DNA of 64,000 bases from Minisyncoccota bacterium. Its GTDB lineage: Bacteria > Patescibacteriota > Minisyncoccia > Phycocordibacterales > UBA2100. Under the pieces are notes generated by a model that saw nothing but the letters and a program-made list of their open reading frames with translations, was not told the DNA's origin and made no database searches. The stretch lies in contig JALHPE010000001.1 of the NCBI GenBank assembly GCA_022842645.1, forward strand, positions 329,462 through 393,461. The letters are read 5' to 3'. The position numbers were made by a program, and so were the translations under genes. This document shows positions 1-64,000 of the stretch, one piece after another (positions within the stretch are counted from its first letter, which is position 1; every line of letters begins with the position of its first letter).

Positions 1-2
1 CT

Positions 3-302
3 TCGGACGCCACAATCGCAGCGCTCAACGAACTTATTTCAAGCGTTTCAAACAGCGCATCCCAAGCAAACCAACAACAGGCACTCCTTCGTCTCGATAC
101 CCTCGTTGCAAACGGTCAACTCCGTACGGCACAAGACGCCACAAATGCGGCGCAACAGAGAGATAATGTACTCGGCGCACTTGATACCCTAGTTAAAGAT
201 ACTGTAAAAGCATGGGGTGACAGCACCGATCCTAATGTCGGCTGGTGCAACGTCAACAACACCGCAGTGGTCGAGCGATGGTTCAATGCGTGGAGACAAT
301 AA
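3..302 (+). CDS. 3' end (C-terminal ~99 aa) of an upstream gene truncated by the window edge; hypothetical protein
   Basis: Open frame from the window edge to TAA at 300-302 (…VKDTVKAWGDSTDPNVGWCNVNNTAVVERWFNAWRQ*). Ends 8 nt before the next gene. No recognisable family. Confidence 0.3.
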   Translation, partial: SDATIAALNELISSVSNSASQANQQQALLRLDTLVANGQLRTAQDATNAAQQRDNVLGALDTLVKDTVKAWGDSTDPNVGWCNVNNTAVVERWFNAWRQ

Positions 303-310
303 TATAAATT

Positions 311-2356
311 ATGCCTCTTTTACTCAGTTTCCTTCTCCCAACACTAACGTACGGTGCCGCTGCTGTTGCTGTCTATGCATTCGGAGCAACTATTGCGTCG
401 GGGATTATTTGGATTGGAGCAACTATTCTCGGCGTTGTTGCAATGCTTTTTGATACTCTAATTCTTTACACCGTGGTAAATTTTCACACATTCATATACC
501 CAGCGATTCAAGATGGAATAAATATTACCTGGACAGTGGGGCGCGATATTTCAAACATCGTCATTATAGGTGTATTCACATATGTTGGCATTTCAACAAT
601 ACTTGGCGGTCAGTCTTTTGGAGCAAAATCGCTCATGGCGCGAGTACTTATTATTGCAATGTTGATAAATTTTAGTCTTTTCTTCACACAAGCAATCATT
701 TTTACATCCAATTTTGTAGCTTCAAAGTTTTACTACGCGACAGTACCATCGACGACAGGTGCGGCCACTTCTAACACCTCCCTCCCCACAGAAGAAACAC
801 AGGCAGGTATCGCTGGTCGATTTATGGAACTGGCAGGACTACCATCTCTGTCACGGGCAGGAGAAACAACGCAGGCCATACGCGAACAGCATGATTATGG
901 TTTTTGGATGGCTCTCCTTTATGGGTTCTCGGTGTTTACTATGTGCATCGCTTTTGCGGGAGTATTGTTCTACGCCGTCATTTTATTATTAGGACGCACG
1001 GTGCTTTTCCTGATACTCCTTGCCACATCTTCCTTCGCATTTGGCACACACTTAATACCAAAAGTGTCTGACAACTACGGTTGGAGTATGTGGTGGAACA
1101 CGCTCTTTCGTAACGCGATTTTTGCACCAATACTCCTTATTATGTTATGGGGAACCTTTCAAATTGCAGAATCTTTTGTCAAAACCCAAGGGTCAACCAG
1201 GTCGTTTGATAAGCTATTTCTGGGACAAGGGGACGCGTCAGGAATACTCGCATTATTCTTTTATTTCATAGTATTAGGAATGCTTTATGCTTCAATCCGG
1301 CTTTCAAACATGGTTGCAATGCAACTGCCTGGTTTTAAGTGGGCACCAACTATTGCAGCACTCCCACTGACCCTATCCTCACAATATGGTATAGCCCCAG
1401 CAGGACGAAGGTTCTTGGGGCGCCCTGCCCTTGAACGACAAATGGCACTCGAAAAAGAAATAAAGGATGCGAAGGCTTCTGGTAATTGGAGTGCGGCAAT
1501 AAAAGCTCAAGAAAAATACAACGCACTCAACGCCAGAGCTAAAAGCGACTTCAATCCAATGAATGCGAAGTCATCGCAATGGCTTGCTAAACAACTTGGT
1601 GTCTCAGGCTTTACGGGAGCCCAGAAGATTGGGGGCGCGGCAGCTCAACAAAAAGCTGCAATAAAAGAGGCGGTTGAAAATGTCGGAAAACTTAAGCTTA
1701 GCAAGGATGATCTTGGTGATATAAAGAAAAAAGAGGTTGAAAAGGCGCGTCAGGCATCGGAAGTTACTCTAAAAAATGCAGAGAGCGATCGTAAGCTTGC
1801 CGATGAAAAAAGAAAGAATATCGAAGCAGAGCGTCGTCAAATAGAAGAAGATCACAAAAATGAAGAAAAACGTGTGAAGGACACTATGCATAGGGAAGTA
1901 CAAGAAGATCAGCAAATGAAGCAATTGAAGCAGCAGCTTGCCAACGAAACTGATCCAACTGCGCAAAAATCGATACAACAGAATATGAGGCAGAGGCAGA
2001 GTGCGATCGAACAAGAACATGTAGAGACTATGAGAGAGGTTCAGAACAAGATAGAGACAGCGCGTACTGCAGTAAATACGAGATTGGCCGAAGTCCAGGC
2101 CGAATGGGACGCTCATAACTTGGCAGTAAAAGATATAGAATCGAGCATAGAAACTAGCGGCAAGAAGGCAGTAGAAGCTGCAGAAGAAGGATTCAGAGGT
2201 GCCGTAAAAGAAATGTTGCCTTCTGGCTATCAATCCGAGAAAATGGTTAAAAAAGTCGAAGCTGAGATTGGCAGTGCCCGACTAAAAGAAAAGCTCAAAC
2301 TCATGGTTGATGATGTAAAAGGAGATGATGCCAACGAGGAAAAGAAAGCGAAATAA
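311..2356 (+). CDS. TrbL/VirB6-like polytopic membrane protein of a type IV secretion-like system, with a long C-terminal K/E/Q-rich coiled-coil extension
   Basis: 681-aa ORF whose first ~330 aa contain at least 6 hydrophobic helices (e.g. GAAAVAVYAFGATIASGIIWIGATILGVVAMLF, LIIAMLINFSLFFTQAIIFT, FAGVLFYAVILLLGRTVLFLILLATSSFAF). The C-terminal ~330 aa are low-complexity and charged with heptad-like periodicity (KEIKDAKAS…EEDHKNEEKRVKD…). It is the first gene of an operon containing a VirB4 ATPase and a VirB2-like pilin. Confidence 0.45.
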   Translation: MPLLLSFLLPTLTYGAAAVAVYAFGATIASGIIWIGATILGVVAMLFDTLILYTVVNFHTFIYPAIQDGINITWTVGRDISNIVIIGVFTYVGISTILGGQSFGAKSLMARVLIIAMLINFSLFFTQAIIFTSNFVASKFYYATVPSTTGAATSNTSLPTEETQAGIAGRFMELAGLPSLSRAGETTQAIREQHDYGFWMALLYGFSVFTMCIAFAGVLFYAVILLLGRTVLFLILLATSSFAFGTHLIPKVSDNYGWSMWWNTLFRNAIFAPILLIMLWGTFQIAESFVKTQGSTRSFDKLFLGQGDASGILALFFYFIVLGMLYASIRLSNMVAMQLPGFKWAPTIAALPLTLSSQYGIAPAGRRFLGRPALERQMALEKEIKDAKASGNWSAAIKAQEKYNALNARAKSDFNPMNAKSSQWLAKQLGVSGFTGAQKIGGAAAQQKAAIKEAVENVGKLKLSKDDLGDIKKKEVEKARQASEVTLKNAESDRKLADEKRKNIEAERRQIEEDHKNEEKRVKDTMHREVQEDQQMKQLKQQLANETDPTAQKSIQQNMRQRQSAIEQEHVETMREVQNKIETARTAVNTRLAEVQAEWDAHNLAVKDIESSIETSGKKAVEAAEEGFRGAVKEMLPSGYQSEKMVKKVEAEIGSARLKEKLKLMVDDVKGDDANEEKKAK

Positions 2357-2359
2357 TAT

Positions 2360-2911
2360 ATGGCAGAACTTACTCTTGATGAAGAACTACGTTCACGATT
2401 CGCACAGTTACCAAAAGTTGTACAGGCTGCCATAACCTCTGCGGAAGTCGAACAACATCTTCGAGTGCTGGCAACAACATATAAACTGCACCTTGACCAG
2501 TGGCAAGTTCTAGAAAATCAAGTAATTCTTGCTCTACTAGGAGCACTGCCGGTGCGCGAATTACCCGAAAGAATATCAAAAACTGTCGGCGTGGACAAAA
2601 AATTAGCATCTGTTCTTGCAAACGACATTTCGCAAACAGTGTTCGAACCCATCCGCCAAGAGCTCGAGCGACAGCTTGAACACCCAGACGCACAAGAGAA
2701 ACAACTCACTGGGACTGAAGCTGCACGCGAACAACTTATCGGGGCTGAAAAAAAAGACTCTGCTCCTGTCGCACCTCCTCCTACACCACCCACACCCACA
2801 GTCGAAGCGGCTATCGCGCGCGCGCCAGCTTCCGGTGCCTACAAGCCTGGCGAGGCATCGGCGGTGCGAAAATCGGTTGTTGACGACCCGTATCGTGAAT
2901 TGCCACAGTAA
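2360..2911 (+). CDS. hypothetical protein in the T4SS-like operon, with a proline-rich PPPTPPTPT linker
   Basis: 183-aa ORF starting 4 nt after the previous stop. No recognisable motif. Pro/Thr linker near the C-terminus. Confidence 0.4.
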   Translation: MAELTLDEELRSRFAQLPKVVQAAITSAEVEQHLRVLATTYKLHLDQWQVLENQVILALLGALPVRELPERISKTVGVDKKLASVLANDISQTVFEPIRQELERQLEHPDAQEKQLTGTEAAREQLIGAEKKDSAPVAPPPTPPTPTVEAAIARAPASGAYKPGEASAVRKSVVDDPYRELPQ

Positions 2912-2937
2912 GAGCCTAATTCGTTGCTATAATCGGA

Positions 2938-3444
2938 GTGATGCAATTCCAAGTACCTCAGTTCATCGAGGTCGAGGATAAAATCTTCGGACCCCTTACC
3001 TTCAAGCAATTCGTCTACGTTGCTGGAGGACTCGGCATTGCCTATATTCTCTGGCGTGCGCTCCCCACATTCCTAGCGGCACCACTTGGCCTTGCCTTCG
3101 CCGGGCTTGGGGTAGCGCTCGCTTTTGTGCAGTACAACGGGCAACCATTTATTGTTGCCGTAGAGCACGCTTTCTTCTATCTTCTGCGCGGGAAACTCTA
3201 CCTCTGGAACAATGAACAGGCAGTAGCACGTGCTAAAAAAACAACACAAGAAGTCAAACTTCCTGCAGAAGCTCCTTATATTCCACGACTTTCTGATAGT
3301 AAGCTCCACGAGCTTTCCTGGAGCCTCGACATCAATGAACGCATTGCTTCGGGTACCACAAGCGGGGAAGAAAGAGTCGCACGAAGTCCAATTGATGACC
3401 TCGTGGCCCCCGTACGCACGCCGCGCAATGCTATTCCTCGATAA
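2938..3444 (+). CDS. PrgI/VirB3-like small membrane protein of the T4SS
   Basis: The N-terminus EVEDKIFGPLTFKQFVYVAGGLGIAYILW followed by a second hydrophobic helix (LGLAFAGLGVALAFV) matches the PrgI-family pattern (K-I-x-G-x-L-T-x-R/K-Q plus two TM helices). The gene sits immediately upstream of VirB4, as PrgI does relative to PrgJ in Gram-positive conjugation systems. Confidence 0.5.
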   Translation: MMQFQVPQFIEVEDKIFGPLTFKQFVYVAGGLGIAYILWRALPTFLAAPLGLAFAGLGVALAFVQYNGQPFIVAVEHAFFYLLRGKLYLWNNEQAVARAKKTTQEVKLPAEAPYIPRLSDSKLHELSWSLDINERIASGTTSGEERVARSPIDDLVAPVRTPRNAIPR

Positions 3445-3447
3445 TCT

Positions 3448-4110
3448 ATGCCCGAAGCATCCACCATTCGTTCGCAAAACCGCTCCACCCAAGAGTTTGT
3501 TCCTATTTCCGAGGTGCGCGACGGTGTAATTGTGCTCAAGGATGGAAGCCTGCGCGCAATCCTTCTCGCCTCGTCTATCAACTTTGCCCTTAAGTCAGAG
3601 GATGAACAAACGGCGTTCATCGTGCAATTCCAAAACTTCCTGAATTCACTTGATTTCTCGACTCAGATTTTCATTGAATCCCGCATGCTTGATATTCGTC
3701 CCTATATTGCGACGCTTGAGGTGGCCTACAAAAGCCAAATGGACGATCTTATGCGCATACAGATTCGTGAATACATCGAATTCATCAAGAGTTTCACCGA
3801 AGCGGCAAACATCATGACGAAAAATTTCTTTGTGGTGGTTCCCTATAACCCCTCATCCCTACCTGCTCTCACCGGAAGTGGTGCAAGTAAATTGTTTGGG
3901 AAAAAGGGAACGGCTTCTGTGGCGGAGGCAAATCGCACTTTTGAAGAAAAAGTATCTCAGCTTGAACAACGTATTGCAATCGTCCAACAAGGCCTCGTGC
4001 GTTGTGGTGTGCGCACCGTGCAGCTCGGTACCGAGGAGGCGATTGAGCTCTTCTACAAACTCTTTAACCCTGGCGAGGAAGGGAAGCCGATGTCACTCAA
4101 CAATGAATAG
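3448..4110 (+). CDS. VirB4 N-terminal-domain-like protein (separate ORF; possible split VirB4)
   Basis: 220-aa ORF starting 3 nt after the PrgI-like gene and ending 56 nt before the VirB4 ATPase ORF, in a different frame. Its size plus the 660-aa ATPase ORF approximates a full-length VirB4/TrbE (~800-880 aa). No ATPase motifs of its own. Confidence 0.4.
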   Translation: MPEASTIRSQNRSTQEFVPISEVRDGVIVLKDGSLRAILLASSINFALKSEDEQTAFIVQFQNFLNSLDFSTQIFIESRMLDIRPYIATLEVAYKSQMDDLMRIQIREYIEFIKSFTEAANIMTKNFFVVVPYNPSSLPALTGSGASKLFGKKGTASVAEANRTFEEKVSQLEQRIAIVQQGLVRCGVRTVQLGTEEAIELFYKLFNPGEEGKPMSLNNE

Positions 4111-4166
4111 GAGTCAAGCTGCGAGCTTATAGGAAAAGCATAGTAGAATAAAGCTTACGGCGTTGG

Positions 4167-6149
4167 TTGTTACCATGTTGCCGCCTGACGCTTGAACCTA
4201 TGGGTATATTCGATCTTTTTTCAAAAAAAGGGGCGGAGCCGGCAGCGGTCTTGCCAGTCTTGCCAGAAGAGATCTATCGCACAGGGGTGCTTGGGCTTCA
4301 AGACGTGATTGCGCCGCACGCGCTTAAGATCAACTCACGCGAACTTGACCTCGGCGAGAAAATTGCACGCACCTTTTTTGTTATTTCGTATCCGCGCTTT
4401 CTCACGACGGGTTGGTTTGCTCCTATCATCAACCTCGACAAGGTTATTGATGTTTCGATTTTCGTCCACCCGATGGACACCAACGAAATGCTGCGTAAAT
4501 TCCAAAAGAAAGTAGCTGAGGTGCAATCTCAAATTTCAACACGAGAAGAAAAAGGTATGGTGCGCGACCCGGTTCTCGACACTGCGTATCAAGACCTTGA
4601 AAAACTCCGCGACTCTCTCCAGCAAGCACAAGAACGCATCTTCGAAGTGGGTCTCTACCTCACCATCTATGGCAATTCACGAGAGGAAATAGATAAAACA
4701 GAGAGCGAAATTCGCTCCATTCTCGAATCCCGCCTCGTTTACATTCGCCCAGCGCTTTTCCAGCAGGAACAAGGTTTTCGTTCGGTTATTCCACTTGCAA
4801 CGGATGAACTTGGTGTCCACACCAAACTCAATTCCGCACCACTCTCATCCATTTTCCCGTTCATTTCCTTCGACCTTACATCCGACCGCGGCATCCTTTA
4901 CGGCATCAATCGTCATAACTCCTCACTTATCCTCTTCGATCGTTTCTCGCTCGAAAACTACAATTCGGTCACGTTCGCAAAATCTGGTTCTGGTAAAAGC
5001 TACACAACGAAGCTCGAAATCCTGCGCTCGCTAATGTTCGATACGGAGGTTATCGTCATCGACCCCGAGCGTGAGTACGAATACCTTGCAGAAACCGTGG
5101 GTGGGCGGTACTTCAATATTTCTCTCTCATCTGAACACCACATCAATCCTTTTGACCTCCCAATTCCACGCGAAGACGAGTCGCCAGGCGATGTCTTGCG
5201 CAACAACATCATCACGCTCGTCGGCCTCTTCCGCATCATGCTCGGAGGACTTACTCCAGAGGAAGATGCGGTGATCGACAAAGCAATCACCGAAACCTAC
5301 GCTCTCAAGGACATCACGGCGGATGCAAATTTTGCCTCTATTGAGCCACCACTCCTTTCCGACTTCGAACTAGTGCTCTCCGGCATGGAGGGCTCGGAGT
5401 CTCTCGTCGCGCGCCTCTCGAAATACACCAAAGGCACGTGGTCGGGCTTCATGAACCGCCCGACAAACGTCGACATGAATAAAAAGCTTATTGTCTTTTC
5501 CGTCCGCGACATGGAAGACGATTTGAAGCCTGTCGCGATGTATATCATTACCCACCACATTTGGAATGCCGTACGCAAGGAACTTCGCAAGCGCCTCCTC
5601 GTCATCGACGAGGCATGGTGGATGATGAAATCTGAAGACACGGCATCCTTCCTCTTTGGAATAGCAAAACGTGGCCGTAAATACTACCTTGGACTCTCGA
5701 CGATTACCCAAGACGTAAACGACTTTCTCACCTCTCCCTATGGCGCAGCAATGATTACTAACTCGTCTATCCAACTCCTCCTGCGTCAATCACCTACATC
5801 CGTCGATCTCGTGCAAAGCACCTTTAAACTTTCTGACGAAGAAAAGTATCTCTTGCTCGAATCTGATGTGGGGGAGGGTATCTTCTTTGCAGGACTTAAA
5901 CATGTCGCGATTAAAGTCATTGCATCGTATACAGAAGACCAGATTATTACATCTGATCCATCACAAATTCTTGCGATAAAGAAAGCAAAACAGGAACTCG
6001 TTGCTTCACAGGAAGTGCCGAGCACTCCGGTGAGTCAAGAGGCGCGTGGTGCAGCGGCTGATATTCTGAAAAATGCAGAACTCAAGAGCGCAAGCGGAAC
6101 ACCGCAAGAGGCTCCAAGCGAACCCCCACTTCCGCCGGGTATAGTATGA
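4167..6149 (+). CDS. virB4: VirB4/TrbE/CagE-family type IV secretion ATPase (ATPase domain)
   Basis: Walker A FAKSGSGKSYTT, Walker B LLVIDEAWWMM, and the conserved downstream GRKYYLGLSTITQ typical of VirB4/TraC ATPases. The probable true start is MGIFDLFSKKG at 4200. Confidence 0.8.
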   Translation: MLPCCRLTLEPMGIFDLFSKKGAEPAAVLPVLPEEIYRTGVLGLQDVIAPHALKINSRELDLGEKIARTFFVISYPRFLTTGWFAPIINLDKVIDVSIFVHPMDTNEMLRKFQKKVAEVQSQISTREEKGMVRDPVLDTAYQDLEKLRDSLQQAQERIFEVGLYLTIYGNSREEIDKTESEIRSILESRLVYIRPALFQQEQGFRSVIPLATDELGVHTKLNSAPLSSIFPFISFDLTSDRGILYGINRHNSSLILFDRFSLENYNSVTFAKSGSGKSYTTKLEILRSLMFDTEVIVIDPEREYEYLAETVGGRYFNISLSSEHHINPFDLPIPREDESPGDVLRNNIITLVGLFRIMLGGLTPEEDAVIDKAITETYALKDITADANFASIEPPLLSDFELVLSGMEGSESLVARLSKYTKGTWSGFMNRPTNVDMNKKLIVFSVRDMEDDLKPVAMYIITHHIWNAVRKELRKRLLVIDEAWWMMKSEDTASFLFGIAKRGRKYYLGLSTITQDVNDFLTSPYGAAMITNSSIQLLLRQSPTSVDLVQSTFKLSDEEKYLLLESDVGEGIFFAGLKHVAIKVIASYTEDQIITSDPSQILAIKKAKQELVASQEVPSTPVSQEARGAAADILKNAELKSASGTPQEAPSEPPLPPGIV

Positions 6150-7150
6150 GACTTCTTATAGTACTCATACTTCTGTGTGCACTTCCTGTTCACGGGCAGT
6201 CATTCGTAACTGGCGTCGAACGCGAATTATCGCTTTCGATGAACCCCGAGCATCCAAGCGCAGGAGAGCGTGTGCGTTTTTCCCTCGAAGGATATGCGGT
6301 TGATGTCGATCGAAGCATGATTGTATGGTATGTGAATGGCAAAGAAGTGGCGCGTGGTGCGGGGCTCAAAGACTTTGAAAGAGACGCTCCTCGACTTGGT
6401 AGCGAAGAGACTATTCGCGCCGTGGCAGAGGAGGTTTCAGGAATTATTGGTGTTGGAACAGCACTACTTCGACCCGGTGAGGTAACACTGCTCTGGGAAG
6501 CGCAGTCTTATACTCATCCTTTTTATAGAGGTCGCGCGCTTCCAGGTTCACAGAGCACCATTCGCGCCCATGCATTCACTGACTTACGGCGCGGCACGGC
6601 CCGTATTGCAGAAAACGATATTATTTTTTCGTGGTATCGAGATGGTGCCCGATTCTCATCGGGTCGCGGCCTCTCCTCGGTCTCATTCCAGGGCCCCACA
6701 CTCTTCGATAGTGACCGAATTGGGGTTGTGGCAGAGTCGCTTGATGGCACAATCTCTGCACGATCTGAGACGTCTCTGCGTGGCGAAGACGCAAAACTCG
6801 AACTCTACGAACATCATCCTCTGTTTGGCACGCTCTATCATCGCGCGTTCGTAGGAACCGTACTAAACCTTGAGGAGGAGCAGAAAGTCGCTACAGTGCC
6901 ATTCTTCGCCCCCGTCACGCCGCGCGATCCTTCGCTTGTGTATGAGTGGGCAGCAGGAGGAGTAACTACATCTCCCGATCCTCAAACACCTGAGATACTC
7001 ACACTCCGTCGGGAAGGAGAGTTTAATGGGGTAATTACACTTGCACTAACACTCTCGAGTCTCTCCGACATATTCCTGAAAGCAACAAACACCTGGAGTA
7101 TTCAGTACGCCCCGGAGACGAACTTCTCAAATCCCTTCTTGTCACTATGA
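6146..7150 (+). CDS. secreted hypothetical protein (signal peptide) in the T4SS-like operon
   Basis: N-terminal MRLLIVLILLCALPVHGQS signal-like sequence. ATGA overlap with the virB4 stop. No family recognised. Confidence 0.5.
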   Translation: MRLLIVLILLCALPVHGQSFVTGVERELSLSMNPEHPSAGERVRFSLEGYAVDVDRSMIVWYVNGKEVARGAGLKDFERDAPRLGSEETIRAVAEEVSGIIGVGTALLRPGEVTLLWEAQSYTHPFYRGRALPGSQSTIRAHAFTDLRRGTARIAENDIIFSWYRDGARFSSGRGLSSVSFQGPTLFDSDRIGVVAESLDGTISARSETSLRGEDAKLELYEHHPLFGTLYHRAFVGTVLNLEEEQKVATVPFFAPVTPRDPSLVYEWAAGGVTTSPDPQTPEILTLRREGEFNGVITLALTLSSLSDIFLKATNTWSIQYAPETNFSNPFLSL

Positions 7151-8364
7151 ACCTCTCTGAGCATCAAGATACATTTCGCATTATTGGCATAACCGCCGCC
7201 GCCTTCCTTATCTTGGGACTGGGCGGTTGGTATATTTTTCTATCTCGCAGTGAGGCAAATCTTGAATCGATTGGAGAATCGCGTGGTTTTTCAGTGGGAA
7301 TTCCTTCGTTTTCTGGAAGTCGTGGCTCGACGATTGAAAATCTCGTACAAGGACTTGCGCCACGTGGCGCAGAACCTATAGGAACCTCAACGAATATACG
7401 CCCACCGCGCCTCTTTCAGGTCAGTCAAACACCTGTTGCGGGCGCGGCGTTTATTGTAAACGGAAGCACCACTCTGATTCGTTTTGTTGAACGCTCAAAT
7501 GGACATGTGTTTGATGCAAATCTTGAAACAGGAGAAGTGATCCGGCGCACGAACACTTCACTCGGCACCATATACGAAGCACATGTTGGTAGTGGAGAGG
7601 CGTTCTTGCTCCGCACACTTGATGACGAGGGGGATGTGCGCACACTGTTCGCAACTTTTGGTACTACAACTGAAAATGATCTGCGCGACCTCGAAACGCG
7701 TGATGTGGGCCCCACCCACGGAGTAGCGTTTCGGGGAGAGACACCGCTTTTCCTTTTCGGAAATGGTGGCAGTCGTCTCGTGGCCTCCTCAACTAACAAG
7801 GAGGAGTTGTTATTTTCATCATCGCTTCAGGGATGGCACATCGTGCGCACAAGCCCCCTTGTCGTTGCTGAGCGTCCCGCACATGGCATACTAGGCAGTG
7901 CATTCAGGGTCTTTTCGCCCTCGAGAATCGAAAGAATAGCAACTGAACGAGGACTTACTATTGCGGCGCATCCACAGAGCGAAGCCTATCTCATAGGGAC
8001 AGCGGGGGAGAGTATGGCACTTTTTGCACAAACATCAGCCACGACAACTCGCGCACTACTTGATATTAAAACGATTGCCGACAAATGTGCATGGGCTCCT
8101 GGCCGATCACTCACCGCCTATTGTGCGGTTCCGCAAGATGAGACTCCAGGAGGCTTCCTTGACCTCTGGTACCGAGGCGCGGTGCATACTAACGATCATT
8201 GGTTTACTGTTGAGTCGGGTTCAGGCACAACTGAGCGCTTATTTGCACCTGAAGGAGACCTTATACTTGATGTTGAAAATCCGCATATAGACGAGAGTGC
8301 ACGATACATTCTTTTTATGAACGCCCGCGATAAATCATTATGGACACTCCGTATTTATGAATAA
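7147..8364 (+). CDS. membrane-anchored hypothetical protein in the T4SS-like operon
   Basis: N-terminal TM anchor ITAAAFLILGLGGWYIFL. 4-nt overlap with the upstream gene. Predicted extracytoplasmic beta-rich body. Confidence 0.5.
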   Translation: MNLSEHQDTFRIIGITAAAFLILGLGGWYIFLSRSEANLESIGESRGFSVGIPSFSGSRGSTIENLVQGLAPRGAEPIGTSTNIRPPRLFQVSQTPVAGAAFIVNGSTTLIRFVERSNGHVFDANLETGEVIRRTNTSLGTIYEAHVGSGEAFLLRTLDDEGDVRTLFATFGTTTENDLRDLETRDVGPTHGVAFRGETPLFLFGNGGSRLVASSTNKEELLFSSSLQGWHIVRTSPLVVAERPAHGILGSAFRVFSPSRIERIATERGLTIAAHPQSEAYLIGTAGESMALFAQTSATTTRALLDIKTIADKCAWAPGRSLTAYCAVPQDETPGGFLDLWYRGAVHTNDHWFTVESGSGTTERLFAPEGDLILDVENPHIDESARYILFMNARDKSLWTLRIYE

Positions 8365-8749
8365 GATCGCTCAAGCCACCCCATTTGAAGGAGGTTTCGC
8401 AATCGGCAGACAGGGTGAGGCGCAACAAGTTCAACCCCTTGGACAATTGTTCGATCCCAACTCTTCACTGGCAGATTTCTTCCAAGCGCTTTTCTACACG
8501 GCGATCGCCGTCGGCGCGACCCTTGCGGTCTTACGCCTTGGCTATGCTGGGTTTCTCTACATGGGAGGTGATTCCTTTGGAAAAATCACGGAAGCAAAGA
8601 GAATTATGCAGGACGTTGTGCTCGGACTCCTCCTTCTCCTTGCGGTCTATGTAATCTTGAATCAAATCAACCCAGATATTCTGAATCTTGATATTCTGCG
8701 AAGTATCCCAACCCAGGAGGGGGCCCCAACAAACACGTTTACACAGTAG
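8357..8749 (+). CDS. VirB2/TrbC-like T4SS pilin candidate
   Basis: 130-aa protein with two hydrophobic helices (FFQALFYTAIAVGATLAVLRLGYAGFLYM and VVLGLLLLLAVYVILN) separated by a short loop, the classic VirB2/TrbC pilin architecture. It is the last gene of the T4SS-like operon and overlaps the previous gene by 8 nt. Confidence 0.45.
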   Translation: MNKIAQATPFEGGFAIGRQGEAQQVQPLGQLFDPNSSLADFFQALFYTAIAVGATLAVLRLGYAGFLYMGGDSFGKITEAKRIMQDVVLGLLLLLAVYVILNQINPDILNLDILRSIPTQEGAPTNTFTQ

Positions 8750-9212
8750 TCTCGCTGCTGTAGCGAATAACCACGCGGCGGGAACGACCCTCGCCGTGCG
8801 ATTCGGTCTTAACATTCGGCGCGTTTTGGAGCGTGGTGTGTACAATGAGACGCTCATACGCACTCATAGGGGAGAGTTCGACGTCATACTGAAACGAACG
8901 CGCACGCTCTGCCATCATAAGCGCCTTTGTTTGAAGGTCCCGAATTTGGCGTGCCCTATAGTCGTTTACATCTACGAGAAAATGGGGTTCCTCTCCTGTT
9001 TGCCCCGCCTTCATGCGAGCGTGCTCAACAATACGCTTGAGAAGAAAATCGAGCGCATGCACAGTGTCTCCGTGCGTACCAATAAGCGCCTTACCGTCGG
9101 GTACAGTGATAGAGAGCACCGTCTGTCCGACGATGTCCTGCTCTTTAACCTCAGTGTAGGTAACCCCGATAGTATCTAGGATCGTGCGGAGGATTTCTAG
9201 AGGGGGCTGCAT
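8739..9212 (-). CDS. jag: Jag/KhpB RNA-binding protein (KH + R3H domains)
   Basis: KH-like IVGQTVLSITVPDGKALIGTHGDTVHALDFLLKRIV and R3H-like SAYERLIVHTTLQNAPNVKTESHGEGRSRRVVIRY. Lies downstream of yidC as in the conserved rpmH-rnpA-yidC-jag cluster. Confidence 0.8.
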   Translation of the reverse strand: MQPPLEILRTILDTIGVTYTEVKEQDIVGQTVLSITVPDGKALIGTHGDTVHALDFLLKRIVEHARMKAGQTGEEPHFLVDVNDYRARQIRDLQTKALMMAERARSFQYDVELSPMSAYERLIVHTTLQNAPNVKTESHGEGRSRRVVIRYSSETTV

Positions 9213-9249
9213 ATCCTCCTTGTATCATAATTCGCCCTCCTTACCAAAT

Positions 9250-9993
9250 CTAGACTGATTTTTGAGCCTCTTTTGTGCGACCGCGACTCATAAGAAGCTC
9301 TTGACCTATCATGAATATGTTGCTGGTTGCCCAATAGAGGGGGAGCGCTGCCGAAAGGCTATATGAAATAGCAGTGAATAGCACAGGAAGGACATACCGA
9401 GCCTGGAGATCAAAACTACGCGCCATATCAGCAGAAAATGATACTTCTTCGGTATGAGGCTTTGGTTGACGCGGCCCCATAGAAAGGCGAGTGTAGATAT
9501 ATTGAGTTACCCCCGTAAGAAGCGCGAGGAGGAGACTTCGTTCTCCCATGTCTATGAAGCCTAAAAATGACATATCAACGAAGGGGGGTGCTGGCACAAA
9601 GCTATAGAGTATTTCAGTATTAATTGCTGGTAGGCCACCCTTCCAAAATACCCAGTAGAGCCCGAAAAGGATGGGGAGTTGGAGGAGTACAAGGAAAAAA
9701 GTTGAAAATGGGCGTATATTCCTCTCTTTGTAGAGCGCAAACATGGCTCGCGCCTGCTCTTCTTGGTTATCTTTGTGCTTTTTCTTAAGCTCTTCCATCT
9801 CCGGCGCAATTGCCCGCATAGCGGTCTGTGTCCGTATTGCCTGCCGCGAGAGAGGGATAAGAATGACTTTTACCGCAAGCGTGAGAATGATGACGGCAAT
9901 ACCCACATCGTGCCCAGGCACAATGTCGATGAGATAAATAAGGGCGTTATAGAGTGGCTCATAAATACCTTCACGAAACGCGGCGGTAAACAT
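9250..9993 (-). CDS. yidC: YidC/Oxa1-family membrane protein insertase (short form)
   Basis: Multi-TM 247-aa protein with the YidC core pattern (…LLQLPILFGLYWVF…LPLYWATSNIFMIGQ). Sits between rnpA and jag. Confidence 0.85.
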   Translation of the reverse strand: MFTAAFREGIYEPLYNALIYLIDIVPGHDVGIAVIILTLAVKVILIPLSRQAIRTQTAMRAIAPEMEELKKKHKDNQEEQARAMFALYKERNIRPFSTFFLVLLQLPILFGLYWVFWKGGLPAINTEILYSFVPAPPFVDMSFLGFIDMGERSLLLALLTGVTQYIYTRLSMGPRQPKPHTEEVSFSADMARSFDLQARYVLPVLFTAISYSLSAALPLYWATSNIFMIGQELLMSRGRTKEAQKSV

Positions 9994-10011
9994 CCGCGCA
10001 TTGTAACTCGG

Positions 10012-10362
10012 CTAGCTTTCACCGCCAGTGGGGATGACTCCCAAACGAGTAAGGAGTGGATATATATCTTTACGGAGGTCATCTATCTGAGCATTGGATG
10101 CTCCTGATTTTGCATACACAACCACCACTGTGGGGTGTGGTAACGATGGTATAATTTTTTGAAATATGGCTCGTATACGGCGTTTTATTCGGTTTCTATC
10201 AACCGCTTTTCTGGCGGCCTTTTTTGAGACAACACACGCAAACCCACGCACCTGGCGCCCGTGTACGCTACCAATCGCAAGCGTAAGGTAGGTGCCCCCC
10301 ACACGCCTCTCCACCTTCAGGTGGTTAAAATCATGGCGCGAGAGCCTCTGTGGAGCAGACAT
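10012..10362 (-). CDS. rnpA: ribonuclease P protein component
   Basis: RnpA motif VSKKAARKAVDRNRIKRRIRAIF. Start overlaps the rpmH stop (ATGA-type overlap), the classic arrangement. Confidence 0.85.
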   Translation of the reverse strand: MSAPQRLSRHDFNHLKVERRVGGTYLTLAIGSVHGRQVRGFACVVSKKAARKAVDRNRIKRRIRAIFQKIIPSLPHPTVVVVYAKSGASNAQIDDLRKDIYPLLTRLGVIPTGGES

Positions 10363-10496
10363 TATGCGGCAAGTCGTGTACGACCCTTGCGCATACGGCG
10401 CTGGAGTACACGACGCCCGGTTTTTGTAGCAAGACGCGCTCTAAACCCATGCGTTCGGGCGCGCTTTCGCTTTTTTGGCTGATAGTTTCGCTTCAT
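10362..10496 (-). CDS. rpmH: 50S ribosomal protein L34
   Basis: Not in the supplied ORF track (too short). Hand translation of the minus strand gives [44 protein letters not shown], a near-consensus L34. Confidence 0.9.
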
Positions 10497-10687
10497 GACG
10501 CGACTATACCGTATCTTGAGCTATTTTGGAAGGGTGGGTGGCTATCCACAGAGTTATACACAGCTTGTGAACAGTTTGAGTGTGTGACGCTGTCACTTCA
10601 CATGACTCTCTGACTGCGTATAATTACCCCCACTATGCGTGCGTGCATACGGTGTGTGCATCAATTCCATAGTGAATTTTCTTCACT
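10497..10687. promoter_or_regulatory. rpmH-dnaA divergent intergenic region with DnaA-box-like motifs (part of oriC/dnaA promoter region)
   Basis: CTATCCACA and GTTATACACA (TTATNCACA consensus) at about 10538-10562, between divergent rpmH and dnaA. Confidence 0.4.
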
Positions 10688-12031
10688 ATGATAACTAACA
10701 GGGAATTATGGCAGAATGCGCTCGTCCAGATAGAGCTCGGCACTTCTGAGGCGAGTTTTCGAACTTGGTTCCGTAATACCGACGTTGTCTCGCGTGATGG
10801 CAGCACTATTCATCTTGCCGTTCCTTCAAAAATTGTGAAGGAATGGCTTATGGAGAAGCACCATAAACTCATCCTTGGCACCCTTCGTTCGCTCGATAAT
10901 ACGATTAGGGTAGTTGAGTATGTGGTGAACCGATCGGTGGGAGAACCTCGCCGTGTTGAAAAAACACCCCCAGCAAACACCTCTCTCGACCTTGGACAGC
11001 TCTATATTGATAAACGAGACAACTTGAACCCCCGTTACACTTTTGAAACATTTGTAGTTGGTCCCTTTAATCAACTGGCTCACGCTGCGGCAAAGGCGGT
11101 TATAGAACGCCCCGGACTCGCGTACAACCCCTTCTTCGTCTATGGCGCAAGCGGGCATGGTAAAACCCACCTGATTCAAGCAATTGGTAACCATTTTAAG
11201 AAGACACATACCAATAAAAAGGTTTTTTATGTTTCCTCTGAGCGTTTTGCAGTTGATTTCATCAACGCGGTTTCACGAGGTCGCGCAAATGATTTTAAAG
11301 ATCAGTACCGACAGTACGACGTCCTTATTATGGATGATATTCAATTCATGGCTGAAAAGGAGCGTACACAAGAAGAACTGTTCCATCTTTTTAATGCAAT
11401 GCACGATAACAACAAGCAAATAATTTTCTCTTCGGATAAACATCCCATGCTTCTTCCGGGATTTGAGGATCGTGTCCGAGGCCGTCTCTCTGCAGGAGTC
11501 ATTATGGAAATTCCGGAGCCTGATGTTGAATCACGCATTGCAATTATAAAAGCAAAGATAGAACAACTTGGCTTTAGTCTTCCCGAGGACATCATCACTC
11601 ATATTGCCGAAACTGTGCGAGGCAACATTCGCGAACTTGAGGGAATCATTAATATGATTGTGTGCAAATCCCAACTGAAAGGGAAGGCGATTACTCTCCC
11701 GGACGTACGCACCCTCATAAAACATAATGTTCGTCCTTCAAAAGGTGTCTCTGTAGAAGAGGTGGTGCGCCGTATTGCGCAATATTATGAAGTTGCAGAG
11801 AAGAGTATTTACGAAAAAACCCGAAAGAAGGAGGTGGTGAAGCCACGTCAAATAATTATGTATATCTTACGAGAGGAATTTAATGTTTCGTACCCATCAA
11901 TTGGAGAAAAGCTTGGTGGAAGAGACCACACTACCGTGATTCACTCATGCGAAAAAATAAAAGATGAGGTTAAGCGCAGCACCTCCCTCGATCAAGAGCT
12001 TGAACATATTCGCACTTTAGTACACGCATAA
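10688..12031 (+). CDS. dnaA: chromosomal replication initiator protein DnaA
   Basis: AAA+ Walker A GASGHGKTHL, sensor motifs, and a C-terminal DnaA-box-binding domain (…VSYPSIGEKLGGRDHTTVIHSCEKI…). Confidence 0.95.
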   Translation: MITNRELWQNALVQIELGTSEASFRTWFRNTDVVSRDGSTIHLAVPSKIVKEWLMEKHHKLILGTLRSLDNTIRVVEYVVNRSVGEPRRVEKTPPANTSLDLGQLYIDKRDNLNPRYTFETFVVGPFNQLAHAAAKAVIERPGLAYNPFFVYGASGHGKTHLIQAIGNHFKKTHTNKKVFYVSSERFAVDFINAVSRGRANDFKDQYRQYDVLIMDDIQFMAEKERTQEELFHLFNAMHDNNKQIIFSSDKHPMLLPGFEDRVRGRLSAGVIMEIPEPDVESRIAIIKAKIEQLGFSLPEDIITHIAETVRGNIRELEGIINMIVCKSQLKGKAITLPDVRTLIKHNVRPSKGVSVEEVVRRIAQYYEVAEKSIYEKTRKKEVVKPRQIIMYILREEFNVSYPSIGEKLGGRDHTTVIHSCEKIKDEVKRSTSLDQELEHIRTLVHA

Positions 12032-12255
12032 CTATGTGGATAGTATTCGAACAACAAGAGATTTTGTGTGGAAAAAAAATATATATTACCTACCCAAATT
12101 TTATCCCCACACACCAACACGAGTTATTGATGTACTTTTCCCCAAACACACATACCCAAAATAGTAGTTAAAGACTCACTAAAAAAGACTTTTCCACCTA
12201 TACACATTACTAATAGTAATAATAAGTATTAATAAATAAATAATTATAAACACCT
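12032..12255. promoter_or_regulatory. candidate oriC (dnaA-dnaN intergenic): DnaA boxes plus AT-rich unwinding element
   Basis: DnaA-box-like 9-mers (TATCCACAT on minus at ~12034-12044, TTATCCCCACA, CTATACACA) followed by a >40-nt almost pure A/T stretch (ATTACTAATAGTAATAATAAGTATTAATAAATAAATAATTATAAA) just upstream of dnaN. Confidence 0.5.
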
Positions 12256-13353
12256 ATGCAATTCATCACCACACACGAATCTTTTCTTAAAGCGGTGCTT
12301 ATTGCAGAACGTGTTGTAGGAAAAAAAGAATCACTCCCCGTCCTTTCATGTGTAGTGCTTGATGTGGGTGGTAATGAGTGTGTGGTTAAAAGTACCAACC
12401 TTGAGGCTGGTGTTGAGATTCGGGTACATGCAGATGTAAAAGAGAAGGGTGTTATTGCTATTCCTGTTTCTGTGCTTTCTCAAACAATCAGATCATCTTC
12501 GGGAGATAAAATAGTTCTCCGTGCGGATCAAGGGAATCTACGAGTTGAATCAAAAGGTTTAAAAACGATTATAAAAGCTGTGCCGCATGAGGAATTTCCC
12601 ACTATCCCTCGCGATGTTTCGGAAAACAATATTTCTATCCCTCGCGAAAGTCTTCTTTCTTTATTTCATTCAGTTTCGTACGCAGCATCATCTTCGATGA
12701 TTCGTCCGGAACTGGGGAGTGTATATCTTTCTATTAACGATGGTGTGGTCACTGCTGTTGCAACGGATTCGTTTAGACTCGCGGAAAAAACTCACCCATT
12801 CAAGGGTGATGTATCTGGGGATGTGCTCATTCCACTTAAACATGTCCATGAAATAACACACATCCTCGAGCGCGTGTCAGATGCGGACATAACACTTTCC
12901 ACTAGTGATGCACAACTCTCTCTTTCAACGAGTATGGTGGCATTTGTTTCCCGTGTTATTGATGGAACATTTCCTAACTATAAAGAAATTTTACCCAAGA
13001 AATTTTCAACAGAAGCCACGCTTCTCAAAGCCGATTTTGCTGAGTCTCTCAGGAAAGCTCGTATTTTTTCTGGCGCGGATCAACATGTGGGATTCCATGT
13101 GTATCCAAAGAAAAAAATATTTGACGTTACAGCACAAAGTGCGGCGATTGGGGAGATGTCGGATTCACTTGAGGCAGCGGTTACCGGCGAGGATGTTGAT
13201 GTTAACTTTCATATAGGCTATGTAGCGGATGCGCTGCAATCTATTCCCTCAGATTCACTTATTCTCGGTTTTTCGGGGGCAGGGAAGCCGCTGGTTATGC
13301 GTGGGGTTGGGGATTCTACATTCACCTACCTTGCAATGCCCCTTAATCGCTAG
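12256..13353 (+). CDS. dnaN: DNA polymerase III beta sliding clamp
   Basis: 365 aa, three-domain beta-clamp pattern. Immediately downstream of dnaA. Confidence 0.9.
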   Translation: MQFITTHESFLKAVLIAERVVGKKESLPVLSCVVLDVGGNECVVKSTNLEAGVEIRVHADVKEKGVIAIPVSVLSQTIRSSSGDKIVLRADQGNLRVESKGLKTIIKAVPHEEFPTIPRDVSENNISIPRESLLSLFHSVSYAASSSMIRPELGSVYLSINDGVVTAVATDSFRLAEKTHPFKGDVSGDVLIPLKHVHEITHILERVSDADITLSTSDAQLSLSTSMVAFVSRVIDGTFPNYKEILPKKFSTEATLLKADFAESLRKARIFSGADQHVGFHVYPKKKIFDVTAQSAAIGEMSDSLEAAVTGEDVDVNFHIGYVADALQSIPSDSLILGFSGAGKPLVMRGVGDSTFTYLAMPLNR

Positions 13354-15738
13354 CTACTGCACATTAAAGGTGGTGGTGTGCTCAATGGGGCCAAGAAGAG
13401 TATCAGCAACAGCGCGCAACGACTGAATCCCAGGAATGCGTGGTTGGACTGCAATAATGTAGGGAGGTTGGGCTGAAATACCCACAAATTCACCGTTTAG
13501 GTAGTACGTCACACTTCGTATACCAATAAGGGGATCAAATGAAACAGAGGCGTCAAATGGCGCGGTAAATGGTAATTGTGCGGCAGGGTTTGGGGATGTG
13601 ATTCTAAACTGCAGGTTCTGTGGCGTGCTCGTTCCCGACCCAAGGCCGTTTGCCCAAGCGCTCACCGCATATTCCCAGTAAGAAAACTGTGCGTCGCTGA
13701 AGTTCGGAGATCCATTTCGAGGGTTATCTTTATTAACCCAATAGAGAATATCGTGTAGGCCCAGAGAGGGGTTGGTGTTCCATTCACCGCGAAGGACAGC
13801 GGGCAGGGAGGTATATTCAGGGTCTGGTGCAGGTGGGGTAAATTCATCCGCACTATAGTTCTCAATCGCAAGAGTCATAAATTCGTTCCAGAGAGGCGCA
13901 ATCACAAACGATGCGACACGGCGCTCAAGAGGAGTGTTGTCGTTGTTTCCTCCCCACGCGCCCACCGCAATGCTCGGCGTGTATCCTACAATCCATACAT
14001 CGCGGTAGTCGTTTGTGGTGCCAGTCTTTGCGGCGACATCAAATCCGGGGAAGTGGAGTGGGGAATTTGCGCCAAATGCAGGTGTCCGTGCGTTATTATC
14101 CGAAAGAACATCATTTACCAGTCGAGCAATCTGGGGATCTAGTGCGCGGATTTCTCGCTTCTCGTACGATTCAAGAACATGACCCTTACTATCTTCCACG
14201 CTCAAGACCCCTGTGTTTGCATTGCGAATACCATCATTCGCAAAAACACCATACGCACCCGTGATATCCAGCAGTGTTACCTCTCCACCACCAAGCACTA
14301 ATGTAAGGCCATAACGCCCCGCGTCTTCAAGTGTTGAGATGCCCATGTCACGCGCGGTTTCAATGGATTCAGGAATCCCTGCGAGATAGAGTGTTTTTAC
14401 CGCAGGAATGTTCTGTGATTGCGCAAGCGCATCGCGAAGCTTCATCGGACCCTTAAAGGAATCATCATAATTCCCTGGGCTATAACATGGCGGATTTGAA
14501 TTTAAAATATCAGAGACGGGGCAGGCTGTTGAGAATTGCGTAGGAACGTCGAATACAACCGTTTCGGGTGTATATCCTTTTTCGAATGCGGTGGCATATA
14601 CAAACGGTTTGAATGACGAGCCTGGTTGGCGCTTTGCAAGCGCAATATTTACTTTTCCGTCAATTGCCTCATCGAAGTAACCACGCGAACCCACCATTAC
14701 CAGTATCTGGCCTGTCTTTGGATCAACGGCGACGAGTCCGGCGTTCTCAGCATTAAAATTCTTTTCATTTTCAAGCGCGCGACGATTTACTATCTCTTCA
14801 GCCTTTAATTGCAGCTCCCAATCGAGCGACGTGATTACTTTGAGACCACCTTGCGCCACAAGATCGGCGCCATATTTTCCTTCGAGGTATTCAAGTATGT
14901 AGAACACAAAGTGAGGTGCTTTGATGCCCGAATCACTCTGGGGGCGAAACTCCACTTTTTCTGCACTTGCTGTTGTATATTCTTCTTCACTAATATACCC
15001 AAGGTCACGCATGCGCGAGAGTACAAGATTTTTTCTTCCTTCCAACTCGTCGCGACGATTGCCATAGGGAGAGTAGCGTGTTGGCGCCTGGGGAAGCGCT
15101 GCGATGTAGGCAGCTTCCGCTATGCTCACATCGCGTGCGGGCTTCCCAAAGAAATATTGAGTTGCTTCCTCGACACCATAAATAGTTCCACCGTAGGAAG
15201 TTTCGTTGAGGTAAATAGTAAGAATTTCGTCCTTTGTGGCTATATTTTCAAGTTTAATAGCAAGCACTATTTCCTTCGCCTTTCGAATGAGTGTTTTGTC
15301 CTGGGTAAGTAATGTGTTTTTTACCACCTGTTGGGTGATGGTTGACCCTCCTTGCCCGACGATACCAGGGATGAGGCGGAGATTTACAAGGACCGCGCGA
15401 AGAAATGAAAGGGGGCGAAATCCTTGATGTTGATAAAATGTGGCGTCTTCAATGGCTACCGTCGCATTTCTGATATACGGGGATATGTTCTCGAGAGGAA
15501 TTTCAGTGCGTCGCATAGTACCGTGGACATCATAGAGAAGCACCTCTCCGGTTCGGTCATAAATTTTTGTACTCTCACCCACAATTCTATTTTCAATAGT
15601 GTCCACAGCGGGAACTGACGCAAAGAAAGCCCATGCAACAAACACTCCTCCAGCAGCAATTGCAAGGAGGATACTGAAGCGCATCGTGTGGTGCGCATAG
15701 CGCCTATGTCTCGGGTGGGTGCTCATAGCAGTGCGCAC
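13354..15738 (-). CDS. mrcA: class A penicillin-binding protein (PBP1A-type transglycosylase/transpeptidase)
   Basis: N-terminal TM anchor. GT51 motifs (IEDATFYQHQGF, GGSTITQQ). Transpeptidase SxxK (SSFKPF), SxN and KTG (AAKTGTT) motifs. Confidence 0.85.
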   Translation of the reverse strand: MRTAMSTHPRHRRYAHHTMRFSILLAIAAGGVFVAWAFFASVPAVDTIENRIVGESTKIYDRTGEVLLYDVHGTMRRTEIPLENISPYIRNATVAIEDATFYQHQGFRPLSFLRAVLVNLRLIPGIVGQGGSTITQQVVKNTLLTQDKTLIRKAKEIVLAIKLENIATKDEILTIYLNETSYGGTIYGVEEATQYFFGKPARDVSIAEAAYIAALPQAPTRYSPYGNRRDELEGRKNLVLSRMRDLGYISEEEYTTASAEKVEFRPQSDSGIKAPHFVFYILEYLEGKYGADLVAQGGLKVITSLDWELQLKAEEIVNRRALENEKNFNAENAGLVAVDPKTGQILVMVGSRGYFDEAIDGKVNIALAKRQPGSSFKPFVYATAFEKGYTPETVVFDVPTQFSTACPVSDILNSNPPCYSPGNYDDSFKGPMKLRDALAQSQNIPAVKTLYLAGIPESIETARDMGISTLEDAGRYGLTLVLGGGEVTLLDITGAYGVFANDGIRNANTGVLSVEDSKGHVLESYEKREIRALDPQIARLVNDVLSDNNARTPAFGANSPLHFPGFDVAAKTGTTNDYRDVWIVGYTPSIAVGAWGGNNDNTPLERRVASFVIAPLWNEFMTLAIENYSADEFTPPAPDPEYTSLPAVLRGEWNTNPSLGLHDILYWVNKDNPRNGSPNFSDAQFSYWEYAVSAWANGLGSGTSTPQNLQFRITSPNPAAQLPFTAPFDASVSFDPLIGIRSVTYYLNGEFVGISAQPPYIIAVQPRIPGIQSLRAVADTLLGPIEHTTTFNVQ

Positions 15739-15808
15739 GTAGGAAAAAGTCTACCGCGCCCCAGGCGTCTTGCCCAGCTTTATCGTAGACGAACGCGTAC
15801 GTGCAGTA

Positions 15809-16279
15809 TTACCGCGCGTGTGCGAGGTGAGTAAGTCCCACCGCGATCGCGTCGTATTCGTCATCGTGGCGTATGGATTTGTCTATTGCAAGAAGCATGT
15901 GGAGCATTGTGGTCATCTGTTTCTTGTCAGCCTTGCCGTAGCCTGTTGTTGCGCTTTTTATCTGTGCGGGCGTGTATTCGAAAGAGGGGATGCTAAGTGA
16001 CACCGCCGCATGGAGTATTGCGCCACGCACCTCAGCGACCTGCATGGCAGTTTTTTGATTTGAGTTAAAAAAAAGTCGCTCCATTGCGAGCGCATCTGGC
16101 CTATGTGTCTTTATGAGGAGCTCGCACTCAGCAACGACCTGTGCGAGTCGTTCCACAAAACCGTCTTTCGCGAGGGTTTCAATGCAGTCGGAATAGATCC
16201 AGCGCTCTTTCCCGGCGTTTTTTTCAACAATAGCAACTCCGCAGCGGCCATAGCCTGGGTCGATGCCAATCACGCGCAT
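15809..16279 (-). CDS. ruvC: Holliday junction resolvase RuvC
   Basis: RuvC catalytic pattern MRVIGIDPGYGRCGVAIVE … YTPAQIKSATTGYGKADKKQ … DDEYDAIAVGLTH. Confidence 0.9.
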   Translation of the reverse strand: MRVIGIDPGYGRCGVAIVEKNAGKERWIYSDCIETLAKDGFVERLAQVVAECELLIKTHRPDALAMERLFFNSNQKTAMQVAEVRGAILHAAVSLSIPSFEYTPAQIKSATTGYGKADKKQMTTMLHMLLAIDKSIRHDDEYDAIAVGLTHLAHAR

Positions 16280-16295
16280 GGGTATATGGTATTTC

Positions 16296-16331
16296 GTATT
16301 TAGTATCTTGTATATACGAGATACTAAATAC
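16296..16331. promoter_or_regulatory. perfect 13-bp inverted repeat (GTATTTAGTATCT / AGATACTAAATAC) upstream of ruvC, candidate operator or terminator
   Basis: Seen directly in the AT-rich yebC-ruvC intergenic region. A GATACTA repeat continues downstream. Confidence 0.3.
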
Positions 16332-16356
16332 AGGATACTAGATACGTTTACATTAC

Positions 16357-16887
16357 TTATTCCGCGTTCGTATACACCTCTTGCACATCATCAAGCGCAT
16401 CGATAAGCTCCATTGCTTTCATGAGGAGTGTGTCATCTGTTTCAGAAAGAGGAATGGGTGCTGTGGGGGTGTAGCCGTCTTCGCCTTTGGAGAAGGCCCA
16501 AAGTGCAGCACCTGGCGCCGCCAGTGCAATCGCATGTTTTGCAAAAATTGCTTTTAGCTCTTGAAGTGTGCGGTTGGTGTTGTCGGTGACGGCTTCAATA
16601 ATGATTGCCGCCCCTCCCGGCCCATATGCTTCATAGACGACCTGTTCCATGGCGCTTGCGTCTCCCGAAGTTCCTTTAGCGATCGCGCGCTCGATCGTGT
16701 CTTTCGGCATATTCGTCTTTTTCGCCGTTTCGATAATTGCGCGCAAATTCGCTGAGTTTACGTCCCCATTTGCTTTTTTACTCTCGACTGCAATGCGTCG
16801 CCCGAGCTTCCCCCATAAATTACTCTTTGCTGCGTCTGCGGCACCTTTTTGCCTCTTTATCTGTGCCCATTTGTTGTGTCCGGCCAT
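16357..16887 (-). CDS. yebC: YebC/PmpR-family protein (shortened, 176 aa)
   Basis: N-terminal MAGHNKWAQIKRQKGAADAAKSNLWGKL and a C-terminal DDVQEVY motif are YebC hallmarks. It sits between ruvB and ruvC as in many bacteria. About 60 aa shorter than canonical YebC. Confidence 0.75.
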   Translation of the reverse strand: MAGHNKWAQIKRQKGAADAAKSNLWGKLGRRIAVESKKANGDVNSANLRAIIETAKKTNMPKDTIERAIAKGTSGDASAMEQVVYEAYGPGGAAIIIEAVTDNTNRTLQELKAIFAKHAIALAAPGAALWAFSKGEDGYTPTAPIPLSETDDTLLMKAMELIDALDDVQEVYTNAE

Positions 16888-16946
16888 AGGGATAGTGATT
16901 AGAAGTTAGCCACTAGGGTATAGGGAAAATGCGAAAAGGCAAAAAA

Positions 16947-17960
16947 CTAGATTAGTTTTGGCTGATCCGCTTTTGGTACTTCTTCACCAAGATGTGTGTA
17001 GCCCTTTTCGGTTACCATGCGGCCGCGGGGGGTTCTTTCGAGAAGTCCTAGCTGGAGGAGATAGGGCTCGTGCACCTCTTCAATAGTTGCCTCTTCTTCA
17101 GAGAGTGCGGCGGAGATAGTTTTGAGACCAACAGGACCCCCTTTAAATTTGTCGATGAGAACCCCGAGAATGTCGCGGTCGATCTGATTCAAACCAAGTT
17201 CATCAACTTCGAGAAGCGCGAGCGCTTTTTTTACTGTCTTTACATCTAGCACTTCTTCGCTCACTTGTGCGAAGTCGCGACAGCGCTTGAGAAGATAGTT
17301 TGCGGTGCGCGGCGTTGCGCGCGAACGCCGTGAGATCTCGCGGACTGATTCGGTATCGGCGGGTATGCCAAGGATCTGCGCTGAGCGATGAAGGATGGTC
17401 GCGATTTCGTCTTCAGTGTAGTAGGCAAGACGAAAGGTGCCGCCGGAGAAGCGTGAGCGAAGGGGAGAGGAGAGCATGGAGATGCGTGTGGTTGCGGCAA
17501 TGAGGGTGAATGCGGGCAGCTCAAGCTGAACGGTGCGCGCGGAGGGCCCTTTCCCAATCACAATGTCGAGTACCCCACTTTCCATCGCGGGGTATAAAAT
17601 TTCCTCAATCGTACGATTGAGGCGGTGGATCTCATCGATAAAGAGGACGTCTCCGGGAGAGAGGTTTGTGAGGATGGAAGCGAGGTCGCCCACGCGTTCA
17701 ATCGCAGGACCCGAGGTTGAGCGAAGCGATGAGCCAATCTCTTTTGTAATTAAATGCGCGAGAGTGGTCTTTCCAAGTCCCGGGGGACCATAAAGGAGGA
17801 TGTGTTCCGGCTGTTGGGAGCGGCCTTTGGCCGCAGAAAGGAGTATGCGCAGGTTTTCCTTGATGGTTGCCTGTCCCACATACTCATCCCAAAGCCCTGG
17901 GCGGAGCGCCTGGTCGAGAGAGCGAGCTGATTTTCCTGTTTGTTCCGGTTGTTGTGACAT
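16947..17960 (-). CDS. ruvB: Holliday junction branch-migration helicase RuvB
   Basis: AAA+ Walker A LYGPPGLGKTTLAHLI, Walker B LFIDEIHRL, and RuvB C-terminal winged helix. Confidence 0.95.
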   Translation of the reverse strand: MSQQPEQTGKSARSLDQALRPGLWDEYVGQATIKENLRILLSAAKGRSQQPEHILLYGPPGLGKTTLAHLITKEIGSSLRSTSGPAIERVGDLASILTNLSPGDVLFIDEIHRLNRTIEEILYPAMESGVLDIVIGKGPSARTVQLELPAFTLIAATTRISMLSSPLRSRFSGGTFRLAYYTEDEIATILHRSAQILGIPADTESVREISRRSRATPRTANYLLKRCRDFAQVSEEVLDVKTVKKALALLEVDELGLNQIDRDILGVLIDKFKGGPVGLKTISAALSEEEATIEEVHEPYLLQLGLLERTPRGRMVTEKGYTHLGEEVPKADQPKLI

Positions 17961-18272
17961 ATTGACAACAGCACCTCAACATGCTACACTAGCATTTAGA
18001 AGTGGCGTTACCGCGCCATTTTTTGTTTGCCTATTTAGGCATACAAAACCTTAGTCAGGGGCGCAGATCTCCGAGCATACCAGGACTCATTCAAGGTTGA
18101 AACGGTGCCCGCTTTATGCGGATCCACTACTTCTTTCCTCAGATTCTGTCCGACTTTCGATATCCATTGAAAGCATGCTCGGAGATGTGCGACTCTCACG
18201 AGATTTCTTTTGAAACGATAGCATCGAACAGCGAATACACAATATTATTTTCGTGTCGTGGTGTACACGATA

Positions 18273-18303
18273 CAAAAAACACCGGCGCAAGTCGGTGTTT
18301 TTG
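18273..18303. terminator. bidirectional intrinsic terminator hairpin (A-run, ACACCG-loop-CGGTGT, T-run) downstream of pilB
   Basis: AAAAAACACCGGCGCAAGTCGGTGTTTTT seen in sequence. Confidence 0.5.
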
Positions 18304-18418
18304 AGAGTATTCCGGAAAATATGTTTTTCGGGTCGCTGTCTGGCACTGCTGTGCCAGCGCTCACTCTCGCGCCGACGCGCTGCGAGAGACCCTCAAAACA
18401 TATTTTCCGGAATACTCT
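18303..18418. repeat. 116-bp element bounded by perfect 25-bp terminal inverted repeats with internal nested hairpins, abutting the pilB stop codon
   Basis: Left arm GAGAGTATTCCGGAAAATATGTTTT (18303-18327) and right arm AAAACATATTTTCCGGAATACTCTC (18394-18418) are exact reverse complements. The interior contains CTGGCAC…GTGCCAG and TCTCGC…GCGAGA stems. Confidence 0.5.
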
Positions 18419-18421
18419 CGG

Positions 18422-20134
18422 TCACGATATTGTTTCAAGCATTACTTCGTCGTGAAGATCCACTACGCGTCCAAGCTCGTCGAGTGATGTGATACCTTGA
18501 AGCACTTTTACTGCGCCGTCTTGTGCCATGCGACGAATTTGCTGCGGTTTTGCTGCTCTCCAAATCTCGCGCTCGCTTGTTGTTGTGCGGATGACTGTTT
18601 CCACCGCCTTATCCATCAAAATCACTTCGACGATGCCCATCCGACCTTTGTAACCAATCCCACCGCACTTCGCACATCCTTTTGCCATCCACGTGGAGTC
18701 TCGTTTTTCCGGAACGCCCTCGGGGTGTGGAATGTGCGCGAGGAGTGTTTGCATTGTCTTTGCATCCTCGGGAGAGAGTGGTGTTTCTGTGCGGCAGTCG
18801 GGGCAGAGTTTGCGCACAAGGCGCTGTGCCATGGAAACAGTGAGTGCGGCGCCGAGAATGTCGGCGTTCACTCCCATGTCGATGAGGCGGGGAAAGGTGC
18901 CCGCGGCGTCATTGGTGTGCAGCGTGGAGAACACTAGGTGACCGGTCAGTGATGCGTTTACTGCAGTTGAGGCAACTTCACTGTCGCGGATCTCGCCCAC
19001 CATGATGATGTCAGGGTCTTGGCGCAGTGTTGAGCGCAGCCCCGAGGCAAAGGTGTAGTCTTTCGAGACCTGTGTTTGAACGACGCCTGGGAGGTGATAT
19101 TCAATAGGGTCTTCGATGGTAACCACTTTTATTTCCGGATTCGATACTTGTTTGAGAAAGGCATACAACGTCGTTGTTTTTCCGCTTCCGGTGGGACCTG
19201 TATTGAGGATCATGCCGTTGGGCTTCGCAATTTCCTTATTGAAAATCTCCATGAGGTAGGAATCAAAGCCAAGCTTTTCCATGGGGAGTGCAATGGTCGA
19301 GGGGTCGAGAATACGCATCACAATAGTTTCGGCGTAAGCCCCGGGAAGAATGGAGGCGCGAATCTCAATTTCTTTTTCATTCACCTGAATAGAGAAGCGT
19401 CCGTCTTGTGCGGCGTTTTTGATATTGAGTTTGAGTCCTGAGAGAAGCTTGAGGCGCGAAGAGATGAGGTTATAGGTGGGGGCATCAAAGACAAGTACCT
19501 CGAGGAGAACGCCGTCAAGGCGGTAGCGCATGCGAACCCCTGTTTCTTCTGGTTCTAAGTGAACGTCTGAAGCGCCGAGTGCGAGCGCACCTGCCATGAT
19601 GACCTCCAGGACGCGCGAGATACGATGGCTGTCTTTGCTACCCGCGAGATTCTGAATTTCCACTTTTACATCCTCCAGTGTTTTAATCTCGGCGAGCATG
19701 CGTTGAATTGTCTCGTTTGAGAGCGTCAGAATCCCAGCCTCTGTTTCTGTGGCGAATGAGATGTCGTGATAGCGATCCCATGCGTGGTCAAGCGATGCGC
19801 GAGAGACGATAAAGCGACGCACTTCAAAACCGAGGCGTTCGACGTTTGCGATGGCGCGCATGGTGTCGTCGCGTTCCGGCGCGCGCGCTGCGATCCAAAT
19901 CTTCTTGTTGAGCTTATGGAACGCCGCCACCTCTGCTTCACGCGCTTCTTTTTCAGGGATCAGACGCAAAGCATCGGTATCAATCGACTTCTTAGTGAGA
20001 TCGACATATTCAACGCCGTATTTCCCGGCGAGCATTTCTGCAAGCTGCTCTTCTTCGCGGCGGCGTAATTCTTCCAAGCGCTCTTCTTGTTTATGCTCAT
20101 TGAATTGGGCGGACATACGTATATAGTAGCGCAC
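18422..20134 (-). CDS. pilB: type II/IV secretion system ATPase (PilB/GspE family; type IV pilus assembly ATPase)
   Basis: Walker A GPTGSGKTTTLYA, Asp box, His box, and the tetracysteine motif CPDC…CAKCGG typical of PilB/GspE. An alternative start is MSAQFNEHK at 20116. Confidence 0.85.
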   Translation of the reverse strand: MRYYIRMSAQFNEHKQEERLEELRRREEEQLAEMLAGKYGVEYVDLTKKSIDTDALRLIPEKEAREAEVAAFHKLNKKIWIAARAPERDDTMRAIANVERLGFEVRRFIVSRASLDHAWDRYHDISFATETEAGILTLSNETIQRMLAEIKTLEDVKVEIQNLAGSKDSHRISRVLEVIMAGALALGASDVHLEPEETGVRMRYRLDGVLLEVLVFDAPTYNLISSRLKLLSGLKLNIKNAAQDGRFSIQVNEKEIEIRASILPGAYAETIVMRILDPSTIALPMEKLGFDSYLMEIFNKEIAKPNGMILNTGPTGSGKTTTLYAFLKQVSNPEIKVVTIEDPIEYHLPGVVQTQVSKDYTFASGLRSTLRQDPDIIMVGEIRDSEVASTAVNASLTGHLVFSTLHTNDAAGTFPRLIDMGVNADILGAALTVSMAQRLVRKLCPDCRTETPLSPEDAKTMQTLLAHIPHPEGVPEKRDSTWMAKGCAKCGGIGYKGRMGIVEVILMDKAVETVIRTTTSEREIWRAAKPQQIRRMAQDGAVKVLQGITSLDELGRVVDLHDEVMLETIS

Positions 20135-20141
20135 GTACGGT

Positions 20142-20603
20142 ATGCATATTCAAACGAAAGAGGACATGCAGAAAGAGGCGGCACTTTTGGTGTTGAGGAT
20201 CGCTCCGGGCAAGGGGGCGACAGTGCTCGCGCTCTCGGGTGAGTTAGGTGCAGGGAAAACCACTTTTGTGCAGGGCATCGCGAAATCCCTCGGTATAGAG
20301 GAGTCTGTCACCAGCCCCACGTTCGTTATTATGAAGATCTACGACCTTCTGGATCAGAAATTTAAACGACTCGTGCACATGGACGCATATCGTCTTAAAG
20401 GGAAGGAGCACCTCCGTGTTTTGGGGTGGGATGCGCTTATCTCGGATCCTGGGAATCTCATTTGCATTGAGTGGCCAGAAAAAATACAAGACGCCATACC
20501 GTCGGATGCTATTCGCGTCACACTTCGGTATAGTGGTGAGGGAAGGGACATAACCTATGGCACAGACGAAAACAAAAAAACACGCACGACTTCTTCTGCT
20601 TGA
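20142..20603 (+). CDS. tsaE: tRNA threonylcarbamoyladenosine biosynthesis protein TsaE
   Basis: P-loop [23 protein letters not shown] and [10 protein letters not shown] motif of the YjeE/TsaE family. Confidence 0.8.
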
Positions 20604-22941
20604 TTCGCACGCAATCTTACACCGTGCGTTCCACGCAATTCCCGATTTTTCGACTGCGAAGGGCGAGCCGACAGGGGCTCTCTATGGGCTCATCACGATG
20701 CTTCTGAAATCCATCTATGATTTTAGTCCTGACTACATTGTTGCGGCGCGGGATCTGCCGGGGGGCACCTTTCGCGACAAGCTCTTCGAAGGCTATAAAG
20801 GCACGCGCGTAGAAATAGACGACGCACTTCTTTCTCAGCTCAAAAAAGCACCCGAGGTACTCGAGGCGTTTGGTATACCCGTCTACTCCGCCGAAGGGTT
20901 TGAGGCCGATGATGTGATTGGCACGATTGTAGAGAAGCTTAAGAAAAAAGATATTGAAATAATTATCGCGACAGGAGACGCCGATATGTTTCAGCTTGTG
21001 GATGGCAAAAAAGTGCAGGTTTTTCACTTACGACAAGGCATTAACGATCTTGTGCTTTATGACGACGAGCGTGTCCGGGAACGCTACGGTTTTGGTGCCG
21101 AACATGTGATTGATTACAAGGGTATTCGCGGAGATGCCTCTGACAACATTCCTGGAGTCCCCGGAGTGGGTGAGGGAAGTGCAACAAAACTTATTGGCAC
21201 CTTTGGTTCGCTTGAAGATCTGTATGCGGCGATTCAGAAAGAGGGTGTTGAGGATGTTGCAAAAGAAGCAGGGGTGCAGAAGAGGTATGTGCAGTTAGTG
21301 GCAGATAATAAAGAAAAAGCACTCTTTTCACGCATGCTTGCAACGATTAGTCGTGAGACGCCGATTGATTTTGAGCTCCCCAAGGAGGAATGGAAGGTGA
21401 GTGATCACATTACGTCGATTGACGCCGTGTGCGATGCGTACGAATTTCGTTCGATAAAAGAACGGCTCCATGCAAAGCTTAAAAAATTTGAGGACACCGA
21501 TGCGGTGCCCGAAGAGTTACGCGAAGACGTTGAGGCAGAGGATGTCCATGAAGTGGCTATCATGCTTTGGCTTTTGAATTCCGAGATGGGGAGCGCAGCG
21601 CTCCAAGAGATTCTTGATTATGCGGGAACCAAGAAATTTTCCGAGGCGAGAGCGCACATCGAGAAAAAGATGCGCGAGACGGGGCGTCTTGGGGATGTGT
21701 TCGAAACAATAGAGAAACCCCTCATTCCAGTAATAAAAGAAATGAATGCGCGAGGAGTCTATCTCGATAAGAAAGAACTTCAAAGGCTCGAGACAGAATA
21801 CCGAAAAACACTCGGTGAAATTGCGGGAAGGATTTTTCAGCACGCAGGGCATGAGTTCAATATCAATTCCCCGAGACAGCTTGCGGGAGTTATTTACGAT
21901 GAATTGAAGCTTGTTCCCGAAAAGCAGAAAAAGACCGCAACGGGACAGAGAACAACAAAAGAAGACGAGCTTGCTAAGATTTCCGACCAGCATCCGATTA
22001 TTGAAGAAATTCTCCAATTTAGGGAGCTGCAAAAACTGCTTTCCACCTATCTTGAGAAGATGCTTGAACTCATTTCTCCTGACGGGCGTCTGCGCGCAGA
22101 ATTTTTGCAGAACAGCACGGTGACGGGGCGCATGGGGTGTAAAGATCCGAACTTGCAAAACATTCCTATTCGCACCGAATATGGTCGCCGCATACGGAGT
22201 GCTTTTGTGGCGCCTAAGGGCAAGTGTCTTATCTCTCTCGACTATTCCCAGATTGAACTACGTATTGCCGCAGGGCTCTCTGCGGATACAAAATTGATTG
22301 CTGTATTTCAAGAGGGGGCCGATATTCATACTGCGGTTGCGGCTAATGTGTTTAATGTCTCGCCAGAGAAGGTGGATAAAGAAATGCGTCGTCGCGCAAA
22401 AGTGATTAACTTCGGCATTCTCTACGGCATGGGTGCGAATGCGCTTCGGCAGAATCTTGGGGGAAACGTGACGCGCGAGGAAGCGGCGCAGTATCTCGAA
22501 GCGTATTTTGCGCAATATCCCGATCTCTCGCGCTGGGTCGAGGAGACGAAGAGTGATGCAAAGCGAGACGGTTTCGTTGAGACATTTTTTGGTCGTCGTC
22601 GCTATCTTCCGGGCTTTAAATCCACACTCCCCATGCTGCGCGCGCAGGCCGAGCGCTTTGCGGTGAATGCGCCAATTCAAGGAACGCAAGCTGACATCAT
22701 CAAACTTGCGATGGTACATGCTGATGCACTGATCGAAAAGAAAAAGTGGCGCGATCAGGTAGGACTCGTTCTCCAGGTGCACGATGAATTAGTGTACGAA
22801 GTAGAAGGGGTGATTGCCGAGGAGGTGGGGGAGTCTATCAAAGAAGTAATGGAGTCAACCTTGCCTAGGGGAGCCCTGGGGGGCGTGCCGATAGTTGCTG
22901 AGGTGGCGATGGGGGAAGACTGGGGGAATCTCAAAAAATAA
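20557..22941 (+). CDS. polA: DNA polymerase I (5'-3' exonuclease + polymerase domains; no obvious 3'-5' proofreading motifs)
   Basis: N-terminal FEN-like [16 protein letters not shown]. Polymerase motif A (LISLDYSQIELRI), motif B (RRRAKVINFGILYGMGANAL) and motif C (QVHDELVYEV). Overlaps tsaE by 47 nt. Confidence 0.9.
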   Translation: MAQTKTKKHARLLLLDSHAILHRAFHAIPDFSTAKGEPTGALYGLITMLLKSIYDFSPDYIVAARDLPGGTFRDKLFEGYKGTRVEIDDALLSQLKKAPEVLEAFGIPVYSAEGFEADDVIGTIVEKLKKKDIEIIIATGDADMFQLVDGKKVQVFHLRQGINDLVLYDDERVRERYGFGAEHVIDYKGIRGDASDNIPGVPGVGEGSATKLIGTFGSLEDLYAAIQKEGVEDVAKEAGVQKRYVQLVADNKEKALFSRMLATISRETPIDFELPKEEWKVSDHITSIDAVCDAYEFRSIKERLHAKLKKFEDTDAVPEELREDVEAEDVHEVAIMLWLLNSEMGSAALQEILDYAGTKKFSEARAHIEKKMRETGRLGDVFETIEKPLIPVIKEMNARGVYLDKKELQRLETEYRKTLGEIAGRIFQHAGHEFNINSPRQLAGVIYDELKLVPEKQKKTATGQRTTKEDELAKISDQHPIIEEILQFRELQKLLSTYLEKMLELISPDGRLRAEFLQNSTVTGRMGCKDPNLQNIPIRTEYGRRIRSAFVAPKGKCLISLDYSQIELRIAAGLSADTKLIAVFQEGADIHTAVAANVFNVSPEKVDKEMRRRAKVINFGILYGMGANALRQNLGGNVTREEAAQYLEAYFAQYPDLSRWVEETKSDAKRDGFVETFFGRRRYLPGFKSTLPMLRAQAERFAVNAPIQGTQADIIKLAMVHADALIEKKKWRDQVGLVLQVHDELVYEVEGVIAEEVGESIKEVMESTLPRGALGGVPIVAEVAMGEDWGNLKK

Positions 22942-22942
22942 T

Positions 22943-23575
22943 ATGTTGTTTGTTTTCACTGGCACCGACAGAGACAAGGCGCGCGCGGCGCTTGAGAAAT
23001 ATATTGAAAAAGAGGGAAAGGGTGTGCGGGTAGTGAGGATTACCGATGTGCATACACTCGAGGATTTGAGAGCGGCACTTCAGGGCGGCGGAATGTTTGC
23101 TGAAAAGCGAGTCCTTGTTTTTGAAGGAGTATGCGAGAACGAAGAGATGGAGCCGATTTTTCTTGAGGCACTTGCGCGCGTTGCGGAAAGTGATGAGAAG
23201 GTATTTATCTACGAAGCAAAACCGCTTGCTGATTTGAAGAAGCGGTTACAAAAATATGCGGAACGTTTTGAAACATTCGACCTTCCGAAGCGCGGGCGCG
23301 AGAATGATATCTTTGCGCTTGCGAACGCACTTCGTGCACGAAACAAAAAACAACTTTGGGTGGGCTACATGCGCGAGGTTGGGAAAGGTTCTGCGCCTGA
23401 GGCGACGCACGGATTTCTTTTTTGGGCGGCAAAAGATATGTATTTGAAATCGGGCGGGAAAGATGCGTACGCAAAGAAACTGATTGGGGAGCTTACTGAA
23501 TTGCCGCATCTGGCGCGCAGGCGAGGAGAGGAGCTCGATTATGCACTTGAGCGGTTTGTGCTATCGCTGAAATGA
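22943..23575 (+). CDS. holA: short DNA polymerase III delta-subunit-like protein
   Basis: Starts 1 nt after the polA stop. Carries an N-terminal LFVF-G-D pattern, spaced conserved hydrophobic residues and an FxxxKxL helix resembling HolA, but at 210 aa it is much shorter than canonical delta. Weak call. Confidence 0.35.
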   Translation: MLFVFTGTDRDKARAALEKYIEKEGKGVRVVRITDVHTLEDLRAALQGGGMFAEKRVLVFEGVCENEEMEPIFLEALARVAESDEKVFIYEAKPLADLKKRLQKYAERFETFDLPKRGRENDIFALANALRARNKKQLWVGYMREVGKGSAPEATHGFLFWAAKDMYLKSGGKDAYAKKLIGELTELPHLARRRGEELDYALERFVLSLK

Positions 23576-23591
23576 TTGCATCATTAACAGT

Positions 23592-24830
23592 ATGCAAAGA
23601 ATTGTGCGGCCATACATTCTCACCGTCTTAATATTGTTTAGTTTTGTAATGCCCCACCACGCCACTGCCCTTGGAGGGGAGGCTAATGCAATGTGTAACC
23701 CATGGTTTGCCCAATGTCCGTGTAATCAAGTGCCATGTAAGAAAGGTTGTTGCGGTGGAAAAAATACAAATATGTGTCCACCAGGTGTATGTAAAGACAC
23801 TACAAATGGTCTGACCACTATCGGGATTTGTATAGCCGCAAACAAATGCGAGGGAGTTTCCGGGCAAGGTGCTGGCGGTGAGGGTTCACAAATGATCAAT
23901 CAACTCCTTGGCCAGGCAATGCAGCAAATTATGCAAGGACTTCAAGGGGGTGGAGGAGGCGGGGGTGGCTCCGGTGCGGCGCCGGGATCGGGTCTCGCTG
24001 GATGTACCGACTACTACCAAGTGTCCACCCCATCGACTGATCCGTGTGCAATCTATTCTCCCTCGGCTGTCTTAGACGCTGGTGGCGGTTCTTCGGGGAT
24101 CGCAAATGATCTTCTCGGTGCACTCGGGTCTCCTGCCCCATCTAATGTCAGTGGAGGACTTTTGGATACGATAAAAAATGTAACGGGCACTGATTCAAAT
24201 ACACAAACAAACACACCAACACCAACCGCGGGTAATCAGGGTCTCTCGGGCGATTTGCGTGTGGGGAATGCGGGAGCGACTATTTTTGCAAATCTTCGTG
24301 AAGGACTCAGTGAGGTGGCTGGATTCTTTGGCGGCTCGACCGGCGGCGCTTCGCAGGCGCTTTCCGCGGCGGGGCGTCTGTGTTCCGCGCGTCCGTGGCA
24401 AGGAGGAGTTGTGAGCAATGTGATTTCTCCCACCTTCTTTGATGGTATTTGTAAATTAAGCGGCTACCAAGTGGGTGCTATTGCGCCAACGCAGTCGGGG
24501 CGAACAGGTGGTACTGGACAACCAAACTCTCCAGGCATGGGGGCAGCTGCGCCTCGACCAATTATGCCTGGAGCCGTCAGCGATGTACCACCAGAAGCAG
24601 ATATTTGGGCTGAACCTTCTTCAGTGCGTCTTGGTACGCGCACCTATGTTTTCTGGCGCGCGCAGGGCGTTGTGTCGTGCGCTGCGACAGGACCTAACTT
24701 CTCGCAGAACTCACTTTCTGGAGGTGCTTCGACCGTACCCATTTCAGGACCAACAACCTTTTCCATCGAATGTCTCACTGGTGCAAGTACAACAATTAGT
24801 GACAGTGTGACCGTGCAGATTGCGATTTAA
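23592..24830 (+). CDS. secreted Cys-rich / poly-Gly / Thr-Ser-rich protein (paralogue of 33976..34869)
   Basis: Signal peptide MQRIVRPYILTVLILFSFVMPHHATALG, a Cys-rich N-terminal module (CNPWFAQCPCNQVPCKKGCCGGKNTNMCPPGVCKD), a GGGGGGGSG run, and a low-complexity G/S/T body. Confidence 0.5.
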   Translation: MQRIVRPYILTVLILFSFVMPHHATALGGEANAMCNPWFAQCPCNQVPCKKGCCGGKNTNMCPPGVCKDTTNGLTTIGICIAANKCEGVSGQGAGGEGSQMINQLLGQAMQQIMQGLQGGGGGGGGSGAAPGSGLAGCTDYYQVSTPSTDPCAIYSPSAVLDAGGGSSGIANDLLGALGSPAPSNVSGGLLDTIKNVTGTDSNTQTNTPTPTAGNQGLSGDLRVGNAGATIFANLREGLSEVAGFFGGSTGGASQALSAAGRLCSARPWQGGVVSNVISPTFFDGICKLSGYQVGAIAPTQSGRTGGTGQPNSPGMGAAAPRPIMPGAVSDVPPEADIWAEPSSVRLGTRTYVFWRAQGVVSCAATGPNFSQNSLSGGASTVPISGPTTFSIECLTGASTTISDSVTVQIAI

Positions 24831-24865
24831 TGCCTTCAAGCGAGGGGCTTTGAGCCTACTAAAGA

Positions 24866-24894
24866 TTCACGTTTACGCGAGGGCGTGGTATAAG
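24866..24894 (+). promoter_or_regulatory. sigma70-like promoter (TTCACG-17-TATAAG) for tRNA-Lys
   Basis: The hexamers, with 17-nt spacing, end about 10 nt before the tRNA 5' end. Confidence 0.35.
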
Positions 24895-24903
24895 TTTTGT
24901 AAT

Positions 24904-24976
24904 CCGCCTATAGCTCAGATGGTAGAGCAGCTCCCTTTTAAGGAGACGGTCCCAGGTTCGATCCCTGGTGGGCGGA
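24904..24976 (+). tRNA. tRNA-Lys (anticodon TTT)
   Basis: Hand-folded cloverleaf: acceptor CCGCCTA/TGGGCGG (one G-U), D-arm GCTC-AGATGGTA-GAGC, anticodon loop CTTTTAA, T-arm CCAGG-TTCGATC-CCTGG, discriminator A. No encoded CCA. Confidence 0.85.
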
Positions 24977-25123
24977 AATGAAAGAAAAATAGGGTCTGCA
25001 CGCTATTTTTCGTTACATTTCCGAGACGGAGGCATGTTTCGCGAGTACGCGAAACAGCCGAGTCGGGGTCGAAGAATTCTTGTCGCGACGGCGACAAGAA
25101 TATCTGTGACGACTGAAGACTGT
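24977..25123 (+). other. conserved tRNA 3'-trailer element (family member 1 of 4)
   Basis: Contains GACGGAGGC, GCCGAGTCGGGGTCG and AATATCTGTGAC motifs shared with the trailers at 29241-29405, 37908-38075 and 39382-39500, plus internal hairpins (TTTCGCG-AGTA-CGCGAAA; TTCTTGTCGC-GACG-GCGACAAGAA). Confidence 0.5.
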
Positions 25124-25462
25124 TTACAGCGGCAAATCAAACGCAAACGGCCCAGGGCCTGTGATGAGGAGTGTGATACTCATTACGAGTGTGAGCCAAA
25201 GGGTACTTTTCGGGGTTGAGCTGCCACGAGCAAGAGATTCGATAAGAGTGAGGATGGCAATGAGTGCCATAGGTTGCGTGAGTGCGCCCACAAAAAGGAA
25301 TAGTGCTGCGAGTCCAGTTACGACGCCGGAGGCGCGCGTCCAGATGTCTTCTTTGCGAAGATTCTCAAGCGCGATCTTGCCGAGTATGACCGCAACTGCA
25401 ATGCGAATGAGAAGGCCCGCGAATGGTGCGAGGTAGAGCAGTTCGGGGAAGTACGAAAGCAT
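25124..25462 (-). CDS. DoxX-like small integral membrane protein
   Basis: Three or four TM helices (LAPFAGLLIRIAVAVILG, GVVTGLAALFLFVGAL, IAILTLIESLA, LTLVMSITLLITG). The start is chosen at MLSYFPELL (25462) to avoid overlap with the convergent trmH-like gene. Confidence 0.45.
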   Translation of the reverse strand: MLSYFPELLYLAPFAGLLIRIAVAVILGKIALENLRKEDIWTRASGVVTGLAALFLFVGALTQPMALIAILTLIESLARGSSTPKSTLWLTLVMSITLLITGPGPFAFDLPL

Positions 25463-25514
25463 GGGGGCAGTGTACCGCCTTGTCTTCGGCGCGACAAGAA
25501 TATAGGGTGCTTCT

Positions 25515-25988
25515 ATGGAGCGATACATTATCTTGCACAACCTTCGTAGTGCCCACAATGTGGGCGCAATTTTCCGCACCGCGGACGCCTCCGCTATTTC
25601 CCATATGTATCTCACCGGCTATACGCCGGCACCGCTTGATAGGTTTAAGCGTCCGCAGGGTGAGATTGCAAAGACGGCGCTTGGCGCAGAAAAAGCAATT
25701 TCTTGGACGAGTGCACGCTCTCTTTCTCGTGTTATGAGAAGTCTTCGTGCAAACGGTGTGCGTATTGTTGGTGTCGAGCAAGATGCACGGGCGCGTGACT
25801 ATCGTCTTTTTAAACCCGAAGGAGCGACAGCATTTCTTTTTGGGAACGAAGTGACGGGACTCGCCCCCTCAATCCGCACATCGTGCGACGATCTTGTGGA
25901 AATTCCCATGCTCGGCATGAAAGAGTCGCTCAATGTTGCAACAACCGCGGGAATTATTTTGTTCTCAACGCTTCCGTTTAATACGTAA
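25515..25988 (+). CDS. SpoU/TrmH-family RNA 2'-O-methyltransferase
   Basis: SPOUT motifs NVGAIFRTADA, GNEVTGL and IPMLGMKESLNVATTAGIILF. Confidence 0.8.
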   Translation: MERYIILHNLRSAHNVGAIFRTADASAISHMYLTGYTPAPLDRFKRPQGEIAKTALGAEKAISWTSARSLSRVMRSLRANGVRIVGVEQDARARDYRLFKPEGATAFLFGNEVTGLAPSIRTSCDDLVEIPMLGMKESLNVATTAGIILFSTLPFNT

Positions 25989-26982
25989 ATACATCAACAG
26001 TGCGACCTTGCGCATCTAAGAGACGGATTACATCGTGCGAGGCTCTCCATATCTCGCCGGGTGCTCCAAGATACAAGCGCCAGACATTGTCGTGAAAATC
26101 GGCACGATAACTTTGTGTGCGCACGCAGCCGTTATACGAAAGTGTGTCGGCTAACTGTGTGCGGCATGTCGCAGTGAGTGTCTGGGGAAGTTCTTGTGGA
26201 AACTGACATGATTGGATTCCTTGGAGTGCGTCAAAGCACTCGGCGCCATAGCGCATAAGATTTTGTTCGGAAAGTGGCATGAGCGAAGAGGGGGAGGGGC
26301 AACGTTCAGCGAGTGGTGGAGTAAATGATTGGAATTGTTGGAGGTATCCGGTGCAGGTGTTTTCTCGGAAGGAGACACCGACGGGTGAAGAACCGCTTGT
26401 GAGAATTGCGACGCCACCGGGCGCGAGTGCCACTGCGCCTAGTGTATTAGGTATTCCTTGCGAGAATGGTGCAGCTGCTCCCGGAATCACAACACGCACT
26501 CCCGTGAGCGCGCTTTCAAGCGACCATCCCTGGATGTTGATGGGGGAGTTATTTCGATATTCGGCTTGCAGTTGCACATACTCAGTGTTTGCATCGGTCG
26601 CGTGAATACCTCCTTCGTCTCGGGCAATAAAGACCGCGCCGACGTAGGTGGAGGGCGTGCCGAAATTGCGCATCTCCGCCGCTTCTCGGTTGAGGCGCTC
26701 GTATTCTTCCGTCAAAGCGAGGAGTTCTGCTTGTGCATTTCCAGGGTCATTTGCATAGGGGTCAGAAATCTGTAAAGCCTTAGTTATGTCGATGGGGACA
26801 AAGAGCTGAGTTGGCTGCCACGGGAGGCGAAAGCCAACGCCTTCGTCTGGAGTGATGGGTTCGAGAAAGTCTATAGACGTAATATCATTAAATACGCTTC
26901 GTGGTCCGCCGCCGATCACCCAGAGCGTTAGTGCGGCGAGCACAATAAAAATCAAAAGCCAAATCACCACCTGTCGGAGCAT
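25978..26982 (-). CDS. membrane-anchored protein with a lamin-tail-domain (LTD)-like region
   Basis: N-terminal TM anchor VIWLLIFIVLAALTLWVI. The EYVQLQAEYRNNSPINIQGWSLESALTGVRVVIPG … DVIRLLDAQGRTVDVFTY segment matches the LTD pattern (E-x-V-E-L-x-N…L-x-G-W-x-L…V-D-x-x-x-Y). Confidence 0.4.
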   Translation of the reverse strand: MLRQVVIWLLIFIVLAALTLWVIGGGPRSVFNDITSIDFLEPITPDEGVGFRLPWQPTQLFVPIDITKALQISDPYANDPGNAQAELLALTEEYERLNREAAEMRNFGTPSTYVGAVFIARDEGGIHATDANTEYVQLQAEYRNNSPINIQGWSLESALTGVRVVIPGAAAPFSQGIPNTLGAVALAPGGVAILTSGSSPVGVSFRENTCTGYLQQFQSFTPPLAERCPSPSSLMPLSEQNLMRYGAECFDALQGIQSCQFPQELPQTLTATCRTQLADTLSYNGCVRTQSYRADFHDNVWRLYLGAPGEIWRASHDVIRLLDAQGRTVDVFTY

Positions 26983-26999
26983 GCCACTAGTATATCCTT

Positions 27000-28244
27000 C
27001 TATGAATGCATCTTCCGCAATTCTTCACGTACCACCTGTGCATCACTCCATGGCATAGCACTTCCGCGCGCGCCTTGTATAGTTGGATCGGTTCCTTTGC
27101 CGGTCACAATAACGCAATCACCTGAGCGCGCGAGAGAAAGTGCGCGTGCAATGGCCGAGCGGCGATCCATGATGATTTCGGGAGTTTTTTTCTCAATACC
27201 GCGTGCGAGTGTATCAATGATGCCGCGCGGATCTTCGTCGTACGGATCCTCGTTGGTGAGGATAATCGTATCGCAATACGTTTCAGCAACGCTTCCCATG
27301 ACAGGACGTTTCCACATATCTCGCCCACCCCCCGTCGAACCAAGTACACAAATTTTTCGTCGCTCAGGATATGCTTCATAGATCGCGCGCAGCGAATCGG
27401 GCGTATGAGCATAATCAACAACAGCAGTAAACGATTGTCCTTCGTCAATCTCTTCGGCACGCCCTGGAATGCGCTTGAGACTTGCAATGCCGCGCGCGAT
27501 TGTGTGCTCTCGAATACCGAATGCACGCGCAAACGTTGCAGCCGCAAGTGCGTTTATAAGTGAAAACGTACCTGGTAGCGCAACACTGATGCGTGTTTCC
27601 CCCAAGGTAAAAAATCCATCATGTTCTCGTGCCTCATACGGCGTGGCACCGAGAAGGGAAAATGGAATCGGGTATTCAATCGGTAGTGAGAGATACCTAC
27701 CGCTTTGTGTGTCATCGGCGTTTGCCACCATGTACCGTGGACGTTTCGATGAGCGCGTGAGTTGTCGGCCAATTTCAAACTTGGCATCAGCGTATGCCTG
27801 AAGCGACCCGTGCGACTCTATGTGTTCGGGGGCAAGATTAATGAATAGAAGTGCGTCGAGTGCGAGGAATCTGTGTCGAAATTGGCGCGCGCCTTCGGAG
27901 GTGAGCTCGATAAATACAATACCGCATCCTGCTCGCACCGCATCAGCAATAAAGTTTTGTACAAAAAAACGCCCCGGAATGGTCATTCTCTTTGTGTTTG
28001 GTTCACTGTCGGTATCTATCTTAAATCTAATACTACTTGAAAGCGCCGTTTTCCAGCCAGCTGTTTCAAAAATAGCATTTAGATATTCAATAGTGGACGA
28101 TTTTCCTTTTGTGCCGGTTACTCCTACGACGACAATATGACGCGAGGGAAACCTACAAAAAAACGCCGCAAGAAATGCAAGTACAAAATGATAGGCAGAG
28201 AGAATCGGTGCAGGAAGTACGGAAGCGACTTTTTTCTTTAACAT
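27000..28244 (-). CDS. Mur ligase family protein (MurE-like middle and C-terminal domains)
   Basis: P-loop VVGVTGTKGKSST, DYAHTPDSL (MurE-type) and a C-terminal ICVLGSTGGGRD Mur-ligase motif. At 414 aa it lacks the usual N-terminal domain. Confidence 0.7.
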   Translation of the reverse strand: MLKKKVASVLPAPILSAYHFVLAFLAAFFCRFPSRHIVVVGVTGTKGKSSTIEYLNAIFETAGWKTALSSSIRFKIDTDSEPNTKRMTIPGRFFVQNFIADAVRAGCGIVFIELTSEGARQFRHRFLALDALLFINLAPEHIESHGSLQAYADAKFEIGRQLTRSSKRPRYMVANADDTQSGRYLSLPIEYPIPFSLLGATPYEAREHDGFFTLGETRISVALPGTFSLINALAAATFARAFGIREHTIARGIASLKRIPGRAEEIDEGQSFTAVVDYAHTPDSLRAIYEAYPERRKICVLGSTGGGRDMWKRPVMGSVAETYCDTIILTNEDPYDEDPRGIIDTLARGIEKKTPEIIMDRRSAIARALSLARSGDCVIVTGKGTDPTIQGARGSAMPWSDAQVVREELRKMHS

Positions 28245-28245
28245 A

Positions 28246-28815
28246 CTAGCGGCCGAGGAGTTTCAGTGCGGCGCGTAAGCGCTCGCTACTTGTTGCAATG
28301 GATGCAGGAACTTTCCGCAGCGTATCGCGCGCTTCGGCGTGCGAGTAACCAAGGGAGCGCATGGCTTCAAGCGCTTCTTCGTCTCCGCGCATGGCACCGT
28401 GCGCCTCTTCGGATCCCGCGCCCACTTTGTCGCGCAGTTCGATCACTATTTTTTCTGCCGTTTTGCGGCCAATTCCGGAAACCTTGGTGAGATACTCCGC
28501 CTCACCCTTTGCAATTGCGGTCCGCAGAGTTTCAGTTGAGGCGATGTCTAGAATGGCGAGTGCTGAGCGGGGGCCGACGCCGGAAACGGTGAGAAGCATC
28601 TCGAAGAATCGAAGTTCTTCCTCAAGGGCGAATCCAAAAAGAGAGAATGCATCTTCGCGTACGTGCGTGTGTATCCAGAGCCCAGCGGACTCTCCTCCCC
28701 GAAGGGAAAGCAAGAGCTGTTTTGTGCATGAGAGCTCATAGCCAACCCCCCCGACAAGGAGGATGAGGTGAGCCGCTCGCGTGCCTTTTACGACGCCTTC
28801 AAGGTAGCCGATCAT
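28246..28815 (-). CDS. ruvA: Holliday junction DNA helicase subunit RuvA
   Basis: MIGYLEGVVK … LFGF … ERELFEML-like LRFFEMLLTVSGVGPRSALAIL helix-hairpin-helix motifs. Confidence 0.9.
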   Translation of the reverse strand: MIGYLEGVVKGTRAAHLILLVGGVGYELSCTKQLLLSLRGGESAGLWIHTHVREDAFSLFGFALEEELRFFEMLLTVSGVGPRSALAILDIASTETLRTAIAKGEAEYLTKVSGIGRKTAEKIVIELRDKVGAGSEEAHGAMRGDEEALEAMRSLGYSHAEARDTLRKVPASIATSSERLRAALKLLGR

Positions 28816-28905
28816 AGGGGAAGTATACCGTATGCCGTATTCGGTATACCGGGGGAATGCCGCAGAAACCCTTGTTTTTTGAGGGGAATAATGTAGTATC
28901 GCCGA

Positions 28906-29145
28906 ATGGCAAAAACAAAGTCTGCTAAGAAAGCATATCGCGTCGAGCTCCGCCGCCGCGTATTTAACGCGCGCCGCGCAAAGGCAATGAAAGACGGCGT
29001 GAAGGCAGTGGTAAAGTCACAGGATGCAAAAGATCTTCCTGCGGCGCAGAAAGCGATTGATAAGGCAGTGAAGCGCGGGCTCATCAAGAAGAACACCGCG
29101 GCCCGCATGAAGTCGCGCCTCGCGAAGAAGGTGGCGGCAAAGTAG
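28906..29145 (+). CDS. rpsT: 30S ribosomal protein S20
   Basis: MAKTKSAKKAYRVELRRRVFNARRAKAMK… is near-consensus S20. Confidence 0.9.
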   Translation: MAKTKSAKKAYRVELRRRVFNARRAKAMKDGVKAVVKSQDAKDLPAAQKAIDKAVKRGLIKKNTAARMKSRLAKKVAAK

Positions 29146-29168
29146 GTTTTCAAGTATTCTGAGCGCAC

Positions 29169-29240
29169 GCTCTCGTCGTTCAACGGATAGGACACATCCT
29201 TGCGGAGGATGTAATGTAGGTTCGATTCCTGCCGAGAGCA
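29169..29240 (+). tRNA. tRNA-Arg (anticodon GCG)
   Basis: Acceptor GCTCTCG/CGAGAGC, D-arm GTTC-AACGGATA-GGAC, anticodon stem CATCC/GGATG with loop TTGCGGA, T-arm GTAGG-TTCGATT-CCTGC, discriminator A. Confidence 0.75.
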
Positions 29241-29405
29241 ATTGAAGCGGAGCAAAATTGCTCCGGAGGACAGTGCCTTCGCACTGTCCGTCAGGAATCG
29301 AAAGGCGGAGCGTTACCGAGCCACTAGGCGAGGTCGCGAGCCGGGGTCGCGAAATTTCTGAGTGACGACGAAGAAATATTTGTGACCGATTCCTGCCGAG
29401 AGCAC
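29241..29405 (+). other. conserved tRNA 3'-trailer element (family member 2 of 4), ending in a direct copy of the tRNA-Arg 3' end
   Basis: Hairpins GGAGCAAAATTGCTCC and GGACAGTGCCTTCGCACTGTCC. CAGGAATCGAA is antisense to the tRNA T-loop TTCGATTCCTG. Motifs GGCGGAGCG, GAGCCGGGGTCGCG and ATATTTGTGAC. The terminal GACCGATTCCTGCCGAGAGCA duplicates tRNA positions 29221-29240. Confidence 0.5.
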
Positions 29406-29467
29406 AAACTATTTTCTTTCCCCACGCTCGCATTGCAGAGAGGGGTAGAAGGTCGCATCATAAGGAC

Positions 29468-31582
29468 ATGTCATTTCCCGCACATTCGCGCGGAGCTTCG
29501 CTCTTTGGAGTTTTGATGTTGGTGGGGATTTTGAGTTCGGTGGCGGTTGGATTGGAATCAAGTTACGCGTCTGTTAATAGCAGTGCACTTTTGGCCCAGG
29601 GAGCTATGGTTAGTCCTCGAGGCGCACCTTCTGGGATTGGCTCATCGCAGTTGAGTAGAGGGTTCGCAACCCTCGAAATGGGGGTGAATAGTGGTGTGTA
29701 TGGCATTAAATATGATAGTGACGCTTTCAAAAATCTTACCTGTGGCGTGGGGAACGATTTCATTGCAAAACTTGATCGGGTTGAAGACCAGAATCCTTCC
29801 GCGATTTATTACTCTGACAGTAAAGGAAATCCAACATCAATAAAAGCACAGTGCGTGTACAGTCCTCGAGGTGGCCAATTTTCCGGGAGGTCAGAGTGGG
29901 GAGCCACCATACCATCTCGATCTTGTGGTGCTAACGGCGCAAATCCATGGAGATGTTACGTAAAAGTCTGTTGGCCGTCGAGTAAGACAGGTGGCGGCGA
30001 AGTGTGTCGTGTCGGCAAAAGTCCACTTGATGTTGGACAGTCCGTATCAGAGGGTGTTGATTCAAATCAGAGAGGTGTTGCGCAGGGGCGCGCCGAGACG
30101 ATACTAAACGATCCGACATTAAATCCTGAAGAAAAAAAAGCCGCGCTCGAAAGCATTAAGACCCCATTAGATCAGGGGCAACAAAATGCATTACTCCAGT
30201 CGTTTCAAGCAGAAAAAAAACAAGTTGAAACTGAATTGATTGCGAGTAAAAAAGAAGAACAAGAACTAAGATCTCTCGCTGAAGGGTGCGATGGTTTCGG
30301 GGTTGTAAGTTGTGATGTTTATACCGAAGGCGCGGATCGCGCAAAGCAGAAAAACGAAGAATTGCAGGAAAAACTTGAAGCACTTTCGCAGGCTGAAAAA
30401 TTTTTCCTTTCTCCAGCTGATTCCCCAAAAGATGTAAATGAAAAGAAAAAGGAGTCGCAACCAGAAGTGCCCCGTAATGAACACGATCAAACTTTCATTA
30501 TTTACCGCGAGCGGCCGAGTGATCCATATAGAGATTTTTTTGGCAAAAACGCAAACCAAGATGAAGATCGGTATTTATGTGAAAGATATAACGACCGCGA
30601 TGCATGCATGCGTATTTCGACTGGAGGTTATGGGAGTGCAGGAGCTCGTGGCGGCTACCCAGGAGGCGGGCAATCATCACGTTGCGGAGGACAGCAGCCG
30701 AATTTTGGGGGCGGACTCGGGGGAATTATCACAGGTGTCATCTCACTATTTAGTAGGAATAATAACAGTGGAGACTGCACCGCTGACGGTGTTCCTAAGC
30801 CACGATGTACACTCACCGCGAGTCCCAAAAATATTTCGAAGCCTGGAGAACAGGTTACGCTCTCGTGGCAATCAGATGATGCTTTTGCCGCAACGCTTTC
30901 GAACCGTGGCAGTGTTGGCGTAAATGGCAGTGAGGTTGTGCAGCCGCAACAAACCACCACCTACATGCTTTCTCTTCAGGGATATAAGAATACGCAAACA
31001 GGTCAGGTGCTCTCGGGGCAATGTTCGACACAGGTGACTGTGGGAGGTACAACAACGCCGACCGGCAACGATCCAAAGGCGCAGATTTCATGTTCGCCAC
31101 AAAGTGCGGATGTTGGTATGTCGGTCGCGGTCTCGTTCTCGTGCCTCAACTCGAACACAAGTTCTGGTTCGGGATTTTCGACTAACAATCAACTGAGTGG
31201 TTCCGCGACGCCGGTGGTGACTGCTCCTACGATTGGTTCGAACTCGGTGACCTATGGAGTGACGTGCTCAAAAGAAGGCAAGACCGACAGCGCGCAGTGT
31301 ACAGTTGAGGTGAACAAAACTTCGATAGTACTCGTGGCAAATCCGAAGAATGTTGAGAGGCGCGAAGAATCAAACATTGGTTGGGTGACGGCCGGCATGC
31401 AATCGTGCACCATCTCATCACCACAGCTCTCCGACTTTACGAACAATAATACTGGAAATACCAGCACTTCAGGCGTTGTGCGCACGCCGCCACTCACTAA
31501 TGATGCGACATTCGTACTCACCTGTACCTCACGCTCGGGTGCGACAAAGACGGCCGAAACGAAAGTGGAAGTAGAAAACTAG
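29468..31582 (+). CDS. large secreted/surface protein (704 aa) with a coiled-coil segment and a Thr/Ser-rich beta-rich C-terminal half
   Basis: Signal peptide MSFPAHSRGASLFGVLMLVGILSSVAVG. An internal charged coiled-coil (…KKEEQELRSLAEG…KQKNEELQEKLEALSQAEK…). The C-terminal ~250 aa carry repeated …SCS…TVTV… beta-strand-like segments. Confidence 0.5.
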   Translation: MSFPAHSRGASLFGVLMLVGILSSVAVGLESSYASVNSSALLAQGAMVSPRGAPSGIGSSQLSRGFATLEMGVNSGVYGIKYDSDAFKNLTCGVGNDFIAKLDRVEDQNPSAIYYSDSKGNPTSIKAQCVYSPRGGQFSGRSEWGATIPSRSCGANGANPWRCYVKVCWPSSKTGGGEVCRVGKSPLDVGQSVSEGVDSNQRGVAQGRAETILNDPTLNPEEKKAALESIKTPLDQGQQNALLQSFQAEKKQVETELIASKKEEQELRSLAEGCDGFGVVSCDVYTEGADRAKQKNEELQEKLEALSQAEKFFLSPADSPKDVNEKKKESQPEVPRNEHDQTFIIYRERPSDPYRDFFGKNANQDEDRYLCERYNDRDACMRISTGGYGSAGARGGYPGGGQSSRCGGQQPNFGGGLGGIITGVISLFSRNNNSGDCTADGVPKPRCTLTASPKNISKPGEQVTLSWQSDDAFAATLSNRGSVGVNGSEVVQPQQTTTYMLSLQGYKNTQTGQVLSGQCSTQVTVGGTTTPTGNDPKAQISCSPQSADVGMSVAVSFSCLNSNTSSGSGFSTNNQLSGSATPVVTAPTIGSNSVTYGVTCSKEGKTDSAQCTVEVNKTSIVLVANPKNVERREESNIGWVTAGMQSCTISSPQLSDFTNNNTGNTSTSGVVRTPPLTNDATFVLTCTSRSGATKTAETKVEVEN

Positions 31583-31585
31583 TCG

Positions 31586-32179
31586 CTAAAAACCAAAGAT
31601 CTCAAGTATCTTATGTGCAAGTGGTTCCTGCATCGGCACTTCTTCCACGCGTTCGCGTAAGTAGGCGCGCACTTCGTCGGGATTAGTGTCGCCGAGCGGA
31701 ATGACAAGATTGGGCGCCATGAATGCGATGGTGTCGATGAGGAGGGTGGGTTCACCAACTTCGGTTTCAACCCAGAACGAAATAATATTCTCAAAGGGGT
31801 GAAGTGTGGGGCCGGTGCGAATGCCGCGCTCGGATATTTCAAATTCGTGAAGCTCCGGTGGGTGTTGCGCGATGAGGGCAATAGTCACTGCGGCGATGAT
31901 AATGACGAGTGCAAAGAGCACGTTGGAAAAAAGAATGCTTGTGAGTGCGGCGCAGACGGCAATAATGCCGAGCGCCCAAAACCAATCCGAGCCGCGCTCG
32001 ATGTGCTCGTGTTCAAATGCAGACCAACGCAAAGAAACCTGTGAGGCTTCAGAAAAAGGCGACCTGCGTTGTTGCGGAGCCTCTGCGTCATCTTCATCGT
32101 ATGCCCGATACGCCTCAGACGACGCTTTCTCCGCGCCTAGCATCTCATCCTTTTTCTGAAGCCTCACACCATCCGACAT
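31586..32179 (-). CDS. hypothetical membrane protein (acidic N-terminus, two TM helices)
   Basis: TM helices WFWALGIIAVCAALTSILFSNVLFALVIIIAAVTIALIA. No known motif. Confidence 0.4.
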   Translation of the reverse strand: MSDGVRLQKKDEMLGAEKASSEAYRAYDEDDAEAPQQRRSPFSEASQVSLRWSAFEHEHIERGSDWFWALGIIAVCAALTSILFSNVLFALVIIIAAVTIALIAQHPPELHEFEISERGIRTGPTLHPFENIISFWVETEVGEPTLLIDTIAFMAPNLVIPLGDTNPDEVRAYLRERVEEVPMQEPLAHKILEIFGF

Positions 32180-32237
32180 GGTGCTATTTTACTATGCTTT
32201 GCATGCACGAATCGGTGCAATGTGGTACAACAACCTC

Positions 32238-32322
32238 GGAAGGGTGGCTGAGAGGTCTAAAGCATCGCACTTGAAATGCGACGTGGGGCAACCCACCGTG
32301 GGTTCGAATCCCACCCCTTCCG
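32238..32322 (+). tRNA. tRNA-Ser (anticodon TGA), long variable arm
   Basis: Acceptor GGAAGGG/CCCTTCC, anticodon stem TCGCA/TGCGA with loop CTTGAAA, variable arm GTGGGGCAACCCACC, T-arm GTGGG-TTCGAAT-CCCAC, discriminator G. Confidence 0.85.
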
Positions 32323-32378
32323 CAAAGCGAACAGGATCACTTTTAAATCAAGTCTTCTTTTGTAATGTCCCCAAGTAG

Positions 32379-33002
32379 TTAGCGGAGTTCGAACCATCCA
32401 GACAATCCACTAACATTTGTGCAGAGAAGCGAGTATGTTGCACCACTCGGTACAATGAAAGAGCCTGTCATATTTGTGTTGCTACTGTAACCACTCGCTA
32501 TGCGTACATCCACACCATTGATTCTTGCAAGAATACCAGTTCCATGTCCGTTTACACTTATCGCTACTTGGATTGGTTTGCCGGTATTGTTTGTGTAATT
32601 TGTACCGCAAGTGTGCACCCCTGGTCGGCCAGGAGACAAATCAGACCAATTTTGATTTTCGCCAAGACCTGCGCTCGTTGTAACCGGCGGCGTCCAAGTA
32701 CCGTTATCATTCTTTATTTCTATGACGCCAGCGTTGTCGCGAACGCCGTAGCCCGCCGCTCCTGTCGTAGTCCCGAAATTTAAATAGCGGGATGCTCCGG
32801 ACAAAATGGTATTTCCAAACACCGCTAAAGCATTCACCCCAACCCCACCGTTTTTAACCTGATCAACCGATCCCACATTGAGTGGGGATGAGACGTTGTT
32901 ATTTGGGGGCGCGCCAGTCGGGCCGACCCACGCTATTGCAGTAATGGAGGCAAAAATCGTTCCAAGTATTCCGCCTATGAAGGCAAACATGAACGAGCGC
33001 AT
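32379..33002 (-). CDS. secreted/anchored hypothetical protein (Gly/Asn/Thr-rich)
   Basis: N-terminal hydrophobic segment FAFIGGILGTIFASITAIAWV followed by a G/N/T-rich beta-type sequence. Confidence 0.45.
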   Translation of the reverse strand: MRSFMFAFIGGILGTIFASITAIAWVGPTGAPPNNNVSSPLNVGSVDQVKNGGVGVNALAVFGNTILSGASRYLNFGTTTGAAGYGVRDNAGVIEIKNDNGTWTPPVTTSAGLGENQNWSDLSPGRPGVHTCGTNYTNNTGKPIQVAISVNGHGTGILARINGVDVRIASGYSSNTNMTGSFIVPSGATYSLLCTNVSGLSGWFELR

Positions 33003-33134
33003 ATCTTAGTATAAGTGGTTTTATGTATTGCTGACGCGGGTTTGGGGATACCGTAGGATGATGTACGGTATGCATACGCGCTTTATGTATCGTTGACTGC
33101 CGCTAACAGCTCTTCCAATCTACGTAGAACACTT

Positions 33135-33563
33135 ATGATTAAAATAATGATTTTCGGCACATTCGACATGATTCATAAGGGTCATGAGGATATGTTTCGG
33201 CAGGCGCGCTCTCTTGCGGACGAGTCACGCTTAATCGTTTCGGTTGCGCGAGATTCTGCCGCGAAGCGCCATCGTGGATTCGCACCACAGAATGTTGAGG
33301 AGAAACGGCGAGCCGCACTTGCAGCGCATCCGCTTGTTGATGAGGCGATTCTGGGTGACGAAGAAGGATATATTGCACACATCACTGCGGCGCAGCCAGA
33401 CATTATTGCGCTTGGGTACGATCAAGGTGGAGAATACGTTGAACGTTTAGAAGAAGAGCTAAAGGAAGCAGGTCTTACTCCCACGATTGTCCGTCTCAAG
33501 CCATTTCAGCCGGAGATTTATAAAACATCAAAGCTGCGAGACTCTGGTACACTCCCCTCATGA
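33135..33563 (+). CDS. cytidylyltransferase-fold nucleotidyltransferase, RibL-like (archaeal-type FAD synthetase / FMN adenylyltransferase-like)
   Basis: [12 protein letters not shown] (HxGH nucleotidyltransferase motif), then VSVARD and a [10 protein letters not shown] pattern closely resembling RibL. The upstream in-frame ATG at 33093 is also possible. Confidence 0.6.
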
Positions 33564-33946
33564 GATATTTAGGAATTGATTATGGCGCGAAGCGCATAGG
33601 GCTTGCGATCTCAGATCCTGCTGCGCAGTTTGCGTTTCCGCACGAAACCATTCCGAACGACACAACCACACTCGATCGAATCCGACAGGTGATAAAGCGG
33701 GAAGAAATAGGAGGAATTATTATTGGCGATGCGCGCGCCTCGAATGGCGAAGTAAATCCTATTACACAAGAGGTTGAAACATTCACCGACTCACTCAAGG
33801 CGCTTCATGTGCCAGTTCATTCCGTTTCTGAGGCATGGAGTTCAGTTGAAGCAGCTCGTTTTGCGCCCAAAGGTAGTGAGCATAACGACGCCTCTGCTGC
33901 TGCTATCATTTTGCAGAGGTTTCTTGATGCACAGGTGGGCGGTTGA
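33560..33946 (+). CDS. ruvX: putative pre-16S rRNA nuclease / Holliday-junction-resolvase-like protein YqgF (RuvX)
   Basis: [19 protein letters not shown]…IGGIIIGDA…[16 protein letters not shown] is the RNase H-fold YqgF pattern. Confidence 0.8.
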
Positions 33947-33975
33947 TGGCGGCAGAATGCTGTTAGGATATACAT

Positions 33976-34869
33976 ATGAGCAACAGTCTCTCTCGTGTTT
34001 TTCTATACGTACTTCTTGTTTTCATGTGTATTCCTTTTCTCGTAGCCGCAGAGGGTGGTAGCGGTCAGTGTGATAGTCAGTACAACAGTTGCCTCAAGGC
34101 AAAGCGCTCAGGTTGTGAACAGCAGTGGCAATCGTGTATGTCGAAATGCAATGTTGGTGGTGGGGCGGTTGGTTCTTGCAATAAGGATCCCGAGTGTCAG
34201 CTCCATTGTACTGAATCTGCAACGTCACAGGGCGGGCGCATTAGCTGTTGCGAAGGTGGGCCGAAACATCAGAACTCATGTCCCAATAAAGTAGATGGTA
34301 ATTGCGAGCCGAAGAAAACAGAAGGTGGAGAAGGAGGAAAGCCACCTGAATTTCCCAAGCCGCCACAAGGTGGCGGTGGGGGAGGGGGAAGCCCTGCGGC
34401 AACTAGTACAGCGGAATGTGATGAGACGGCAACAACAACAAAAAATATGCCGTGTGTAAGAAGTACCAGTGGAGTCAGTGGTTATTTTAATAATATCTTT
34501 TCTACCGACAAAGGTAGCGTCACGGAAAATGTACAATCAACACTTTCTTCAGCCGCTGATAAGCTCTCATCGTTTTTGTTTGGTACGGACTCGGGCACAA
34601 AGGAGACTTCCGGCAGGGGTGCGGAAACTCCCGCGAACACAAACAATCCTGTCGTTCCGACGGGGGGCACACAGCTTACTCCGCAGGTGGTACAAGCAAC
34701 ACCGATTGGATCTAGGACGGACACAGGAGCGCCCTCTGCGGCGGTCACTGGTTTTGGAAATCAAAACACGCCCTCCACCGAACAATCAGGTGTCATGAAG
34801 GCGATTGGAGAAACTCTTAGCGGCATTGGGGTGACGCTCCGCAATCTTCTCTCTTCGTTCGCTTTCTGA
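33976..34869 (+). CDS. secreted Cys-rich / poly-Gly / Thr-Ser-rich protein (paralogue of 23592..24830)
   Basis: Signal peptide MSNSLSRVFLYVLLVFMCIPFLVAA, a Cys-rich module (CDSQYNSCLKAKRSGCEQQWQSCMSKCN…CQLHC…CCEGG…C), a GGGGGGGS run, and a T/S/G-rich tail. Confidence 0.5.
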   Translation: MSNSLSRVFLYVLLVFMCIPFLVAAEGGSGQCDSQYNSCLKAKRSGCEQQWQSCMSKCNVGGGAVGSCNKDPECQLHCTESATSQGGRISCCEGGPKHQNSCPNKVDGNCEPKKTEGGEGGKPPEFPKPPQGGGGGGGSPAATSTAECDETATTTKNMPCVRSTSGVSGYFNNIFSTDKGSVTENVQSTLSSAADKLSSFLFGTDSGTKETSGRGAETPANTNNPVVPTGGTQLTPQVVQATPIGSRTDTGAPSAAVTGFGNQNTPSTEQSGVMKAIGETLSGIGVTLRNLLSSFAF

Positions 34870-34881
34870 TAGAGTCGGGAG

Positions 34882-35214
34882 ATGGACACCATAACCTACG
34901 ACGATTTTGCGAAGCTTGATATTCGTATTGGGACGGTGCGTGCAGCAGAGCGTGTGCCAGAAACAGATAAGCTCATAAAGTGTACGATCGATTTTGGTGA
35001 ACTCGGCGAGCGCACGATTGTTTCTGGCATTGCGCTGTTTCGAAACCCCGAGGATCTTATTGGGAAGCAGTTGCCGTATATCGTGAATCTTGAGCCGCGA
35101 CTACTCAAGGGCATTGAAAGTCAAGGCATGTTACTCGCTGCTTCACCTGGAGGTGAAGGTCTCGCCCTTTTGCTTCCTGATACAGAGGTACCAAACGGTA
35201 CTCGCCTCAAGTAA
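34882..35214 (+). CDS. stand-alone tRNA-binding domain protein (CsaA/Trbp111-like, OB fold)
   Basis: …FAKLDIRIGTVRAAERVPETDKLIKCTIDFGE…RTIVSGI… matches the tRNA-binding domain found at the MetRS/PheT C-terminus and in CsaA. Confidence 0.75.
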   Translation: MDTITYDDFAKLDIRIGTVRAAERVPETDKLIKCTIDFGELGERTIVSGIALFRNPEDLIGKQLPYIVNLEPRLLKGIESQGMLLAASPGGEGLALLLPDTEVPNGTRLK

Positions 35215-35264
35215 TTTTGCTTTTTGTACGTTAGACCCTATACGAAATACGGTATACTTGCGGT

Positions 35265-36347
35265 ATGCAGTTCTCGCGCATGCTCGCGCGGTGGTTTCCC
35301 GTACCGCACATGATCGCACCACATGCGGCTGGTATTGATATTACTGACACCTCTATTAAATGGCTCTTATTTTCTGAAAGTCGCGAAGGTCTTCGTGTTG
35401 TCTCGTGGGGATCTGAACCCCTTACAGCAGGCATCGTTGAACGCGGTGCGGTTAAGGACACTGCGGCACTCGGAACAGCTCTTCGTACTCTCAGAAAAAA
35501 ACACGGTATACGCGCAGCACACGCTGCGCTTCCCGAAGAGGATGCCTACATCTTTAGTATGCACGTGCCCGCGCGAAGTACGCGCCATGAGATTATGAGC
35601 ATGGTTGAGTTTGAGCTTGAAGCACGCGTGCCCATTCCTGTTGCGCAGACCGTGTATGACTTTGATACGGTGTTTGCCCGAGATGACAGTGGGGAGGAAA
35701 TTGCCGTCTCTGCGTTTCCGCTCGATCTTGCAAATGGGTATGCACAAGCGTTTGAAATCTCAGGAATTGAGCTACTCTCGCTTGAGCTTGAGGCGCGTTC
35801 TGTAGGACGAGCAACATCCGCTCGTGGGCACGATGCAACAACACTCCTTGTTGATTGTGGGTATGCACGTACGGGGGTCGCTATCCTCAGAAATGGTATC
35901 CCGCTTTTTACTTCTACACTTGATATCGGCGGGCTCCATTTGAGTAAAGCGGTTATGGAAGCCCTTTCTATTTCAGAAGAAGAAGCGCGCACATTTAAGA
36001 ACGAACATGGGATCGTCGGTGCGCCCGATGATAAGGCGCGACTTGCGCTTGAGCGTGCGGCGCACGATCTCGCGAATGAAATCGTAAAACACTATCGTTT
36101 TTGGGATACGCGCAAAGACGAGCATGGCGGGCAGTCCGCTCCGGTGGAGCGAGTGCATCTACTTGGGGGGAGTGCCAACCTCAAAGGATTTCCCGAATAC
36201 ATTGCGAGTATGGTGCACGTGCCTACGGAGCGTCCGAATGTGTGGAAAAATACGTTTTCATTTGATGATGTTATTCCACCTATTGATCGACGCGCATCGC
36301 TGCAGTATGCAACTGCAATCGGCCTCGCGCTCCGGTCTGTCTCATAG
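35265..36347 (+). CDS. pilM: type IV pilus assembly protein PilM (actin-like ATPase fold)
   Basis: GIDITDTSIKWLLF N-terminal phosphate-1-like motif and a C-terminal LLGGSANLKGFPEYI. Followed by two single-TM genes in PilN/PilO positions. Confidence 0.65.
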   Translation: MQFSRMLARWFPVPHMIAPHAAGIDITDTSIKWLLFSESREGLRVVSWGSEPLTAGIVERGAVKDTAALGTALRTLRKKHGIRAAHAALPEEDAYIFSMHVPARSTRHEIMSMVEFELEARVPIPVAQTVYDFDTVFARDDSGEEIAVSAFPLDLANGYAQAFEISGIELLSLELEARSVGRATSARGHDATTLLVDCGYARTGVAILRNGIPLFTSTLDIGGLHLSKAVMEALSISEEEARTFKNEHGIVGAPDDKARLALERAAHDLANEIVKHYRFWDTRKDEHGGQSAPVERVHLLGGSANLKGFPEYIASMVHVPTERPNVWKNTFSFDDVIPPIDRRASLQYATAIGLALRSVS

Positions 36348-36349
36348 GT

Positions 36350-36853
36350 ATGGCAAACGTACTTCCCATCGCTCGCACCACTCTCGTACGTCGTATGCGT
36401 GCACGCCTCCTCATCGTCGTGAGTCTCACTCTTTCGGCAGCTGCCCTCATTGCAATACTTGCTCTCCTTCCTGCATTTATTTCAATCTCAATTGCGCGCG
36501 CCGGACTTGTGTCCGAAGCCCCTGCTGAAGCTTCCCTGGAGCAGGGAGAGGCTGCACGCACGCTCGCGCTTATTCAAACACTCAATACATTTGTTGGCAC
36601 AACATCACCTTCAGTGAAGCTCCTTGAGGCTCTTACACTTCGTCCGCAGGGTGTCTCGATAAGTTCTGTGCGCTATACAGCGGGTGCTCCGGCCTCTCTT
36701 GTGCTCTCTGGGGCCTCCGCGAGACGCGAGGGTGTGAGCGGCTATCGAGATGTACTGCTTTCCGACGGTCGTTTTGGCAAGGTTTCTGTGCCAGTTGCGG
36801 CTTTGGTGGGGACACAAGAGGGGCGTTTTTCCATAACACTTTCGGGTATCTAA
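36350..36853 (+). CDS. PilN-like protein (N-terminal TM, periplasmic domain)
   Basis: Single TM LLIVVSLTLSAAALIAILALLPAFISISI immediately after pilM. Call is by position and topology only. Confidence 0.4.
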   Translation: MANVLPIARTTLVRRMRARLLIVVSLTLSAAALIAILALLPAFISISIARAGLVSEAPAEASLEQGEAARTLALIQTLNTFVGTTSPSVKLLEALTLRPQGVSISSVRYTAGAPASLVLSGASARREGVSGYRDVLLSDGRFGKVSVPVAALVGTQEGRFSITLSGI

Positions 36854-36854
36854 T

Positions 36855-37376
36855 ATGCGCACTACATTACTATCAATCGCATCGCTTCTACTCGCGGTTA
36901 CACTGTGGGGTGCGTTTGGATATTTATTTTTCATACTTCCGCGCGAGCGTGCGCAGTATGCTGAGGCCCTGGCTACGAGCGCGCAGGAGGCAGTGCGCAC
37001 AGAGTCTTCTGCGCGCGTAAAGGCGATTATTCAGGATACCGAAATTGAACGCGCGGCACTGGTTTCGCTTCTTCAGGTTCCACTCATTGATGCTATTAAG
37101 ATTGTTGAAGACGCCGCGCGTGCGGGTGGTGCTCGCACCGTTGCGATAGGAGAAGCAACGCCGCTGTCAACTAAAAACCCATCACCAGTCGCGCCGGCCA
37201 CGACACGCGTCGCGGTCGTGGTGCAAGCGGAAGGAACATTTGCCGCGCTCGTGCGCGTTGTGTCGCTCTTTGAGGTTCTAACAATTCCTTCGACGTTAGA
37301 TAGTTTTGACCTTGAGGAAACCGAAAAGGGATGGCGCCTCACCGCACGCCTCACGATTGCCGTTGCGCAGATATAG
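36855..37376 (+). CDS. PilO-like protein (N-terminal TM, periplasmic domain)
   Basis: Single TM LLSIASLLLAVTLWGAFGYLFFIL. 2-nt gap after the PilN-like gene. Call is by position and topology only. Confidence 0.35.
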   Translation: MRTTLLSIASLLLAVTLWGAFGYLFFILPRERAQYAEALATSAQEAVRTESSARVKAIIQDTEIERAALVSLLQVPLIDAIKIVEDAARAGGARTVAIGEATPLSTKNPSPVAPATTRVAVVVQAEGTFAALVRVVSLFEVLTIPSTLDSFDLEETEKGWRLTARLTIAVAQI

Positions 37377-37381
37377 TACGT

Positions 37382-37696
37382 ATGCAATTCAATACAAAAC
37401 TACCAATGCGTTTACGAGATGCCTATGCCTCGCGACACGAGCCAGAGGCGCAGCGTGTGATTGCGCGTGCGACGTGGGCGCTGTGCGCAGTTATCTTTTT
37501 TATCGCGCTTGTTGCGAGTGTCGTGTATGGTGCATGGGAATTTACCCGCATTCCACGGGGCAGTGATGAGGGCACAGTTCGCGCGCAAACTGGATTTACG
37601 CGTGCTCAGATCGAGACATTACTCAACACGTTTGATGTGCGCGCCGAACAGTTTGAGGCGCGTTTACGCACACCGCCGGCACAGGATCCGTCGTGA
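37382..37696 (+). CDS. small hypothetical membrane protein
   Basis: TM WALCAVIFFIALVASVVYGAW. ATG at 37382 begins MQFNTKLPMRL. Confidence 0.3.
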   Translation: MQFNTKLPMRLRDAYASRHEPEAQRVIARATWALCAVIFFIALVASVVYGAWEFTRIPRGSDEGTVRAQTGFTRAQIETLLNTFDVRAEQFEARLRTPPAQDPS

Positions 37697-37740
37697 GCCA
37701 ACTTGTAGCCCCTAGCGTGTAGCTGGTAGGATAACTCTGA

Positions 37741-37812
37741 CCCCTTGTAGCTCAATGGACAGAGCAGCGGACTTCTAAGCCGTTGATGTTGGTTCGATTC
37801 CAGCCGAGGGGA
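37741..37812 (+). tRNA. tRNA-Arg (anticodon TCT)
   Basis: Acceptor CCCCTTG/CGAGGGG, D-arm GCTC-AATGGACA-GAGC, anticodon loop CTTCTAA (imperfect anticodon stem GCGGA/GCCGT), T-arm GTTGG-TTCGATT-CCAGC, discriminator A. Confidence 0.7.
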
Positions 37813-37834
37813 ATTAAGGGTATAGTAGCCCTGC

Positions 37835-37907
37835 GGGCGATTAGCTCAGTTGGTAGAGCAATCCGTTTACACCGGAAAGGTCACAGGTTCGAGTCCTGTA
37901 TCGCCCA
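37835..37907 (+). tRNA. tRNA-Val (anticodon TAC)
   Basis: Acceptor GGGCGAT/ATCGCCC, D-arm GCTC-AGTTGGTA-GAGC, anticodon loop TTTACAC, T-arm ACAGG-TTCGAGT-CCTGT, discriminator A. 22 nt after tRNA-Arg(TCT). Confidence 0.85.
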
Positions 37908-38075
37908 CAAAATCAATGAGCGCAATCCGCAGGATTGCGCGACTATGATTTTGTAGGAGCGATACAGGACTCGAAAGACGGAGGCGGGGAACCCGTCAGA
38001 AGACGGGTCGCCGAGTCGGGGTCGTGAAATTGTGCGAGCGACTGGTGAGCAAAATATCTGTGACCGAGCCCACTG
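37908..38075 (+). other. conserved tRNA 3'-trailer element (family member 3 of 4)
   Basis: Hairpin GCGCAATCC-GCA-GGATTGCGC. GCGATACAGGACTCGAA is exactly antisense to the tRNA-Val 3' T-arm/acceptor TTCGAGTCCTGTATCGC. Motifs GACGGAGGCGGGG, hairpin ACCCGTC-AGAAG-ACGGGT, GCCGAGTCGGGGTCG and AATATCTGTGACCGAGCCCAC. Confidence 0.5.
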
Positions 38076-38142
38076 TTTGATCGTGAGAGGAATATGTGAA
38101 AAGTACTTTGACCTCTGGCGCTTTCTCCGTTAGCGTAGTGGG

Positions 38143-38823
38143 ATGTCTGAAAAATCAGTGCAGTGCATCGGCGTCATTCTCGACGGGAATCGCCGGTGGG
38201 CTAAGGCAAAAGGGCTCCCCACGCTTGAAGGCCATCGGCGCGGATTTGAGAATTTAAAATCGTGCGCGCGGTGGGTGCGCGACCGAAATATTCCGCATCT
38301 CGTTGTGTTTGCGTTTTCAACTGAAAATTGGAATCGTTCAGAAGAGGAAGTTGCGTATTTGATGGATATTTTTCGCACCGCAATTCACGATAGCGCAGAA
38401 GAGTTAGGGAGAGAAAACATTCGCATCCGATTTATCGGGCAGCGCGAGCGCTTCGTTGAAGATATTAAAGAGGAGATGCGGGACGCAGAAGAGAAAACGA
38501 GCACGAACACCGGCATGACGCTCTGGATGTGCCTTTCATATGGCGCGCGTGCGGAGATTGTGGCGGCCGCAGAAACGCTCCGAGCTTCGAATACTCTAAT
38601 TTCTGAAGAGACACTCCGCTCGCATTTTTGGAGCGCTGAGATGCCCGACCCTGACATCATCATTCGCACCGGCGGCGCACAGCGTCTCTCCAACTTCCTC
38701 CTCTGGCAGGCGGCGTATAGCGAGCTTTTCTTTCTTGAGCCTCACTGGCCGGATTTCGATGAGAAACTGCTCGATAGCGTACTCTTCGAATACGCGGAGC
38801 GAGAGCGGCGGATGGGCAAATAG
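38143..38823 (+). CDS. uppS: undecaprenyl-diphosphate synthase (cis-prenyltransferase)
   Basis: GVILDGNRRWAKAKGLP, HLVVFAFSTENWNR, and C-terminal RTGGAQRLSNFLLWQAAYSELFF motifs. Confidence 0.9.
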   Translation: MSEKSVQCIGVILDGNRRWAKAKGLPTLEGHRRGFENLKSCARWVRDRNIPHLVVFAFSTENWNRSEEEVAYLMDIFRTAIHDSAEELGRENIRIRFIGQRERFVEDIKEEMRDAEEKTSTNTGMTLWMCLSYGARAEIVAAAETLRASNTLISEETLRSHFWSAEMPDPDIIIRTGGAQRLSNFLLWQAAYSELFFLEPHWPDFDEKLLDSVLFEYAERERRMGK

Positions 38824-38869
38824 TCCATAGGTTGCCTCTCATTTTCAGCTGTGGTACAGTGCCGCAACT

Positions 38870-39283
38870 ATGGTCGCTGCAAAAGCAAAAGCGGGCACAC
38901 CTATCTCGGCACTTCGCCCGGGGGATACTGTGCGTGTATGGCAAAAAATTGAGGAAAAGGGGAAGACGCGCCTCCAGGCGTTTGAGGGACTTGTCCTCGC
39001 CCGTAAGCATGGCAGCGAAGCCGGCGGCACCTTTACCGTCCGCAAAGTTGCTTCTGGCGTGGGCGTTGAGAAGATTTTCCCCGTGCACTCTCCTATGATC
39101 GATCGTGTTGAGCTTGTCAAAACGGCTCGTATGCGCCGCGCGAAGCTCTACTTCATTCGTGATAAGGTTGCGCGCGAAGCGCGCCGCCAACTTCGTCGTT
39201 CGCGCCTTGTGCGCGATGATGCACAGGTGGCTGAGGTTGCTGAAGAAGTGGTAGAAACTGGAACTTCAGAGGAAAGTAAGTAG
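38870..39283 (+). CDS. rplS: 50S ribosomal protein L19
   Basis: RPGDTVRVWQKIEEKGKTRLQAFEGLVLARKH…FTVRKVASGVGVEKIFPVHSPMIDRVELV is near-consensus L19. Confidence 0.9.
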   Translation: MVAAKAKAGTPISALRPGDTVRVWQKIEEKGKTRLQAFEGLVLARKHGSEAGGTFTVRKVASGVGVEKIFPVHSPMIDRVELVKTARMRRAKLYFIRDKVAREARRQLRRSRLVRDDAQVAEVAEEVVETGTSEESK

Positions 39284-39297
39284 TATTATCCCTGTGC

Positions 39298-39381
39298 GCG
39301 CAGGTGGCGAAATTGGTAGACGTACTACCTTGAGGTGGTAGCGCCCGCAAGGGCATGGAGGTTCGAGTCCTCTCCTGCGCA
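39298..39381 (+). tRNA. tRNA-Leu (anticodon GAG), long variable arm
   Basis: Acceptor GCGCAGG/CCTGCGC, anticodon stem CTACC/GGTAG with loop TTGAGGT, variable arm CGCCCGCAAGGGCAT, T-arm GGAGG-TTCGAGT-CCTCT, discriminator A. Confidence 0.85.
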
Positions 39382-39500
39382 CAAAAATTCAAAACCGAGG
39401 CATGCCTCGGTTTTGTTTATTTTTGCAGCGGGAGAGGACTCAGACTGCGAGCCGGGGTTGCACACACGTTTATCCGACGGGATCAAAATTATGTGTGACC
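39382..39500 (+). other. conserved tRNA 3'-trailer element (family member 4 of 4)
   Basis: Terminator-like hairpin CCGAGGCATGCCTCGG plus a T-run. GGAGAGGACTC is antisense to the tRNA-Leu T-arm GAGTCCTCTCC. Motifs GCGAGCCGGGGTTGC and AAATTATGTGTGACC. Confidence 0.45.
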
Positions 39501-39504
39501 ACCA

Positions 39505-40641
39505 ATGACCTTTCCCAAACCGCGCTATCATATCCCCATGCGCCGGTACTTGGGGAAGTTACCGAAATCAACGGAAGAGCTCTTGCATTGGTATGAGCGG
39601 TATATTTCGCCGCTTACACTTATTATCGCGTTTACAATCGATACATTCGCGTTTCGGAGTATTGATCTACGGTGGAGCAGTATTCTTCTCCTCATATATC
39701 TTTCGATAGTCGCGACGGCGATCGTGCTCTATCACCTCATTCAGTCAGGGAGACTGCGAGGAAAATTTTTCCTCACCATACTGCCGTTTGTGCCGGTTGC
39801 GATGCAATTCGGTTTTGGCGGACTCTTTAGCGCGTTTGTGATTCTCTACAGCCAGAGCGCGGCGTACGCCGCAAGTTGGATTTTCGTCGTGGGACTTGCA
39901 CTCCTGCTTATTGGAAACGAGCGTTTCCGTAGGCTTTACACCGGCTTCGTATTTCAGGCGAGCATGTTTTTTGTCGTTCTCCTCTCGTTTCTCATTTTCT
40001 TTTTGCCGGTCGTGCTGGGGCGCATTGGACTCGAGATTTTTCTTGCGAGCGAACTTCTGGGGCTCATCGTTATGGGTGGGTTTGTATATATTTTTGCACT
40101 TCTGGTGCCCGCAGTTTTTCGCGCAGCGCGTTTTGAACTATTCCGTACCGTCGGATCCATTTTTCTTGTGTTTAACCTTTTGTATTTTACGAACGCCATC
40201 CCACCACTTCCGCTTGCTATCAAAGACGCGGGAGTCTATCACGGTGTAAAGAAAGTGGGTGAGGGCTATGTTTTAAAATCACAACCTCTCGAATGGTACC
40301 AGCGCTATTTGCGCTATAACACCGTTTTCTATAAAGCTCCGGGCGAGCGTGCTTATGTATTCACCTCTATTTTTGCGCCCACCAAGCTCGCAACGACTAT
40401 TACGCACGAATGGCAGTTCTATGACACTTTGCGCAAGGAGTGGCGCACGGTGAGTCGAGTGAGTTATCCGATACAGGGTGGGCGCGATGGAGGGTATCGC
40501 GGCTACACGGTACAGGACGCTCTCACGCCTGGTGACTGGCGGGTGAACGTGCGTATCGCAGACGGGCGCCTTGTCGGGCGTGTCGCGTTTGAGGTGCAAA
40601 ATGTACCGAGCCCGGTCGAGGCTGAGGAGGTGGTTCGCTAA
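39505..40641 (+). CDS. polytopic membrane protein with a C-terminal soluble beta-rich domain (hypothetical)
   Basis: About 8 TM helices in the first 230 aa. C-terminal …WRVNVRIADGRLVGRVAFEV… domain. No catalytic motif seen. Confidence 0.45.
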   Translation: MTFPKPRYHIPMRRYLGKLPKSTEELLHWYERYISPLTLIIAFTIDTFAFRSIDLRWSSILLLIYLSIVATAIVLYHLIQSGRLRGKFFLTILPFVPVAMQFGFGGLFSAFVILYSQSAAYAASWIFVVGLALLLIGNERFRRLYTGFVFQASMFFVVLLSFLIFFLPVVLGRIGLEIFLASELLGLIVMGGFVYIFALLVPAVFRAARFELFRTVGSIFLVFNLLYFTNAIPPLPLAIKDAGVYHGVKKVGEGYVLKSQPLEWYQRYLRYNTVFYKAPGERAYVFTSIFAPTKLATTITHEWQFYDTLRKEWRTVSRVSYPIQGGRDGGYRGYTVQDALTPGDWRVNVRIADGRLVGRVAFEVQNVPSPVEAEEVVR

Positions 40642-40702
40642 TCTTACGTTTTCTCTCATATCCACAAAACGGTCATTAGCCGCACGGTGTATAATTTAAG
40701 CC

Positions 40703-41191
40703 ATGGTGTACGTAGTATGTGGTCATTGTGGAGTAGATTTTCGTGCGAAGCCATCTCATATTGCCCTGGGGTACGCGAAATTTTGCTCGAGAAAGTGCAG
40801 TTTTGAGAACATGCGAAACGGGGAATGGGTTGAGTGTGATGGATGTGGAACGAAAGTATATCGGAGCTTAAAGTCCATTAACGCATCTAAAAGTCATAAG
40901 TATTTTTGTAGCAAGTCATGTCAGACAAAGTGGAGAAATAACGATTTCAGTGGTAAGCGGCATGCAAATTGGCAACACGGACGCGGCTCATATAGGAATA
41001 TTATGAAAAGAGCCGGTGTAGAAGCTGTGTGTGATTTATGTCGCATAACTGATGAGAGGGTGCTGATTGTTCATCACAAAGATCAGGATAGGAAAAATAA
41101 TAGTATTAAAAATCTCGCGTGGCTTTGTCGGAATTGTCACTATCTTGCGCATCAATACGCGATTGGACGGGACCGGGGTCTGATTGTATAG
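40703..41191 (+). CDS. HNH endonuclease with N-terminal Cys4 zinc-ribbon motifs
   Basis: CGHCG…C…C and CDGCG…C…C pairs, then the HNH core LIVHHKDQDRKNNSIKNLAWLCRNCH (H-H…N…N…C…C-H). Confidence 0.7.
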   Translation: MVYVVCGHCGVDFRAKPSHIALGYAKFCSRKCSFENMRNGEWVECDGCGTKVYRSLKSINASKSHKYFCSKSCQTKWRNNDFSGKRHANWQHGRGSYRNIMKRAGVEAVCDLCRITDERVLIVHHKDQDRKNNSIKNLAWLCRNCHYLAHQYAIGRDRGLIV

Positions 41192-41201
41192 TCGTTTTGT
41201 T

Positions 41202-41276
41202 GGTGGACGTAGCTCAATTGGTAGAGCTCTGGTTTGTGGTACCAGCGGCTGTGGGTTCAAGTCCCATCGTTCACCC
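41202..41276 (+). tRNA. tRNA-His (anticodon GTG) with encoded G-1
   Basis: Extra 5' G (41202) opposite discriminator C. Acceptor GTGGACG/CGTTCAC, anticodon stem CTGGT/ACCAG with loop TTGTGGT, T-arm GTGGG-TTCAAGT-CCCAT. Confidence 0.85.
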
Positions 41277-41363
41277 AAGAAAAAGTTATGCACCCCATCC
41301 TCTTCACAGAGGGGTGGTGGGTGTAGACTGGAGTAAAGGTCGGCTTAGCTTTTAGGCACAATC

Positions 41364-41573
41364 GTGACTATGGGCTCACTCAATACCATTACGTTCGTGC
41401 TTCTCATTGTGGGAGGTTTGAACTGGCTCCTCTTTGCCCTCACGGGCATGGATGTGGGCGGCATTCTCGGCGGCATGGATTCGATGATCGCAAAGATCGT
41501 CTACATCCTCGTCGGTCTCTCAGCCGTATACCAGCTATTCACTCACAACTGGGGTAGATCTGGCGGGATGTAA
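41364..41573 (+). CDS. DUF378-family small membrane protein
   Basis: ITFVLLIVGGLNWLLFALTGMDVGGILGG… two-helix pattern with the conserved G-x-N-W. Confidence 0.6.
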   Translation: MTMGSLNTITFVLLIVGGLNWLLFALTGMDVGGILGGMDSMIAKIVYILVGLSAVYQLFTHNWGRSGGM

Positions 41574-41699
41574 TCGCGTTTTTACACAGGCGGCTCCCTG
41601 AGGAGCCGCCTGTGAGGTGTCTGTAAGCCAATCAGCACTCAGTCGTCTACTCGTGCAACGTGCTATTATTAACAGGGCTATAAGCATTTTTTATATTGT

Positions 41700-42530
41700 A
41701 TGGACGAATCAGTACAAAAGCGCGAACTTCACATTGTTCCGCCGGAGATTATTGTTAAAGCTGCCGCAGCAGCACTCGCTGTTTTGGCACTCTTTTTGTT
41801 GGTAGAGACGGTCAAAGCATTTAAAGAGTATCGTTTTGTAGGCAGTGGCGTAACCGCAACGAATACAATTACCGTGAGCGGTATGGGAGAGGTATTTGCG
41901 GTGCCTGATCGTGCCACTTTCACCGTTACGGTACGTGAGGAAGCCGCCGATGTTGCCGGTGCGCAGGATAAGGCGACGGAAAAGGCAAATGCCATCATTA
42001 GCTATCTCAAGAGCTCTGGCGTTGAGGAGAAGGACATAAAAACCATTAACTACAACGTCAATCCAAAATACGAATGGGAGCAGAAGGCGTGTGTAGCTGG
42101 TACCTACTGCGAACCAGGAAACCAAGTACTTATTGGGTTTGAGGTGTGGCAAACCATTGAGGTAAAAGTGCAGGATCCGAAGAAGGCAGGAGATCTTCTC
42201 ACGGGCGTTGGTTCGCGCGGGGCGTCTGAAGTGAGCGGTCTTTCATTCACGATTGAGGATGAGGATGCGCTGAAGTCAGAGGCGCGCGAAATGGCCATCG
42301 AAGAAGCTGAAGAAAAAGCCGAAGCGCTTGCTAAACAACTGGGCGTCTCTCTTGTGCGCGTTGTGGGGTTCAACGAGGATTCCTATGGATATCCAATGCC
42401 GTATTACGCAAAGGGGGGTATGGCGATGGATGCGATGAATACCGAAGCGGTGCGCGCAGTTGCTCCGGAATTACCTGCCGGTGAGAACAAGATTACGTCG
42501 AACGTGAACGTGACCTACGAGATTAGGTAA
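41700..42530 (+). CDS. SIMPL/DUF541-family protein (YggE-like periplasmic protein), membrane-anchored
   Basis: N-terminal TM, then ITVSGMGEVFAVPDRATFTVTV…KATEKANAIISYLKSSGVEEKDIKTINYNVNPKYEW and C-terminal repeats of the same fold. Confidence 0.6.
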   Translation: MDESVQKRELHIVPPEIIVKAAAAALAVLALFLLVETVKAFKEYRFVGSGVTATNTITVSGMGEVFAVPDRATFTVTVREEAADVAGAQDKATEKANAIISYLKSSGVEEKDIKTINYNVNPKYEWEQKACVAGTYCEPGNQVLIGFEVWQTIEVKVQDPKKAGDLLTGVGSRGASEVSGLSFTIEDEDALKSEAREMAIEEAEEKAEALAKQLGVSLVRVVGFNEDSYGYPMPYYAKGGMAMDAMNTEAVRAVAPELPAGENKITSNVNVTYEIR

Positions 42531-42533
42531 AGC

Positions 42534-42567
42534 AAAGAGCGGCGCGACCTTTGGTCGCGCCGCTCTT
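42534..42567 (+). terminator. intrinsic terminator (13-bp GC-rich stem GAGCGGCGCGACC/GGTCGCGCCGCTC, then TT) after the SIMPL-family gene
   Basis: Seen in sequence 4 nt after the stop codon. Confidence 0.55.
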
Positions 42568-42593
42568 GACGATGCCCCTCGAAGGGTCTACAA
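42565..42593 (+). promoter_or_regulatory. sigma70-like promoter TTGACG-17-TACAAT upstream of secE-nusG-rplK
   Basis: Near-consensus -35/-10 hexamers with 17-nt spacing, 48 nt upstream of the secE ATG. A GC hairpin with a T-run (CCCCC-GCA-GGGGG-TTTTAATTT, 42611-42632) lies between the promoter and the secE start. Confidence 0.5.
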
Positions 42594-42640
42594 TACGTCC
42601 GTTAGTTAAGCCCCCGCAGGGGGTTTTAATTTAGGCAGAT

Positions 42641-42904
42641 ATGGGACTCATTCAATACATTAAAGATACACAGGGCGAATTGAACCATGTTGCATGGCCA
42701 ACGCGCGTGCAAACCATCATTTTCACCGTGCTTGTCATTATACTCTCCGCGTTTATCTCGCTCTATCTTGGCCTCTTTGACTACCTTTTCACGACTGGGC
42801 TCGGCGAAGTGGTTGAGCGTCTTCCACAAGCAGCTCAAGAAATCCCGTTCGATCAGAGTATTGAGATTTCAACGACGACCATCTCTACCACCACAGAGCA
42901 ATAG
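42641..42904 (+). CDS. secE: preprotein translocase subunit SecE
   Basis: Small protein with a single C-terminal TM (TIIFTVLVIILSAFISLYLGLFDYLF) and an N-terminal …ELNHVAWPTR… motif. Immediately upstream of nusG as in the conserved secE-nusG cluster. Confidence 0.7.
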   Translation: MGLIQYIKDTQGELNHVAWPTRVQTIIFTVLVIILSAFISLYLGLFDYLFTTGLGEVVERLPQAAQEIPFDQSIEISTTTISTTTEQ

Positions 42905-42946
42905 TTTTTATTTCACACCTCCCATTTCTCATATCTCACCTCTCTT

Positions 42947-43489
42947 ATGAAACAAACTTACGGCACCGACAGACAGTGGTACGCAGTGCACACCTATTCT
43001 GGATATGAAGATGCGGTTGCGCGCAATCTGAAGCAGCGCATCGAATCTTTTGGCATGACCGAAAAGATTTTTGATGTGGTCGTCCCTACAGAAAAAAAGA
43101 TCAAAATCAAAAACGGCAAAAAGACCGAAGTGAAAGAGAAAACATTCCCTGGCTACGTCTTGGTAGACATGATTGCGACAGACGAAGCGTGGTCAGTCGT
43201 GCGCAACACGCCACAGGTAACCGGCTTCGTTGGTACTGCAAACCAGGCAGTGCCGCTCTCTCCGGAGGAAGTCGAAAAAATCTTGAAGCGCACGGCAGGT
43301 GAGCAGGTTCGTCACGCCATCGATCTCTCTGAAGGTGATGCGGTCGCGATCATCGACGGTCCTTTCAAAGATTTGGAAGGAAAAGTGGGCGAGATTGACG
43401 AAGAGCGTGGAAAGGTTAAAGTGCTGGTTCCTATGTTCGGTCGCGAAACTCCGGTGGAGCTCGAAGCCGACCAGGTTCAGCGCATCTAA
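42947..43489 (+). CDS. nusG: transcription termination/antitermination factor NusG
   Basis: NGN domain [14 protein letters not shown]… and KOW motif [32 protein letters not shown]. Confidence 0.9.
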
Positions 43490-43496
43490 ATACTAT

Positions 43497-43919
43497 ATGG
43501 CAAAAGAAATCACCAAAATCATCAAATTGCAGATTCAGGCGGGCGCGGCAACGCCAGCTCCTCCTGTGGGTACCGCGCTTGGTCCTGCGGGCGTAAACAT
43601 TGGCGAGTTCGTCAATCAATTCAACACGTTGACCCGCCCTATGATGGGGAACGTCGTCCCGGTCGTGCTCACCGTCTACAAAGACCGCTCGTTTACCTTC
43701 ATCGTCAAAAAGCCACCAGCATCGCGTCTTGTTTTGAAGAAGCTTGGTATTGAGAAGGGTTCCCAGAAGGCGCAGAACAAAGTTGCAAAGCTTACGAAGC
43801 AGCAGCTTACTGAAATTGCAGAGGAGAAGATGGAAGACTTGAATGCGTACGACGTAGAGCGGGCGAAGAAGATTATTGCCGGCACCGCACGCTCGATGGG
43901 GATTGATTCGGAAATCTAA
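43497..43919 (+). CDS. rplK: 50S ribosomal protein L11
   Basis: [43 protein letters not shown] is near-consensus L11. Internal ATG at 43497 of the longer track ORF. Confidence 0.9.
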
Positions 43920-43934
43920 AATTCATCACCCAAG

Positions 43935-43962
43935 AAAAAGGCTCCTTACGGAGCCTTTTTCT
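43935..43962 (+). terminator. intrinsic terminator after rplK (GGCTCC-TTAC-GGAGCC + TTTTTCT)
   Basis: Seen in sequence 16 nt after the rplK stop. Confidence 0.65.
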
Positions 43963-43989
43963 ATTGATGAAGCCGTGTACAATTCGCAC

Positions 43990-45657
43990 ATGCAGCAAAT
44001 TAAGGACGCCCTTGCCGAGGCTCTCAAGAAAGAGGGTATCTCCGGCATGGAAATTCCGCTTGAACACACGGCCGATTTTGGGCATGGCGATTATGCGTCG
44101 AGCGTTGCTTTGGTATATGCAAAACAATTAAACGTCAGTCCTCGTGAATTAGCGAAACGAATCTACCTCTCACTTCCCGAGCTCGAGAGCGTTTCCCAAA
44201 CGGATATTGCGGGACCGGGGTTTATCAATTTCACACTTTCTCCCAAATATCTCCATGCGTTTCTCGAAGAGGGGCGCAGGCACGGCTCACAATGGGGGAG
44301 TGGTGTTGTGCTTGAGGGCGAAGAAATCTTACTTGAATACACGAGCCCGAATCTTTTCAAGCCGCTCCACATCGGAAATCTTGTGGGGAACGTGATTGGC
44401 GAAAGTATCTCGCGGCTTTTTGAATTTGCGGGGGCAGATGTGCGTCGCATCAACTATCCCTCTGACATCGGACTCACCGTCGCAAAAGGCGTGTGGGGAC
44501 TCCAGAAAACAAGAGGCGACCCGAAAGATATTCGCGATCTTGGTGAGGCATATCGCGTGGGAAGTTCTGCGTATGAAGACGATTCTCTAGCAAAGGACGA
44601 CATTGATGCGATAAACAAAAAGCTTTATGAAGGTTCGGATGAAGAGCTTAATAAGATTCGCGAGGCGGGGAAGAAAACGTCGAAAAAACATCTTGATGAG
44701 CTTTGTCGCATGCTCGGCACAAAATTTGATGCAGAGATTTTTGAGAGCGAAGCGGGTCCCATTGGAAAAAAACTCGTAGAGGAACATCTGGGAGATGTGT
44801 TTGAAAAAAGTGATGGTGCGGTGGTTTTTCTTGGCGAAAAATATAGGCTTCACACTCGCGTCTTTTTGAACTCGATGGGACTTCCGACCTACGAGGCGAA
44901 AGATCTTGGGAACTTCGCCTTGAAGCACAAGGCGTATCCAGACTTCAAGCGCTCATATGTGGTGACAGGTGTGGAACAACAAGAGTATTTCAAAGTTATC
45001 ATTCAAGCGATAAAAAAAGTGTTTCCAGAGGAGGCACCAAAGGAATTGGGACATATTGCGACGGGATTCCTCTCGCTCACGACCGGCAAGATGTCATCTC
45101 GCAAGGGAAACGTGCTCACCGGGGAGGAGCTCCTCGACGACCTCCAGGCGGAAGCCAAGGTGCGTGCCGCGGAGAGTCGCTCGGAAGATGTGGATGCGCT
45201 TGCAGAAGATATTGCCGTTGCCGCACTCAAGTTCCAGATTTTGAAAGGTGGCGCGAGTAAAAACATCGTCTTTGACCGCGAGCGCGCACTCTCGCTTGAA
45301 GGGGATTCGGGACCATATCTCCAGTACACGCATGCGCGTACGCATGCCATCCTGGAAAAGGCAAAAGAGGCGGGTGTGCATGCTAAGCTCGACGAGCACG
45401 CTCCCGCAAGCGAGCTTGCGCGGCTCATCTTCCGCTTCTACGAGACCGTCCGGCGCTCACAAGAAGAACTGGAGCCGCACCACGTCGCAAACTACCTAAT
45501 ACAAGTCGCCGCGGCGTTTAACAGCTGGTACGCGCAGGAGCATATCCTCGACGGCACCGATACAGTCGCCCACAAAGTCGCTCTCACCGACATCACGCGT
45601 CTTACGCTCAAAAATGGACTCTGGCTCCTCGGTATTCCTGCGCCCGAGAAAGTGTAG
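43990..45657 (+). CDS. argS: arginyl-tRNA synthetase
   Basis: Class I motifs PNLFKPLHIGNLVGN (HIGH-like) and GKMSSRKGNV (KMSK). ArgRS N-terminal add-on domain. Internal start MQQIKDAL at 43990. Confidence 0.9.
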   Translation: MQQIKDALAEALKKEGISGMEIPLEHTADFGHGDYASSVALVYAKQLNVSPRELAKRIYLSLPELESVSQTDIAGPGFINFTLSPKYLHAFLEEGRRHGSQWGSGVVLEGEEILLEYTSPNLFKPLHIGNLVGNVIGESISRLFEFAGADVRRINYPSDIGLTVAKGVWGLQKTRGDPKDIRDLGEAYRVGSSAYEDDSLAKDDIDAINKKLYEGSDEELNKIREAGKKTSKKHLDELCRMLGTKFDAEIFESEAGPIGKKLVEEHLGDVFEKSDGAVVFLGEKYRLHTRVFLNSMGLPTYEAKDLGNFALKHKAYPDFKRSYVVTGVEQQEYFKVIIQAIKKVFPEEAPKELGHIATGFLSLTTGKMSSRKGNVLTGEELLDDLQAEAKVRAAESRSEDVDALAEDIAVAALKFQILKGGASKNIVFDRERALSLEGDSGPYLQYTHARTHAILEKAKEAGVHAKLDEHAPASELARLIFRFYETVRRSQEELEPHHVANYLIQVAAAFNSWYAQEHILDGTDTVAHKVALTDITRLTLKNGLWLLGIPAPEKV

Positions 45658-45660
45658 ATT

Positions 45661-46599
45661 ATGGCAAATCAGGCAGAAATTGAAGATCATTACGACACCA
45701 TCGGCACGTTGCACGCACTCCGCCTCAAAGATGTTCATGACGGTTTTCCTGATTATACGTGTGCATTCTTTGATGGTGATTTTACAAAGACCCTGAAGCA
45801 GGCTCAAGAAAATAAACACGAGTGGATTTTTAATGGACTCGGACTCGGGCAGGATCTCAAGGGGAAACGAATTCTTGATATTGGTTGTGGGTGGGGTCCT
45901 ATACTTAATGCCGTGAGAAAACGGGGAGGAGAGGCGGTAGGTCTTACGCTTTCCCCCGGACAAGTTGCATATTGTGTCGAACAGGGGCTTGATGTGCGTC
46001 TGCTTGATTACAAAGCAATTCAAAAGGGCGAGCTCGGGGAATTTGATGCTGTTATATCGATCGGCGCTTTCGAACATTTTTGTTCCCCCGAAGAATGTAT
46101 GCGCGGAGAACGGGAGTCAATATATACACGTTTTTTTGAGTGTTGTTCCGAATTGCTAAAGTGCAAGAGTCGATTATATCTACAGACTATGACGTGGGGT
46201 AAAGCTGATCCGGACTATACGAAACTGTCTTTAAATGCACCACCTAATTCCCAAGAAGCAATCCTTGCACGCCTTGTGAAGTTTTATCCAGGCTCGTGGT
46301 TGCCATCGGGACTTTCTCAAATTAAGGAAACATCAAAAACCAACTTTGACTTTATTAGTTCGAGCAATGGACGCCTCGATTATATAGAGACACTCCAACG
46401 ATGGGGCGAATCGACAAGATATCTATTCAAACCATCAGTTTTCCCACAGGCGTTTGTTGCCGGGCTCCGTCTTCTTTTGAGCGCGGCGGTAGATCCTGAT
46501 ACCCGGGTGCAGCTCATCTCTATGTATTACGCTGATCAAACAGAGTGTTTTAAGCGAGAGATCATGAGTCATGAACGAATGTTCTTTCAAAAGAAGTAA
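45661..46599 (+). CDS. class I SAM-dependent methyltransferase, cyclopropane-fatty-acyl-phospholipid-synthase-like
   Basis: SAM motif I ILDIGCGWGPI, motif post-I LTLSPGQ, and CFA-synthase-like C-terminal region. Confidence 0.7.
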   Translation: MANQAEIEDHYDTIGTLHALRLKDVHDGFPDYTCAFFDGDFTKTLKQAQENKHEWIFNGLGLGQDLKGKRILDIGCGWGPILNAVRKRGGEAVGLTLSPGQVAYCVEQGLDVRLLDYKAIQKGELGEFDAVISIGAFEHFCSPEECMRGERESIYTRFFECCSELLKCKSRLYLQTMTWGKADPDYTKLSLNAPPNSQEAILARLVKFYPGSWLPSGLSQIKETSKTNFDFISSSNGRLDYIETLQRWGESTRYLFKPSVFPQAFVAGLRLLLSAAVDPDTRVQLISMYYADQTECFKREIMSHERMFFQKK

Positions 46600-46623
46600 A
46601 TAGGAATTTGTTACACTGGCTCG

Positions 46624-48219
46624 ATGACCCAGGAAGAAGCGCTCTCAATTCTCAAACTTGGCGTGAATGTGTTTCTCACGGGAGAGCCCGGAAGCGGGAA
46701 GACACATACCATCAATCGCTATGTTGAGTGGCTTCGCGAGCGCGGGGTTGAGCCGGCAGTGACGGCTTCGACGGGGATTGCGGCGACACACGTGGGTGGG
46801 ATGACGATTCACTCGTGGAGCGGGATTGGGGTGAAGAAGCGTTTGAATGATTGGGACATTGAACAAATTGCCTCGCGCGAGAAGACGGCGCGGCGGATTA
46901 TTGAGGCGAAGGTTTTGATACTCGATGAGGTTTCTATGTTGGACGCGGAAACTTTGGAGAGTGTGGATCGCGTGCTCCGCACACTTCGTCAGCCGGTGTT
47001 GAGTGAGAGTCGTCCTTTTGGTGGGCTCCAGGTGGTGTTTGTGGGTGACTTTTTTCAACTTCCGCCGGTTTCCCGTGGTGAGCCATCTCGATTTGCGTTC
47101 GCCTCAGAGGCATGGAAAGAGGCGAACCCGGTTGTGTGCTATCTCTCAGAACAACATCGTCAGGATGATGGTGCGTTTCTCGATCTCTTGGGGGCAGTGC
47201 GACGTGGAGAAGTGCAAGAGCGGCATCATGAAATTTTGCGCGGGCGTATGAAGGGCGAGCGAAAAGTGAAAGCGACGAAACTTCAGACACATAACGCGAA
47301 AGCAGATGCCCTTAACGATGAGTCTCTCGCTAAGGTGGAGGGCAAATCTCATGTCTTTCATATGACGACGCGCGGCGCTCGTACGCTTGTGGAGGCCTTG
47401 AAGCAGAATTGTCTTTCACCCGAAACTCTGACTTTGAAAATCGGCGCGTCGGTTATGTTTACCCGCAACAACTTTGAGGAAGGATACGTGAACGGCACCT
47501 TGGGGGAGGTGGTTGATTTTGCGGTGAACGGCTCGCCTATTGTGAAGACGCGCGGAGGAATGCGCATCGAAGTGGGCTTAGGTGAGTGGAGCATTGTGGA
47601 CGGCGCGAAAATTTTGGCGCAGATAAAGCAAGTGCCCCTGCGTCTTGCGTGGGCGATTACGATTCATAAAAGCCAGGGTATGTCCTTGGACGCGGCGGTC
47701 ATTGATCTCTCGCATGCGTTCGAATTCGGGCAGGGGTATGTGGCGCTCTCGCGCGTGCGCACGCTTGAAGGGCTTTTTCTCGAAGGATTCAATGAGCGCG
47801 CGCTTCTGCTTCACCCGGAAGTGGCGCGGCAAGACGAGGTCTTTCGCGCAAAGTCCGAAGCGGCACGAAAGCGTATTGCGACGATTCCAGAAGGCGAGCG
47901 CGAGACTTTGGAGAAGAATTTTTTGCGCGCCATCGGCGCCCGCGAACCAAAAAAGATTGAAAAGAAGGAATTCGCTGAAGGCGTCAAAGGAGTCGGCGGC
48001 ACGGGCAAACTCGCGGCTATTCGCGAAAAATTCCCCAACGCTGGGCGTGCGTGGACAAAAGATGATGACGACCAGCTCACCGAGATGTTCGGGGCAGATA
48101 CGCCCATGAAAATAATGGCAAAAGAATTCGGTCGCAAAAGCGGGGCGATAACAGCCCGCCTCGCAAAGCTGGGGCTCATTGAGGATGACTATTGGGCGCG
48201 GAAGAATAAGCAAACTTAG
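46624..48219 (+). CDS. PIF1/RecD-family 5'-3' DNA helicase with a C-terminal extension
   Basis: Walker A FLTGEPGSGKTHTI, motif II LILDEVSM, motif III VFVGDFFQLPPV, and motif V ITIHKSQGMSLD. The C-terminal ~130 aa (…AWTKDDDDQLTEMFGADTPMKIMAKEFGRKSGAITARLAKLGLI) resemble a helix-turn-helix module. Confidence 0.7.
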   Translation: MTQEEALSILKLGVNVFLTGEPGSGKTHTINRYVEWLRERGVEPAVTASTGIAATHVGGMTIHSWSGIGVKKRLNDWDIEQIASREKTARRIIEAKVLILDEVSMLDAETLESVDRVLRTLRQPVLSESRPFGGLQVVFVGDFFQLPPVSRGEPSRFAFASEAWKEANPVVCYLSEQHRQDDGAFLDLLGAVRRGEVQERHHEILRGRMKGERKVKATKLQTHNAKADALNDESLAKVEGKSHVFHMTTRGARTLVEALKQNCLSPETLTLKIGASVMFTRNNFEEGYVNGTLGEVVDFAVNGSPIVKTRGGMRIEVGLGEWSIVDGAKILAQIKQVPLRLAWAITIHKSQGMSLDAAVIDLSHAFEFGQGYVALSRVRTLEGLFLEGFNERALLLHPEVARQDEVFRAKSEAARKRIATIPEGERETLEKNFLRAIGAREPKKIEKKEFAEGVKGVGGTGKLAAIREKFPNAGRAWTKDDDDQLTEMFGADTPMKIMAKEFGRKSGAITARLAKLGLIEDDYWARKNKQT

Positions 48220-48230
48220 TTTGCTATATT

Positions 48231-48752
48231 TTGTCTATGACCGACGAGGGAAGTGTGTCTCCTGAGAATACTGTAGTGCCCGAGTCACCGACGGCAGAGG
48301 TGGTGCTCGCGCCCGAAGTCGAGAGTGTTTCTACGTCCGAGTCGCAAGCGGTAGAGCCCGTGCAATCCGAGCCTGTGTCAGAGGTTGCGGTTGAACCATC
48401 TTCGCCCGTCGCTCAACCTACACCAACATCAGAATCGCCTGCGCCTGAAATCCCTCCTGAGTCGCCAAAGTCAGTGCCGGTTCCTCCTCCTGTGCCGACC
48501 CAGGCACCATCAAGAACACTGAGAGCGTCATCAAAGAATCGCATGCTCGAAGTCGTGCGTGCGCGGAAAGCCGAGCGGCTCGAAAAGATAGTCGTGCTCG
48601 CGCGGGAGAAGCAGGTTATCAGAAATGATGATGTCGAGAAGCTTTTGAAAGTCACCGACACGACGGTGACAAACTATCTAAACGCTCTTGTGCTTTCAGC
48701 TCGCCTGCGCCGTTCAGGGCACGGACGAGCTGCCACATACGAGCCTGTTTGA
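48231..48752 (+). CDS. hypothetical protein: Pro/Ser/Glu-rich N-terminal half and a C-terminal winged-helix-like domain
   Basis: Low-complexity PVxSEP repeats, then …VVLAREKQVIRNDDVEKLLKVTDTTVTNYLNALV…. Confidence 0.4.
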   Translation: MSMTDEGSVSPENTVVPESPTAEVVLAPEVESVSTSESQAVEPVQSEPVSEVAVEPSSPVAQPTPTSESPAPEIPPESPKSVPVPPPVPTQAPSRTLRASSKNRMLEVVRARKAERLEKIVVLAREKQVIRNDDVEKLLKVTDTTVTNYLNALVLSARLRRSGHGRAATYEPV

Positions 48753-48845
48753 GTCGGATCGGCAAAAATAGCGCTATTTTTGCCGATAGCCATTTAGGGC
48801 AAAAAGAATCCGGCCAACACTTTTCAAAGAGTTGGCCGGCTGTAG

Positions 48846-49178
48846 CTACCACCGGGGTGGCACGTTGGAAATAACGGGTTTTGCATTGTGCGGCACGCGA
48901 CCAGTTTTCAGTGCTTCTTCGCCGGCGGGTGTCATGAGGAAACACATTCCGAAGATACTAAGCCCGTCCGGGCGTCTGATGAGACCCTTACTTTCGAGAA
49001 AGTTATACTGATCTTCAATCGTGGCTTCGCTAATGTCTATACGACGCTGTCGTGCATGTCGCCAGAGCTTGTAGGGAATGCTGTCTGGGTGTTGCTGTAC
49101 AAGTCGGAGAACGGTCATGCTTATCTCCGACAACTTTTGCACCCTGCGCTTCTTCCCATTTTTCTTCGCTTCAGGCAT
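48846..49178 (-). CDS. small basic hypothetical protein, possible winged-helix DNA-binding protein
   Basis: …ISMTVLRLVQQHPDSIPYKLWRHARQRRIDISEATIEDQYNFLESKGLIRR… Convergent with the previous gene. A shared bidirectional terminator (perfect 30-nt palindrome ATCGGCAAAAATAGCGCTATTTTTGCCGAT plus a CCGGCCAAC hairpin) lies at 48758-48840. Confidence 0.35.
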   Translation of the reverse strand: MPEAKKNGKKRRVQKLSEISMTVLRLVQQHPDSIPYKLWRHARQRRIDISEATIEDQYNFLESKGLIRRPDGLSIFGMCFLMTPAGEEALKTGRVPHNAKPVISNVPPRW

Positions 49179-49256
49179 TACACAATACTCCTCTCTGCCT
49201 CAACTAGGATGGTTATAGGTGATTTTGCTTCGAATAGCAACTGAGTCTCGCGCAGA

Positions 49257-52200
49257 GTGAGCGACTTTGCTACGATACGCATCATGGCTGAAAATCAGGG
49301 GAAATCGGATGCCGCTCAGCGGGAAGAGGAGATACTCGAATTCTGGCGGGAGAATAAGACGTTTGAGCGCTCGCTTGAAAAGCACGCCCCAAAGGGCGAG
49401 TTTGTGTTTTATGACGGCCCGCCGTTTGCGACAGGGCTTCCGCACCACGGCTCGCTTCTTTCTTCGATCATCAAAGACGTGATTCCGCGCTACAAGACGA
49501 TGCGCGGCTACAGAGTGCGCCGCCGGTGGGGATGGGATACGCACGGACTTCCTATTGAGAACCTTGTTGAGAAGGAGTTGGGGCTCAAGACCAAGAAAGA
49601 GATTCTCGATATTGGTATCGCGAAGTTCAACGAAACTGCACGCGGCATGGTTTTGAAATACGTGCACGATTGGAAACACTACATCGAGCGCGTCGGACGT
49701 TGGGTGGACTACGAGAATTCCTACAAGACGATGGACAACTCCTACATCGAGAGCGTGTGGTGGGCGCTGAAGCGCATTCATGAGAAAGGACTTCTTTATG
49801 AAGGGCGGAAAGTGCTCATGTACTGCACACACTGCGAAACGCCTCTCGCAAAAGCAGAAATCGCGGCGGACAATACGTATAAAGATGTTACTGAAGAGGC
49901 GGTAACGGTGAAGTTTGAGATTGTAGATCAGCCGAAGACCTACTTTCTCGCGTGGACAACAACGCCGTGGACGTTACCGGGGAACGTTGCGCTCGCCGTT
50001 GGAGCGGAGATCGACTATGTGAAAGCGAGTGTCGGGGATATCACGTATATCCTTGCTAAAGAGCGCGTGAGCACCGTCTTGAAGGATGTTACGCACGTCA
50101 TCGTCGGCACTATGCGGGGGAGTGACCTTGTCGGGAAACGCTACGCGCCGGTTGTTTCAGTTTCTGCACTTACCTCTGAAAGCTCGCATCGCGTGCAGAC
50201 GGCGGATTTTGTTACAACAGAAGATGGCACCGGCATCGTGCACATTGCGCCGATGTATGGCGAGGACGACTACCAACTCGGCGTGCGCGAGAAGCTCCCC
50301 ATGGTGCAGCTCCTTAATCCGAACGGAACATATAACGATGCCGCGCCCGAGCTTATCCGCGGCAAATACCTAAAAGAGGGAGCAAAAGACATTAAGCGCG
50401 ATTTGGAATCGCGCGGACTTCTCTTTGCGCGCGAGAACCATACACACTCATATCCGCATTGCTGGCGTTGTGGCACTCCACTTATCTACAACGCCGTTTC
50501 TTCGTGGTTCATCAATATTCAGGACGTAAAGCAGAAGATCATTTCCGAAAACCAGAAGATTAACTGGGTGCCGGAGCACTTGAAAAATGGGCGTTTTGGA
50601 AAGATTCTCGAGAGCGCCCCCGATTGGACGATCTCACGTAACCGTTTCTGGGCGTCCCCGCTTCCATTCTGGAAGTCTAAAGAGGGGAAGGTGATGGTGG
50701 TTGGCTCACTTGCGGAACTGAAAGAAAAGATGAAAAAGAGCGGGAACACCTATTTCACGATGCGACATGGTGAGGCCGAGACAAATGTGCAAGGGATTTT
50801 GAATTGTGACCCCGATGCACCATATGCGCTGACTCAACTTGGGCGCACAGGCGTGCTCGAAGCGGCGCGTGCATTCAAGGATGCTGGGCATCATGTCGAC
50901 CTTGTGGTGGCATCGCCCTTTGTGCGGACGAAAGAATCTGTCGCGATCTTCGCAGAGGTACTTGGACTCTCAGAAGAGCAGATTCGATACGAGCCCCGGC
51001 TGGGGGAATATAACTTTGGGGTACTCAATGGGGCTTCTGTCTTGGCGTGGCATGAAAAGTTTGCACCGAGCGTCGATAGATTTAATCAGGGTCCTCAGGG
51101 AGGAGAAAATGATGCACAAGTGCGGGCGCGAATGCTCGCGGTTGTGCAAGAGCTAGAACGCACCGAAAAAGGAAAAACTATTTTAATCGTATCGCATGGC
51201 ACACCGCTCTGGCTTCTTCAGGCAACGGTTAATGGGCTTTCGCGGGAAGACATTGCACAACGCTTTGTGCGCGAATATCCAAATAATGCAGCCGTACAAC
51301 CGTTGAGATACGTTCCACTTCCCTTAAACCATGATAACGAGTTGGATCTCCATCGGCCCTACATTGATGACATCGTGCTTCTTGATGAAGACGGCACCGA
51401 ATATCACCGCATTCCGGAGGTTGTTGACTGTTGGGTGGAGAGCGGCTCTATGCCGTTTGCGGAGTATCACTATCCGTTTGAAAATAAGGACGAATTTGAA
51501 AAGCGCGCGCCCGGCGACTTTATCGCCGAATATATCGCACAGACGCGCACGTGGTTTTACTACATGCATGCGCTCGGAGTCGTGCTCTTCGACAGAATCG
51601 CGTTTAAGAATGTGGTGACGACAGGCACCATCGTTGCCGCAGATGGCGAGAAAATTTCGAAATCGAAGAAAAATTATACTGACCCGCTTGAACTCATTGA
51701 GCGCTACGGCGCAGATGCGGTGCGCCTCTATCTCATGGGCTCTCCCGTGATGCAGGCTGAGGATTTGCGTTTCCGCGACGACGACGTGCGCGAGGCGCAT
51801 AACCGCACGATTGGGATTCTCTGGAACAGTTTCAAATTCTTCGATCTCTATCAGAAAGACTTCGACGGAAGTGCCGTGGCACGTAAGAGTGCGCACGTCT
51901 TGGATCGTTGGATTCTCGCGCTTCTTGATCAGACGACGACCGAAATCAGTGAGGCGTTTGATGCCTACGACACCCCGCGCGCGTGCCGTGCGGTGCGCGC
52001 ATTTGTAGACGAATATTCAACGTGGTACGTGCGCAGAAGTCGTGAGCGCGTGAAGAGCGAGTGGCACGATCGGCAGTTTGCGCTCGCAACACAGCAAGAA
52101 GTGTTGCTCACATTCTCAAAGCTCATTGCGCCCGTGATGCCGTTTCTCGCTGAGGGTATCTATCGCGGCATTGCGGATGGAGGAAGCGTGCACCTGGAAA

Positions 52201-52709
52201 GCTGGCCCGAGGTGCAGAAGGGATTCTTCGCACGCCTCTTTGGGGCAAAGGACACCGTCCTTGAAGACATGAAAGAAGTGCGCGCAACCGTGACGAAAGC
52301 ACTTGAGGCGCGTGACAGAGCAGGAATGAAAGTGCGCCAGCCGCTCACCAAGCTTGAGATTGGTTCACATATCTCAAAAGAATTGCGCGAGATTATTCGC
52401 GATGAAGTGAATGTGAAGGAGGTTACCATTGCCTCAGATCTAAAAGCGGGTGAAGTGCGGCTCGACACCATGATTACACCAGAACTTGCGCGCGAAGGTT
52501 TGGTGCGCGAGATTATTCGCATGGGGCAGGATGAGCGCAAGAAAGCTGGGTGCGCTCCAGGAGACCATCTTGCACACGTACTCGTTGGGGGATCTGATGA
52601 GGTGCTGAGTGCTGTGCGCGAGCATGTGCTTGCAATTCAGGAGGCGCTCAAGACGGAGCGCGTTGAGGCCCAAGCGGGAGAGGTGCTCCATGTCGTAATC
52701 AGAAGGTAG
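49257..52709 (+). CDS. ileS: isoleucyl-tRNA synthetase (type 2-like) carrying an inserted histidine-phosphatase (PGAM-like) domain
   Basis: HIGH-region PPFATGLPHHGS. Editing domain TTPWTLPGNVALAV. IleRS-specific DWTISRNRFWASPLPFW. KMSKS as GEKISKSKKN. Between the W-x-x-S-R-x-R-x-W block and the …DCWVESGS block sits an extra domain of about 190 aa with RHG (FTMRHGEAETN) and SHG (ILIVSHGTPLW) histidine-phosphatase signatures. Confidence 0.9.
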   Translation: MSDFATIRIMAENQGKSDAAQREEEILEFWRENKTFERSLEKHAPKGEFVFYDGPPFATGLPHHGSLLSSIIKDVIPRYKTMRGYRVRRRWGWDTHGLPIENLVEKELGLKTKKEILDIGIAKFNETARGMVLKYVHDWKHYIERVGRWVDYENSYKTMDNSYIESVWWALKRIHEKGLLYEGRKVLMYCTHCETPLAKAEIAADNTYKDVTEEAVTVKFEIVDQPKTYFLAWTTTPWTLPGNVALAVGAEIDYVKASVGDITYILAKERVSTVLKDVTHVIVGTMRGSDLVGKRYAPVVSVSALTSESSHRVQTADFVTTEDGTGIVHIAPMYGEDDYQLGVREKLPMVQLLNPNGTYNDAAPELIRGKYLKEGAKDIKRDLESRGLLFARENHTHSYPHCWRCGTPLIYNAVSSWFINIQDVKQKIISENQKINWVPEHLKNGRFGKILESAPDWTISRNRFWASPLPFWKSKEGKVMVVGSLAELKEKMKKSGNTYFTMRHGEAETNVQGILNCDPDAPYALTQLGRTGVLEAARAFKDAGHHVDLVVASPFVRTKESVAIFAEVLGLSEEQIRYEPRLGEYNFGVLNGASVLAWHEKFAPSVDRFNQGPQGGENDAQVRARMLAVVQELERTEKGKTILIVSHGTPLWLLQATVNGLSREDIAQRFVREYPNNAAVQPLRYVPLPLNHDNELDLHRPYIDDIVLLDEDGTEYHRIPEVVDCWVESGSMPFAEYHYPFENKDEFEKRAPGDFIAEYIAQTRTWFYYMHALGVVLFDRIAFKNVVTTGTIVAADGEKISKSKKNYTDPLELIERYGADAVRLYLMGSPVMQAEDLRFRDDDVREAHNRTIGILWNSFKFFDLYQKDFDGSAVARKSAHVLDRWILALLDQTTTEISEAFDAYDTPRACRAVRAFVDEYSTWYVRRSRERVKSEWHDRQFALATQQEVLLTFSKLIAPVMPFLAEGIYRGIADGGSVHLESWPEVQKGFFARLFGAKDTVLEDMKEVRATVTKALEARDRAGMKVRQPLTKLEIGSHISKELREIIRDEVNVKEVTIASDLKAGEVRLDTMITPELAREGLVREIIRMGQDERKKAGCAPGDHLAHVLVGGSDEVLSAVREHVLAIQEALKTERVEAQAGEVLHVVIRR

Positions 52710-52710
52710 C

Positions 52711-53283
52711 ATGTACCAGAAATATCACACTGATGCACTAGTACTTCGCTCCTACGAGCACGGCGAGGCGGATCGCGTGTTCACACTTCTTACAGAAGAT
52801 TTTGGCTTGGTGCGTGCGCGCGCGAGTGCTGTGCGGCGAGAAAATTCGCGTATGCGTTATGCGCTGCAAGTGGGCGCACGTGCACGTCTCTCTCTGATTC
52901 GCGGAAGTCGGGGGTGGCGCATTGCGGGCGCAGAAGCGAAAGATCGTATTTCCCCCGAGAACGTGAGCGGACTCGGTGTGTTTGCGCGGCTCTCGGCGTT
53001 ACTCGAGCGCTTGGTGCAGGGCGAGGACACGAATCCCTACCTCTTTTCGTCTTGTGCCGAAGCACATGCGGCGTGCGCCACGCTCTCGCGCGAACATCAT
53101 CACCTGATTGAGCTTCTTGCGGTTGCGCGCGTACTCTACGCACTTGGCTATCTTTCTGAAGAGGCACTTGGTTCTGCAGCGGTTTCCACCGCGTACGAAA
53201 GCGCGTCACTTCAGGTGGTTGCAGAGTCGGGGCGAGAGCTTCTGTCTTCAGTTAACAAAGCGCTTCAAGCGACGCAGTTATAA
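52711..53283 (+). CDS. recO: DNA repair protein RecO (short form)
   Basis: N-terminal OB-fold pattern DALVLRSYEHGEADRVFTLLTEDFGLVRARA…G…RYAL. Confidence 0.75.
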   Translation: MYQKYHTDALVLRSYEHGEADRVFTLLTEDFGLVRARASAVRRENSRMRYALQVGARARLSLIRGSRGWRIAGAEAKDRISPENVSGLGVFARLSALLERLVQGEDTNPYLFSSCAEAHAACATLSREHHHLIELLAVARVLYALGYLSEEALGSAAVSTAYESASLQVVAESGRELLSSVNKALQATQL

Positions 53284-53308
53284 TCTCGCTGCGTGGTAAA
53301 ATGAGAGG

Positions 53309-55282
53309 ATGGCGGGAAGGGACCAGAGAGAGCGCAACGAAAACGAAGAACGTATTCGACAGCTACGCGAAGCGATGTATTCGCGCAAACTTGAGCCTCT
53401 CATAAAAGAAAAACCGCGGCGCGAGCTTGAGCTTACGCGTCCGCCCGTGGGTGAAGAGTTTTTGCACGAGGAGCGCGGTGTTCAAAGTGGGGTTGTTGCG
53501 CCAAGCCGCGTGCGTTTTATGCGAGCGCTCATCAACTGGACGCTCGCTGCAGGCGTCGCATTTTTTGTCGGCGCAGCAGGATTCTTTGGGTACTATTTTT
53601 TCATTGGCGGCGGCTCGAGCACCGTCTCGCCGGGGAATATTGATATCTCCGTGTCAGGTCCGCTCCAAGTTTCAAGTGGTTCACCAACCGAGCTCCAGGT
53701 TGCAGTGGTAAATAGAAATCGCACACCACTTGAGCGCGCGGATCTGGTCATCAAATATCCAGACGGCACGCGCTCACCCGTCGATCTCTCAACGGCACTT
53801 AAAGATCAACGCATTCCCCTCGGAAATATTGAACCCGGTGGGCGTCGGCAGGGAACTGTTTCCGCTGTGTTTGCGGGTGTTGAGGGCGACCGTGGTGCGA
53901 TTGTTATAGAACTCGAGTATCGCCTGGAGAACTCGAGCGCAATTTTTGTTGCCTCAACGAACTACCAGATCGTATTTGCTTCTTCGCCACTTTCTTTAAG
54001 TGTTACTGCAAATAACGAAACAGTCTCGGGGCAGCCTGTCGAGTTCAAAATTAATATCGCATCAAACGCGGAATCGGCAGTCAAGGATGCGCTCCTCTCG
54101 ATTGCAACACCGTTTGGATTCTCAATGGAATACGCTGATCCGACGCCGCAAAAAACCAAAGAAGGAAACCTGTGGGTTTTGGGAGATATTCCGCCGGGCG
54201 GAAGAAAAGAAATCACGGTGCGTGGGGCGCTCTCGGGCGAGCAAGGTGATGAGCGCGTCTTTCGCTTTACTGCCGGAACACGCTCGGATCCGAAGGCAAC
54301 AGCCGTGAGCGCGACACTTGCCGATTATGCACACCGCATTACCGTATCGCGTCCGTTCTTGGGGCTTGATGTGACACTTAACAAACCTATTGTTGGGGGG
54401 AGTGCGGTTGTTTCTCCGGGTGAGACGGTCAATGTGGCGATTGCGTATGAGAACAACCTTTCGACCGAAGTGAACGATGCGGTGATTGTGGCGCGACTCT
54501 CTGGCATTGGCATTGATGGCTCGACAGTACAATCGACCGACGGTTTCTACCGCTCAACAGACAAGACGATACTTTGGGACAAAACAACAACACGTGGCGC
54601 GCTCGCCCGGCTTCCTGCTGGAGCAAAAGGCACGTTGAATTTTTCGTTCCAGATGCCTCAGAGCGATGCGCTCGCAAGCGAGCAGAATCCTAAGCTCTCA
54701 CTGAGTGTGCACGCGGCGGGGAGACGCATTTCTGAGAATAATGTGCCAGAAACACTGCAATCGACTGCGACGCAAGACATTCGTCTTGCAAGCGACGTGC
54801 AGCTCATTGCACAGGGCCTTTATTATGCAAATCCATTTGGTTCAACTGGTCCGTTACCACCAAAGGCAGAGCAAGAGACAACCTATGCGTTGGTCTTTAG
54901 CATCACCAACACCACCAATCGTATTAAAGATGCAGAAATGCGCGCGATACTCCCGCCCTATGTGCGCTGGGTAGGAATTTACAGTCCTTCCAACGAGAAA
55001 ATTGTCTTCAATCAAGCCGACAGCTCTGTCACGTGGAAGGTGGGAGCCGTCGAGCCTGGCGTGGGAGTTGATGGTGCTTCGCCGAAGCAAGCAGCAATTG
55101 CGATTGGGTTCACGCCTTCCACCTCACAGATTGGCCAGCAACCGGTTCTTATTCGTGATGTGCGGCTCACGGGGACAGACGAGGCAACGGGAGCCCCGAT
55201 AACGCGAACTTCAGATGATGTGACAACCAACATTCAGGGTGATCCTGGTTTTAGCCCCAACAGCGCAAACGTCGTGCGCTAG
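53309..55282 (+). CDS. large membrane-anchored surface protein (657 aa) with repeated beta-sandwich-like modules
   Basis: Charged N-terminus, TM LAAGVAFFVGAAGFFGYYFFI, then about 500 aa of beta-rich sequence with recurring V-x-V-x-N and GTV/GTL patterns. No catalytic motifs. Confidence 0.45.
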   Translation: MAGRDQRERNENEERIRQLREAMYSRKLEPLIKEKPRRELELTRPPVGEEFLHEERGVQSGVVAPSRVRFMRALINWTLAAGVAFFVGAAGFFGYYFFIGGGSSTVSPGNIDISVSGPLQVSSGSPTELQVAVVNRNRTPLERADLVIKYPDGTRSPVDLSTALKDQRIPLGNIEPGGRRQGTVSAVFAGVEGDRGAIVIELEYRLENSSAIFVASTNYQIVFASSPLSLSVTANNETVSGQPVEFKINIASNAESAVKDALLSIATPFGFSMEYADPTPQKTKEGNLWVLGDIPPGGRKEITVRGALSGEQGDERVFRFTAGTRSDPKATAVSATLADYAHRITVSRPFLGLDVTLNKPIVGGSAVVSPGETVNVAIAYENNLSTEVNDAVIVARLSGIGIDGSTVQSTDGFYRSTDKTILWDKTTTRGALARLPAGAKGTLNFSFQMPQSDALASEQNPKLSLSVHAAGRRISENNVPETLQSTATQDIRLASDVQLIAQGLYYANPFGSTGPLPPKAEQETTYALVFSITNTTNRIKDAEMRAILPPYVRWVGIYSPSNEKIVFNQADSSVTWKVGAVEPGVGVDGASPKQAAIAIGFTPSTSQIGQQPVLIRDVRLTGTDEATGAPITRTSDDVTTNIQGDPGFSPNSANVVR

Positions 55283-55316
55283 CAAATTAAGGCTAAATGC
55301 GCTATACAGAGCCGAT

Positions 55317-56708
55317 ATGACCGAAGTTACGATGGAGAAAATAGTGTCGCTCTGTAAGCGTCGCGGATTCGTATTTCAGGGCTCTGAGATTTATGGCGGC
55401 CTGGCGGGCACGTGGGATTACGGCCATCTCGGTCTCGAGCTCAAGAAGAACATTGAACGCCTTTGGTGGCGTCAGTTTGTGAGCGGGCGCGAGGATATGT
55501 ATGGCGTTGATTCGGCGATCCTCATGAATTCGCGCGTGTGGGAGGCTTCGGGACACGTTGGTGGGTTCAATGACCCTCTCGTCGAGGATAAAAAAACAAA
55601 AAAGAGATATCGTGCCGACCATCTACTCGAGGAGGTGGGTATTGACCCGACCGGCATGACGCTCGCGCAGATGGGGCAGGCTATCGCTGAGAAGAAGATC
55701 ATGAGCCCAGATGGCAATCCGCTCTCTGAGCCGCAGCAGTTCAACATGATGTTCAAGACATCGACCGGCTCTGTTGATGGTGCCGACATTCCTGTCTACC
55801 TCCGTCCGGAAACGGCGCAAGGCATGTTCGTGAATTTCAAGAATACACTTGATGCGTATCACCCGAAGCTCCCGTTTGGCATCGGGCAGATTGGGCGCGC
55901 ATTCCGCAATGAGATCGCCCCGCGCGATTTCATCTTTCGCGTACGCGAGCTCGAGATCATGGAGCTCGAATATTTCGTCAAAGAGGCTGAATGGGAGAAT
56001 GCCTTTGACCACTGGCTCGGAGAGATGCGTGCGTGGTTCGCTTCACTCGGTTTCGCGTCGGAGGATATTAAGGAGGTGGAAATTCCTGATGGCGAGCGCG
56101 CACACTATTCGAAACGCACCGTCGATTTCCACTTCAAGTATCCGCACAAGTTCGACGAGATCGGCGGCCTTGCGTATCGAACTGATTTCGATCTGAAGAA
56201 CCATATCGAGCACTCCGGCGTCGATCTCTCGTATCTTGATCAGGAAAGCAACACGAAACTGGTGCCTCACGTGATCGAGCCAACCTTCGGTCTTGGGCGG
56301 CATGTGATGGCTGTCCTAGCAAAGGCCTACACTGAAGACGACCTTGGAGGTGGTGAGCGCGTGTACCTCAAGTTGCCGAAGCATCTCGCGCCCGTCCGCG
56401 CGGCGGTCTTCCCGCTCCTCAAAAATAAGCCCGAGCTCGTTGCAAAGGCGCGCGAAGTCTACATGGCTCTGAAAAAAGAATCCGCCAACTGGCGGACCGG
56501 AAACATCATGTGGGACGACAACGGAAACGTGGGGAAGCGCTACCGCCGCCAAGACGAGATCGGCACGCCACACACCATCACGATCGATTTCGACACTCTC
56601 GGCGAGAGTGGGGAGGAGAAGAAAGACACCGTCACCGTACGCGACCGCGATACGGGGGAGCAGACGCGAATGAAAATCTCTGAACTCGGCGTTTTTCTTA
56701 GTGAATAG
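55317..56708 (+). CDS. glyQS: glycyl-tRNA synthetase (dimeric alpha2, archaeal/eukaryote-like type)
   Basis: RRGFVFQGSEIYGGLAGTWDYGHLGLELKKNI, class II motif 2/3 (FRNEIAPRDFIFRVRE), and an anticodon-binding C-terminal domain. Confidence 0.9.
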   Translation: MTEVTMEKIVSLCKRRGFVFQGSEIYGGLAGTWDYGHLGLELKKNIERLWWRQFVSGREDMYGVDSAILMNSRVWEASGHVGGFNDPLVEDKKTKKRYRADHLLEEVGIDPTGMTLAQMGQAIAEKKIMSPDGNPLSEPQQFNMMFKTSTGSVDGADIPVYLRPETAQGMFVNFKNTLDAYHPKLPFGIGQIGRAFRNEIAPRDFIFRVRELEIMELEYFVKEAEWENAFDHWLGEMRAWFASLGFASEDIKEVEIPDGERAHYSKRTVDFHFKYPHKFDEIGGLAYRTDFDLKNHIEHSGVDLSYLDQESNTKLVPHVIEPTFGLGRHVMAVLAKAYTEDDLGGGERVYLKLPKHLAPVRAAVFPLLKNKPELVAKAREVYMALKKESANWRTGNIMWDDNGNVGKRYRRQDEIGTPHTITIDFDTLGESGEEKKDTVTVRDRDTGEQTRMKISELGVFLSE

Positions 56709-56726
56709 GGGTGGTATCATGACCCC

Positions 56727-57785
56727 ATGAAAGAAGGGTTCACCATCTCCATCACAACTGGCACCATTCTAAAAACCGCCCTTATCGGGATCGGGCTGTT
56801 TCTTCTCTATTATCTGCGTGAAATCGTACTCGTCGTTCTTACGGCAGTCGTGATTTCCTCTGCGTGCGAGCCGGCGGTGCGCCTATTTATGCGAGCGAAA
56901 ATTCCGCGCCTCATCGCCGTCATCATTCTGTATGTCATTCTCTTCACCTTCCTCTTCGGGATGTTCTACTTCTTCCTCCCCACGGTTCTCAATGATATTA
57001 AAGGGTTTATCGCATCTCTTCCTGCCTATCTTGAGGCGGTAAGTCTCCTCGTAGCTCTTGAGGACTTTGGTTTTCTCTTTGGACTCCCTCCCGAGGCAAC
57101 CTCCAGCGATGTGATCGCCCAGATCAATCAGAATTTAAATCTCGCGAATGTATTTGGAAACTCATTTAGCGCCGCCGCAACTGTGCTCGGAAGCGTTTTC
57201 TCACTCATCCTCATCCTCGTATTCTCGTTTTATTTCACTGTTGCAGAAACCGGTGTCGACGATTTCCTCCGTGTCATTGCGCCGAATAAATATAAACCCT
57301 ATCTCTTAAATCTTTGGTTCCGCGCACGCCATAAAATTGGTCTTTGGATGCAGGGACAGGTGCTTTTGGGGGTGATTGTGGGCGTACTCGTCTATCTTTC
57401 GCTCACCATCATCGGCGTGAAGCACGCACTCCTTTTGGCAGTTTTGGCGGCAGTTCTCGAACTCATTCCTGTCTTCGGTCCGACTATTTCCGCGGTACCT
57501 GCGGTTTTGATTGCGTTCGCTGACGGCGGGGCTACTCTCGGACTCATCGTGATCGCGCTCTATGTAATTATCCAGCAATTTGAAAACCATCTGATTTACC
57601 CATTGGTCGTAACAAAAGTGGTGGGCGTCCCGCCACTTCTTGTGATTCTCGGACTTATCGTGGGGTGGAATGTAGCCGGATTTTTAGGCATCTTGCTTTC
57701 CGTTCCCGTTTCGGCGGCACTCCAGGAATTTGTAAGCGATTGGAGTCGGGGCAAGATATTTGTGAAAGAGGGCGCGGAGGCGTAG
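56727..57785 (+). CDS. AI-2E family transporter (PerM/YdiK-like, UPF0118)
   Basis: 8-TM protein with the …GLWMQGQVLLGVIVGVLVYLSLTIIGV…LELIPVFGPTISAVPAVLIAF… family pattern. Confidence 0.8.
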   Translation: MKEGFTISITTGTILKTALIGIGLFLLYYLREIVLVVLTAVVISSACEPAVRLFMRAKIPRLIAVIILYVILFTFLFGMFYFFLPTVLNDIKGFIASLPAYLEAVSLLVALEDFGFLFGLPPEATSSDVIAQINQNLNLANVFGNSFSAAATVLGSVFSLILILVFSFYFTVAETGVDDFLRVIAPNKYKPYLLNLWFRARHKIGLWMQGQVLLGVIVGVLVYLSLTIIGVKHALLLAVLAAVLELIPVFGPTISAVPAVLIAFADGGATLGLIVIALYVIIQQFENHLIYPLVVTKVVGVPPLLVILGLIVGWNVAGFLGILLSVPVSAALQEFVSDWSRGKIFVKEGAEA

Positions 57786-57795
57786 GGTACTCACT

Positions 57796-59250
57796 ATGGG
57801 TAAGTCATTCTACATAACCACAACGCTTCCGTATGTGAATGCGCCTCCGCATATTGGGTTTGCGCTCGAGATTGTGCAGGCGGATTCTATCGCGCGCTAT
57901 CGCGCGCTCCTTGGCGACGAAGTCTTTTTCAACACCGGCACCGACGAGCATGGCATTAAAATTTATCGTAAGGCGCAAGAAGAAGGGAAAGACACGCAAA
58001 GTTATGTGGATGCCTATGCTGAGCGCTTCAAGCTCTTACAAGAGAGACTGAATCTTTTTCCGGAGCTTCATTTTGTTCGCACCACCGATACACATCATAA
58101 AGCCGCGGCACAGGCGTTTTGGAATCTATGCCTCGCCTCGGGAGACATCTACAAAAAGAACTACAGTGTGAAGTATTGCGTCGGGTGTGAGCTTGAGAAA
58201 ACCGACAGCGAGCTCGAGAACGGCAAGTGCCCAATTCATCCTACTCTCGACATTGAGCTCATAAACGAAGAAAATTACTTTTTTCGTTTCTCGCGCTATC
58301 AAGTCTCGCTTCTCGATCTCTATGCACGCCGCCCTGATTTTGTCGTGCCGGATTTTCGCTTCAACGAGATTCGAGCATTCGTTGCGCGTGGGCTTGAGGA
58401 TTTTTCCATCTCGCGCAGGCGCGAGAAAATGCCGTGGGGCGTGCCTGTGCCGGGAGACGAAGCACAGGTCATGTACGTCTGGTTTGACGCTCTTATCAAC
58501 TACATCTCAACGCTAGGTTGGCCGGAAGACGAAGCGGCGCTCGAGAAATTTTGGGGCATTATCGATTCACCAAAAGCGCTCCAGATTGCGGGGAAGGATA
58601 ACGTGCGTCAGCAAGCAGCGATGTGGCAGGCGATGCTCATTTCTGCGAATCTTCCCTCGACGCGCCAAATTGTGATCCATGGGTTCATCACTTCCGGCGG
58701 GCAGAAGATGTCCAAATCAGTGGGGAACGTAATCGATCCTTACGCGATTATTGATGAGTACGGCACGGACGCCCTTCGTCTTTTCCTTCTGCGGCATATA
58801 CATCCGTTTGAGGACTCAGACTTTACGATGGAAAAATTTAAGGAGAGCTACAATGCCGACCTTGCGAACGGGCTTGGCAATCTCTCTGCGCGAATCCTCA
58901 CGTTGGCTCAGGCGAATCTTGAAAAGCCGATCGAGAAGCCACAGCCGGTTCCCGAGGATTTTCCAGCAGTCTACACCAGCGCTTTTGATCGCTACGACTA
59001 CAACGCCGCGTGCGATTACGTATGGAAACTCATTGGAGAATTGGACAAAGAACTCACCGCCGAGAAGCCATTTTCGGTGGTAAAAGAAGATCCTGAGAAG
59101 GGGAAGGCAATGATTGCCGCGATGACGGCTCGCCTCTACGTAATTGCGCGCCTCTTGCAGCCCATTATTCCTACGACAAGCAACGCTCTCAAAGCTGCAA
59201 TCCTTGCCAACAAAAAGCCAGAAAATTTGTTTCCGAGGAAGGAAAAGTAA
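57796..59250 (+). CDS. metG: methionyl-tRNA synthetase (core enzyme without C-terminal tRNA-binding domain)
   Basis: TTTLPYVNAPPHIGF (HIGH), zinc knuckle CVGCE…C, KMSKSVGNVI. 484 aa, ending after the anticodon-binding domain. Confidence 0.9.
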   Translation: MGKSFYITTTLPYVNAPPHIGFALEIVQADSIARYRALLGDEVFFNTGTDEHGIKIYRKAQEEGKDTQSYVDAYAERFKLLQERLNLFPELHFVRTTDTHHKAAAQAFWNLCLASGDIYKKNYSVKYCVGCELEKTDSELENGKCPIHPTLDIELINEENYFFRFSRYQVSLLDLYARRPDFVVPDFRFNEIRAFVARGLEDFSISRRREKMPWGVPVPGDEAQVMYVWFDALINYISTLGWPEDEAALEKFWGIIDSPKALQIAGKDNVRQQAAMWQAMLISANLPSTRQIVIHGFITSGGQKMSKSVGNVIDPYAIIDEYGTDALRLFLLRHIHPFEDSDFTMEKFKESYNADLANGLGNLSARILTLAQANLEKPIEKPQPVPEDFPAVYTSAFDRYDYNAACDYVWKLIGELDKELTAEKPFSVVKEDPEKGKAMIAAMTARLYVIARLLQPIIPTTSNALKAAILANKKPENLFPRKEK

Positions 59251-59287
59251 AAGGCGAGCCGCGCATTGCAGCTCGCCTTTGTATTAT
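59250..59287 (+). terminator. intrinsic terminator after metG (AAGGCGAGC-loop-GCTCGCCTT + T-run)
   Basis: Seen in sequence directly after the metG stop. Confidence 0.6.
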
Positions 59288-59655
59288 ATAGGCTGTGGAA
59301 CTTTCCACCCGATTCTTTCGATGGGTACGCTACGGCGCCGACGGCGTGTGCGTAACGAAAGACAATATTCACGTTCGCAATAGCATCTTCCATTACTCTC
59401 GCGTCCAACAAATAGATTATACCCCTCTCCTCTTTCAAGGACATCTTGGATTAGTTCGTGCAAAAGTTCGTGGGAGAACAGGAAGCCGTTCTCGTTTTTA
59501 TATTGGATTGCAATTTCACACGGAGTGCGGAATTGAGAATAACTGAGTAGACCTATCACTCTTGCAATTAATCGCCATATCCATCTGATTATTCCGATGA
59601 AGACGATAGTTCCGCCTGCAAAGGTCCAAAGAAGAATCTCTATCCAACTCTGCAT
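59284..59655 (-). CDS. hypothetical small membrane protein (doubtful)
   Basis: Minus-strand ORF with one TM (WIEILLWTFAGGTIVFIGIIRWIWRLIARVIGLL) in a 500-bp gap between metG and tatD. No support beyond ORF length. Confidence 0.3.
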   Translation of the reverse strand: MQSWIEILLWTFAGGTIVFIGIIRWIWRLIARVIGLLSYSQFRTPCEIAIQYKNENGFLFSHELLHELIQDVLERGEGYNLFVGRESNGRCYCEREYCLSLRTRRRRRSVPIERIGWKVPQPI

Positions 59656-59745
59656 CTTTTTTCTCCACGCGGTTGTTGATCTATTGATACTATGCCGTCT
59701 CAAGATCAAATGTCAAATCATACAAGAGCGTGATACTATTTTTCG

Positions 59746-60558
59746 ATGAATTACTACGACTGCCACACCCACGTAAACTTTGTTGCGTTTAAAGATGATG
59801 CGGAGGCAACGATTACGCGTGCCCAAGAGGCAGGTGTGGGCATGATTATGGTCGGCACGCAGTTTGATACCTCAGAGGATGCCGTGCGGGTGGCGGAAGC
59901 GCATGAAGATGTATATGCCGCAATTGGACTCCACCCTATCCACAGCACCAAGTCCTATCATGACGAGAAAGAATTGGGCGAGGGAGGAAAAGAATTTACC
60001 TCGCGAGGTGAGATTTTTGACGCTGCACAATACGAGACTCTCGCCGCTTCGCCGAAGGTGGTTGCAATAGGGGAGTGTGGACTTGATTACTACCGTCTTG
60101 AAGAGGGAACCAAAAAGACGCAGGAAGAGACGTTCGTTCAGCAGATTGAGCTTGCGAATAAGTTGAATAAGCCCCTCATGCTTCATATTCGCAATGCGTA
60201 CGAAGACTCGCTCGCGATCTTGAAAGCGCACGCCAAAGTGAAAGGCGACGTGCATTTCTTTGCGGGGGATTGGCATATCGCGAAGCAATTTCTTGATTTT
60301 GGATTCACACTTTCTTTTACCGGCGTTCTCACCTTTGCGCGCGAATATGACGAGGTGGTGCGTAACGCGCCTTTGAGCATGCTTCTTTCAGAAACAGACG
60401 CGCCCTACGTCGCCCCGAAGCCGTATCGGGGAAAGCGGAACGAGCCAGCGTATGTGGTCGAAGTGGTAAGGGCAATCGCTGAAATCCGAGGAGAGTCGAT
60501 CGAGACCGTGCGCGAGACCTTGGCACAGAATGCGCGGCGGGTGTTTGGACTGAAATAG
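59746..60558 (+). CDS. tatD: TatD-family metal-dependent hydrolase/DNase
   Basis: DCHTHVNF, IGECGLDYYR, and LHIRNAYED…HFFAG motifs of the TatD amidohydrolase fold. Confidence 0.85.
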   Translation: MNYYDCHTHVNFVAFKDDAEATITRAQEAGVGMIMVGTQFDTSEDAVRVAEAHEDVYAAIGLHPIHSTKSYHDEKELGEGGKEFTSRGEIFDAAQYETLAASPKVVAIGECGLDYYRLEEGTKKTQEETFVQQIELANKLNKPLMLHIRNAYEDSLAILKAHAKVKGDVHFFAGDWHIAKQFLDFGFTLSFTGVLTFAREYDEVVRNAPLSMLLSETDAPYVAPKPYRGKRNEPAYVVEVVRAIAEIRGESIETVRETLAQNARRVFGLK

Positions 60559-60644
60559 GATTTAGGCACTTCTGAAGCCAGAAATGGCTTAAACCCTCGG
60601 ATTCTTGCGCTCTCAGGCACCTCGTGCTACAGTGCGCCCCACAT

Positions 60645-61142
60645 ATGACAGAAAAGCACAGCGAAGAAATAATCTCCCGCGTCTATGAGGCGGGCTATCA
60701 CATCGTTCCTTCGGTTAAGGAAGAGGATGTCGATCAGATTGTTGCGAGCATTCGTGCTGAAATTGAGAAACAGGGCGGTTCTCTCATTGCAGAAGGTGCG
60801 CCAAGCCTCATGAAGCTCTCCTACGACATGGAGCAGCGCGTGGGTGAGAAGCTTGTCGGTTACGACCGAGGATACTTCGGCTGGATCAAGTTTGAGGCGG
60901 GTACGCACGCGGCAAAGGCGCTGACTGATGCTCTTAACGCTCACAAGCAGATCTTCCGCTCAATCGTCTTTAAGACTATTCGAGAAGACACGCGCGCAAA
61001 GTACAAGGCGCCGCAACTCCGCGAAGTGAAGCGCACAGACACCCTCAAGGCTGCGCCCCGCAAGGTTGAATCCACTGACGCCGGAGCTCCTGTTTCCGAA
61101 GCCGACCTTGAAAAGGCACTCGAAACACTTACGGCTGAGTAG
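60645..61142 (+). CDS. rpsF: 30S ribosomal protein S6 (with C-terminal extension)
   Basis: YEAGYHIVPSV…GYFGWIKFEAG…IFRSIVFKT matches the S6 fold pattern. Followed by ssb and rpsR (conserved rpsF-ssb-rpsR operon). Confidence 0.75.
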   Translation: MTEKHSEEIISRVYEAGYHIVPSVKEEDVDQIVASIRAEIEKQGGSLIAEGAPSLMKLSYDMEQRVGEKLVGYDRGYFGWIKFEAGTHAAKALTDALNAHKQIFRSIVFKTIREDTRAKYKAPQLREVKRTDTLKAAPRKVESTDAGAPVSEADLEKALETLTAE

Positions 61143-61154
61143 TACAATCTATCT

Positions 61155-61592
61155 ATGTATTTAAATAAGGTTTTGCTGTATGGGAACCTCACGCGCGATC
61201 CTGAGTTGAAAGCGCTTCCTTCAGGTATGAATGTGGTCAATTTCTCCATTGCCACGAACCGCACCTACACAGGAAAAGACGGCAAAAAGCAGGATCAGGC
61301 GGACTATCATAATATCGTCGTCTTCGGTCGCCAGGCAGACATTGTGAATCAGTATTTGAAGAAGGGTCGGGGCGTTTTCATTGAAGGCAGAATCCAGACC
61401 CGAAGCTGGGAAAAAGACGGGCAGAAACAGTACCGCACTGAAGTTGTCGCTGAGCGTGTCCAGTTTGGTCCTGGGCGTGGCGAAGGCGGGGGAGGCGGAG
61501 CGCCTCGTGCCGATGCTCAAGAAGAGGATACGGCACCGAGCGGCATCGACTACCCGAAAGAAGACATTAACCCCGACGACATTCCTTTTTAG
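61155..61592 (+). CDS. ssb: single-stranded DNA-binding protein
   Basis: OB-fold MYLNKVLLYGNLTRDPELKALPSGMNVVNFSIATNR…YHNIVVFGRQAD… and an acidic tail ending …DIPF. Confidence 0.9.
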   Translation: MYLNKVLLYGNLTRDPELKALPSGMNVVNFSIATNRTYTGKDGKKQDQADYHNIVVFGRQADIVNQYLKKGRGVFIEGRIQTRSWEKDGQKQYRTEVVAERVQFGPGRGEGGGGGAPRADAQEEDTAPSGIDYPKEDINPDDIPF

Positions 61593-61626
61593 GATTTAGA
61601 AATTAACGCTTAGAATTTTCAAGACT

Positions 61627-61830
61627 ATGGCACAAAACAACATTCTTACCCAAAATGATATCCGCGTCGTTGATTACAAAGACGTCGATCTTCTCAAGAA
61701 CTTCTTGAATCCACATGGTCGCGTGTTGGATCGTCGGAAGTCTGGTCTCACCGCAAAGCAGCAGCGCGCCATCGAAGAGGCAGTAAAGCGTGCGCGGTTT
61801 ATGGGGCTTTTGCCGTATATCCAAAAATAG
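61627..61830 (+). CDS. rpsR: 30S ribosomal protein S18
   Basis: …[50 protein letters not shown] is near-consensus S18. Confidence 0.9.
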
Positions 61831-61912
61831 TCTGTAGTGTGTAGACTGTAGTTTGTAGTCAAAATTCCGGCGAAGAGCCGGTATTTTGCATTACTACAGA
61901 CTACAAACTATT
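61829..61912. terminator. bidirectional terminator: GC hairpin CCGGC-GAAGA-GCCGG plus T-run nested in a larger TGTAGT-repeat inverted repeat, between convergent rpsR and efp
   Basis: TAGTCTGTAGTGTGTAGACTGTAGTTTGTAGTC … ACTACAGACTACAAACTA flank the GC hairpin. Confidence 0.55.
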
Positions 61913-61929
61913 TTCTACAAACTTCCCAC

Positions 61930-62496
61930 CTACACCCGCTCCACGTACTCACCCGTCTCGGTATTGATGCGCAGCACGTCACCTTCCTTGATAAACATGG
62001 GGACGTTCATCGTGGTGCCTGTTTCAAGCGTCACAATTTTCGAGCCACCTTGTGCGGTGTTGCCACGAACATCCGGCGGAGCTTCTATAACTTTCAAATC
62101 AATCTTAATAGGGAGCTTTACGCTAAAAATTTTGTCGTCGAATGCATTGGTTTCCACCTCGGTATTTGGCTTCAAAAACTTCCCGCCATCACCCACCATT
62201 TCGTCGGTAAGTATGAAGCGCGCCGATTTGTTGGCTGCTTCGTGGAAGACCCATTCACCCTTGCGTTCGTCATGAAAGACAAAAACCGCTGGCTTCTTCT
62301 CGATTTCGGCCTCGTTTAACTTATCGGACTGCTGGAAGGAGTACTCGATTGAGTTGCCTTTGATGAGGTGGCGGAGCTTGGTCTGGTTAACCGGACGGCG
62401 TTGCTGCTTCTGCATGATGTTATTCCATGTGCAGACGTATGGCTCGCCCTCAACGAGGACGGCGACGCCAGGTTTTATTTCGTTGTAGTTCAACAT
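61930..62496 (-). CDS. efp: elongation factor P
   Basis: Three-domain EF-P pattern. N-terminal KPGVAVLVEGEPYVC… and the conserved loop region. Confidence 0.9.
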   Translation of the reverse strand: MLNYNEIKPGVAVLVEGEPYVCTWNNIMQKQQRRPVNQTKLRHLIKGNSIEYSFQQSDKLNEAEIEKKPAVFVFHDERKGEWVFHEAANKSARFILTDEMVGDGGKFLKPNTEVETNAFDDKIFSVKLPIKIDLKVIEAPPDVRGNTAQGGSKIVTLETGTTMNVPMFIKEGDVLRINTETGEYVERV

Positions 62497-62532
62497 ATCG
62501 GCGTATTCTATGCAGAATTGCCGATTTGTCCA

Positions 62533-62862
62533 CTACTTTTTTCTTTGCTCAAAAGGAAGAATGTCCGCAGTCCCAGCGTACCGCGTATCGACAAGAATGC
62601 GTGCCGCGTCGTGCAGGAATTGAATTGCAGCGTCCTCTTTGAAATCTTGTTCATTCGCACGTAAGTTCTCGAGTATCTGCGCAATTTTTGAAATTTCTTC
62701 ATCAATGAGAGCTCTGCGATCAGAAGAAGGTGTGTTCTGTTGCTCGCGAATAAGCCATGCTCGCCTTCTTTCGAGTTGCTGTTTTAATTGTAGACCGTCT
62801 TTTCCTAGTTGCTCAGCACGTTCTCGACTAAGATCGGGTTTGGGCACATCTTCAGGATTCAT
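62533..62862 (-). CDS. hypothetical helical protein immediately downstream of recA (RecX-like position)
   Basis: 109-aa all-helical charged protein starting 4 nt after the recA stop. Placement resembles recA-recX, but no RecX motif is recognised. Confidence 0.35.
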   Translation of the reverse strand: MNPEDVPKPDLSRERAEQLGKDGLQLKQQLERRRAWLIREQQNTPSSDRRALIDEEISKIAQILENLRANEQDFKEDAAIQFLHDAARILVDTRYAGTADILPFEQRKK

Positions 62863-62865
62863 ACG

Positions 62866-63924
62866 TTATTCTTCTTCGCTTGATACTCCGCGGGGCACGC
62901 CACCGCCCTCAAGTCCTTTACGGATGTCTTTCAAAAGCGCATTCAAGACCGGCTTGTTTTCACGAAGAAAAGTGCGCGCCGCATCATAGCCGCGACCAAG
63001 CTTGTGTTCACCATATTGGTACGAGCCGCCGGACGACTTCTCCAAGAGACCAAGTTTCTCTCCAAGGGCGAGCGATTCGCCTTCTTTGGAAATGCCTTCG
63101 CCGTACATCATATCGAATTCGGTCTGACGAAACGGCGCTGCCACCTTGTTCTTCACAATCTTCACACGATGTCTGCCGCCCATCACCTCGTCGCCCTTTT
63201 TAATTTGTGCGATGCGGCGGATGTCGATGCGGACTGATGTGTAGAACTTCAATGCCTTACCGCCCGGAGTCGTTTCTGGATTTCCAAACATCACTCCAAT
63301 CTGCATGCGGATTTGGTTGATGAAGATAACGACTGTTTTTGTGCGTGAGACGATCGCGGTAAGTTTGCGAAGTGCCTGCGACATAAGACGCGCTTGCTTA
63401 CCGACGTGCTGCGCACCCATATCACCCTCAATTTCATCTTTTGGGGTGAGCGCTGCAACAGAATCGATAACAATGACATCAATTTTTCCGGAGCGTACGA
63501 GAGACTCAGTGATCTCAAGTGCTTGTTCACCGGTGTCTGGCTGCGAGACAAGGAGGGAGTTAATGTCCACACCAAGCTTTTTTGCATATTCTGGATCAAG
63601 CGCGTGTTCGGCATCGATGAATGCGCAGATACCACCTTTTTTCTGAGCTTCTGCGATGCAGTGGAGGGAGAGCGTTGTCTTTCCGCTCGATTCCGGACCA
63701 AAGACCTCAATGATGCGTCCGCGGGGAAGTCCACCAATACCGAGTGCCCAGTCAACACCGATAGAGCCGGTGGGAATCGCGTTCACGTCCACCTTCGGTG
63801 TGTCGCCGAGCTTCATGATAGCCTCATCACCGAACTTTGTTTTTATTTCTGAGAGCGCGCGATCAATGTCTTTATCGGTGCCAGTTCCTACTTCTTTCGG
63901 TGGAGCTTTCGGTTTCTTTTTCAT
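62866..63924 (-). CDS. recA: recombinase RecA
   Basis: Walker [17 protein letters not shown], loops L1/L2, and a near-consensus RecA core throughout. Confidence 0.95.
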
Positions 63925-64000
63925 GCGGAATCTTGTAAACGGGTAAGTCTCATAAGTATACAGCGCGCTATGAAGTTTCAGGTGTTGACGTTCCGCTCTC

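What the first reader, a model, noticed from the sequence alone, without database searches (positions are those of the whole stretch)
37908..38075. Conserved 3'-trailer element family on four tRNA loci, with antisense matches to each locus's own T-arm at three of them
The regions just 3' of tRNA-Lys (24977-25123), tRNA-Arg-GCG (29241-29405), the tRNA-Arg-TCT/tRNA-Val pair (37908-38075) and tRNA-Leu (39382-39500) share ordered motifs. The order is: a GC hairpin; then GACGGAGGC (Lys GACGGAGGC, Val GACGGAGGCGGGG, Arg GGCGGAGCG); then GAGYCGGGGTYG (GCCGAGTCGGGGTCG twice, GCGAGCCGGGGTCGCG, GCGAGCCGGGGTTGC); then AATATYTGTGAC near the 3' end. Three trailers also carry a segment antisense to the 3' T-arm of their own upstream tRNA. 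For Val, GCGATACAGGACTCGAA pairs with TTCGAGTCCTGTATCGC. For Arg-GCG, CAGGAATCGAA pairs with TTCGATTCCTG. For Leu, GGAGAGGACTC pairs with GAGTCCTCTCC. Because the tRNA sequences differ and the trailers change with them, these are compensatory changes, which argues for an RNA-level function rather than a mobile repeat. Possible roles are a processing duplex, a 3' ETS regulatory RNA, or a cis-acting leader for the downstream gene. tRNA-Ser and tRNA-His in the same window lack the element.
Basis: seen in the sequence. Interest (0 to 1): 0.85.

Follow-up and report, generated by a model that had tools for sequence, protein, structure and literature searches.

The report
Tiny guide-bearing insertion elements in tRNA genes
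The conserved "trailers" behind four tRNA genes are copies of a widespread, apparently undescribed family of ~115–350-bp non-coding mobile elements of Patescibacteria that insert into the 3' part of tRNA, tmRNA and some protein genes, rebuild the gene's end, and carry a segment complementary to their own insertion site next to a conserved folded ~85-nt module.

Summary
All four copies share an ~85-nt module (covariance-model scores 88, 82, 57 and 34 bits). tRNA-Ser and tRNA-His lack it. The antisense matches to each tRNA are also real.

The interpretation needs changing, because these are insertions. At tRNA-Arg(GCG) the 18 nt after the module's ...TGTGAC end repeat the tRNA 3' end from T-loop C56.

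More than 230 further copies were found in public genomes and metagenomes, nearly all Patescibacteria, with a few Elusimicrobia. They obey four rules:
- The right flank restarts at the insertion point.
- The element's left end supplies a new 3' end for the gene. The repeat is about 18 nt in the T-loop class, 6–8 nt at tRNA ends and at least 58 nt in topA.
- The segment just 5' of the module is complementary to positions -2 to about +10–20 of the site.
- G is conserved at position -3.

The module shows strong covariation and matches no Rfam family. No element encodes a protein. Rare copies carry cargo genes, and tandem arrays occur.

Best reading: non-autonomous integrative elements that choose targets by base pairing and are mobilised in trans. 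The enzyme, and whether the guide acts as RNA or ssDNA, remain unknown.

The parts
24903..24976 (+). Copy 1: host tRNA-Lys(UUU). The inferred insertion point lies between 24974 and 24975, two nt before the discriminator (the 'tRNA 3'-end' class of sites).
   Evidence: The site is inferred by analogy with 14 loci whose guide predicts CG|GAC and whose right flank starts GAC.
24975..25023 (+). Copy 1: left end. It is a hairpin whose 5' arm starts at the insertion point. The 3' arm ends in the 8-nt antisense segment CATTTCCG (25016-25023), which pairs with 24973-24980 (2 nt of left flank plus 6 nt).
25024..25110 (+). Copy 1: conserved module (P1 / hairpin 1 / P2), ending in TGTGAC.
   Evidence: 81.9 bits, E 7.5e-17
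29169..29240 (+). Copy 2: host tRNA-Arg(GCG). The insertion point is T55|C56 (29222|29223). Positions 29223-29240 are the rebuilt 3' end (S1).
29241..29302 (+). Copy 2: interior of the left end. It holds an antisense of the acceptor 3' strand (about 29256-29266), 'hairpin 0' (29268-29289), and the 11-nt guide CAGGAATCGAA (29292-29302), which is complementary to T54-N64.
29303..29386 (+). Copy 2: conserved module.
   Evidence: 87.8 bits, E 3.5e-18
29387..29404 (+). Copy 2: displaced original tRNA 3' end (S2). It is a perfect 18-nt direct repeat of 29223-29240.
   Evidence: (D1)
37835..37907 (+). Copy 3: host tRNA-Val(UAC). The insertion point is 37889|37890. S1 is 37890-37907.
37908..37975 (+). 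Copy 3: interior of the left end. It holds an apical GC hairpin (37920-37940) and the 17-nt guide GCGATACAGGACTCGAA (37959-37975).
   Evidence: I12
37976..38064 (+). Copy 3: conserved module.
   Evidence: 56.8 bits, E 3.7e-11
38065..38075 (+). Copy 3: decayed remnant of the displaced tRNA 3' end (CGAG..CCCAC, i.e. the original with about 10 nt deleted).
   Evidence: read from the sequence; weaker than copy 2
39298..39381 (+). Copy 4: host tRNA-Leu(GAG). S1 is 39364-39381.
39382..39441 (+). Copy 4: left end. It holds a terminator-like hairpin (39390-39415) and the antisense segment GGGAGAGGACTC (39430-39441).
   Evidence: (I6)
39442..39499 (+). Copy 4: degenerate module. Hairpin 1 and the GAA/GGAG part are deleted, and the end reads TGTGTGAC. 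No recognisable repeat follows.
   Evidence: 33.5 bits over 39398-39499

Best explanation
These are copies of a family of miniature, non-coding, site-specific integrative elements.

Anatomy, 5' to 3' on the host gene's sense strand:
1. S1, a copy of the target gene from the insertion point to the gene's end. It keeps the gene intact.
2. One or more hairpins.
3. A 'guide', complementary to the target from 2 nt left of the insertion point to about 6-20 nt right of it.
4. Immediately after the guide, an ~85-nt folded module ending in ...TGTGAC.
5. The displaced original 3' part of the gene (S2), which decays with time.

Shown by the data: the elements are insertions; the guide matches the site; the element brings its own gene end; it encodes no enzyme.

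Inferred: the insertion site is chosen by base pairing between the guide and the target, with an unpaired G at -3 acting like a PAM/TAM. The module would be the handle for an enzyme encoded elsewhere in the genome. That enzyme would cut and join the sense strand at -1|+1 and after GTGAC.

My preferred version (about 0.35) is that guide plus module act as an RNA. The RNA would be made by read-through from the strongly expressed host gene, like a bridge/seekRNA. Nearly as likely (about 0.3) is that the same strand acts as folded single-stranded DNA, where S1 paired with the guide mimics the duplex target. That would resemble IS200/IS605-REPIN or attC/CTX-phage logic.
For: Insertion signature. 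The right flank after GTGAC repeats the target from the site: the window Arg locus, 18/18, and 42 loci with a 14-nt copy allowing at most 1 mismatch.

Repeat length tracks the distance to the gene end. It is about 18 nt from C56 in tRNAs, 6-8 nt at tRNA-end sites, and at least 58 nt in topA.

S1 and S2 can differ. S1 always completes the acceptor stem (mean 6.8 of 7 pairs). In L189 both displaced copies agree with each other but not with the current tmRNA end. So the element carries its own gene end; this is not a fixed-length target duplication.

Guide. It covers exactly 2 nt of left flank in most loci. Positions -2, -1 and +1 are paired in 98-100% of loci, and +4 to +9 in 83-98% with covariation. 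The last 5 guide nt predict the first 3 nt of the right flank: CGA 46, CAC 46, CAA 29, GAC 15. G at -3 occurs in 27/28 non-T-loop sites.

Module. 27 pairs, 18 of them with double changes. 95% of cells are paired, against 75% in shuffles. Covariation score is 0.565, against 0.189 in shuffles and 0.07-0.15 with slid partners. G-U pairs fix the sense strand as the functional one.

Non-autonomous. No shared ORF lies inside or beside more than 100 elements. Cargo versions carry no recombinase. The window has no transposase, integrase or RT.

Distribution. Occurrence at bystander tRNAs is patchy. Tandem arrays occur.
Against: - No enzyme was found, so mobility 'in trans' and guide-directed targeting are inferences from anatomy.
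- No empty-site allele of a window locus was found.
- The four window copies differ from each other by 36-38%. Many copies with fully decayed S2 keep an intact module and guide. That fits long-term selection on each copy, possibly a host-level function, as well as it fits a selfish element.
- Against an RNA guide: in many loci the left end contains a good intrinsic terminator just upstream of guide and module (for the Leu copy; examples). In some tandem copies the guide is only about 5 nt (L077).
- Against ssDNA: there is no HUH Y1 gene in 1.65 Mb of element-bearing DNA. This is a weak test, because it used query sequences recalled from memory.
- Columns fixed by my search pattern are invariant by ascertainment.
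Confidence: 0.6

Rival explanations
1. Host-function reading. The trailer is a cis-acting RNA of the tRNA precursor: a processing duplex, a 3'-ETS regulatory RNA or a leader of the downstream gene. Selection on tRNA expression maintains it, and the repeats are incidental.
For: - Strong structural covariation in the module.
- The antisense segment is kept complementary to the tRNA even where the downstream repeat has decayed, for example Val 17 nt and L058 21 nt.
- The predicted precursor fold pairs the tRNA 3' half with the trailer, with z = -8 to -10.
- Copies within one genome are old and divergent.
Against: - The same module with matching guides sits in tmRNA, topA and rplL 3' ends.
- Direct repeats of the target start exactly at the module's end.
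- Tandem arrays and cargo-bearing versions exist.
- Only 17/230 bystander tRNAs carry the core motif.
- Downstream genes are unrelated to one another.
- Terminator-like hairpins precede the module in many loci.
Confidence: 0.1
2. Scars of classical integrase-mediated islands (CIME- or tycheposon-satellite-like). A tyrosine integrase that recognises tRNA T-loops integrated larger elements. Internal deletion then left attL/attR with a conserved arm region. The antisense segment has no guiding role.
For: - Integration inside the T-loop or 3' end of tRNA and tmRNA genes with restoration of the gene end and a direct repeat is the textbook signature of such islands (established knowledge).
- Tandem arrays occur.
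- Rare 1-3.6 kb versions carry cargo.
Against: - One and the same module is associated with unrelated left flanks (GGTT, GGCG, GGCA, AGGA). A protein-read core site cannot explain this.
- The guide covaries with each site.
- The module's stems covary, as in a single-stranded fold, with strand-specific G-U pairs.
- There are minimal units of about 95 nt.
- None of more than 230 loci has an integrase inside. Only one Xer-like gene was found in 1.65 Mb of flanks.
Confidence: 0.12
3. Retroelement reading. The element is copied through RNA by target-primed reverse transcription. The guide opens the target, and the read-through 3' tail (S2) serves as primer-binding site, in a pegRNA- or SINE-like arrangement.
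For: - The order guide - scaffold - sequence identical to the nicked strand resembles a prime-editing RNA.
- The element always has the same orientation as a highly expressed host gene.
- Repeat length is variable.
Against: - Repeat length tracks the gene end rather than a random second nick.
- S1 can differ from S2.
- A survey of 95 complete Patescibacteria genomes reports no group II introns (PMC13011429).
- No RT gene was seen in the window.
Confidence: 0.06

Closest known systems
IS110/IS1111 elements with bridge RNA / seekRNA, including solo RNA copies such as Ssr9 of ISPpu9
   Same: A structured non-coding RNA of about 75-180 nt encoded in the element carries short segments complementary to the target and decides the insertion site. 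Insertion is orientation-specific. RNA-only copies occur in genomes (PMC11208160, PMC11187229, PMC12288879).
   Different: No DEDD recombinase gene is in or near any copy. IS110-type recombination needs the same core dinucleotide in donor and target, but here the two nt left of the site vary (TT, CG, CA...) while the element always ends in AC. IS110/IS1111 make no long repeat and do not rebuild a gene end. There is no Rfam or sequence similarity.
IS200/IS605 family and its non-autonomous hairpin derivatives (PATEs; REP/REPIN with single-copy RAYT transposase)
   Same: Both have strand-specific hairpins at both ends. The topology is the same: cleavage site ... guide-hairpin at the left, guide-hairpin ... 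cleavage site at the right. Cleavage sites pair with an internal guide placed 5' of a hairpin. Copies are small and non-coding and are served by an enzyme encoded once elsewhere. They persist for a long time. This comparison rests on established knowledge.
   Different: Those families use a fixed 4-5-nt target lying only to the left of the cut. Here the paired stretch is 5-23 nt, lies mostly to the right of the cut, and differs between copies. They do not carry a replacement gene end. No Y1 transposase was found (weak test).
tRNA/tmRNA-targeting integrative islands and their integrase-less derivatives (CIMEs, tycheposon satellites)
   Same: They insert in the T-loop or 3' end of tRNA and tmRNA genes. 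The element supplies a new 3' end, and the old one remains as a direct repeat. Arrays build up at one site.
   Different: Size is 0.1-0.35 kb. A conserved folded module replaces arm-type integrase sites. An internal antisense copy of the site is present. One module family serves many unrelated sites.
Folded single-strand recombination sites (integron attC; CTX-phage attP(+))
   Same: Two inverted copies fold into a hairpin that imitates a duplex recombination partner. The process is strand-specific. Tandem integration occurs. Cassette-like cargo is sometimes present.
   Different: There are no GTTRRRY/RYYYAAC core sites and no dif-like site. Targets are many and are defined by the element's own sequence.
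Group I intron P1/P10 (internal guide sequence) logic
   Same: The last nt of the upstream sequence plus the first nt of the element pair with an internal guide. The first nt of the downstream flank match the same guide.
   Different: The element is far too small for a group I core and ends in C rather than G. The upstream gene is already complete, so no splicing is needed. There is no Rfam intron hit.

Membership tests
Any Rfam 15 RNA family | Match to a curated covariance model | tested here: not met
   Gathering-threshold scan of the whole window and of 14 related loci found only tRNA, tmRNA and rRNA. E-value scans of two copies gave only chance-level hits.
IS110/IS1111 bridge/seekRNA element | DEDD (RuvC-like + Tnp) recombinase encoded in the element or genome | not tested
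   No ORF lies inside the elements. No transposase Pfam hit among 50 window ORFs. Whole genomes could not be searched.
IS110/IS1111 bridge/seekRNA element | Identical core dinucleotide in donor and target flanking the exchange | tested here: not met
   The element always ends in AC, whereas the two nt left of the site are TT, CG, CA, TG and others.
IS110/IS1111 bridge/seekRNA element | ncRNA segments complementary to the target | tested here: met
   The guide is complementary to -2..+N of the site and covaries with it.
IS200/IS605-type (PATE / REPIN-RAYT) | Y1 HUH transposase | tested here: inconclusive
   tblastn with IS608 and IS200 TnpA sequences recalled from memory against 1.65 Mb gave nothing below E = 0.3. 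A single-copy gene elsewhere would not have been sampled.
IS200/IS605-type (PATE / REPIN-RAYT) | Fixed 4-5-nt target immediately 5' of the left end; no repeat | tested here: not met
   Only G at -3 (and G at -4) is constant. -2 and -1 vary with the guide. A repeat of 6 to 58 nt or more follows the right end.
IS200/IS605-type (PATE / REPIN-RAYT) | Strand-specific subterminal hairpins, with cleavage sites paired to guides 5' of the hairpins | tested here: met
   P2 pairs GUCGCG with UGUGAC at the right end. The guide lies 5' of P1/hairpin 1 at the left. G-U pairs mark one strand.
Integrase-type tRNA/tmRNA integrative element or CIME | Insertion within the gene's 3' part, with restoration of the gene and a direct repeat of that part | tested here: met
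Integrase-type tRNA/tmRNA integrative element or CIME | Tyrosine or serine integrase and a protein-read core site common to all targets | tested here: not met
   No integrase lies in any element. One Xer-like gene and no serine recombinase were found in 1.65 Mb. The left flanks are unrelated apart from G at -3.
Classical MITE | Terminal inverted repeats at both ends and a fixed-length target duplication | tested here: not met
   The inverted repeat is S1 against the guide, and the guide lies about 87 nt from the right end. Repeat length varies with the distance to the gene end.
Integron attC | R''/R' core sites RYYYAAC / GTTRRRY with crossover at G|TT | tested here: not met
   The junctions are NN|S1 and GTGAC|S2. 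No such cores were seen on reading the sequences.
Host tRNA 3'-trailer (3' ETS) regulatory RNA | Specific to tRNA precursors and not flanked by insertion signatures | tested here: not met
   The module is also found in tmRNA, topA and rplL 3' ends, and it is flanked by target repeats.
Host tRNA 3'-trailer (3' ETS) regulatory RNA | Transcribed with the tRNA and processed to a stable RNA | not testable with these tools
   No transcript data were available. Terminator-like hairpins precede the module in some loci.

The most novel reading that the evidence does not exclude
The guide plus the ~85-nt module would be the nucleic-acid component of a previously unknown programmable DNA-insertion system of Patescibacteria. 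A compact, chromosomally encoded enzyme would read a G-N-N| site through a 5-20-nt guide lying directly 5' of the scaffold. It would insert any DNA bounded by a target-like left end and the module, with or without cargo. Several unrelated module families seen at the same position (L047, L110, L117, L090, L146) would then be parallel systems of the same class.
Probability: 0.35. Interest if true: 0.95.

Novelty: new variant of a known kind. Interest (0 to 1): 0.8.

Why it matters
If the base-pairing rule is causal, this would be a third or fourth natural way of aiming DNA insertion with a nucleic-acid guide, after group II introns, IS200/IS605 guides and IS110 bridge RNAs. It occurs in the smallest bacterial genomes known, in a unit of only about 100 nt that can also carry cargo. 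Three features make it directly testable and potentially useful: a short scaffold, a guide at a fixed place, and a simple G at -3.

Even without the mechanism, the finding has practical consequences:
- It defines a widespread conserved structured motif absent from Rfam.
- It explains many 'conserved tRNA trailers' and duplicated gene ends in Patescibacteria assemblies.
- It shows that tRNA, tmRNA, topA and rplL 3' ends in these genomes are often supplied by the element rather than native, which matters for annotation and phylogeny.

Tried and rejected
1. Known RNA families: Rfam at gathering and permissive thresholds on the window and on 14 loci gave nothing.
2. Fixed-length target-site duplication from staggered nicks (TPRT- or Cas1-like): rejected. 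Repeat length follows the distance to the gene end, and S1 differs from S2 in some loci.
3. T-loop intron that uses the downstream copy as 3' exon: rejected. The upstream gene is always complete, the downstream copy decays, and the element ends in C.
4. Rolling-hairpin 'flip-flop' origin of the palindrome: rejected. Hairpin loops always have the same orientation, for example AACTGCTT.
5. Target-specific vertical lineages: module similarity is barely linked to tRNA identity (0.347 against 0.363).
6. Element-borne or linked enzyme:
   - ORF clustering around 107 loci found only housekeeping neighbours.
   - Pfam on 50 window ORFs and on the L205 cargo gave no candidate.
   - PDB sequence search of four unknown window proteins gave nothing.
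   - tblastn with recalled TnpA(Y1), XerD and Hin sequences found one Xer-like gene only.
7. Viral contigs: no copy.
8. Empty-site allele of the Arg(GCG) locus in metagenomes: none found.
9. Literature: nine full-text searches found no description of these elements.
10. Box C/D-like or K-turn-like GA motifs in the module, as a link to Nop-domain TIGR-Tas/IS110 proteins: noted as a lead only and not tested.

Full report
**1.

The window carries seven tRNA genes, all on the + strand. The core GAGYCGGGGTYG occurs exactly four times. Allowing one mismatch gives five matches, against 0.93 expected. A covariance model built from copies in other organisms (R1) was run on the whole window without filters. 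It finds only these four: 87.8, 81.9, 56.8 and 33.5 bits. tRNA-Ser and tRNA-His have none.

The antisense matches to the T-arm are real:
- Val, 17 nt (I12).
- Arg, 11 nt, and Leu, 11 nt.
- The Lys copy has one too: 8 nt against the last four bases of the tRNA plus the first four of the trailer.

The Leu copy is a degenerate one. Hairpin 1 is deleted and its score is low.

**2.

At tRNA-Arg(GCG) the module ends ...TTGTGAC at 29386. The next 18 nt (29387-29404, CGATTCCTGCCGAGAGCA) repeat the tRNA from C56 of the T-loop to the discriminator base (D1). At Val the same place holds CGAG..CCCAC, the same kind of repeat with about 10 nt lost.

**3. The family is large and obeys strict rules**

An exact-pattern scan for the module core returned at least 117 loci from one-genome-per-species contigs. 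Nearly all are Patescibacteria (Saccharibacteria, Paceibacteria, Taylor-, Lloyd-, Nomura- and Kaiserbacteria and others), with a few Elusimicrobia. The metagenome scan returned at least 120 more. Viral contigs had none.

Host genes:
- About two thirds of copies lie 63-130 nt behind a same-strand tRNA of almost any specificity.
- Most of the rest lie behind tmRNA (Rfam).
- Others lie in the last codons of topA (10 loci) or of rplL (L045; read from the translated sequence, not checked against a protein family).
- Some lie behind tRNAs that ARAGORN missed.

Four rules hold across these classes.

(a) The sequence right after GTGAC restarts the target at the insertion point. There are three main kinds of site: T55|C56 in the T-loop, about N71|N72 at the tRNA end, and GGCA|C in topA.

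(b) The element begins with its own copy of the target from that point (S1), so the host gene stays complete. The acceptor stem is intact with S1 in essentially all loci, while the downstream copy S2 decays.

(c) The segment immediately 5' of the module is complementary to the target from exactly 2 nt left of the site to 6-20 nt right of it.
- In 42 T-loop copies, positions -2, -1 and +1 are paired in 98-100% of loci. Positions +4 to +9 are paired in 83-98%, with covariation.
- The last five guide bases predict the first three bases of the right flank: 46 CGA, 46 CAC, 29 CAA and 15 GAC.
- The guide matches its own tRNA far better than other tRNAs: mean run 9.0 nt against 2.6 nt, and runs of 15 nt or more in 9/61 against 0/3556.

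(d) Position -3, which the guide does not cover, is G in 27 of 28 non-T-loop sites. It is G53 in the T-loop class. Position -4 is usually G as well.

**4. The repeat is a carried gene end, not a fixed target duplication**

Repeat length follows the distance from the site to the end of the gene:
- 18-28 nt in the T-loop class.
- 6-8 nt at tRNA ends.
- At least 58 nt in topA. The two copies are identical in L101 and about 75% identical without gaps in five other genomes.

In L189 two displaced copies agree with each other but differ from the tmRNA's present 3' end. The element therefore brings a replacement end, as tRNA-targeting islands do.

**5. The module is a conserved fold of one strand**

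An alignment of 104 modules (A2) gives this structure: P1 (G-R-C with G-Y-C), an internal loop GSA/GA, hairpin 1, a single-stranded GGG, and a long P2. P2 has the 5' arm GUCGCG.. and the 3' arm ..UGUGAC, the element's last bases. Its tip carries ..GA-GY-GAC-GR-GA...

The covariation evidence:
- Eighteen of 27 pairs show double changes.
- 95% of cells are paired, against 75% after shuffling.
- The covariation score is 0.565, against 0.189 after shuffling and 0.07-0.15 when the partners are slid.
- Pair 55-92 is G-U in 87 sequences and A-U in 17. The sense strand of the host gene is therefore the one that folds.

One caveat: the columns I fixed in the search pattern (the core, GAC and TGTGAC) are invariant by ascertainment.

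No Rfam family matches, even at permissive thresholds.

**6. Variants that bear on mechanism**

- Many T-loop copies have a further conserved 'hairpin 0' (for example GCAAGCCAACTGCTTGGCTTGC). It is inserted in the antisense arm exactly between the part complementary to the T-arm and the part complementary to the acceptor strand.
- In tandem arrays the left end can shrink to 9-11 nt, for example CAC-AAA-GTG-CG in L077.
- Unrelated-looking modules occupy the same position, after a T-loop-complementary guide and before a repeat of the tRNA end, in L047, L090, L110, L117 and L146.
- Two elements carry cargo between S1 and the guide. L189 holds a 280-aa membrane protein in about 1 kb. L205 holds four metabolic-type genes in about 3.6 kb at tRNA-Asp. 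Neither holds a recombinase.

**7. No enzyme was found**

- ORF clustering around 107 loci gives only housekeeping neighbours.
- Pfam on 50 window ORFs shows an origin-proximal core-genome region: dnaA, dnaN, polA, ruvABC, recA, recO, ssb, type IV pilus genes, several aminoacyl-tRNA synthetases, and one small HNH ORF. No transposase, integrase or reverse transcriptase appears.
- tblastn with remembered Y1 transposase, XerD and Hin sequences against all 1.65 Mb fetched finds one Xer-like gene.
- A published survey reports no group II introns in 95 complete Patescibacteria genomes (PMC13011429).

The elements are therefore non-autonomous.

**8. How it most likely works**

What is shown: these are insertions with a site-matched internal segment and a carried gene end, they are non-coding, and the fold is strand-specific.

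What is inferred: the guide selects the site by base pairing, G at -3 is read by a protein, the module is the protein handle, and the sense strand is cut and joined at -1|+1 and after GTGAC. The two guide bases that pair with the left flank fit only after joining. This would favour the product and check the left flank.

I put the guide-directed, trans-mobilised reading at about 0.6.

Within it I slightly prefer an RNA guide (about 0.35), for three reasons. The elements always sit in the sense orientation at the 3' end of strongly expressed genes and have no promoter of their own. The scaffold has the size of a seekRNA. It contains G-U and GA motifs.

A folded ssDNA form is nearly as likely (about 0.3), also for three reasons. 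The end topology is that of IS200/IS605. The pairing of S1 with the guide imitates the duplex target, as in CTX-phage or attC sites. Terminator-like hairpins precede the module in many loci, and very short guides occur in arrays.

**9. Rival readings**

- A purely host-encoded tRNA-processing role is contradicted by the non-tRNA targets, the repeats, the arrays, the cargo versions and the patchy occurrence (17 of 230 bystander tRNAs). Still, the long survival of intact modules and guides in copies whose S2 has decayed, and the 36-38% divergence among the four window copies, leave room for a secondary benefit to the host.
- Classical integrase scars do not explain one module serving unrelated sites with covarying guides.
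- A retro-mechanism lacks a reverse transcriptase and does not fit the repeat-length rule.

**10. Comparison with known systems**

The element works most like the guide-using insertion sequences (IS110/IS1111 bridge/seekRNA, IS200/IS605 and REPIN-RAYT), combined with the gene-restoring logic of tRNA-targeting islands. It fails a defining feature of each:
- IS110 requires a shared core dinucleotide in donor and target.
- IS200/IS605 uses a fixed left-flank tetranucleotide and makes no repeat.
- Integrase islands have an integrase and a common protein-read core site.
- MITEs have terminal inverted repeats and a fixed target duplication.
- attC sites have defined core sites.

Nine literature searches found no description of these elements. 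I file it as a new variant among guide-directed or site-specific mobile elements. There is a substantial chance that it is a new class once the enzyme is known.

Noticed in passing
L047 about 2720-2990; L110, L117, L090, L146 (oriented as): At least four other, unrelated-looking small two-hairpin modules sit in exactly the same context: after a T-loop-complementary guide ending ..TCGAA, and before a repeat of the tRNA 3' end. They are often in tandem with the module studied here. This suggests a wider class of such elements.
   Followed up: partly
L205 2517-6300; L189 (minus strand) 11030-12270: Cargo-carrying versions. One is about 3.6 kb and carries an alpha/beta hydrolase, a peptidase S51, a SAM hydroxide adenosyltransferase-like gene and a HisRS-like gene, lying between tRNA-Asp and the guide/module. 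The other is about 1 kb and carries a 280-aa membrane protein behind tmRNA. Neither carries a recombinase.
   Followed up: partly
right flanks of 12 loci (e.g. L011, L016, L022, L040, L047, L064, L078, L111): The displaced copy S2 often begins CTA where the intact gene has CGA or CAA. This occurs in both the tRNA and topA classes. It is a recurrent change at +2 that I cannot explain.
   Followed up: no
window 32040-32059 and 32149-32168: A perfect 20-nt inverted repeat (TGTGAGGCTTCAGAAAAAGG / its complement) with arms 89 nt apart, just upstream of tRNA-Ser.
   Followed up: no
window 28813-28851 and 35229-35267: A 39-nt, 77% complementary inverted pair rich in GGTATAC / CGGTATAC words, lying at two gene starts. 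It may be a shared promoter or operator word.
   Followed up: no
window 39390-39415: The left-end hairpin of the Leu copy scores as a strong bidirectional intrinsic terminator (11 bp with T-runs on both strands). Transcription from tRNA-Leu may therefore stop before the degenerate module.
   Followed up: partly
window 40703-41191: A small ORF (162 aa) with an HNH_3 endonuclease domain lies between a DUF2914 gene and tRNA-His. It looks like a free-standing homing-type nuclease.
   Followed up: no
window 2938-8364: A PrgI-family ORF and a TraG-like P-loop ATPase (4167-6149), surrounded by ORFs with no Pfam match, sit next to the dnaA/dnaN origin region. This may be a type IV secretion or conjugation remnant.
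   Followed up: no
window tRNA genes (e.g. 29240/29241, 37907/37908): The tRNA genes do not encode the 3' CCA. The antisense arms pair with the genomic trailer rather than with CCA, so they match the gene or precursor and not the mature tRNA.
   Followed up: partly
module columns 5-7/42-43 and the P2 tip (A2 alignment): There are two internal loops of the GA/GA type (GSA opposite GA, and ..GA-GY-GAC-GR-GA..). They resemble K-turn or box C/D-like protein-binding motifs. This is a possible link to the Nop-domain RNA-guided proteins reported in CPR bacteria (PMC12045711), but it was not tested.
   Followed up: no

Follow-up and report, generated by a model that had tools for sequence, protein, structure and literature searches.

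The trailer of tRNA-Leu in a Minisyncoccota genome is best explained as a degenerate copy of a short insertion element without a protein gene

The window, that is the whole stretch of 64,000 nucleotides of a Minisyncoccota bacterium analysed here, contains seven tRNA genes, among them a tRNA-Leu(GAG) followed closely by a gene for a DUF2914 membrane protein (Table 1). An earlier note, made from the letters alone, had described a textbook terminator straight after this tRNA, and its form could be confirmed: the hairpin at 39390-39415 has an 11-bp stem (6 G-C), a 4-nt loop and the tail TTTATTTTTG, the corresponding string AAAACCGAGGCATGCCTCGGTTTTGTTTATTTTT stands at 39391-39424, and the scan, which returned 2 such sites as compared to 0.4 expected in shuffles, reads it as a terminator on either strand. 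The same hairpin is present in the minimum free energy (MFE) fold. The segment behind it, reported as antisense to the T-arm, is an exact reverse complement of the T-loop and the 3' strand of the T-stem, and by our own estimate the chance of an 11-mer match within this distance is about 0.002. On either side the antisense continues in corrupted form, with GCAGCG and AGA where GCGCAG and GAA would be expected, the junction-proximal GAA having become AGA. The motifs GCGAGCCGGGGTTGC (39447-39461), with CGAGCCGGGGTTG at 39448-60, and AAATTATGTGTGACC (39486-39500) follow; all strings quoted in the note are present, each within about a base of the span given. The motifs do run up to the membrane-protein gene, ending 5-38 nt upstream of its start codon, depending on whether translation begins at the first ATG (39505) or at 39538, the likelier start given that homologues are called at 367 aa. 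No promoter-like site was found in 39200-39600.

Table 1. Features of the tRNA-Leu locus and the other copies of the element in the window (X_left and X_right, working and displaced copies of the duplicated block; H0, H1 and H2, hairpins; CM, covariance model).
Feature	Position	Strand	Basis
tRNA-Leu(GAG), target gene	39298-39382	+	ARAGORN; Rfam RF00005 tRNA, 50.6 bits
Part of tRNA-Leu (C56 to A73-C74), counterpart of the block X_left that is duplicated in intact members	39364-39382	+	family rule
Terminator-like hairpin and T-run, spacer between gene end and guide	39390-39425	+	terminator scan, MFE fold
Guide remnant GGAGAGGACTC	39431-39441	+	exact antisense, 11/11, of tRNA-Leu 39367-39377
Collapsed H1 region AGAC-TG-CGAGCC-GGG	39442-39456	+	cmsearch alignment against consensus
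Hairpin H2 (GUUGCACACA...UGUGUGAC), ending in the family TGTGAC	39457-39499	+	CM alignment, MFE fold
Expected place of X_right (CGAGTCCTCTCC...), displaced tRNA 3' end absent	39500-39537	+	sequence runs into DUF2914 gene
Copy after tRNA-Lys, class targeting the extreme tRNA 3' end	24978-25130	+	CM 75.4 bits
Intact reference copy after tRNA-Arg(GCG): spacer/H0, guide CAGGAATCGAA, H1, H2, duplicate	29241-29405	+	CM 91 bits
Copy after tRNA-Val: 17-nt guide GCGATACAGGACTCGAA, displaced end decayed to CGAGCCCAC	37909-38084	+	CM 69.9 bits

The motifs had been taken for those of a family, and the family is real. The exact string CGAGYCGGGGTYG occurs four times in the window, each time 60-110 nt after a tRNA gene of the + strand (Lys, Arg-GCG, Val and Leu), and the element is thereby present after four of the seven tRNA genes. 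A covariance model was built from 86 copies, three of them from the window (Lys, Arg, Val), and it scored the Leu copy at 24.6 bits (E 2e-6), the weakest and most degenerate in the window, where it finds nothing else with E below 0.7. The Arg copy keeps the displaced tRNA 3' end as an exact duplicate (18/18 nt) at 29387-29404 and its MFE structure is a three-way junction, while the guide of the Lys copy is antisense to the acceptor end and the trailer.

Scanning of genomes yielded 118 loci, nearly all of Patescibacteria or Elusimicrobiota, and the model recognized 126 copies in 680 kb of Patescibacteria/Elusimicrobiota loci. More than 120 copies lie beyond the window, in Patescibacteria and a few Elusimicrobiota genomes, and they are uniformly small (about 110-250 nt). 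Loci matching the search pattern by chance, e.g., in Nostoc and Cryobacterium, gave no covariance-model match. In viral collections the strict pattern had no match and the relaxed one had 108 loci (863 kb), which are chance matches since the model accepts none of them. Rfam, run on the whole window at the gathering threshold (cmscan), returned tRNAs only, and nothing relevant appeared with E up to 10 in 37700-39600, a region that holds the intact Val copy. The open-access full text searched held no description of the element, an earlier one being possible beyond that coverage, and the family is apparently undescribed so far.

Read 5' to 3' along the strand of the target gene, all intact members have their parts in one order: the gene end, a terminator in some of them, hairpin H0, the guide, hairpins H1 and H2, and a displaced duplicate of the 3' end of the gene. 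The first module repeats the target gene from the insertion point J onwards as far as its end, and a terminator hairpin is often included; the loop of H0 is often AACUGC, the guide measures 9-19 nt, and the scaffold consists of H1 (A-GRC-GSA-G...hairpin...C-GA-GYC), a GGG linker and H2 (GUCGCG...UGUGAC), the displaced original gene end starting directly after ...GAC. Pairing is kept in 97-99.6% for H1 and 98.5% for H2, and the R:Y pair is realized as A-U in 42 cases, G-C in 42 and G-U in one. The covariation score of 0.404 compares with 0.168 in shuffles, none of 500 reaching it, and with 0.12-0.18 for slid partners, and G.U pairs that hardly vary assign the fold to the + strand. A hairpin with a T-run separates tRNA and guide end in 26 of the 77 tRNA-linked members, which means that the arrangement seen at tRNA-Leu is not specific to this locus. 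Across the family the terminator is part of a "replacement gene end" module supplied by the element. In one third of the copies the scaffold is preceded by a terminator-like hairpin, which speaks against strong co-transcription.

The guide corresponds in reverse complement to the target on both sides of J, with 2 nt upstream and at least 7 nt downstream, and the targets comprise tRNA T-loops (position 55|56), the 3' ends of tRNA and tmRNA genes and those of topA and rplL. At each of the first eight positions between guide and X, 60-87% of cases are paired and 3-5 pair types occur. Complementarity extends to the 2 nt beyond J, which lie outside the duplicated block, in 31 of 31 T-loop cases, and these bases covary with the target: TT/AA is usual and TC/GA occurs in locus L043, with CA/TG at topA sites and TG/CA, TC/GA or CG/CG at tRNA-end sites. 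At sites other than T-loops the same segment is antisense to topA, rplL, tmRNA or a tRNA trailer, always spanning J together with these two bases. The guide matches the working copy in 10/10 positions where the displaced copy reaches 7-9/10, and among T-loop cases five favour the left copy, seven are ties and none favours the right copy. Such a preference for the working (left) copy is what selected pairing in cis would predict, if the element were an immobile RNA, part of a tRNA trailer or mRNA 3' UTR, whose antisense binds the 3' part of its own upstream transcript and acts on termination, 3' processing or stability, the duplications being by-products of local rearrangement. The constant co-orientation of the element with the upstream gene, its place just 3' of it and the fold on the sense strand agree with this reading, as does the tRNA-end class, in which guide, tRNA end and trailer make one long hairpin resembling an extended intrinsic terminator.

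The duplicated gene ends point elsewhere. From J to the gene end the duplication measures 18-21 nt in tRNA genes, where at least 25 loci carry such direct repeats; in topA (L109) it reaches the stop codon after about 97 nt, and in rplL (L075) it takes in the last six codons, stop included (KVTLK*). Overall it can be as short as about 3 nt or as long as about 97 nt, following the position of the gene end. The displaced topA ends have kept their reading frame, and comparison with the working ends shows 34 synonymous and 15 non-synonymous codon changes (12:4 in L052, 9:4 in L077, 11:7 in L100 and 2:0 in L109). Because these changes are mostly synonymous, the working ends are imported replacements and not local duplicates, and the displaced ends have diverged under purifying selection; both points speak against local rearrangement.

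Further signs bear on mobility. Tandem arrays occur in L001, L030, L064, L078, L077 and other loci, and a 129-nt interior is 100% identical beside two different tRNA-Ser genes; in L101 the interior is identical and each flank matches its own tRNA, a pattern that a target-site-duplication mechanism or gene conversion fits better than simple carriage of a gene end. The distribution at a given tRNA is patchy when relatives are compared: in L120, which shares synteny with the window, tRNA-Leu and a terminator are followed by nothing but the stub GCGGGAGA and then by a different gene, and in L121 the distance from the tRNA to the start of the next gene is 8 nt. Many copies, the Leu copy among them, are decayed. 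Arrays, decay and patchiness are difficult to reconcile with the immobile cis-acting RNA, as are the use of a single scaffold for all tRNA isotypes, tmRNA, topA and rplL and the competition with tRNA folding that pairing to the T-arm would entail, and we consider that explanation unlikely.

Direct repeats of a tRNA 3' end that start in the T-loop are the classic signature of integration into tRNA genes. Such repeats flank both junctions in the family (the Leu copy has lost them), tmRNA is among the targets, and large serine recombinase genes adjoin element-bearing tRNAs in three to four loci, including L053, L071 and L094. The copies might on these grounds be scars of integrase-mediated islands or prophages, with the repeat as att core and the motifs as an attP arm left over after deletion of the island. 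We hold this to be improbable, however, as the more than 120 copies are all small and none has an integrase or cargo gene; the element is too short for an integrase gene, and the 51 window ORFs that were scanned gave no Phage_integrase or Recombinase match. Moreover, hairpins that vary in sequence while their pairing is kept indicate a single-strand fold and not duplex protein-binding arms, a single scaffold family is used at every tRNA isotype and at protein genes, the guide matching in each case, and at the serine-recombinase loci no further copy of the repeat flanks an island.

A partner enzyme was sought in and around the copies. None of the copies was found to contain a gene for a recombinase, transposase, reverse transcriptase or TnpB/IscB-like protein. 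Pfam, applied to 51 window ORFs (about a dozen small ORFs were outside the scan), and NCBIfam, applied to ten of them (the HNH ORF and nine without a Pfam match), detected RecA, RuvABC/RuvX and a small HNH_3 ORF but no transposase, integrase, reverse transcriptase or TnpB. When 1176 ORFs from the 118 loci were clustered all against all, no protein family occurred in more than 8 loci. The search for cargo-carrying copies, with the left repeat far upstream, retrieved tandem arrays only. Movement is what we infer, since no cargo copy, excised circle or strain-level pair of empty and filled alleles was seen.

The lack of a protein gene in or near the element would suit a mobile element acting at the RNA level, in which the three-way junction formed by guide:X, H1 and H2 would be a self-cleaving and self-ligating ribozyme that cuts at ...GAC|C, circularises, reverse-splices at guide-matched sites and enters the genome through reverse transcription. 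The junction falls exactly at the three-way junction, the transcribed strand has about 12 conserved unpaired purines (A-A, GSA/GA, GGG) besides the conserved G.U pairs, and the guide pairing would span the scissile position in donor and target alike. Nonetheless, no Rfam ribozyme family matched even with E up to 10, no reverse transcriptase is found among the scanned window ORFs, and a cut at the left junction would destroy the tRNA, which leaves such a ribozyme a rather poor prospect.

In light of these results, the explanation that we favour, with slightly better than even credence, is that the family represents a guide-directed, site-specific insertion element, i.e., a site-specific integrative cassette. 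The sequences themselves show the architecture, the covariation of the structure, the rule relating guide and target, the replacement of gene ends, the arrays and the taxonomic spread; from them we infer the role of the guide in directing integration, as well as the nucleic acid and the enzyme involved. The folded + strand, as RNA or possibly as single-stranded DNA, would be led by its guide to a site N2|CR..., which would lie in the T-loop or at the 3' end of tRNA and tmRNA genes or close to the stop of conserved protein genes. Recombination would then join ...GAC to the target. The gene end and terminator carried by the element would keep the interrupted gene working. Each integration would regenerate a site resembling a target at its left junction and one resembling a donor at its right junction; tandem arrays would follow from this, and the same chemistry could also excise the element. 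Catalysis might come from the RNA itself or from a protein whose gene lies elsewhere in the genome. It is conceivable, although we advance it much more tentatively, that the family constitutes a hitherto unrecognised programmable integration system, where a scaffold of about 100 nt with a 5' guide of about 10-19 nt inserts a cassette at any matched N2|CR... site, catalysed by the folded nucleic acid or by a recombinase with a single gene per genome, and where the replacement end carried along lets the cassette colonise essential conserved genes (tRNA, tmRNA, topA, rplL) across Patescibacteria.

Several other candidates were discarded. A TnpB-style reading, with the bases after TGTGAC as a 3' guide and GGTT as TAM, does not agree with the GGCA of topA sites or with a duplication that extends about 97 nt to the stop codon, and a staggered-cut target-site duplication does not agree with a length that ranges from 3 to 97 nt along with the gene end. 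For a MITE, terminal inverted repeats and a fixed short target-site duplication would be expected; the ends are not mutual inverted repeats and the duplication spans about 3 to about 97 nt. A diversity-generating retroelement using gene ends as VR/TR was dismissed because the changes show no specificity for adenine and no reverse transcriptase was found among the scanned window ORFs, and homing by an RNA-guided nuclease because the left junction would stay a perfect target. Known self-cleaving ribozymes (hammerhead, twister, pistol, hatchet, HDV-like and hairpin) had no match with E up to 10 in 37700-39600. A T-box leader had no Rfam match, and the antisense pairs with the T-arm and acceptor 3' strand and not with the anticodon or NCCA. 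TIGR-Tas was also checked and is unrelated.

At the Leu locus, bases 39383-39499 are best explained as a decayed copy of this small insertion element without a protein gene. According to the cmsearch alignment against the consensus, the conserved AGRCGSAG and the variable hairpin of H1 were deleted and the R:Y pair is now A:C, whereas H2 and CGAGCCGGGG are present, H2 being intact with compensatory changes (z = -4.24 for the MFE fold). After TGTGAC the copy reads CACCAATG... and not CGAGTCCTCTCC. With hairpin H1 and the displaced tRNA end lost, it is probably an inert relic, and the terminator is best explained as one supplied to the tRNA by the inserted cassette. Contigs of the same species break inside tRNA-Leu.

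The earlier note had reasoned that an efficient terminator would put the motifs outside the tRNA transcript, so that they would act at the DNA level or as 5' leader of the downstream gene, with the antisense pairing in trans with mature tRNA-Leu. The hairpin indeed separates the tRNA from the motifs, and a history at the DNA level, as an inserted element which is no part of tRNA-Leu, is what we retain of that proposal. The position of the motifs between a terminator-like hairpin and the DUF2914 start codon would be compatible with a leader or a trans-acting antisense; nevertheless, every copy has a different and unrelated downstream gene, on either strand, relatives have their DUF2914 gene without a leader of this kind, the stub of L120 and the short spacing in L121 also speak against a leader, and the region is devoid of promoter-like sites. 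The Leu copy is the most degenerate of the window, and the non-tRNA antisense targets of other members do not fit a tRNA-specific function in trans. Both roles therefore seem very improbable.

For the Leu locus itself the message is modest: probably a relic copy, and a terminator that would have come with a cassette. If the guide-directed insertion of the family is correct, the streamlined genomes of Patescibacteria, of about 1 Mb, would carry many copies of a tiny protein-free element whose insertion site is chosen by base pairing and which repairs the gene it interrupts. This would be a compact, naturally reprogrammable guide-plus-scaffold module, comparable to bridge RNAs and OMEGA systems, and a new route for the horizontal replacement of essential-gene ends. 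It would account for the conserved "tRNA trailer motifs", and may account for contig breaks in these genomes as well. Annotators should in that case be cautious, as partial tRNA, topA and rplL fragments beside these genes would be displaced originals.

The family resembles several known systems. Phages, ICEs and genomic islands that target tRNA and tmRNA genes likewise insert in the 3' part of a gene, supply a replacement end, leave the displaced end as a direct repeat and can stack in tandem, but the present element has about 110-250 nt, no integrase, a conserved single-strand fold and an antisense guide, and one family covers all tRNA isotypes as well as protein genes. Bridge (seek) RNAs of IS110/IS1111 are also structured non-coding RNAs at an element end with short programmable segments complementary to the target round the crossover, and solo copies of the RNA gene are reported for them (PMC12288879). 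The family differs from them in that no DEDD/serine transposase was found, in its single contiguous guide instead of separate target and donor loops, in a duplication from J to the gene end instead of a 2-nt core, and in having no Rfam match with E up to 10. The ends of IS200/IS605 elements, PATEs and the omega-RNA of TnpB share hairpin-defined single-strand ends and short guides pairing with the cleavage or target site, and in omega-RNA the flank directly follows the scaffold, as it does here; guides of 9-19 nt instead of 4 nt, the duplicated gene end and the failure to find TnpA/TnpB set the family apart, and OMEGA RNAs (TnpB/IscB omega-RNA, HEARO, IS605-orfB motifs) had neither an Rfam match nor an adjacent tnpB/iscB among the scanned window ORFs.

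In its form, the Leu hairpin is a Rho-independent terminator, with a G+C-rich 11-bp stem, a 4-nt loop, a T-run and an upstream A-tract that makes it bidirectional, its unusual feature being the context, inside an inserted cassette and not as the native terminator of the tRNA. Integron cassettes and their attC sites offer a further parallel, as in both a conserved fold with variable sequence defines the recombination site, the basal helix spans the recombination point with neighbouring sequence as its 3' arm, and arrays arise where integration regenerates a site for the next insertion. The family consensus ends in ...AUNUGUGAC|CR, and the alignment lacks RYYYAAC/GTTRRRY core sites, with no IntI and no attI/Pc platform; in the family, the basal helix is target-specific through its guide, and the cargo is a gene end and not an ORF.

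The motifs lying after tRNA-Leu are not confined to that gene: the 64 kb contain four exact matches to CGAGYCGGGGTYG, all of them 60-110 nt 3' of a tRNA on the + strand (those for Lys, Arg-GCG, Val and Leu), and Rfam returned no family for the motif, either at the gathering threshold or at E values up to 10. A scan for the pattern CGAGYCGGGGTYG-N20-40-ATNTGTGAC, with one genome per species, retrieved at least 118 loci, overwhelmingly from Patescibacteria (labelled, among the loci listed, Paceibacterota, Nomura-, Lloyd-, Kaiser- and Zambryskii-bacteria and 'Saccharibacteria') plus a few from Elusimicrobiota; the window itself is part of a Kaiserbacteria-like Patescibacteria chromosome, with dnaA and dnaN nearby. 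A covariance model built from 86 copies found 126 copies in the 680 kb of loci from that scan (comparison loci carry L numbers) and no copy either in loci of unrelated organisms that fit the pattern by chance or in viral DNA fitting a relaxed pattern (863 kb). In the window the Arg copy scored 91 bits, the Lys copy 75.4, the Val copy 69.9 and the Leu copy 24.6, the first three values being partly by construction as those copies helped to build the model, and no further window match had an E value below 0.7. The conserved motifs after tRNAs are a real family, of which we found no description in open-access full text.

The structure was derived with RNAalifold and explicit pair counts from the 86 copies, which share two hairpins, H1 and H2, separated by a GGG linker (together, the scaffold). 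In H1, G-R-C pairs with G-Y-C, followed by a GSA/GA internal loop and a variable hairpin with an invariant closing G-C; the R:Y pair is A-U in 42 copies, G-C in 42 and G-U in one. H2 opens with GUCGCG... and closes with ...UGUGAC; its pairing reaches 98.5%, compensatory pairs are many, and it includes one invariant G.U pair and a second, near-invariant one (G.U in 67/86, A-U in the remainder). Since these would be A.C mismatches on the opposite strand, the fold belongs to the sense strand of the upstream gene. Covariation was scored at 0.404, against 0.168 after shuffling (0/500 as high) and 0.12-0.18 with slid partners. Many copies carry an extra hairpin, H0, often with an AACUGC loop, directly 5' of the antisense segment.

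The sequence that directly follows ...TGTGAC is here called X. In at least 25 loci X reproduces, without a mismatch, 18-21 nt of the 3' end of the upstream tRNA itself, from T-loop C56 to position 73/74. The repeat extends through CCA in three loci with encoded CCA (L064, L091, L116); in L101 the displaced copy carries CCA, yet the repeat ends at C74. Directly ahead of AGRCGSAG lies a segment whose reverse complement consists of the 2 nt found before X in the uninterrupted gene, then X bases 1 to 7-17. Guide:X pairs 1-8 show 60-87% pairing and 3-5 pair types apiece, and pairing falls to background beyond ~9 bp. The 2 nt beyond the junction are complementary to the guide in 31/31 T-loop cases and vary in step with the target (TT/AA as a rule, TC/GA in L043). 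The antisense segment is a guide spanning the insertion point, J; energy-only folding of the Arg copy with its X gives a three-way junction of guide:X, H1 and H2. The first base of X is C in 75/86, with C plus purine in the large majority and A in L075. In a sub-family (L043, L048, L064, L079, L091, L101, L044, L077) guides end in ...GAUGAGAA or ...ACGAGAA, not in ...GAUUCGAA, with a systematic mismatch at T-loop 56-58, the T-stem and the 2 nt beyond the junction being still paired.

The guide rule applies to other targets too: the extreme tRNA 3' end with its trailer, both of which form a single long hairpin with loop and guide (e.g., L058, and the window Lys copy belongs to this class), tmRNA 3' ends (L018, L036, L089), the last ~30 codons of topoisomerase I (topA, GGCA/CAAAAAC..., the slash marking J; L009, L021, L052, L077, L100, L109) and, in L075, the last six codons of rplL (L7/L12) including the stop, where the working copy AAGGTCACACTTAAATAA and the displaced copy AAGGTTACATTGAAATAA both encode KVTLK-stop. 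In every target class the stretch from J to the gene end is present twice, in the intact gene and after the scaffold; the topA repeat of L109 is ~97 nt long and ends at the stop codon. Displaced topA ends still code in frame for the same peptide (KTIPERCSDKLCPNHNPHK...) with up to a third of the bases different, the codon differences from the working copies amounting to 34 synonymous and 15 non-synonymous (L052 12:4, L077 9:4, L100 11:7, L109 2:0). Neutral decay of a local duplicate would give roughly the reverse ratio, therefore the two ends diverged while functioning in separate lineages, and one of them came in with the element: the gene end was replaced and not just duplicated.

The guide matches the working (left) topA copy at 10/10 positions in L021, L052, L077 and L100, vs. 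7-9/10 for the displaced copy, and in T-loop cases with differing copies the left one fits better in five, ties in seven and is surpassed by the right in none. Because gene ends are replaced and the guide fits the left copy, the simplest unit consists of the gene end from J, a spacer with or without a terminator, H0, guide, H1 and H2, inserted at J. L101 does not suit this simple unit: tRNA-Ser(CGA) and tRNA-Ser(TGA) adjoin copies whose 129-nt interiors are 100% identical, yet both flanks of each copy are 19 nt of its own tRNA, which needs gene conversion between copies or a repeat copied from the target.

Coordinates of the features discussed (window positions unless a comparison locus is named)
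Feature	Locus	Position	Strand	Detail
tRNA-Leu(GAG)	window	39298-39382	+	Rfam 50.6 bits
Terminator-like hairpin	window	39390-39415		11-bp stem, 6 G-C, 4-nt loop, then TTTATTTTTG; terminator scan
Antisense segment GGAGAGGACTC	window	39431-39441		exact reverse complement of tRNA-Leu 39367-39377
Motif CGAGCCGGGGTTG	window	39448-39460
Hairpin with TGTGAC end	window	39457-39499
DUF2914 membrane-protein ORF	window	39505-40641		first ATG 39505
HNH_3 endonuclease ORF	window	40703-41191		162 aa; ends 12 nt ahead of tRNA-His (41203)
Displaced tRNA 3' end, Arg copy (example of X)	window	29387-29404
Class I aminoacyl-tRNA synthetase	window	49257-52709		1150 aa; residues 502-671 are an inserted His_Phos_1 (histidine-phosphatase) domain
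PrgI-family and TraG/VirB4-like P-loop ORFs	window	2938-6149		near window start
rplL target	L075	~4790-4916	-
Large serine recombinase gene	L053	3729-5321	-
Large serine recombinase gene	L094	727-2256	+
Large serine recombinase gene	L071	3282-4628	-
Self-contained-hairpin copy upstream of tRNA gene	L017	493-595	-
Self-contained-hairpin copy upstream of tRNA gene	L110	2463-2565	+
Second scaffold family	L042	~2560-2700
Second scaffold family	L099	~500-640
Second scaffold family	L098	~1500-1650
Second scaffold family	L094	~2660-2720

At the Leu locus, the earlier note had described a terminator-like hairpin after the tRNA, followed by the antisense segment, the motifs and a membrane-protein gene, and this description proved correct. 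The hairpin starts eight bases past the tRNA end, is the first helix in the minimum-free-energy fold and was scored as a terminator on both strands. A hairpin with a T-run occupies the same position in 26/77 family members (a third); on the cassette reading, an element cutting a gene off from its own terminator would have to supply one. Among the four window copies the Leu copy is the most degenerate: its guide keeps the core (11/11) between scrambled flanks (model alignment and sequence), H1 reads AGAC, then TG, then CGAGCC, with the GGAG-hairpin part deleted and the R:Y pair changed to A:C, H2 is intact with compensatory changes, and the displaced tRNA end is absent after TGTGAC. The locus is probably a relic, and its interest resides in the family. 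From the same arrangement it had been proposed that, given an efficient terminator, the motifs act at the DNA level, a reading that holds, or else as leader of the downstream gene, with the antisense segment pairing in trans with the tRNA. The complementarity to tRNA-Leu is exact and the motifs do run up to the DUF2914 ORF; across the family, the guide spans J and gene ends are repeated, and both the leader and the trans-antisense RNA are set aside as very improbable.

As its homologues are all called at 364-367 aa, the DUF2914 protein probably starts at ATG 39538 and not at the first ATG. In a syntenic relative (L120) tRNA-Leu is followed by a different terminator hairpin, only a stub, GCGGGAGA, and an unrelated gene, and in another relative (L121) the next gene begins 8 nt past tRNA-Leu. 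Several independent assemblies of the same species (Logan contigs L123-L126) end ~208 nt upstream of DUF2914, inside tRNA-Leu, consistent with assembly breaks at repeated tRNA/element sequence. The HNH_3 ORF looks like an inserted free-standing homing-endonuclease gene, because L119, L120 and L122 lack this ORF between the DUF2914 gene and the tRNA-His that comes after it. Elsewhere in the window, the large synthetase is probably isoleucyl, and the PrgI-family and TraG/VirB4-like ORFs suggest that a type IV secretion or conjugation-like cluster lies near dnaA.

Copies often stand in tandem, as arrays of two or three units with the repeat between them (L001, L030, L064, L069, L077, L078 and others), and occupancy is patchy, tRNA-His, tRNA-Ser and tRNA-Arg(TCT) being without the element in the window and occupied in other genomes. 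A non-mobile trailer RNA acting in cis, a reading to which the strand of the fold lends itself, appears improbable beside these arrays and the replaced gene ends. The sequences themselves show the architecture, fold, guide rule, gene-end replacement, arrays and taxonomic spread, and the mechanism is inferred from them. We lean, by a little, towards guide-directed integration, in which the folded + strand would use its guide to pick N2/CR sites and would be joined there by a recombinase or through chemistry of its own. Each insertion would then recreate a target-like junction on the left and a donor-like one on the right; arrays would be explained in this way, and excision would be possible.

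ORFs are absent from all copies; the 51 window ORFs scanned yielded no recombinase, transposase, reverse transcriptase or TnpB/IscB, and around the copies no protein family was shared by more than eight of the 118 loci listed. A ribozyme retro-element moving at the RNA level would share the conserved fold and the want of a coding sequence, with no reverse transcriptase among those window ORFs, and we regard it as unlikely. Large serine recombinase genes adjoin element-bearing tRNAs in 3-4 of the 118 loci listed, and no repeat-flanked island was found around them.

Two related arrangements were also observed. A second scaffold family follows the same H0-plus-guide logic with a different, shorter body ending in ...CTGTAAGRNGA; its junction lies at another T-loop position, and it sometimes stands in one array with copies of the first family. 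In some copies (L017, L110, also L108, L060, L084) H1 is preceded by a segment that is a hairpin in its own right, GAAATGC...GCATTTC; in L017 and L110 these copies are flanked by a duplicate covering the tRNA leader and initial 7 nt, and by tRNA positions 1-16 in inverted form, which does not fit the simple guide rule.

The replacement 3' end, the displaced repeat and the stacking resemble those of integrative elements of tRNA genes, which, unlike this family, have an integrase; that the copies are scars left by ordinary integrase islands is accordingly a reading with a likeness in its favor, and one we hold to be unlikely. A folded single-strand site, a basal helix across the crossover and arrays recall integron attC cassettes, whereas the family has neither core sites nor an integrase. 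Base pairing would choose the target as in IS110 bridge RNAs and IS200/IS605 guide sequences, but no transposase was found and the guide is single and contiguous. That the family represents a new programmable integration system is a fair possibility, though less likely than not. The family has no Rfam match, falls outside the defining tests of each known system and carries a duplication that reaches the gene end, and we rate it as a miniature, guide-bearing, protein-less integrative cassette.

Follow-up and report, generated by a model that had tools for sequence, protein, structure and literature searches.

A histidine-phosphatase domain nested in the CP3 region of a type-2 isoleucyl-tRNA synthetase, and its free-standing counterpart upstream of ileS in sister Patescibacteria

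Bacterial aminoacyl-tRNA synthetases seldom bear extra catalytic domains beyond their editing domains. An initial annotation of a 64-kb window of DNA from a candidate-phyla-radiation bacterium (Minisyncoccota; the window being the whole stretch analysed, 64,000 nucleotides long) reported an in-frame histidine-phosphatase (HP) domain within an otherwise complete isoleucyl-tRNA synthetase (IleRS), and the locus raises the question of whether such a fusion is genuine and what the phosphatase might do for its host. The gene, ileS, occupies 49257..52709 on the + strand (as do all features given below) and encodes 1150 amino acids when read from a GTG; the true start is probably the ATG at 49284 (Met10) rather than this GTG, because the structural model shows residues 1–13 to be disordered. 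The protein matched the TIGR00392 ileS equivalog with 844.2 bits (NCBIfam cutoff 621.4), and the valS, leuS and metG models of the same collection all scored below their own cutoffs on it. In line with the annotated nesting, Pfam split the tRNA-synt_1 domain around a His_Phos_1 match (E=1e-30), and placed an anticodon-binding domain (Anticodon_1, PF08264; aa 883–1031, 51903..52349) ahead of the type-2 C-terminal DUF5915 region (PF19302), with no IleRS1 zinc-binding C-terminus detected in the window protein. The closest solved relatives in the PDB were the IleRS2 entries 8c8v and 8c8u (703 bits for IleRS2 versus ~300 bits for IleRS1), and the full-length AF2 model (pLDDT 90.2, pTM 0.84) gave Foldseek TMt values of 0.77–0.86 to type-2 IleRS structures as against 0.72–0.78 to IleRS1. 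Overall, the window IleRS is a type-2 enzyme (IleRS2), sharing with those of Priestia megaterium (8C8V/8C8U) and Thermus thermophilus (1ILE) homology over the whole protein, DUF5915, the CP1 editing motifs and a KMSKS-type loop. It departs from them in carrying ~203 extra residues that form a separate enzyme domain in CP3, in a signature motif (HHGS) that is neither HXGH nor G/AXHH, and in the loss of the CP3 zinc-knuckle cysteines.

Close inspection of the synthetase motifs upholds most of what had been said of their integrity: the reading frame, the editing motifs and the KMSKS-type loop are intact, whereas the HIGH motif, also described as intact, is a variant. Sequence and family comparison identify the class-I signature as a non-canonical H-H-G-S (aa 63–66, 49443..49454), which retains the first His and the Gly but has Ser in place of the fourth-position His. 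Across 86 insert-bearing IleRS, this position is occupied by G/A-x-H-H, the signature described for IleRS2 and shared by the family, in 54 cases and by H-x-G-[HS] in 32; the Ser variant occurs in nine of the 86, the window among them, and the HHGS form is absent from the IleRS2 signature variants described in PMC10485003. The CP1 editing domain (approximately aa 206–400, 49872..50456) retains its motifs WTTTPWT (aa 233–239, 49953–49976) and GTGIVH (aa 324–329, 50226–50246), which together with D338 are essentially invariant in 119 sequences (the 86 insert-bearing IleRS and 33 associated with a free-standing HP), with single substitutions at T239 and H329. The idea that the phosphatase compensates for a lost editing domain was rejected on the grounds of this near-invariance. 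Further along, the CP2–CP3 linker WTISRNRFWASPLPFW (aa 457–472, 50625..50672) precedes the insert; in yeast IleRS the homologous ARDWNVSRNRYWG segment lines the tRNA-A76/reveromycin pocket (PMC7955072). On the far side of the insert, the second half of CP3 and the return into the Rossmann fold extend from DLHRPYID to DCWVESGS (51345..51449; DCWVESGS is aa 724–731), and the KMSKS-type loop reads K-I-S-K-S (aa 799–803, 51651..51665), with K799, S801 and K802 conserved in 69 of 69 orthologues. The CP3 Cys4 zinc knuckle is kept in 21 of 69 insert-bearing IleRS and lost in 47, including that of the window. Judged by its motifs, the synthetase is complete and is predicted to be editing-competent.

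The inserted module spans aa 494–696 (50736..51344) and comprises an N-terminal linker (KSGN), the His_Phos_1 domain (PF00300) and a C-terminal linker ending in VPLPLNHDNEL. With boundaries set against insert-less IleRS such as that of the relative L087 (...CIGSKERLKIKDLHRP...), the insert amounts to ~203 residues looped out of CP3 between GSLAELKEKMK and DLHRPYID; the extent first proposed (50745–51326, ~190 aa) lies within it but falls short of its full length. Where the closest solved IleRS2 (8c8v) has ~16 residues, the window protein has ~211. The insertion had been assigned to the catalytic core, and it does fall within the split tRNA-synt_1 domain; the site, however, lies in CP3, a connective-polypeptide subdomain at the periphery, where its zinc knuckle belongs, and the core strands are not interrupted. 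The His_Phos HMM gave a strong match at aa 502–671 (107–112 bits against a gathering score of 21.7; E=1e-30 to 3e-32). The AF2 model of the excised domain (pLDDT 92.7, pTM 0.89) retrieved 303 PDB matches at E<=1e-3 in Foldseek, and the best 50 of the 303 are all His_Phos enzymes, with GpgP-type hydrolases, iPSP, PhoE, Rv3214 and CobC as the best matches (TM ~0.72, 20–26% identity). At the level of the fold, the assignment is therefore borne out by a confident prediction that matches histidine phosphatases.

All the motifs quoted in the initial annotation are present (WTISRNRFWASPLPFW, FTMRHGEAETN with its RHG at aa 503–505, ILIVSHGTPLWLL with H647, and DCWVESGS), and both catalytic signatures proved real, being conserved across 69 orthologues. 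R503-H504-G505 (50763..50771), which supplies the phosphate-binding Arg and the nucleophilic His, is found in 69 of 69 orthologues and in 151 of 152 inserted and free-standing sequences. The second phosphate-binding Arg, R557 (SPFVRTKES; 50925..50927), and the second catalytic His, H647 (IVSHG, within ILIVSHGTPLWLL; 51195..51197), are each conserved in 69/69 and 152/152. The presumed general acid, E584 (LGEYNFG; 51006..51008), is Glu in 68 of 69 and Asp in the remaining one, and Asp is also found here in L087-type free-standing sequences. N510 is conserved in 66 of 69, though the insert domain averages only 37% pairwise identity. This pattern points to strong purifying selection on the phosphatase active site, and the inserted enzyme is apparently catalytically competent. 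Apart from the generic His_Phos residues, the 152 inserted and free-standing sequences showed no distinctive specificity residues. Most inserted domains are acidic, with a median pI of 5.8, which does not speak for RNA binding. An argument from charge, in which basic free-standing and acidic inserted forms would indicate an RNA substrate, was rejected: the free-standing set is bimodal, and no difference is seen in a GC-matched low-GC bin.

Could the arrangement result from chimeric assembly or from a gene pair with a frameshift, or be a mobile element of the intein kind? Many database matches are indeed fragments, and some long contigs carry ileS in pieces, but the contigs with a broken ileS have low coverage and fragmented neighbouring genes as well, and one recurrent set of apparently 'split' ileS genes is explained by UGA recoding. 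Full-length evidence, drawn from genome loci, metagenome loci and a representative search (with full-length open reading frames picked by BLAST guidance), yielded 68 single-ORF copies of the insert-bearing ileS in species-representative Patescibacteria genomes. The insertion is present in at least 80 species-level genomes, including the closed chromosome CP060229.1; because it is so widespread, a chimeric assembly can be excluded without recourse to reads, and these independent assemblies refute an artefact. The GC content and composition are, in addition, flat across the insert. An intein was rejected, with no intein/HINT family in the Pfam output for the window protein and with junctions that lack the expected residues (...KKSGN/TYF... 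without Cys/Ser, ...NHDNEL/DLHRP... without HN-Cys/Ser/Thr). An artefactual or selfish origin has, in our estimation, a vanishingly small probability, and the annotation was right to call the gene a fusion. Alignment with relatives shows the insertion to be lineage-specific, though common within its range.

The module had also been described as PGAM-like, which holds as far as the histidine-phosphatase superfamily is concerned and no further, since the dPGM models fall far below their cutoffs (dPGM_arch 56.6 vs 225; PRK01295 43.8 vs 316; pgm_1 26.9 vs 81.7 bits). Consistent with this, dPGMs of ~250 aa align with worse rmsd in Foldseek than phosphatases of ~200 aa. None of the characterised NCBIfam equivalogs tried (CobC, dPGM, SixA, PspA) is reached by the insert: the CobC alpha-ribazole phosphatase model TIGR03162 gave 55 bits (cutoff 162.9), and the SixA model TIGR00249 gave 31 bits (cutoff 74.5) over only the N-terminal 74 residues. 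By these comparisons the insert is a predicted PhoE/CobC-type phosphomonoesterase and not a PGAM mutase. It has its fold in common with PhoE (1H2E), CobC, GpgP Rv2419c (4QIH), the 6S2Q hydrolases and the Hydrogenobacter phosphoserine phosphatase (4IJ6), and shares with the PhoE/CobC/GpgP-type branch-1 phosphatases the RHG...R...E...H set, the size of ~200 aa and a small cap. Unlike these enzymes, it is the equivalog of none and is either nested in, or operonic with, a class Ia synthetase. The best NCBIfam model for the insert (PRK07238, 70 bits, cutoff 326) describes an Rv2228c-type RNase H/acid phosphatase, in which a CobC-like His_Phos domain is likewise fused to a nucleic-acid enzyme, although there the fusion is terminal and the partner differs from IleRS. 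An IleRS with an enzyme embedded in it has a precedent in NF040702 (isoleucine--tRNA ligase, N-acetyltransferase domain-containing), whose passenger differs from His_Phos; the window protein scores 344 bits against its cutoff of 1999 and is hence a non-member.

Sister lineages encode this phosphatase subfamily as a separate gene, located between argS and an insert-less ileS and directly upstream of the latter. Among 80 metagenome loci, the HP gene is adjacent upstream of ileS in 50, upstream with a gene between in four, and inserted in 22; 76 of 77 assessable loci link the subfamily to ileS and one lacks ileS (a peptide pattern specific to the subfamily served as the seed of the scan, and the 76/77 covers this subfamily rather than all His_Phos proteins). 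The gap from the HP stop to the ileS start has a median of 2 nt, with 43 of 47 pairs within 30 nt and 20 of 47 overlapping, and the upstream gene is probably translationally coupled to ileS. Free-standing and inserted forms exclude one another: no second HP copy was found near any fused gene in the metagenome loci scanned, and the HP-subfamily HMM found only the ileS-internal copy across the 64-kb window. Here the conserved upstream neighbour argS (43876..45657, Pfam) is separated from ileS by ~3.6 kb containing a methyltransferase, a PIF1 helicase and two unknown ORFs, with no free-standing phosphatase gene, and a recO-like gene (52711..53283; PF11967 RecO_N) lies directly 3' of ileS. The order argS...ileS-recO is common to L002, L084 and L087, and the conserved HP–ileS adjacency may partly reflect this general synteny. 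No T-box or other leader was found 5' of ileS, and promoter and terminator scans performed at chance.

The insertion in CP3 is not the only one. IleRS has taken up HP domains at CP3, within the second hairpin of CP3, following SGSMPYA and ahead of the anticodon domain, and other lineages carry one to four HP copies at other loops, ValRS included (one to three per IleRS in P0056, P0128 and P0198). Three independent ValRS sequences host HPs, the sites being the CP2 region and the one equivalent to CP3. When the architecture of 18 of the top-150 representatives was checked, every long host was an IleRS or a ValRS, and two of the 18 were free-standing tandem double-HP proteins. The IleRS of a UGA-recoded lineage (L176) combines a perfect Nudix box with three HPs, while that of P0112 holds His_Phos, GNAT and REP-tyrosine-transposase-like segments in-frame. 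Lineage L172 has insertions yet no argS/recO synteny, and no N-terminal HP–ileS fusion was found in the 80 metagenome loci, though the HP gene abuts the ileS start. Taken together, the placement of HP insertions appears to be selected. How often CP3 itself was entered is a separate matter. In unbootstrapped NJ trees, whether of the HP domain or of the IleRS core, free and inserted forms are interleaved; the CP3 insert linkers are homologous and equal in length across groups; and the L166 IleRS core is 66–69% identical to free-HP-type enzymes versus 49% to other fused ones, with HP identities of 37–48% that fit in-place capture and cassette transfer alike. On these sequence data, single and multiple CP3 insertion events would both be compatible. 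One candidate free-standing homologue, P0014, was rejected as a piece of a frameshifted fusion.

What, then, might the phosphatase do? The strongest evidence for a functional link is the free-standing homologue 5' of ileS together with the recurrent insertions, also in ValRS. A parallel is offered by the CP1 editing domain, a hydrolase that is inserted in the Rossmann fold and acts on the bound tRNA 3' end, and editing modules occur either fused (in cis) or as separate trans-editing proteins such as AlaX and YbaK/ProX. The inserted and free-standing HPs resemble this fused-or-separate distribution; they differ from the editing modules in their unrelated fold and in hydrolysing a phosphomonoester instead of an aminoacyl ester, any action on tRNA being conjectural, and the window IleRS retains its canonical CP1 domain beside the HP. 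By analogy, the reading that we favour, with a probability of roughly 45%, is that the phosphatase would be a dedicated accessory hydrolase of the synthetase, sited on that rim of the Rossmann fold where substrates bind. The nested module would be the in-cis form of the protein for which sister Patescibacteria have a gene of its own 5' of ileS, and it may strip a terminal phosphate from a nucleotide-type ligand at, or emerging from, the synthetic site. The likeliest single substrate, tentative and individually a long shot, is a 2'/3'-phosphate or pyrophosphate that blocks A76 of the bound tRNA, removal of which would restore a chargeable 3'-OH; adenine-nucleotide by-products rank next as candidates. 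Extended further, the HP (plus Nudix in one lineage) could serve the Ile/Val class Ia synthetases as cis/trans 'end-repair' domains, unblocking an A76 to which the phosphate or pyrophosphate might have been added, for example, by toxSAS-type or other tRNA-targeting toxins; we regard this extended form as similarly unlikely. The loci examined showed no toxSAS, and we know of no toxin that targets tRNAIle or tRNAVal 3' ends in these organisms. There is precedent for a phosphohydrolase restoring aminoacylation of 3'-pyrophosphorylated tRNA (10.1101/2021.04.30.441581; PMC11559606). Among known systems, this is the role of the small alarmone hydrolases (SAH), by which the pyrophosphorylation of tRNA CCA ends by toxSAS is undone (10.1101/2021.04.30.441581). 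The likeness to SAH would hold only under the tRNA-end hypothesis, and SAH have an HD-domain RSH fold and are free-standing antitoxins with no link to a synthetase, in contrast to the His_Phos fold of HP.

A plainer account starts from the abutting genes, which would make recombination into ileS mechanistically easy: an ordinary housekeeping phosphatase of broad specificity, with no functional relation to the synthetase and co-transcribed with ileS by chance, would have been copied by local rearrangement into permissive surface loops, after which the fused copy took over and the separate gene was lost, the fusion being neutral or constructive and the catalytic residues being kept for the cell's need and not for IleRS. 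That ileS tolerates other in-frame passengers (GNAT and the REP-tyrosine-transposase-like segment in P0112, Nudix in L176) fits this account, as do the proximity of the fold to generic small-molecule phosphatases and the persistence of argS-ileS-recO synteny though argS and recO are unrelated in function to ileS. However, an N-terminal fusion through loss of the stop codon across the 2-nt gap, which adjacency would yield most easily, is missing from the 80 loci while at least four internal loops have been used; the second host is ValRS, the closest IleRS paralogue, and the long hosts checked are all IleRS or ValRS; the insertions in L172 occur without the synteny; and the dosage of an unrelated enzyme hardly explains several HP copies per synthetase. 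We consider a housekeeping origin unlikely, albeit one to be taken seriously, and retain the accessory hydrolase as the preferred reading.

The phosphatase might instead hydrolyse an adenylation by-product (AMP, PPi-type terminal phosphates, or Nudix products of ApnA/ADP-ribose-type compounds), or the binding of a phosphometabolite might tune IleRS through CP3. Of all synthetases, IleRS and ValRS are the pair whose editing cycles consume ATP heavily, the folds closest to the domain belong to small-molecule phosphatases (among them the nucleotide-like CobC, and PhoE with its broad specificity), a Nudix co-insertion would suit two-step nucleotide degradation, and the CP3 flanks are active-site elements, the two CP3 ends bordering the Ile and A76 pockets. 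Since all 20 synthetases make AMP and PPi, though, the restriction to IleRS and ValRS is left unexplained; to our knowledge PPi hydrolysis is not an activity of branch-1 histidine phosphatases, and free-standing HPs would be unable to act allosterically through CP3. Clearance or sensing of this kind strikes us as quite improbable. Lower still, at only a slight chance, stands a protein phosphatase that guards the synthetase by removing an inhibitory phosphate from IleRS or ValRS, for instance from a KMSKS-loop serine hit by a HipA-like kinase, rendering the enzyme self-immune or reversibly regulated. HipA-like toxin kinases phosphorylate the KMSKS-loop serine of GltX and TrpS, the variable HP copy number and insertion site look like an arms race, and the inhibitor-resistance-linked G/AXHH of this IleRS family suggests an enzyme under attack. 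Some histidine-phosphatase-fold enzymes, namely SixA, PGAM5 and Sts, are protein phosphatases (PMC5501728), yet none of these is in the best 50 of the 303 fold matches, where small-molecule phosphatases rank first, and the SixA HMM falls short (31 bits against 74.5). The conserved neighbourhood, moreover, shows no kinase, and a Nudix partner makes little sense with a phosphoprotein substrate.

For the accessory hydrolase, three ties bind the enzyme to IleRS/ValRS, namely the coupled upstream gene, the nested insertion and the repeated independent insertions, and together they constitute strong genomic evidence for a phosphate-removal step in Ile/Val charging across a very large uncultured part of the bacterial tree. 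We found no description of an IleRS or ValRS linked to a histidine phosphatase in the searchable literature. Action on the tRNA 3' end would make this a novel type of tRNA quality control or counter-defence; under end repair in particular, tRNAIle/tRNAVal charging would resist toxin attack and an aminoacyl-tRNA synthetase would possess a second 'proofreading' of a different chemistry. Action on a nucleotide would make the link a metabolic coupling peculiar to these reduced genomes. In either case the HP proteins, which are small and look soluble, lend themselves to direct in vitro tests, and the insertions single out CP3, together with two other loops, as permissive for the engineering of class Ia synthetases.

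The ileS gene of the window (+ strand, 49257-52709) encodes an isoleucyl-tRNA synthetase (IleRS) with a nested histidine-phosphatase (HP) domain, 1150 aa long when counted from its GTG codon; since residues 1-13 are disordered in the predicted model, Met10 (ATG 49284) is the likelier start. Pfam places tRNA-synt_1 at aa 26-496 and again further on, His_Phos_1 at aa 502-671 (E=1e-30; 107 bits, gathering score 21.7), Anticodon_1 at aa 883-1031 and DUF5915 at aa 1067-1139, and the NCBIfam ileS equivalog model scores 844 bits against a cutoff of 621. The full-length AF2 model (pLDDT 90.2, pTM 0.84) superposes best on type-2 IleRS structures, with the insert and both linkers at pLDDT 88-97. The motifs quoted in the initial annotation were all found where it had placed them in the ORF. 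Its intact HIGH motif, however, proved to be HHGS (nt 49443-49454, aa 63-66), and of its intact KMSKS the type of loop stood but not the spelling, which is KISKS. A serine at the fourth signature position occurs in only 9 of the 86 insert-bearing IleRS in the family alignment (loci L004-L171), which divide into 54 with a swapped G/A-x-H-H and 32 with H-x-G-[HS]; the swapped motif has been tied to mupirocin hyper-resistance, and the HHGS variant is absent among those described in that work (PMC10485003). Over 119 family members, the editing motifs WTTTPWT, GTGxVH and D338 are near-invariant, T239 and H329 each showing a single substitution. At the level of sequence, the window gene is shown to encode an apparently intact IleRS2.

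Compared with an insert-less relative, the insertion spans aa 494-696 (nt 50736-51344), over which the GC content is flat, and a profile search with 50745-51326 alone confirmed the proposed phosphatase domain (His_Phos_1, E=3e-32). The closest solved protein, Priestia megaterium IleRS2 (8c8v), has ~16 residues at this position, whereas the window enzyme has ~211. In IleRS structures, the connective polypeptide consists of a CP core, CP1 (editing), CP2 and CP3, the last of which covers residues 459-526 in yeast and 473-534 in Candida and bears a zinc motif in T. thermophilus, and the CP2-CP3 linker ARDWNVSRNRYWG lines the reveromycin/tRNA-A76 pocket (PMC7191050; PMC7955072). The counterpart of this linker in the window is WTISRNRFWASPLPFW, and the insert begins ~20 residues past it, splitting the former zinc knuckle in two. 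The knuckle cysteines (50673-50702 and 51369-51392) are lost in the window; all four are kept around the insert in 21 of 69 fused orthologues and lost in 47 of the 69, and they are kept in 8/8 insert-less neighbour IleRS with junctions inspected. The domain had been assigned to the catalytic core, and it does lie within IleRS, but the actual site is CP3, a peripheral subdomain, with both ends bordering the active site. In the Rossmann-fold topology, CP2, CP3 and the loop after the DxWFxSG strand leave the substrate-binding edge of the sheet, like CP1, so that HP modules in these loops would decorate the rim of the synthetic-site crater.

Across 69 full-length orthologues, R503, H504, G505, R557 and H647 are invariant (69/69), E584 is found in 68 (one has Asp instead) and N510 in 66. 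The median insert length is 209 aa (range 174-217), and pairwise identity is 37% for the HP domain versus 50-58% for the Rossmann and editing parts. This conservation shows a phosphatase active site that appears intact and under selection. The AF2 model of the insert alone (pLDDT 92.7, pTM 0.89) has as its nearest solved folds small-molecule phosphomonoesterases of ~200 aa (TM about 0.72, 20-26% identity), namely mycobacterial GpgP-type hydrolases, Hydrogenobacter phosphoserine phosphatase, PhoE, Rv3214, a riboflavin-pathway phosphatase and CobC, whereas the dPGM mutases (~250 aa) superpose with higher rmsd. None of the characterised HP equivalog models of NCBIfam reaches its cutoff on the insert. 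Both enzymes, IleRS and phosphatase, look functional from residue conservation and predicted fold.

A word-indexed protein search with the insert and its flanks returned 13 proteins that pair PF00133 with PF00300, all of them fragments, the source-named members being labelled Patescibacteria or Magasanikbacteria; those on long contigs belong to low-coverage, error-prone assemblies that break argS and SHMT as well. P0179, a CP3-type fragment, bears the label Candidatus Methylomirabilis. Scanning one genome per species yielded at least 80 loci spanning the IleRS-phosphatase junction, with titles mostly of Patescibacteria/CPR (Paceibacterota, Nomura-, Zambryski-, Jorgensen- and Liptonbacteria, and many labelled Saccharibacteria), several of unclassified bacteria and two labelled Gammaproteobacteria. 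A single unbroken ORF that aligns with the window protein along its whole length (38-58% identity) was present at 68 of these loci, one being the closed 995-kb chromosome CP060229.1. An assembly artefact is rejected on the strength of these uninterrupted orthologues from species-representative genomes, and the fusion originally proposed is upheld. Five cluster representatives (P0043, P0047, P0077, P0086 and P0100; 745-758 aa) are C-terminal portions of IleRS that all start ~80 residues before the HP, which could reflect a split ileS in some lineages or a shared gene-calling artefact.

Free-standing relatives of the insert are 186-193 aa long and about 30% identical to it. At L087-L089 the HP gene has argS on one side and on the other an insert-less ileS (895 aa), whose start it overlaps by 4 nt, with recO next; the argS...ileS-recO order is common to the fused loci, including the window. 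This insert-less ileS has an intact Cys4 knuckle and only ~8 residues at the insertion point. In a metagenome scan with a query led by the free-standing HP, 80 loci were sorted by tblastn and reading frame: the HP was a separate ORF immediately upstream of ileS in 50, upstream with 1.1-1.9 kb between in four, and inserted in CP3 within a single ORF in 22, while four had no ileS, three of these ending at most 220 bp from the HP. Thus 76/77 assessable loci link the subfamily to ileS. The median distance from HP stop to ileS start is 2 nt, with overlap in 20/47 pairs and at most 30 nt in 43/47. In genomes, the HP subfamily is near-obligately linked to ileS. Exactly one copy of the subfamily is present in the 64-kb window, and no second copy was found near any fused locus, so the free and nested forms are alternatives and their occurrence is complementary. 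At L085 and L086 a few genes separate HP from ileS; the intervals (L085:6659-9739, L086:3368-6457) hold an RVT_1 reverse-transcriptase gene and two paralogous uncharacterised proteins (253 and 300 aa) with a common long conserved C-terminal half, and a similar protein follows HP at L091. At L151:5016-6110 and L160:4418-5528 the free-standing HP is duplicated in tandem, two genes upstream of ileS.

Junction linkers are homologous and of equal length in all groups of CP3-type genes. The fused IleRS of L166 shares 66-69% identity with enzymes of a lineage that has free-standing HP, against only 49% with any other fused IleRS. With L094, L095, L139 and others it forms a lineage, mostly with free-standing HP, in which ...GNPWLDAG replaces D-x-W-F-D/E-S-G, and within it the CP3 insertion of L166 has linkers resembling those of the remaining fused groups. 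The pattern points to a second insertion or to a transfer of a CP3 cassette.

An exhaustive search of the insert alone against 1.84 billion cluster representatives matched 478 proteins at E<=1e-10. By length and match position, the best 150 of the 478 are IleRS-like with HP at ~residue 485-560, truncated pieces, or free forms of ~190-220 aa; the architecture was checked for 18 of them, the long hosts all being IleRS or ValRS and two being tandem double-HP proteins. Two representatives, P0121 and P0142, are single ~400-aa proteins with two His_Phos domains. Variant architectures were read directly from the sequences. In P0056 (1419 aa; six cluster members of equal length, contigs up to 1.06 Mb), CP3 is uninterrupted and HPs lie after DCWFESGSMPYAS and directly before the anticodon-domain helix LDRWLL, and P0128 carries three, one inside the second CP3 hairpin and the others at P0056's two sites. 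P0112 (JGI, 1066 aa) is an IleRS with, in frame, an HP in CP3, a GNAT acetyltransferase after SGSMPYA and, in the editing-domain region, a segment resembling REP-associated tyrosine transposases (81 bits, cutoff 80); known from a single contig, this architecture may be real rather than a gene-calling or assembly artefact. P0028 is a ValRS (valS 411 bits versus ileS 199) with four HPs, on contigs of only 2x coverage (L173/L174). Two more independent ValRS hosts are L175 (L175:4369-8188), with the C-terminal domain specific to ValRS, and P0296, in which an HP directly follows GHRIPVWYCLSC, the CP3-equivalent site. Overall, ValRS carry one to four HPs, before the WCISRQ motif and straight after GHRIPVWY (CP3-equivalent). 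These architectures show repeated nesting at several loops of both synthetases. Around the IleRS of L172 (1.06-Mb contig, ENA ERZ25074184), which has HPs at sites 2 and 3, the neighbours are DAHP synthase, PurA, pyruvate:ferredoxin oxidoreductase and an SLH-domain protein, with no argS/recO synteny, and the organism may lie outside the window's lineage.

P0198 displays the same apparently split ileS on 15 contigs. A split gene is rejected here: once UGA is taken as a sense codon, ileS becomes a single continuous 1608-aa ORF, and groEL heals too (code 25), so this lineage is recoded. The ileS at L176:3721-8547 (also L177 and L178) contains five in-frame TGA codons. In the recoded IleRS (~1600 aa), a Nudix domain (Pfam E=1.5e-14) whose Nudix box is perfect lies just before the CP1 WTTTPWT strand, and three HPs are present, one at CP3, one following SGSMPF and one preceding the anticodon domain.

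We infer that the HP works with the synthetase, and our main reading, to which we give a probability of roughly 0.45, is a synthetase-dedicated accessory phosphohydrolase. A function is favoured over mere neighbourhood because N-terminal HP-ileS fusions, the easiest accident given the 2-nt gap, are absent (none among the metagenome loci classified), because ValRS, the closest paralogue of IleRS, is the second host, and because every long host checked (18 architectures) is an IleRS or ValRS. In view of these hosts, we consider it doubtful that the HP is an unrelated phosphatase that is only co-expressed. That the phosphatase guards the synthetase as a protein phosphatase is very unlikely; no protein phosphatase of the same fold was among the best 50 structural matches of the insert.

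The occurrence of the HP both in cis and in trans mirrors the relation between editing domains and their trans-editing counterparts. A putative substrate of the ribose-phosphate type is indicated by the Nudix partner and by the fold of a small-molecule phosphatase. The same fold would suit small-molecule clearance or sensing, which is nonetheless quite unlikely. In the tRNA-end version of the accessory role, our leading specific guess, the HP would free A76 of the bound tRNA from a blocking phosphate or pyrophosphate. Blocks of this type are made by toxSAS toxins, and hydrolases restore charging (10.1101/2021.04.30.441581; PMC11559606; PMC11782079); no toxSAS-type toxin was seen in the loci examined, and we regard this version as unlikely.

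In the full-text literature, nothing was found connecting IleRS or ValRS to a histidine phosphatase, the module is unmentioned in a 2026 survey of IleRS domain evolution and in a paper on CPR synthetase fusions, and public database names are generic ('class I tRNA ligase family protein', 'histidine phosphatase family protein', 'isoleucyl-tRNA synthetase'). Enzyme passengers in IleRS have a precedent, since NCBIfam already holds an IleRS with an embedded GNAT domain. Both enzymes are familiar; what is unreported is that they are paired near-obligately, that the HP is nested in CP3 and in further loops, and that this recurs. The window has four synthetase genes within 16 kb (43876-59250), namely argS, ileS, a class-II aaRS gene (55239-56708) and metG (57796-59250), with seven tRNA genes upstream of the cluster (24903-41276). 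The argS-ileS interval contains a CMAS-like methyltransferase and a PIF1-family helicase at the place of the relatives' HP gene.
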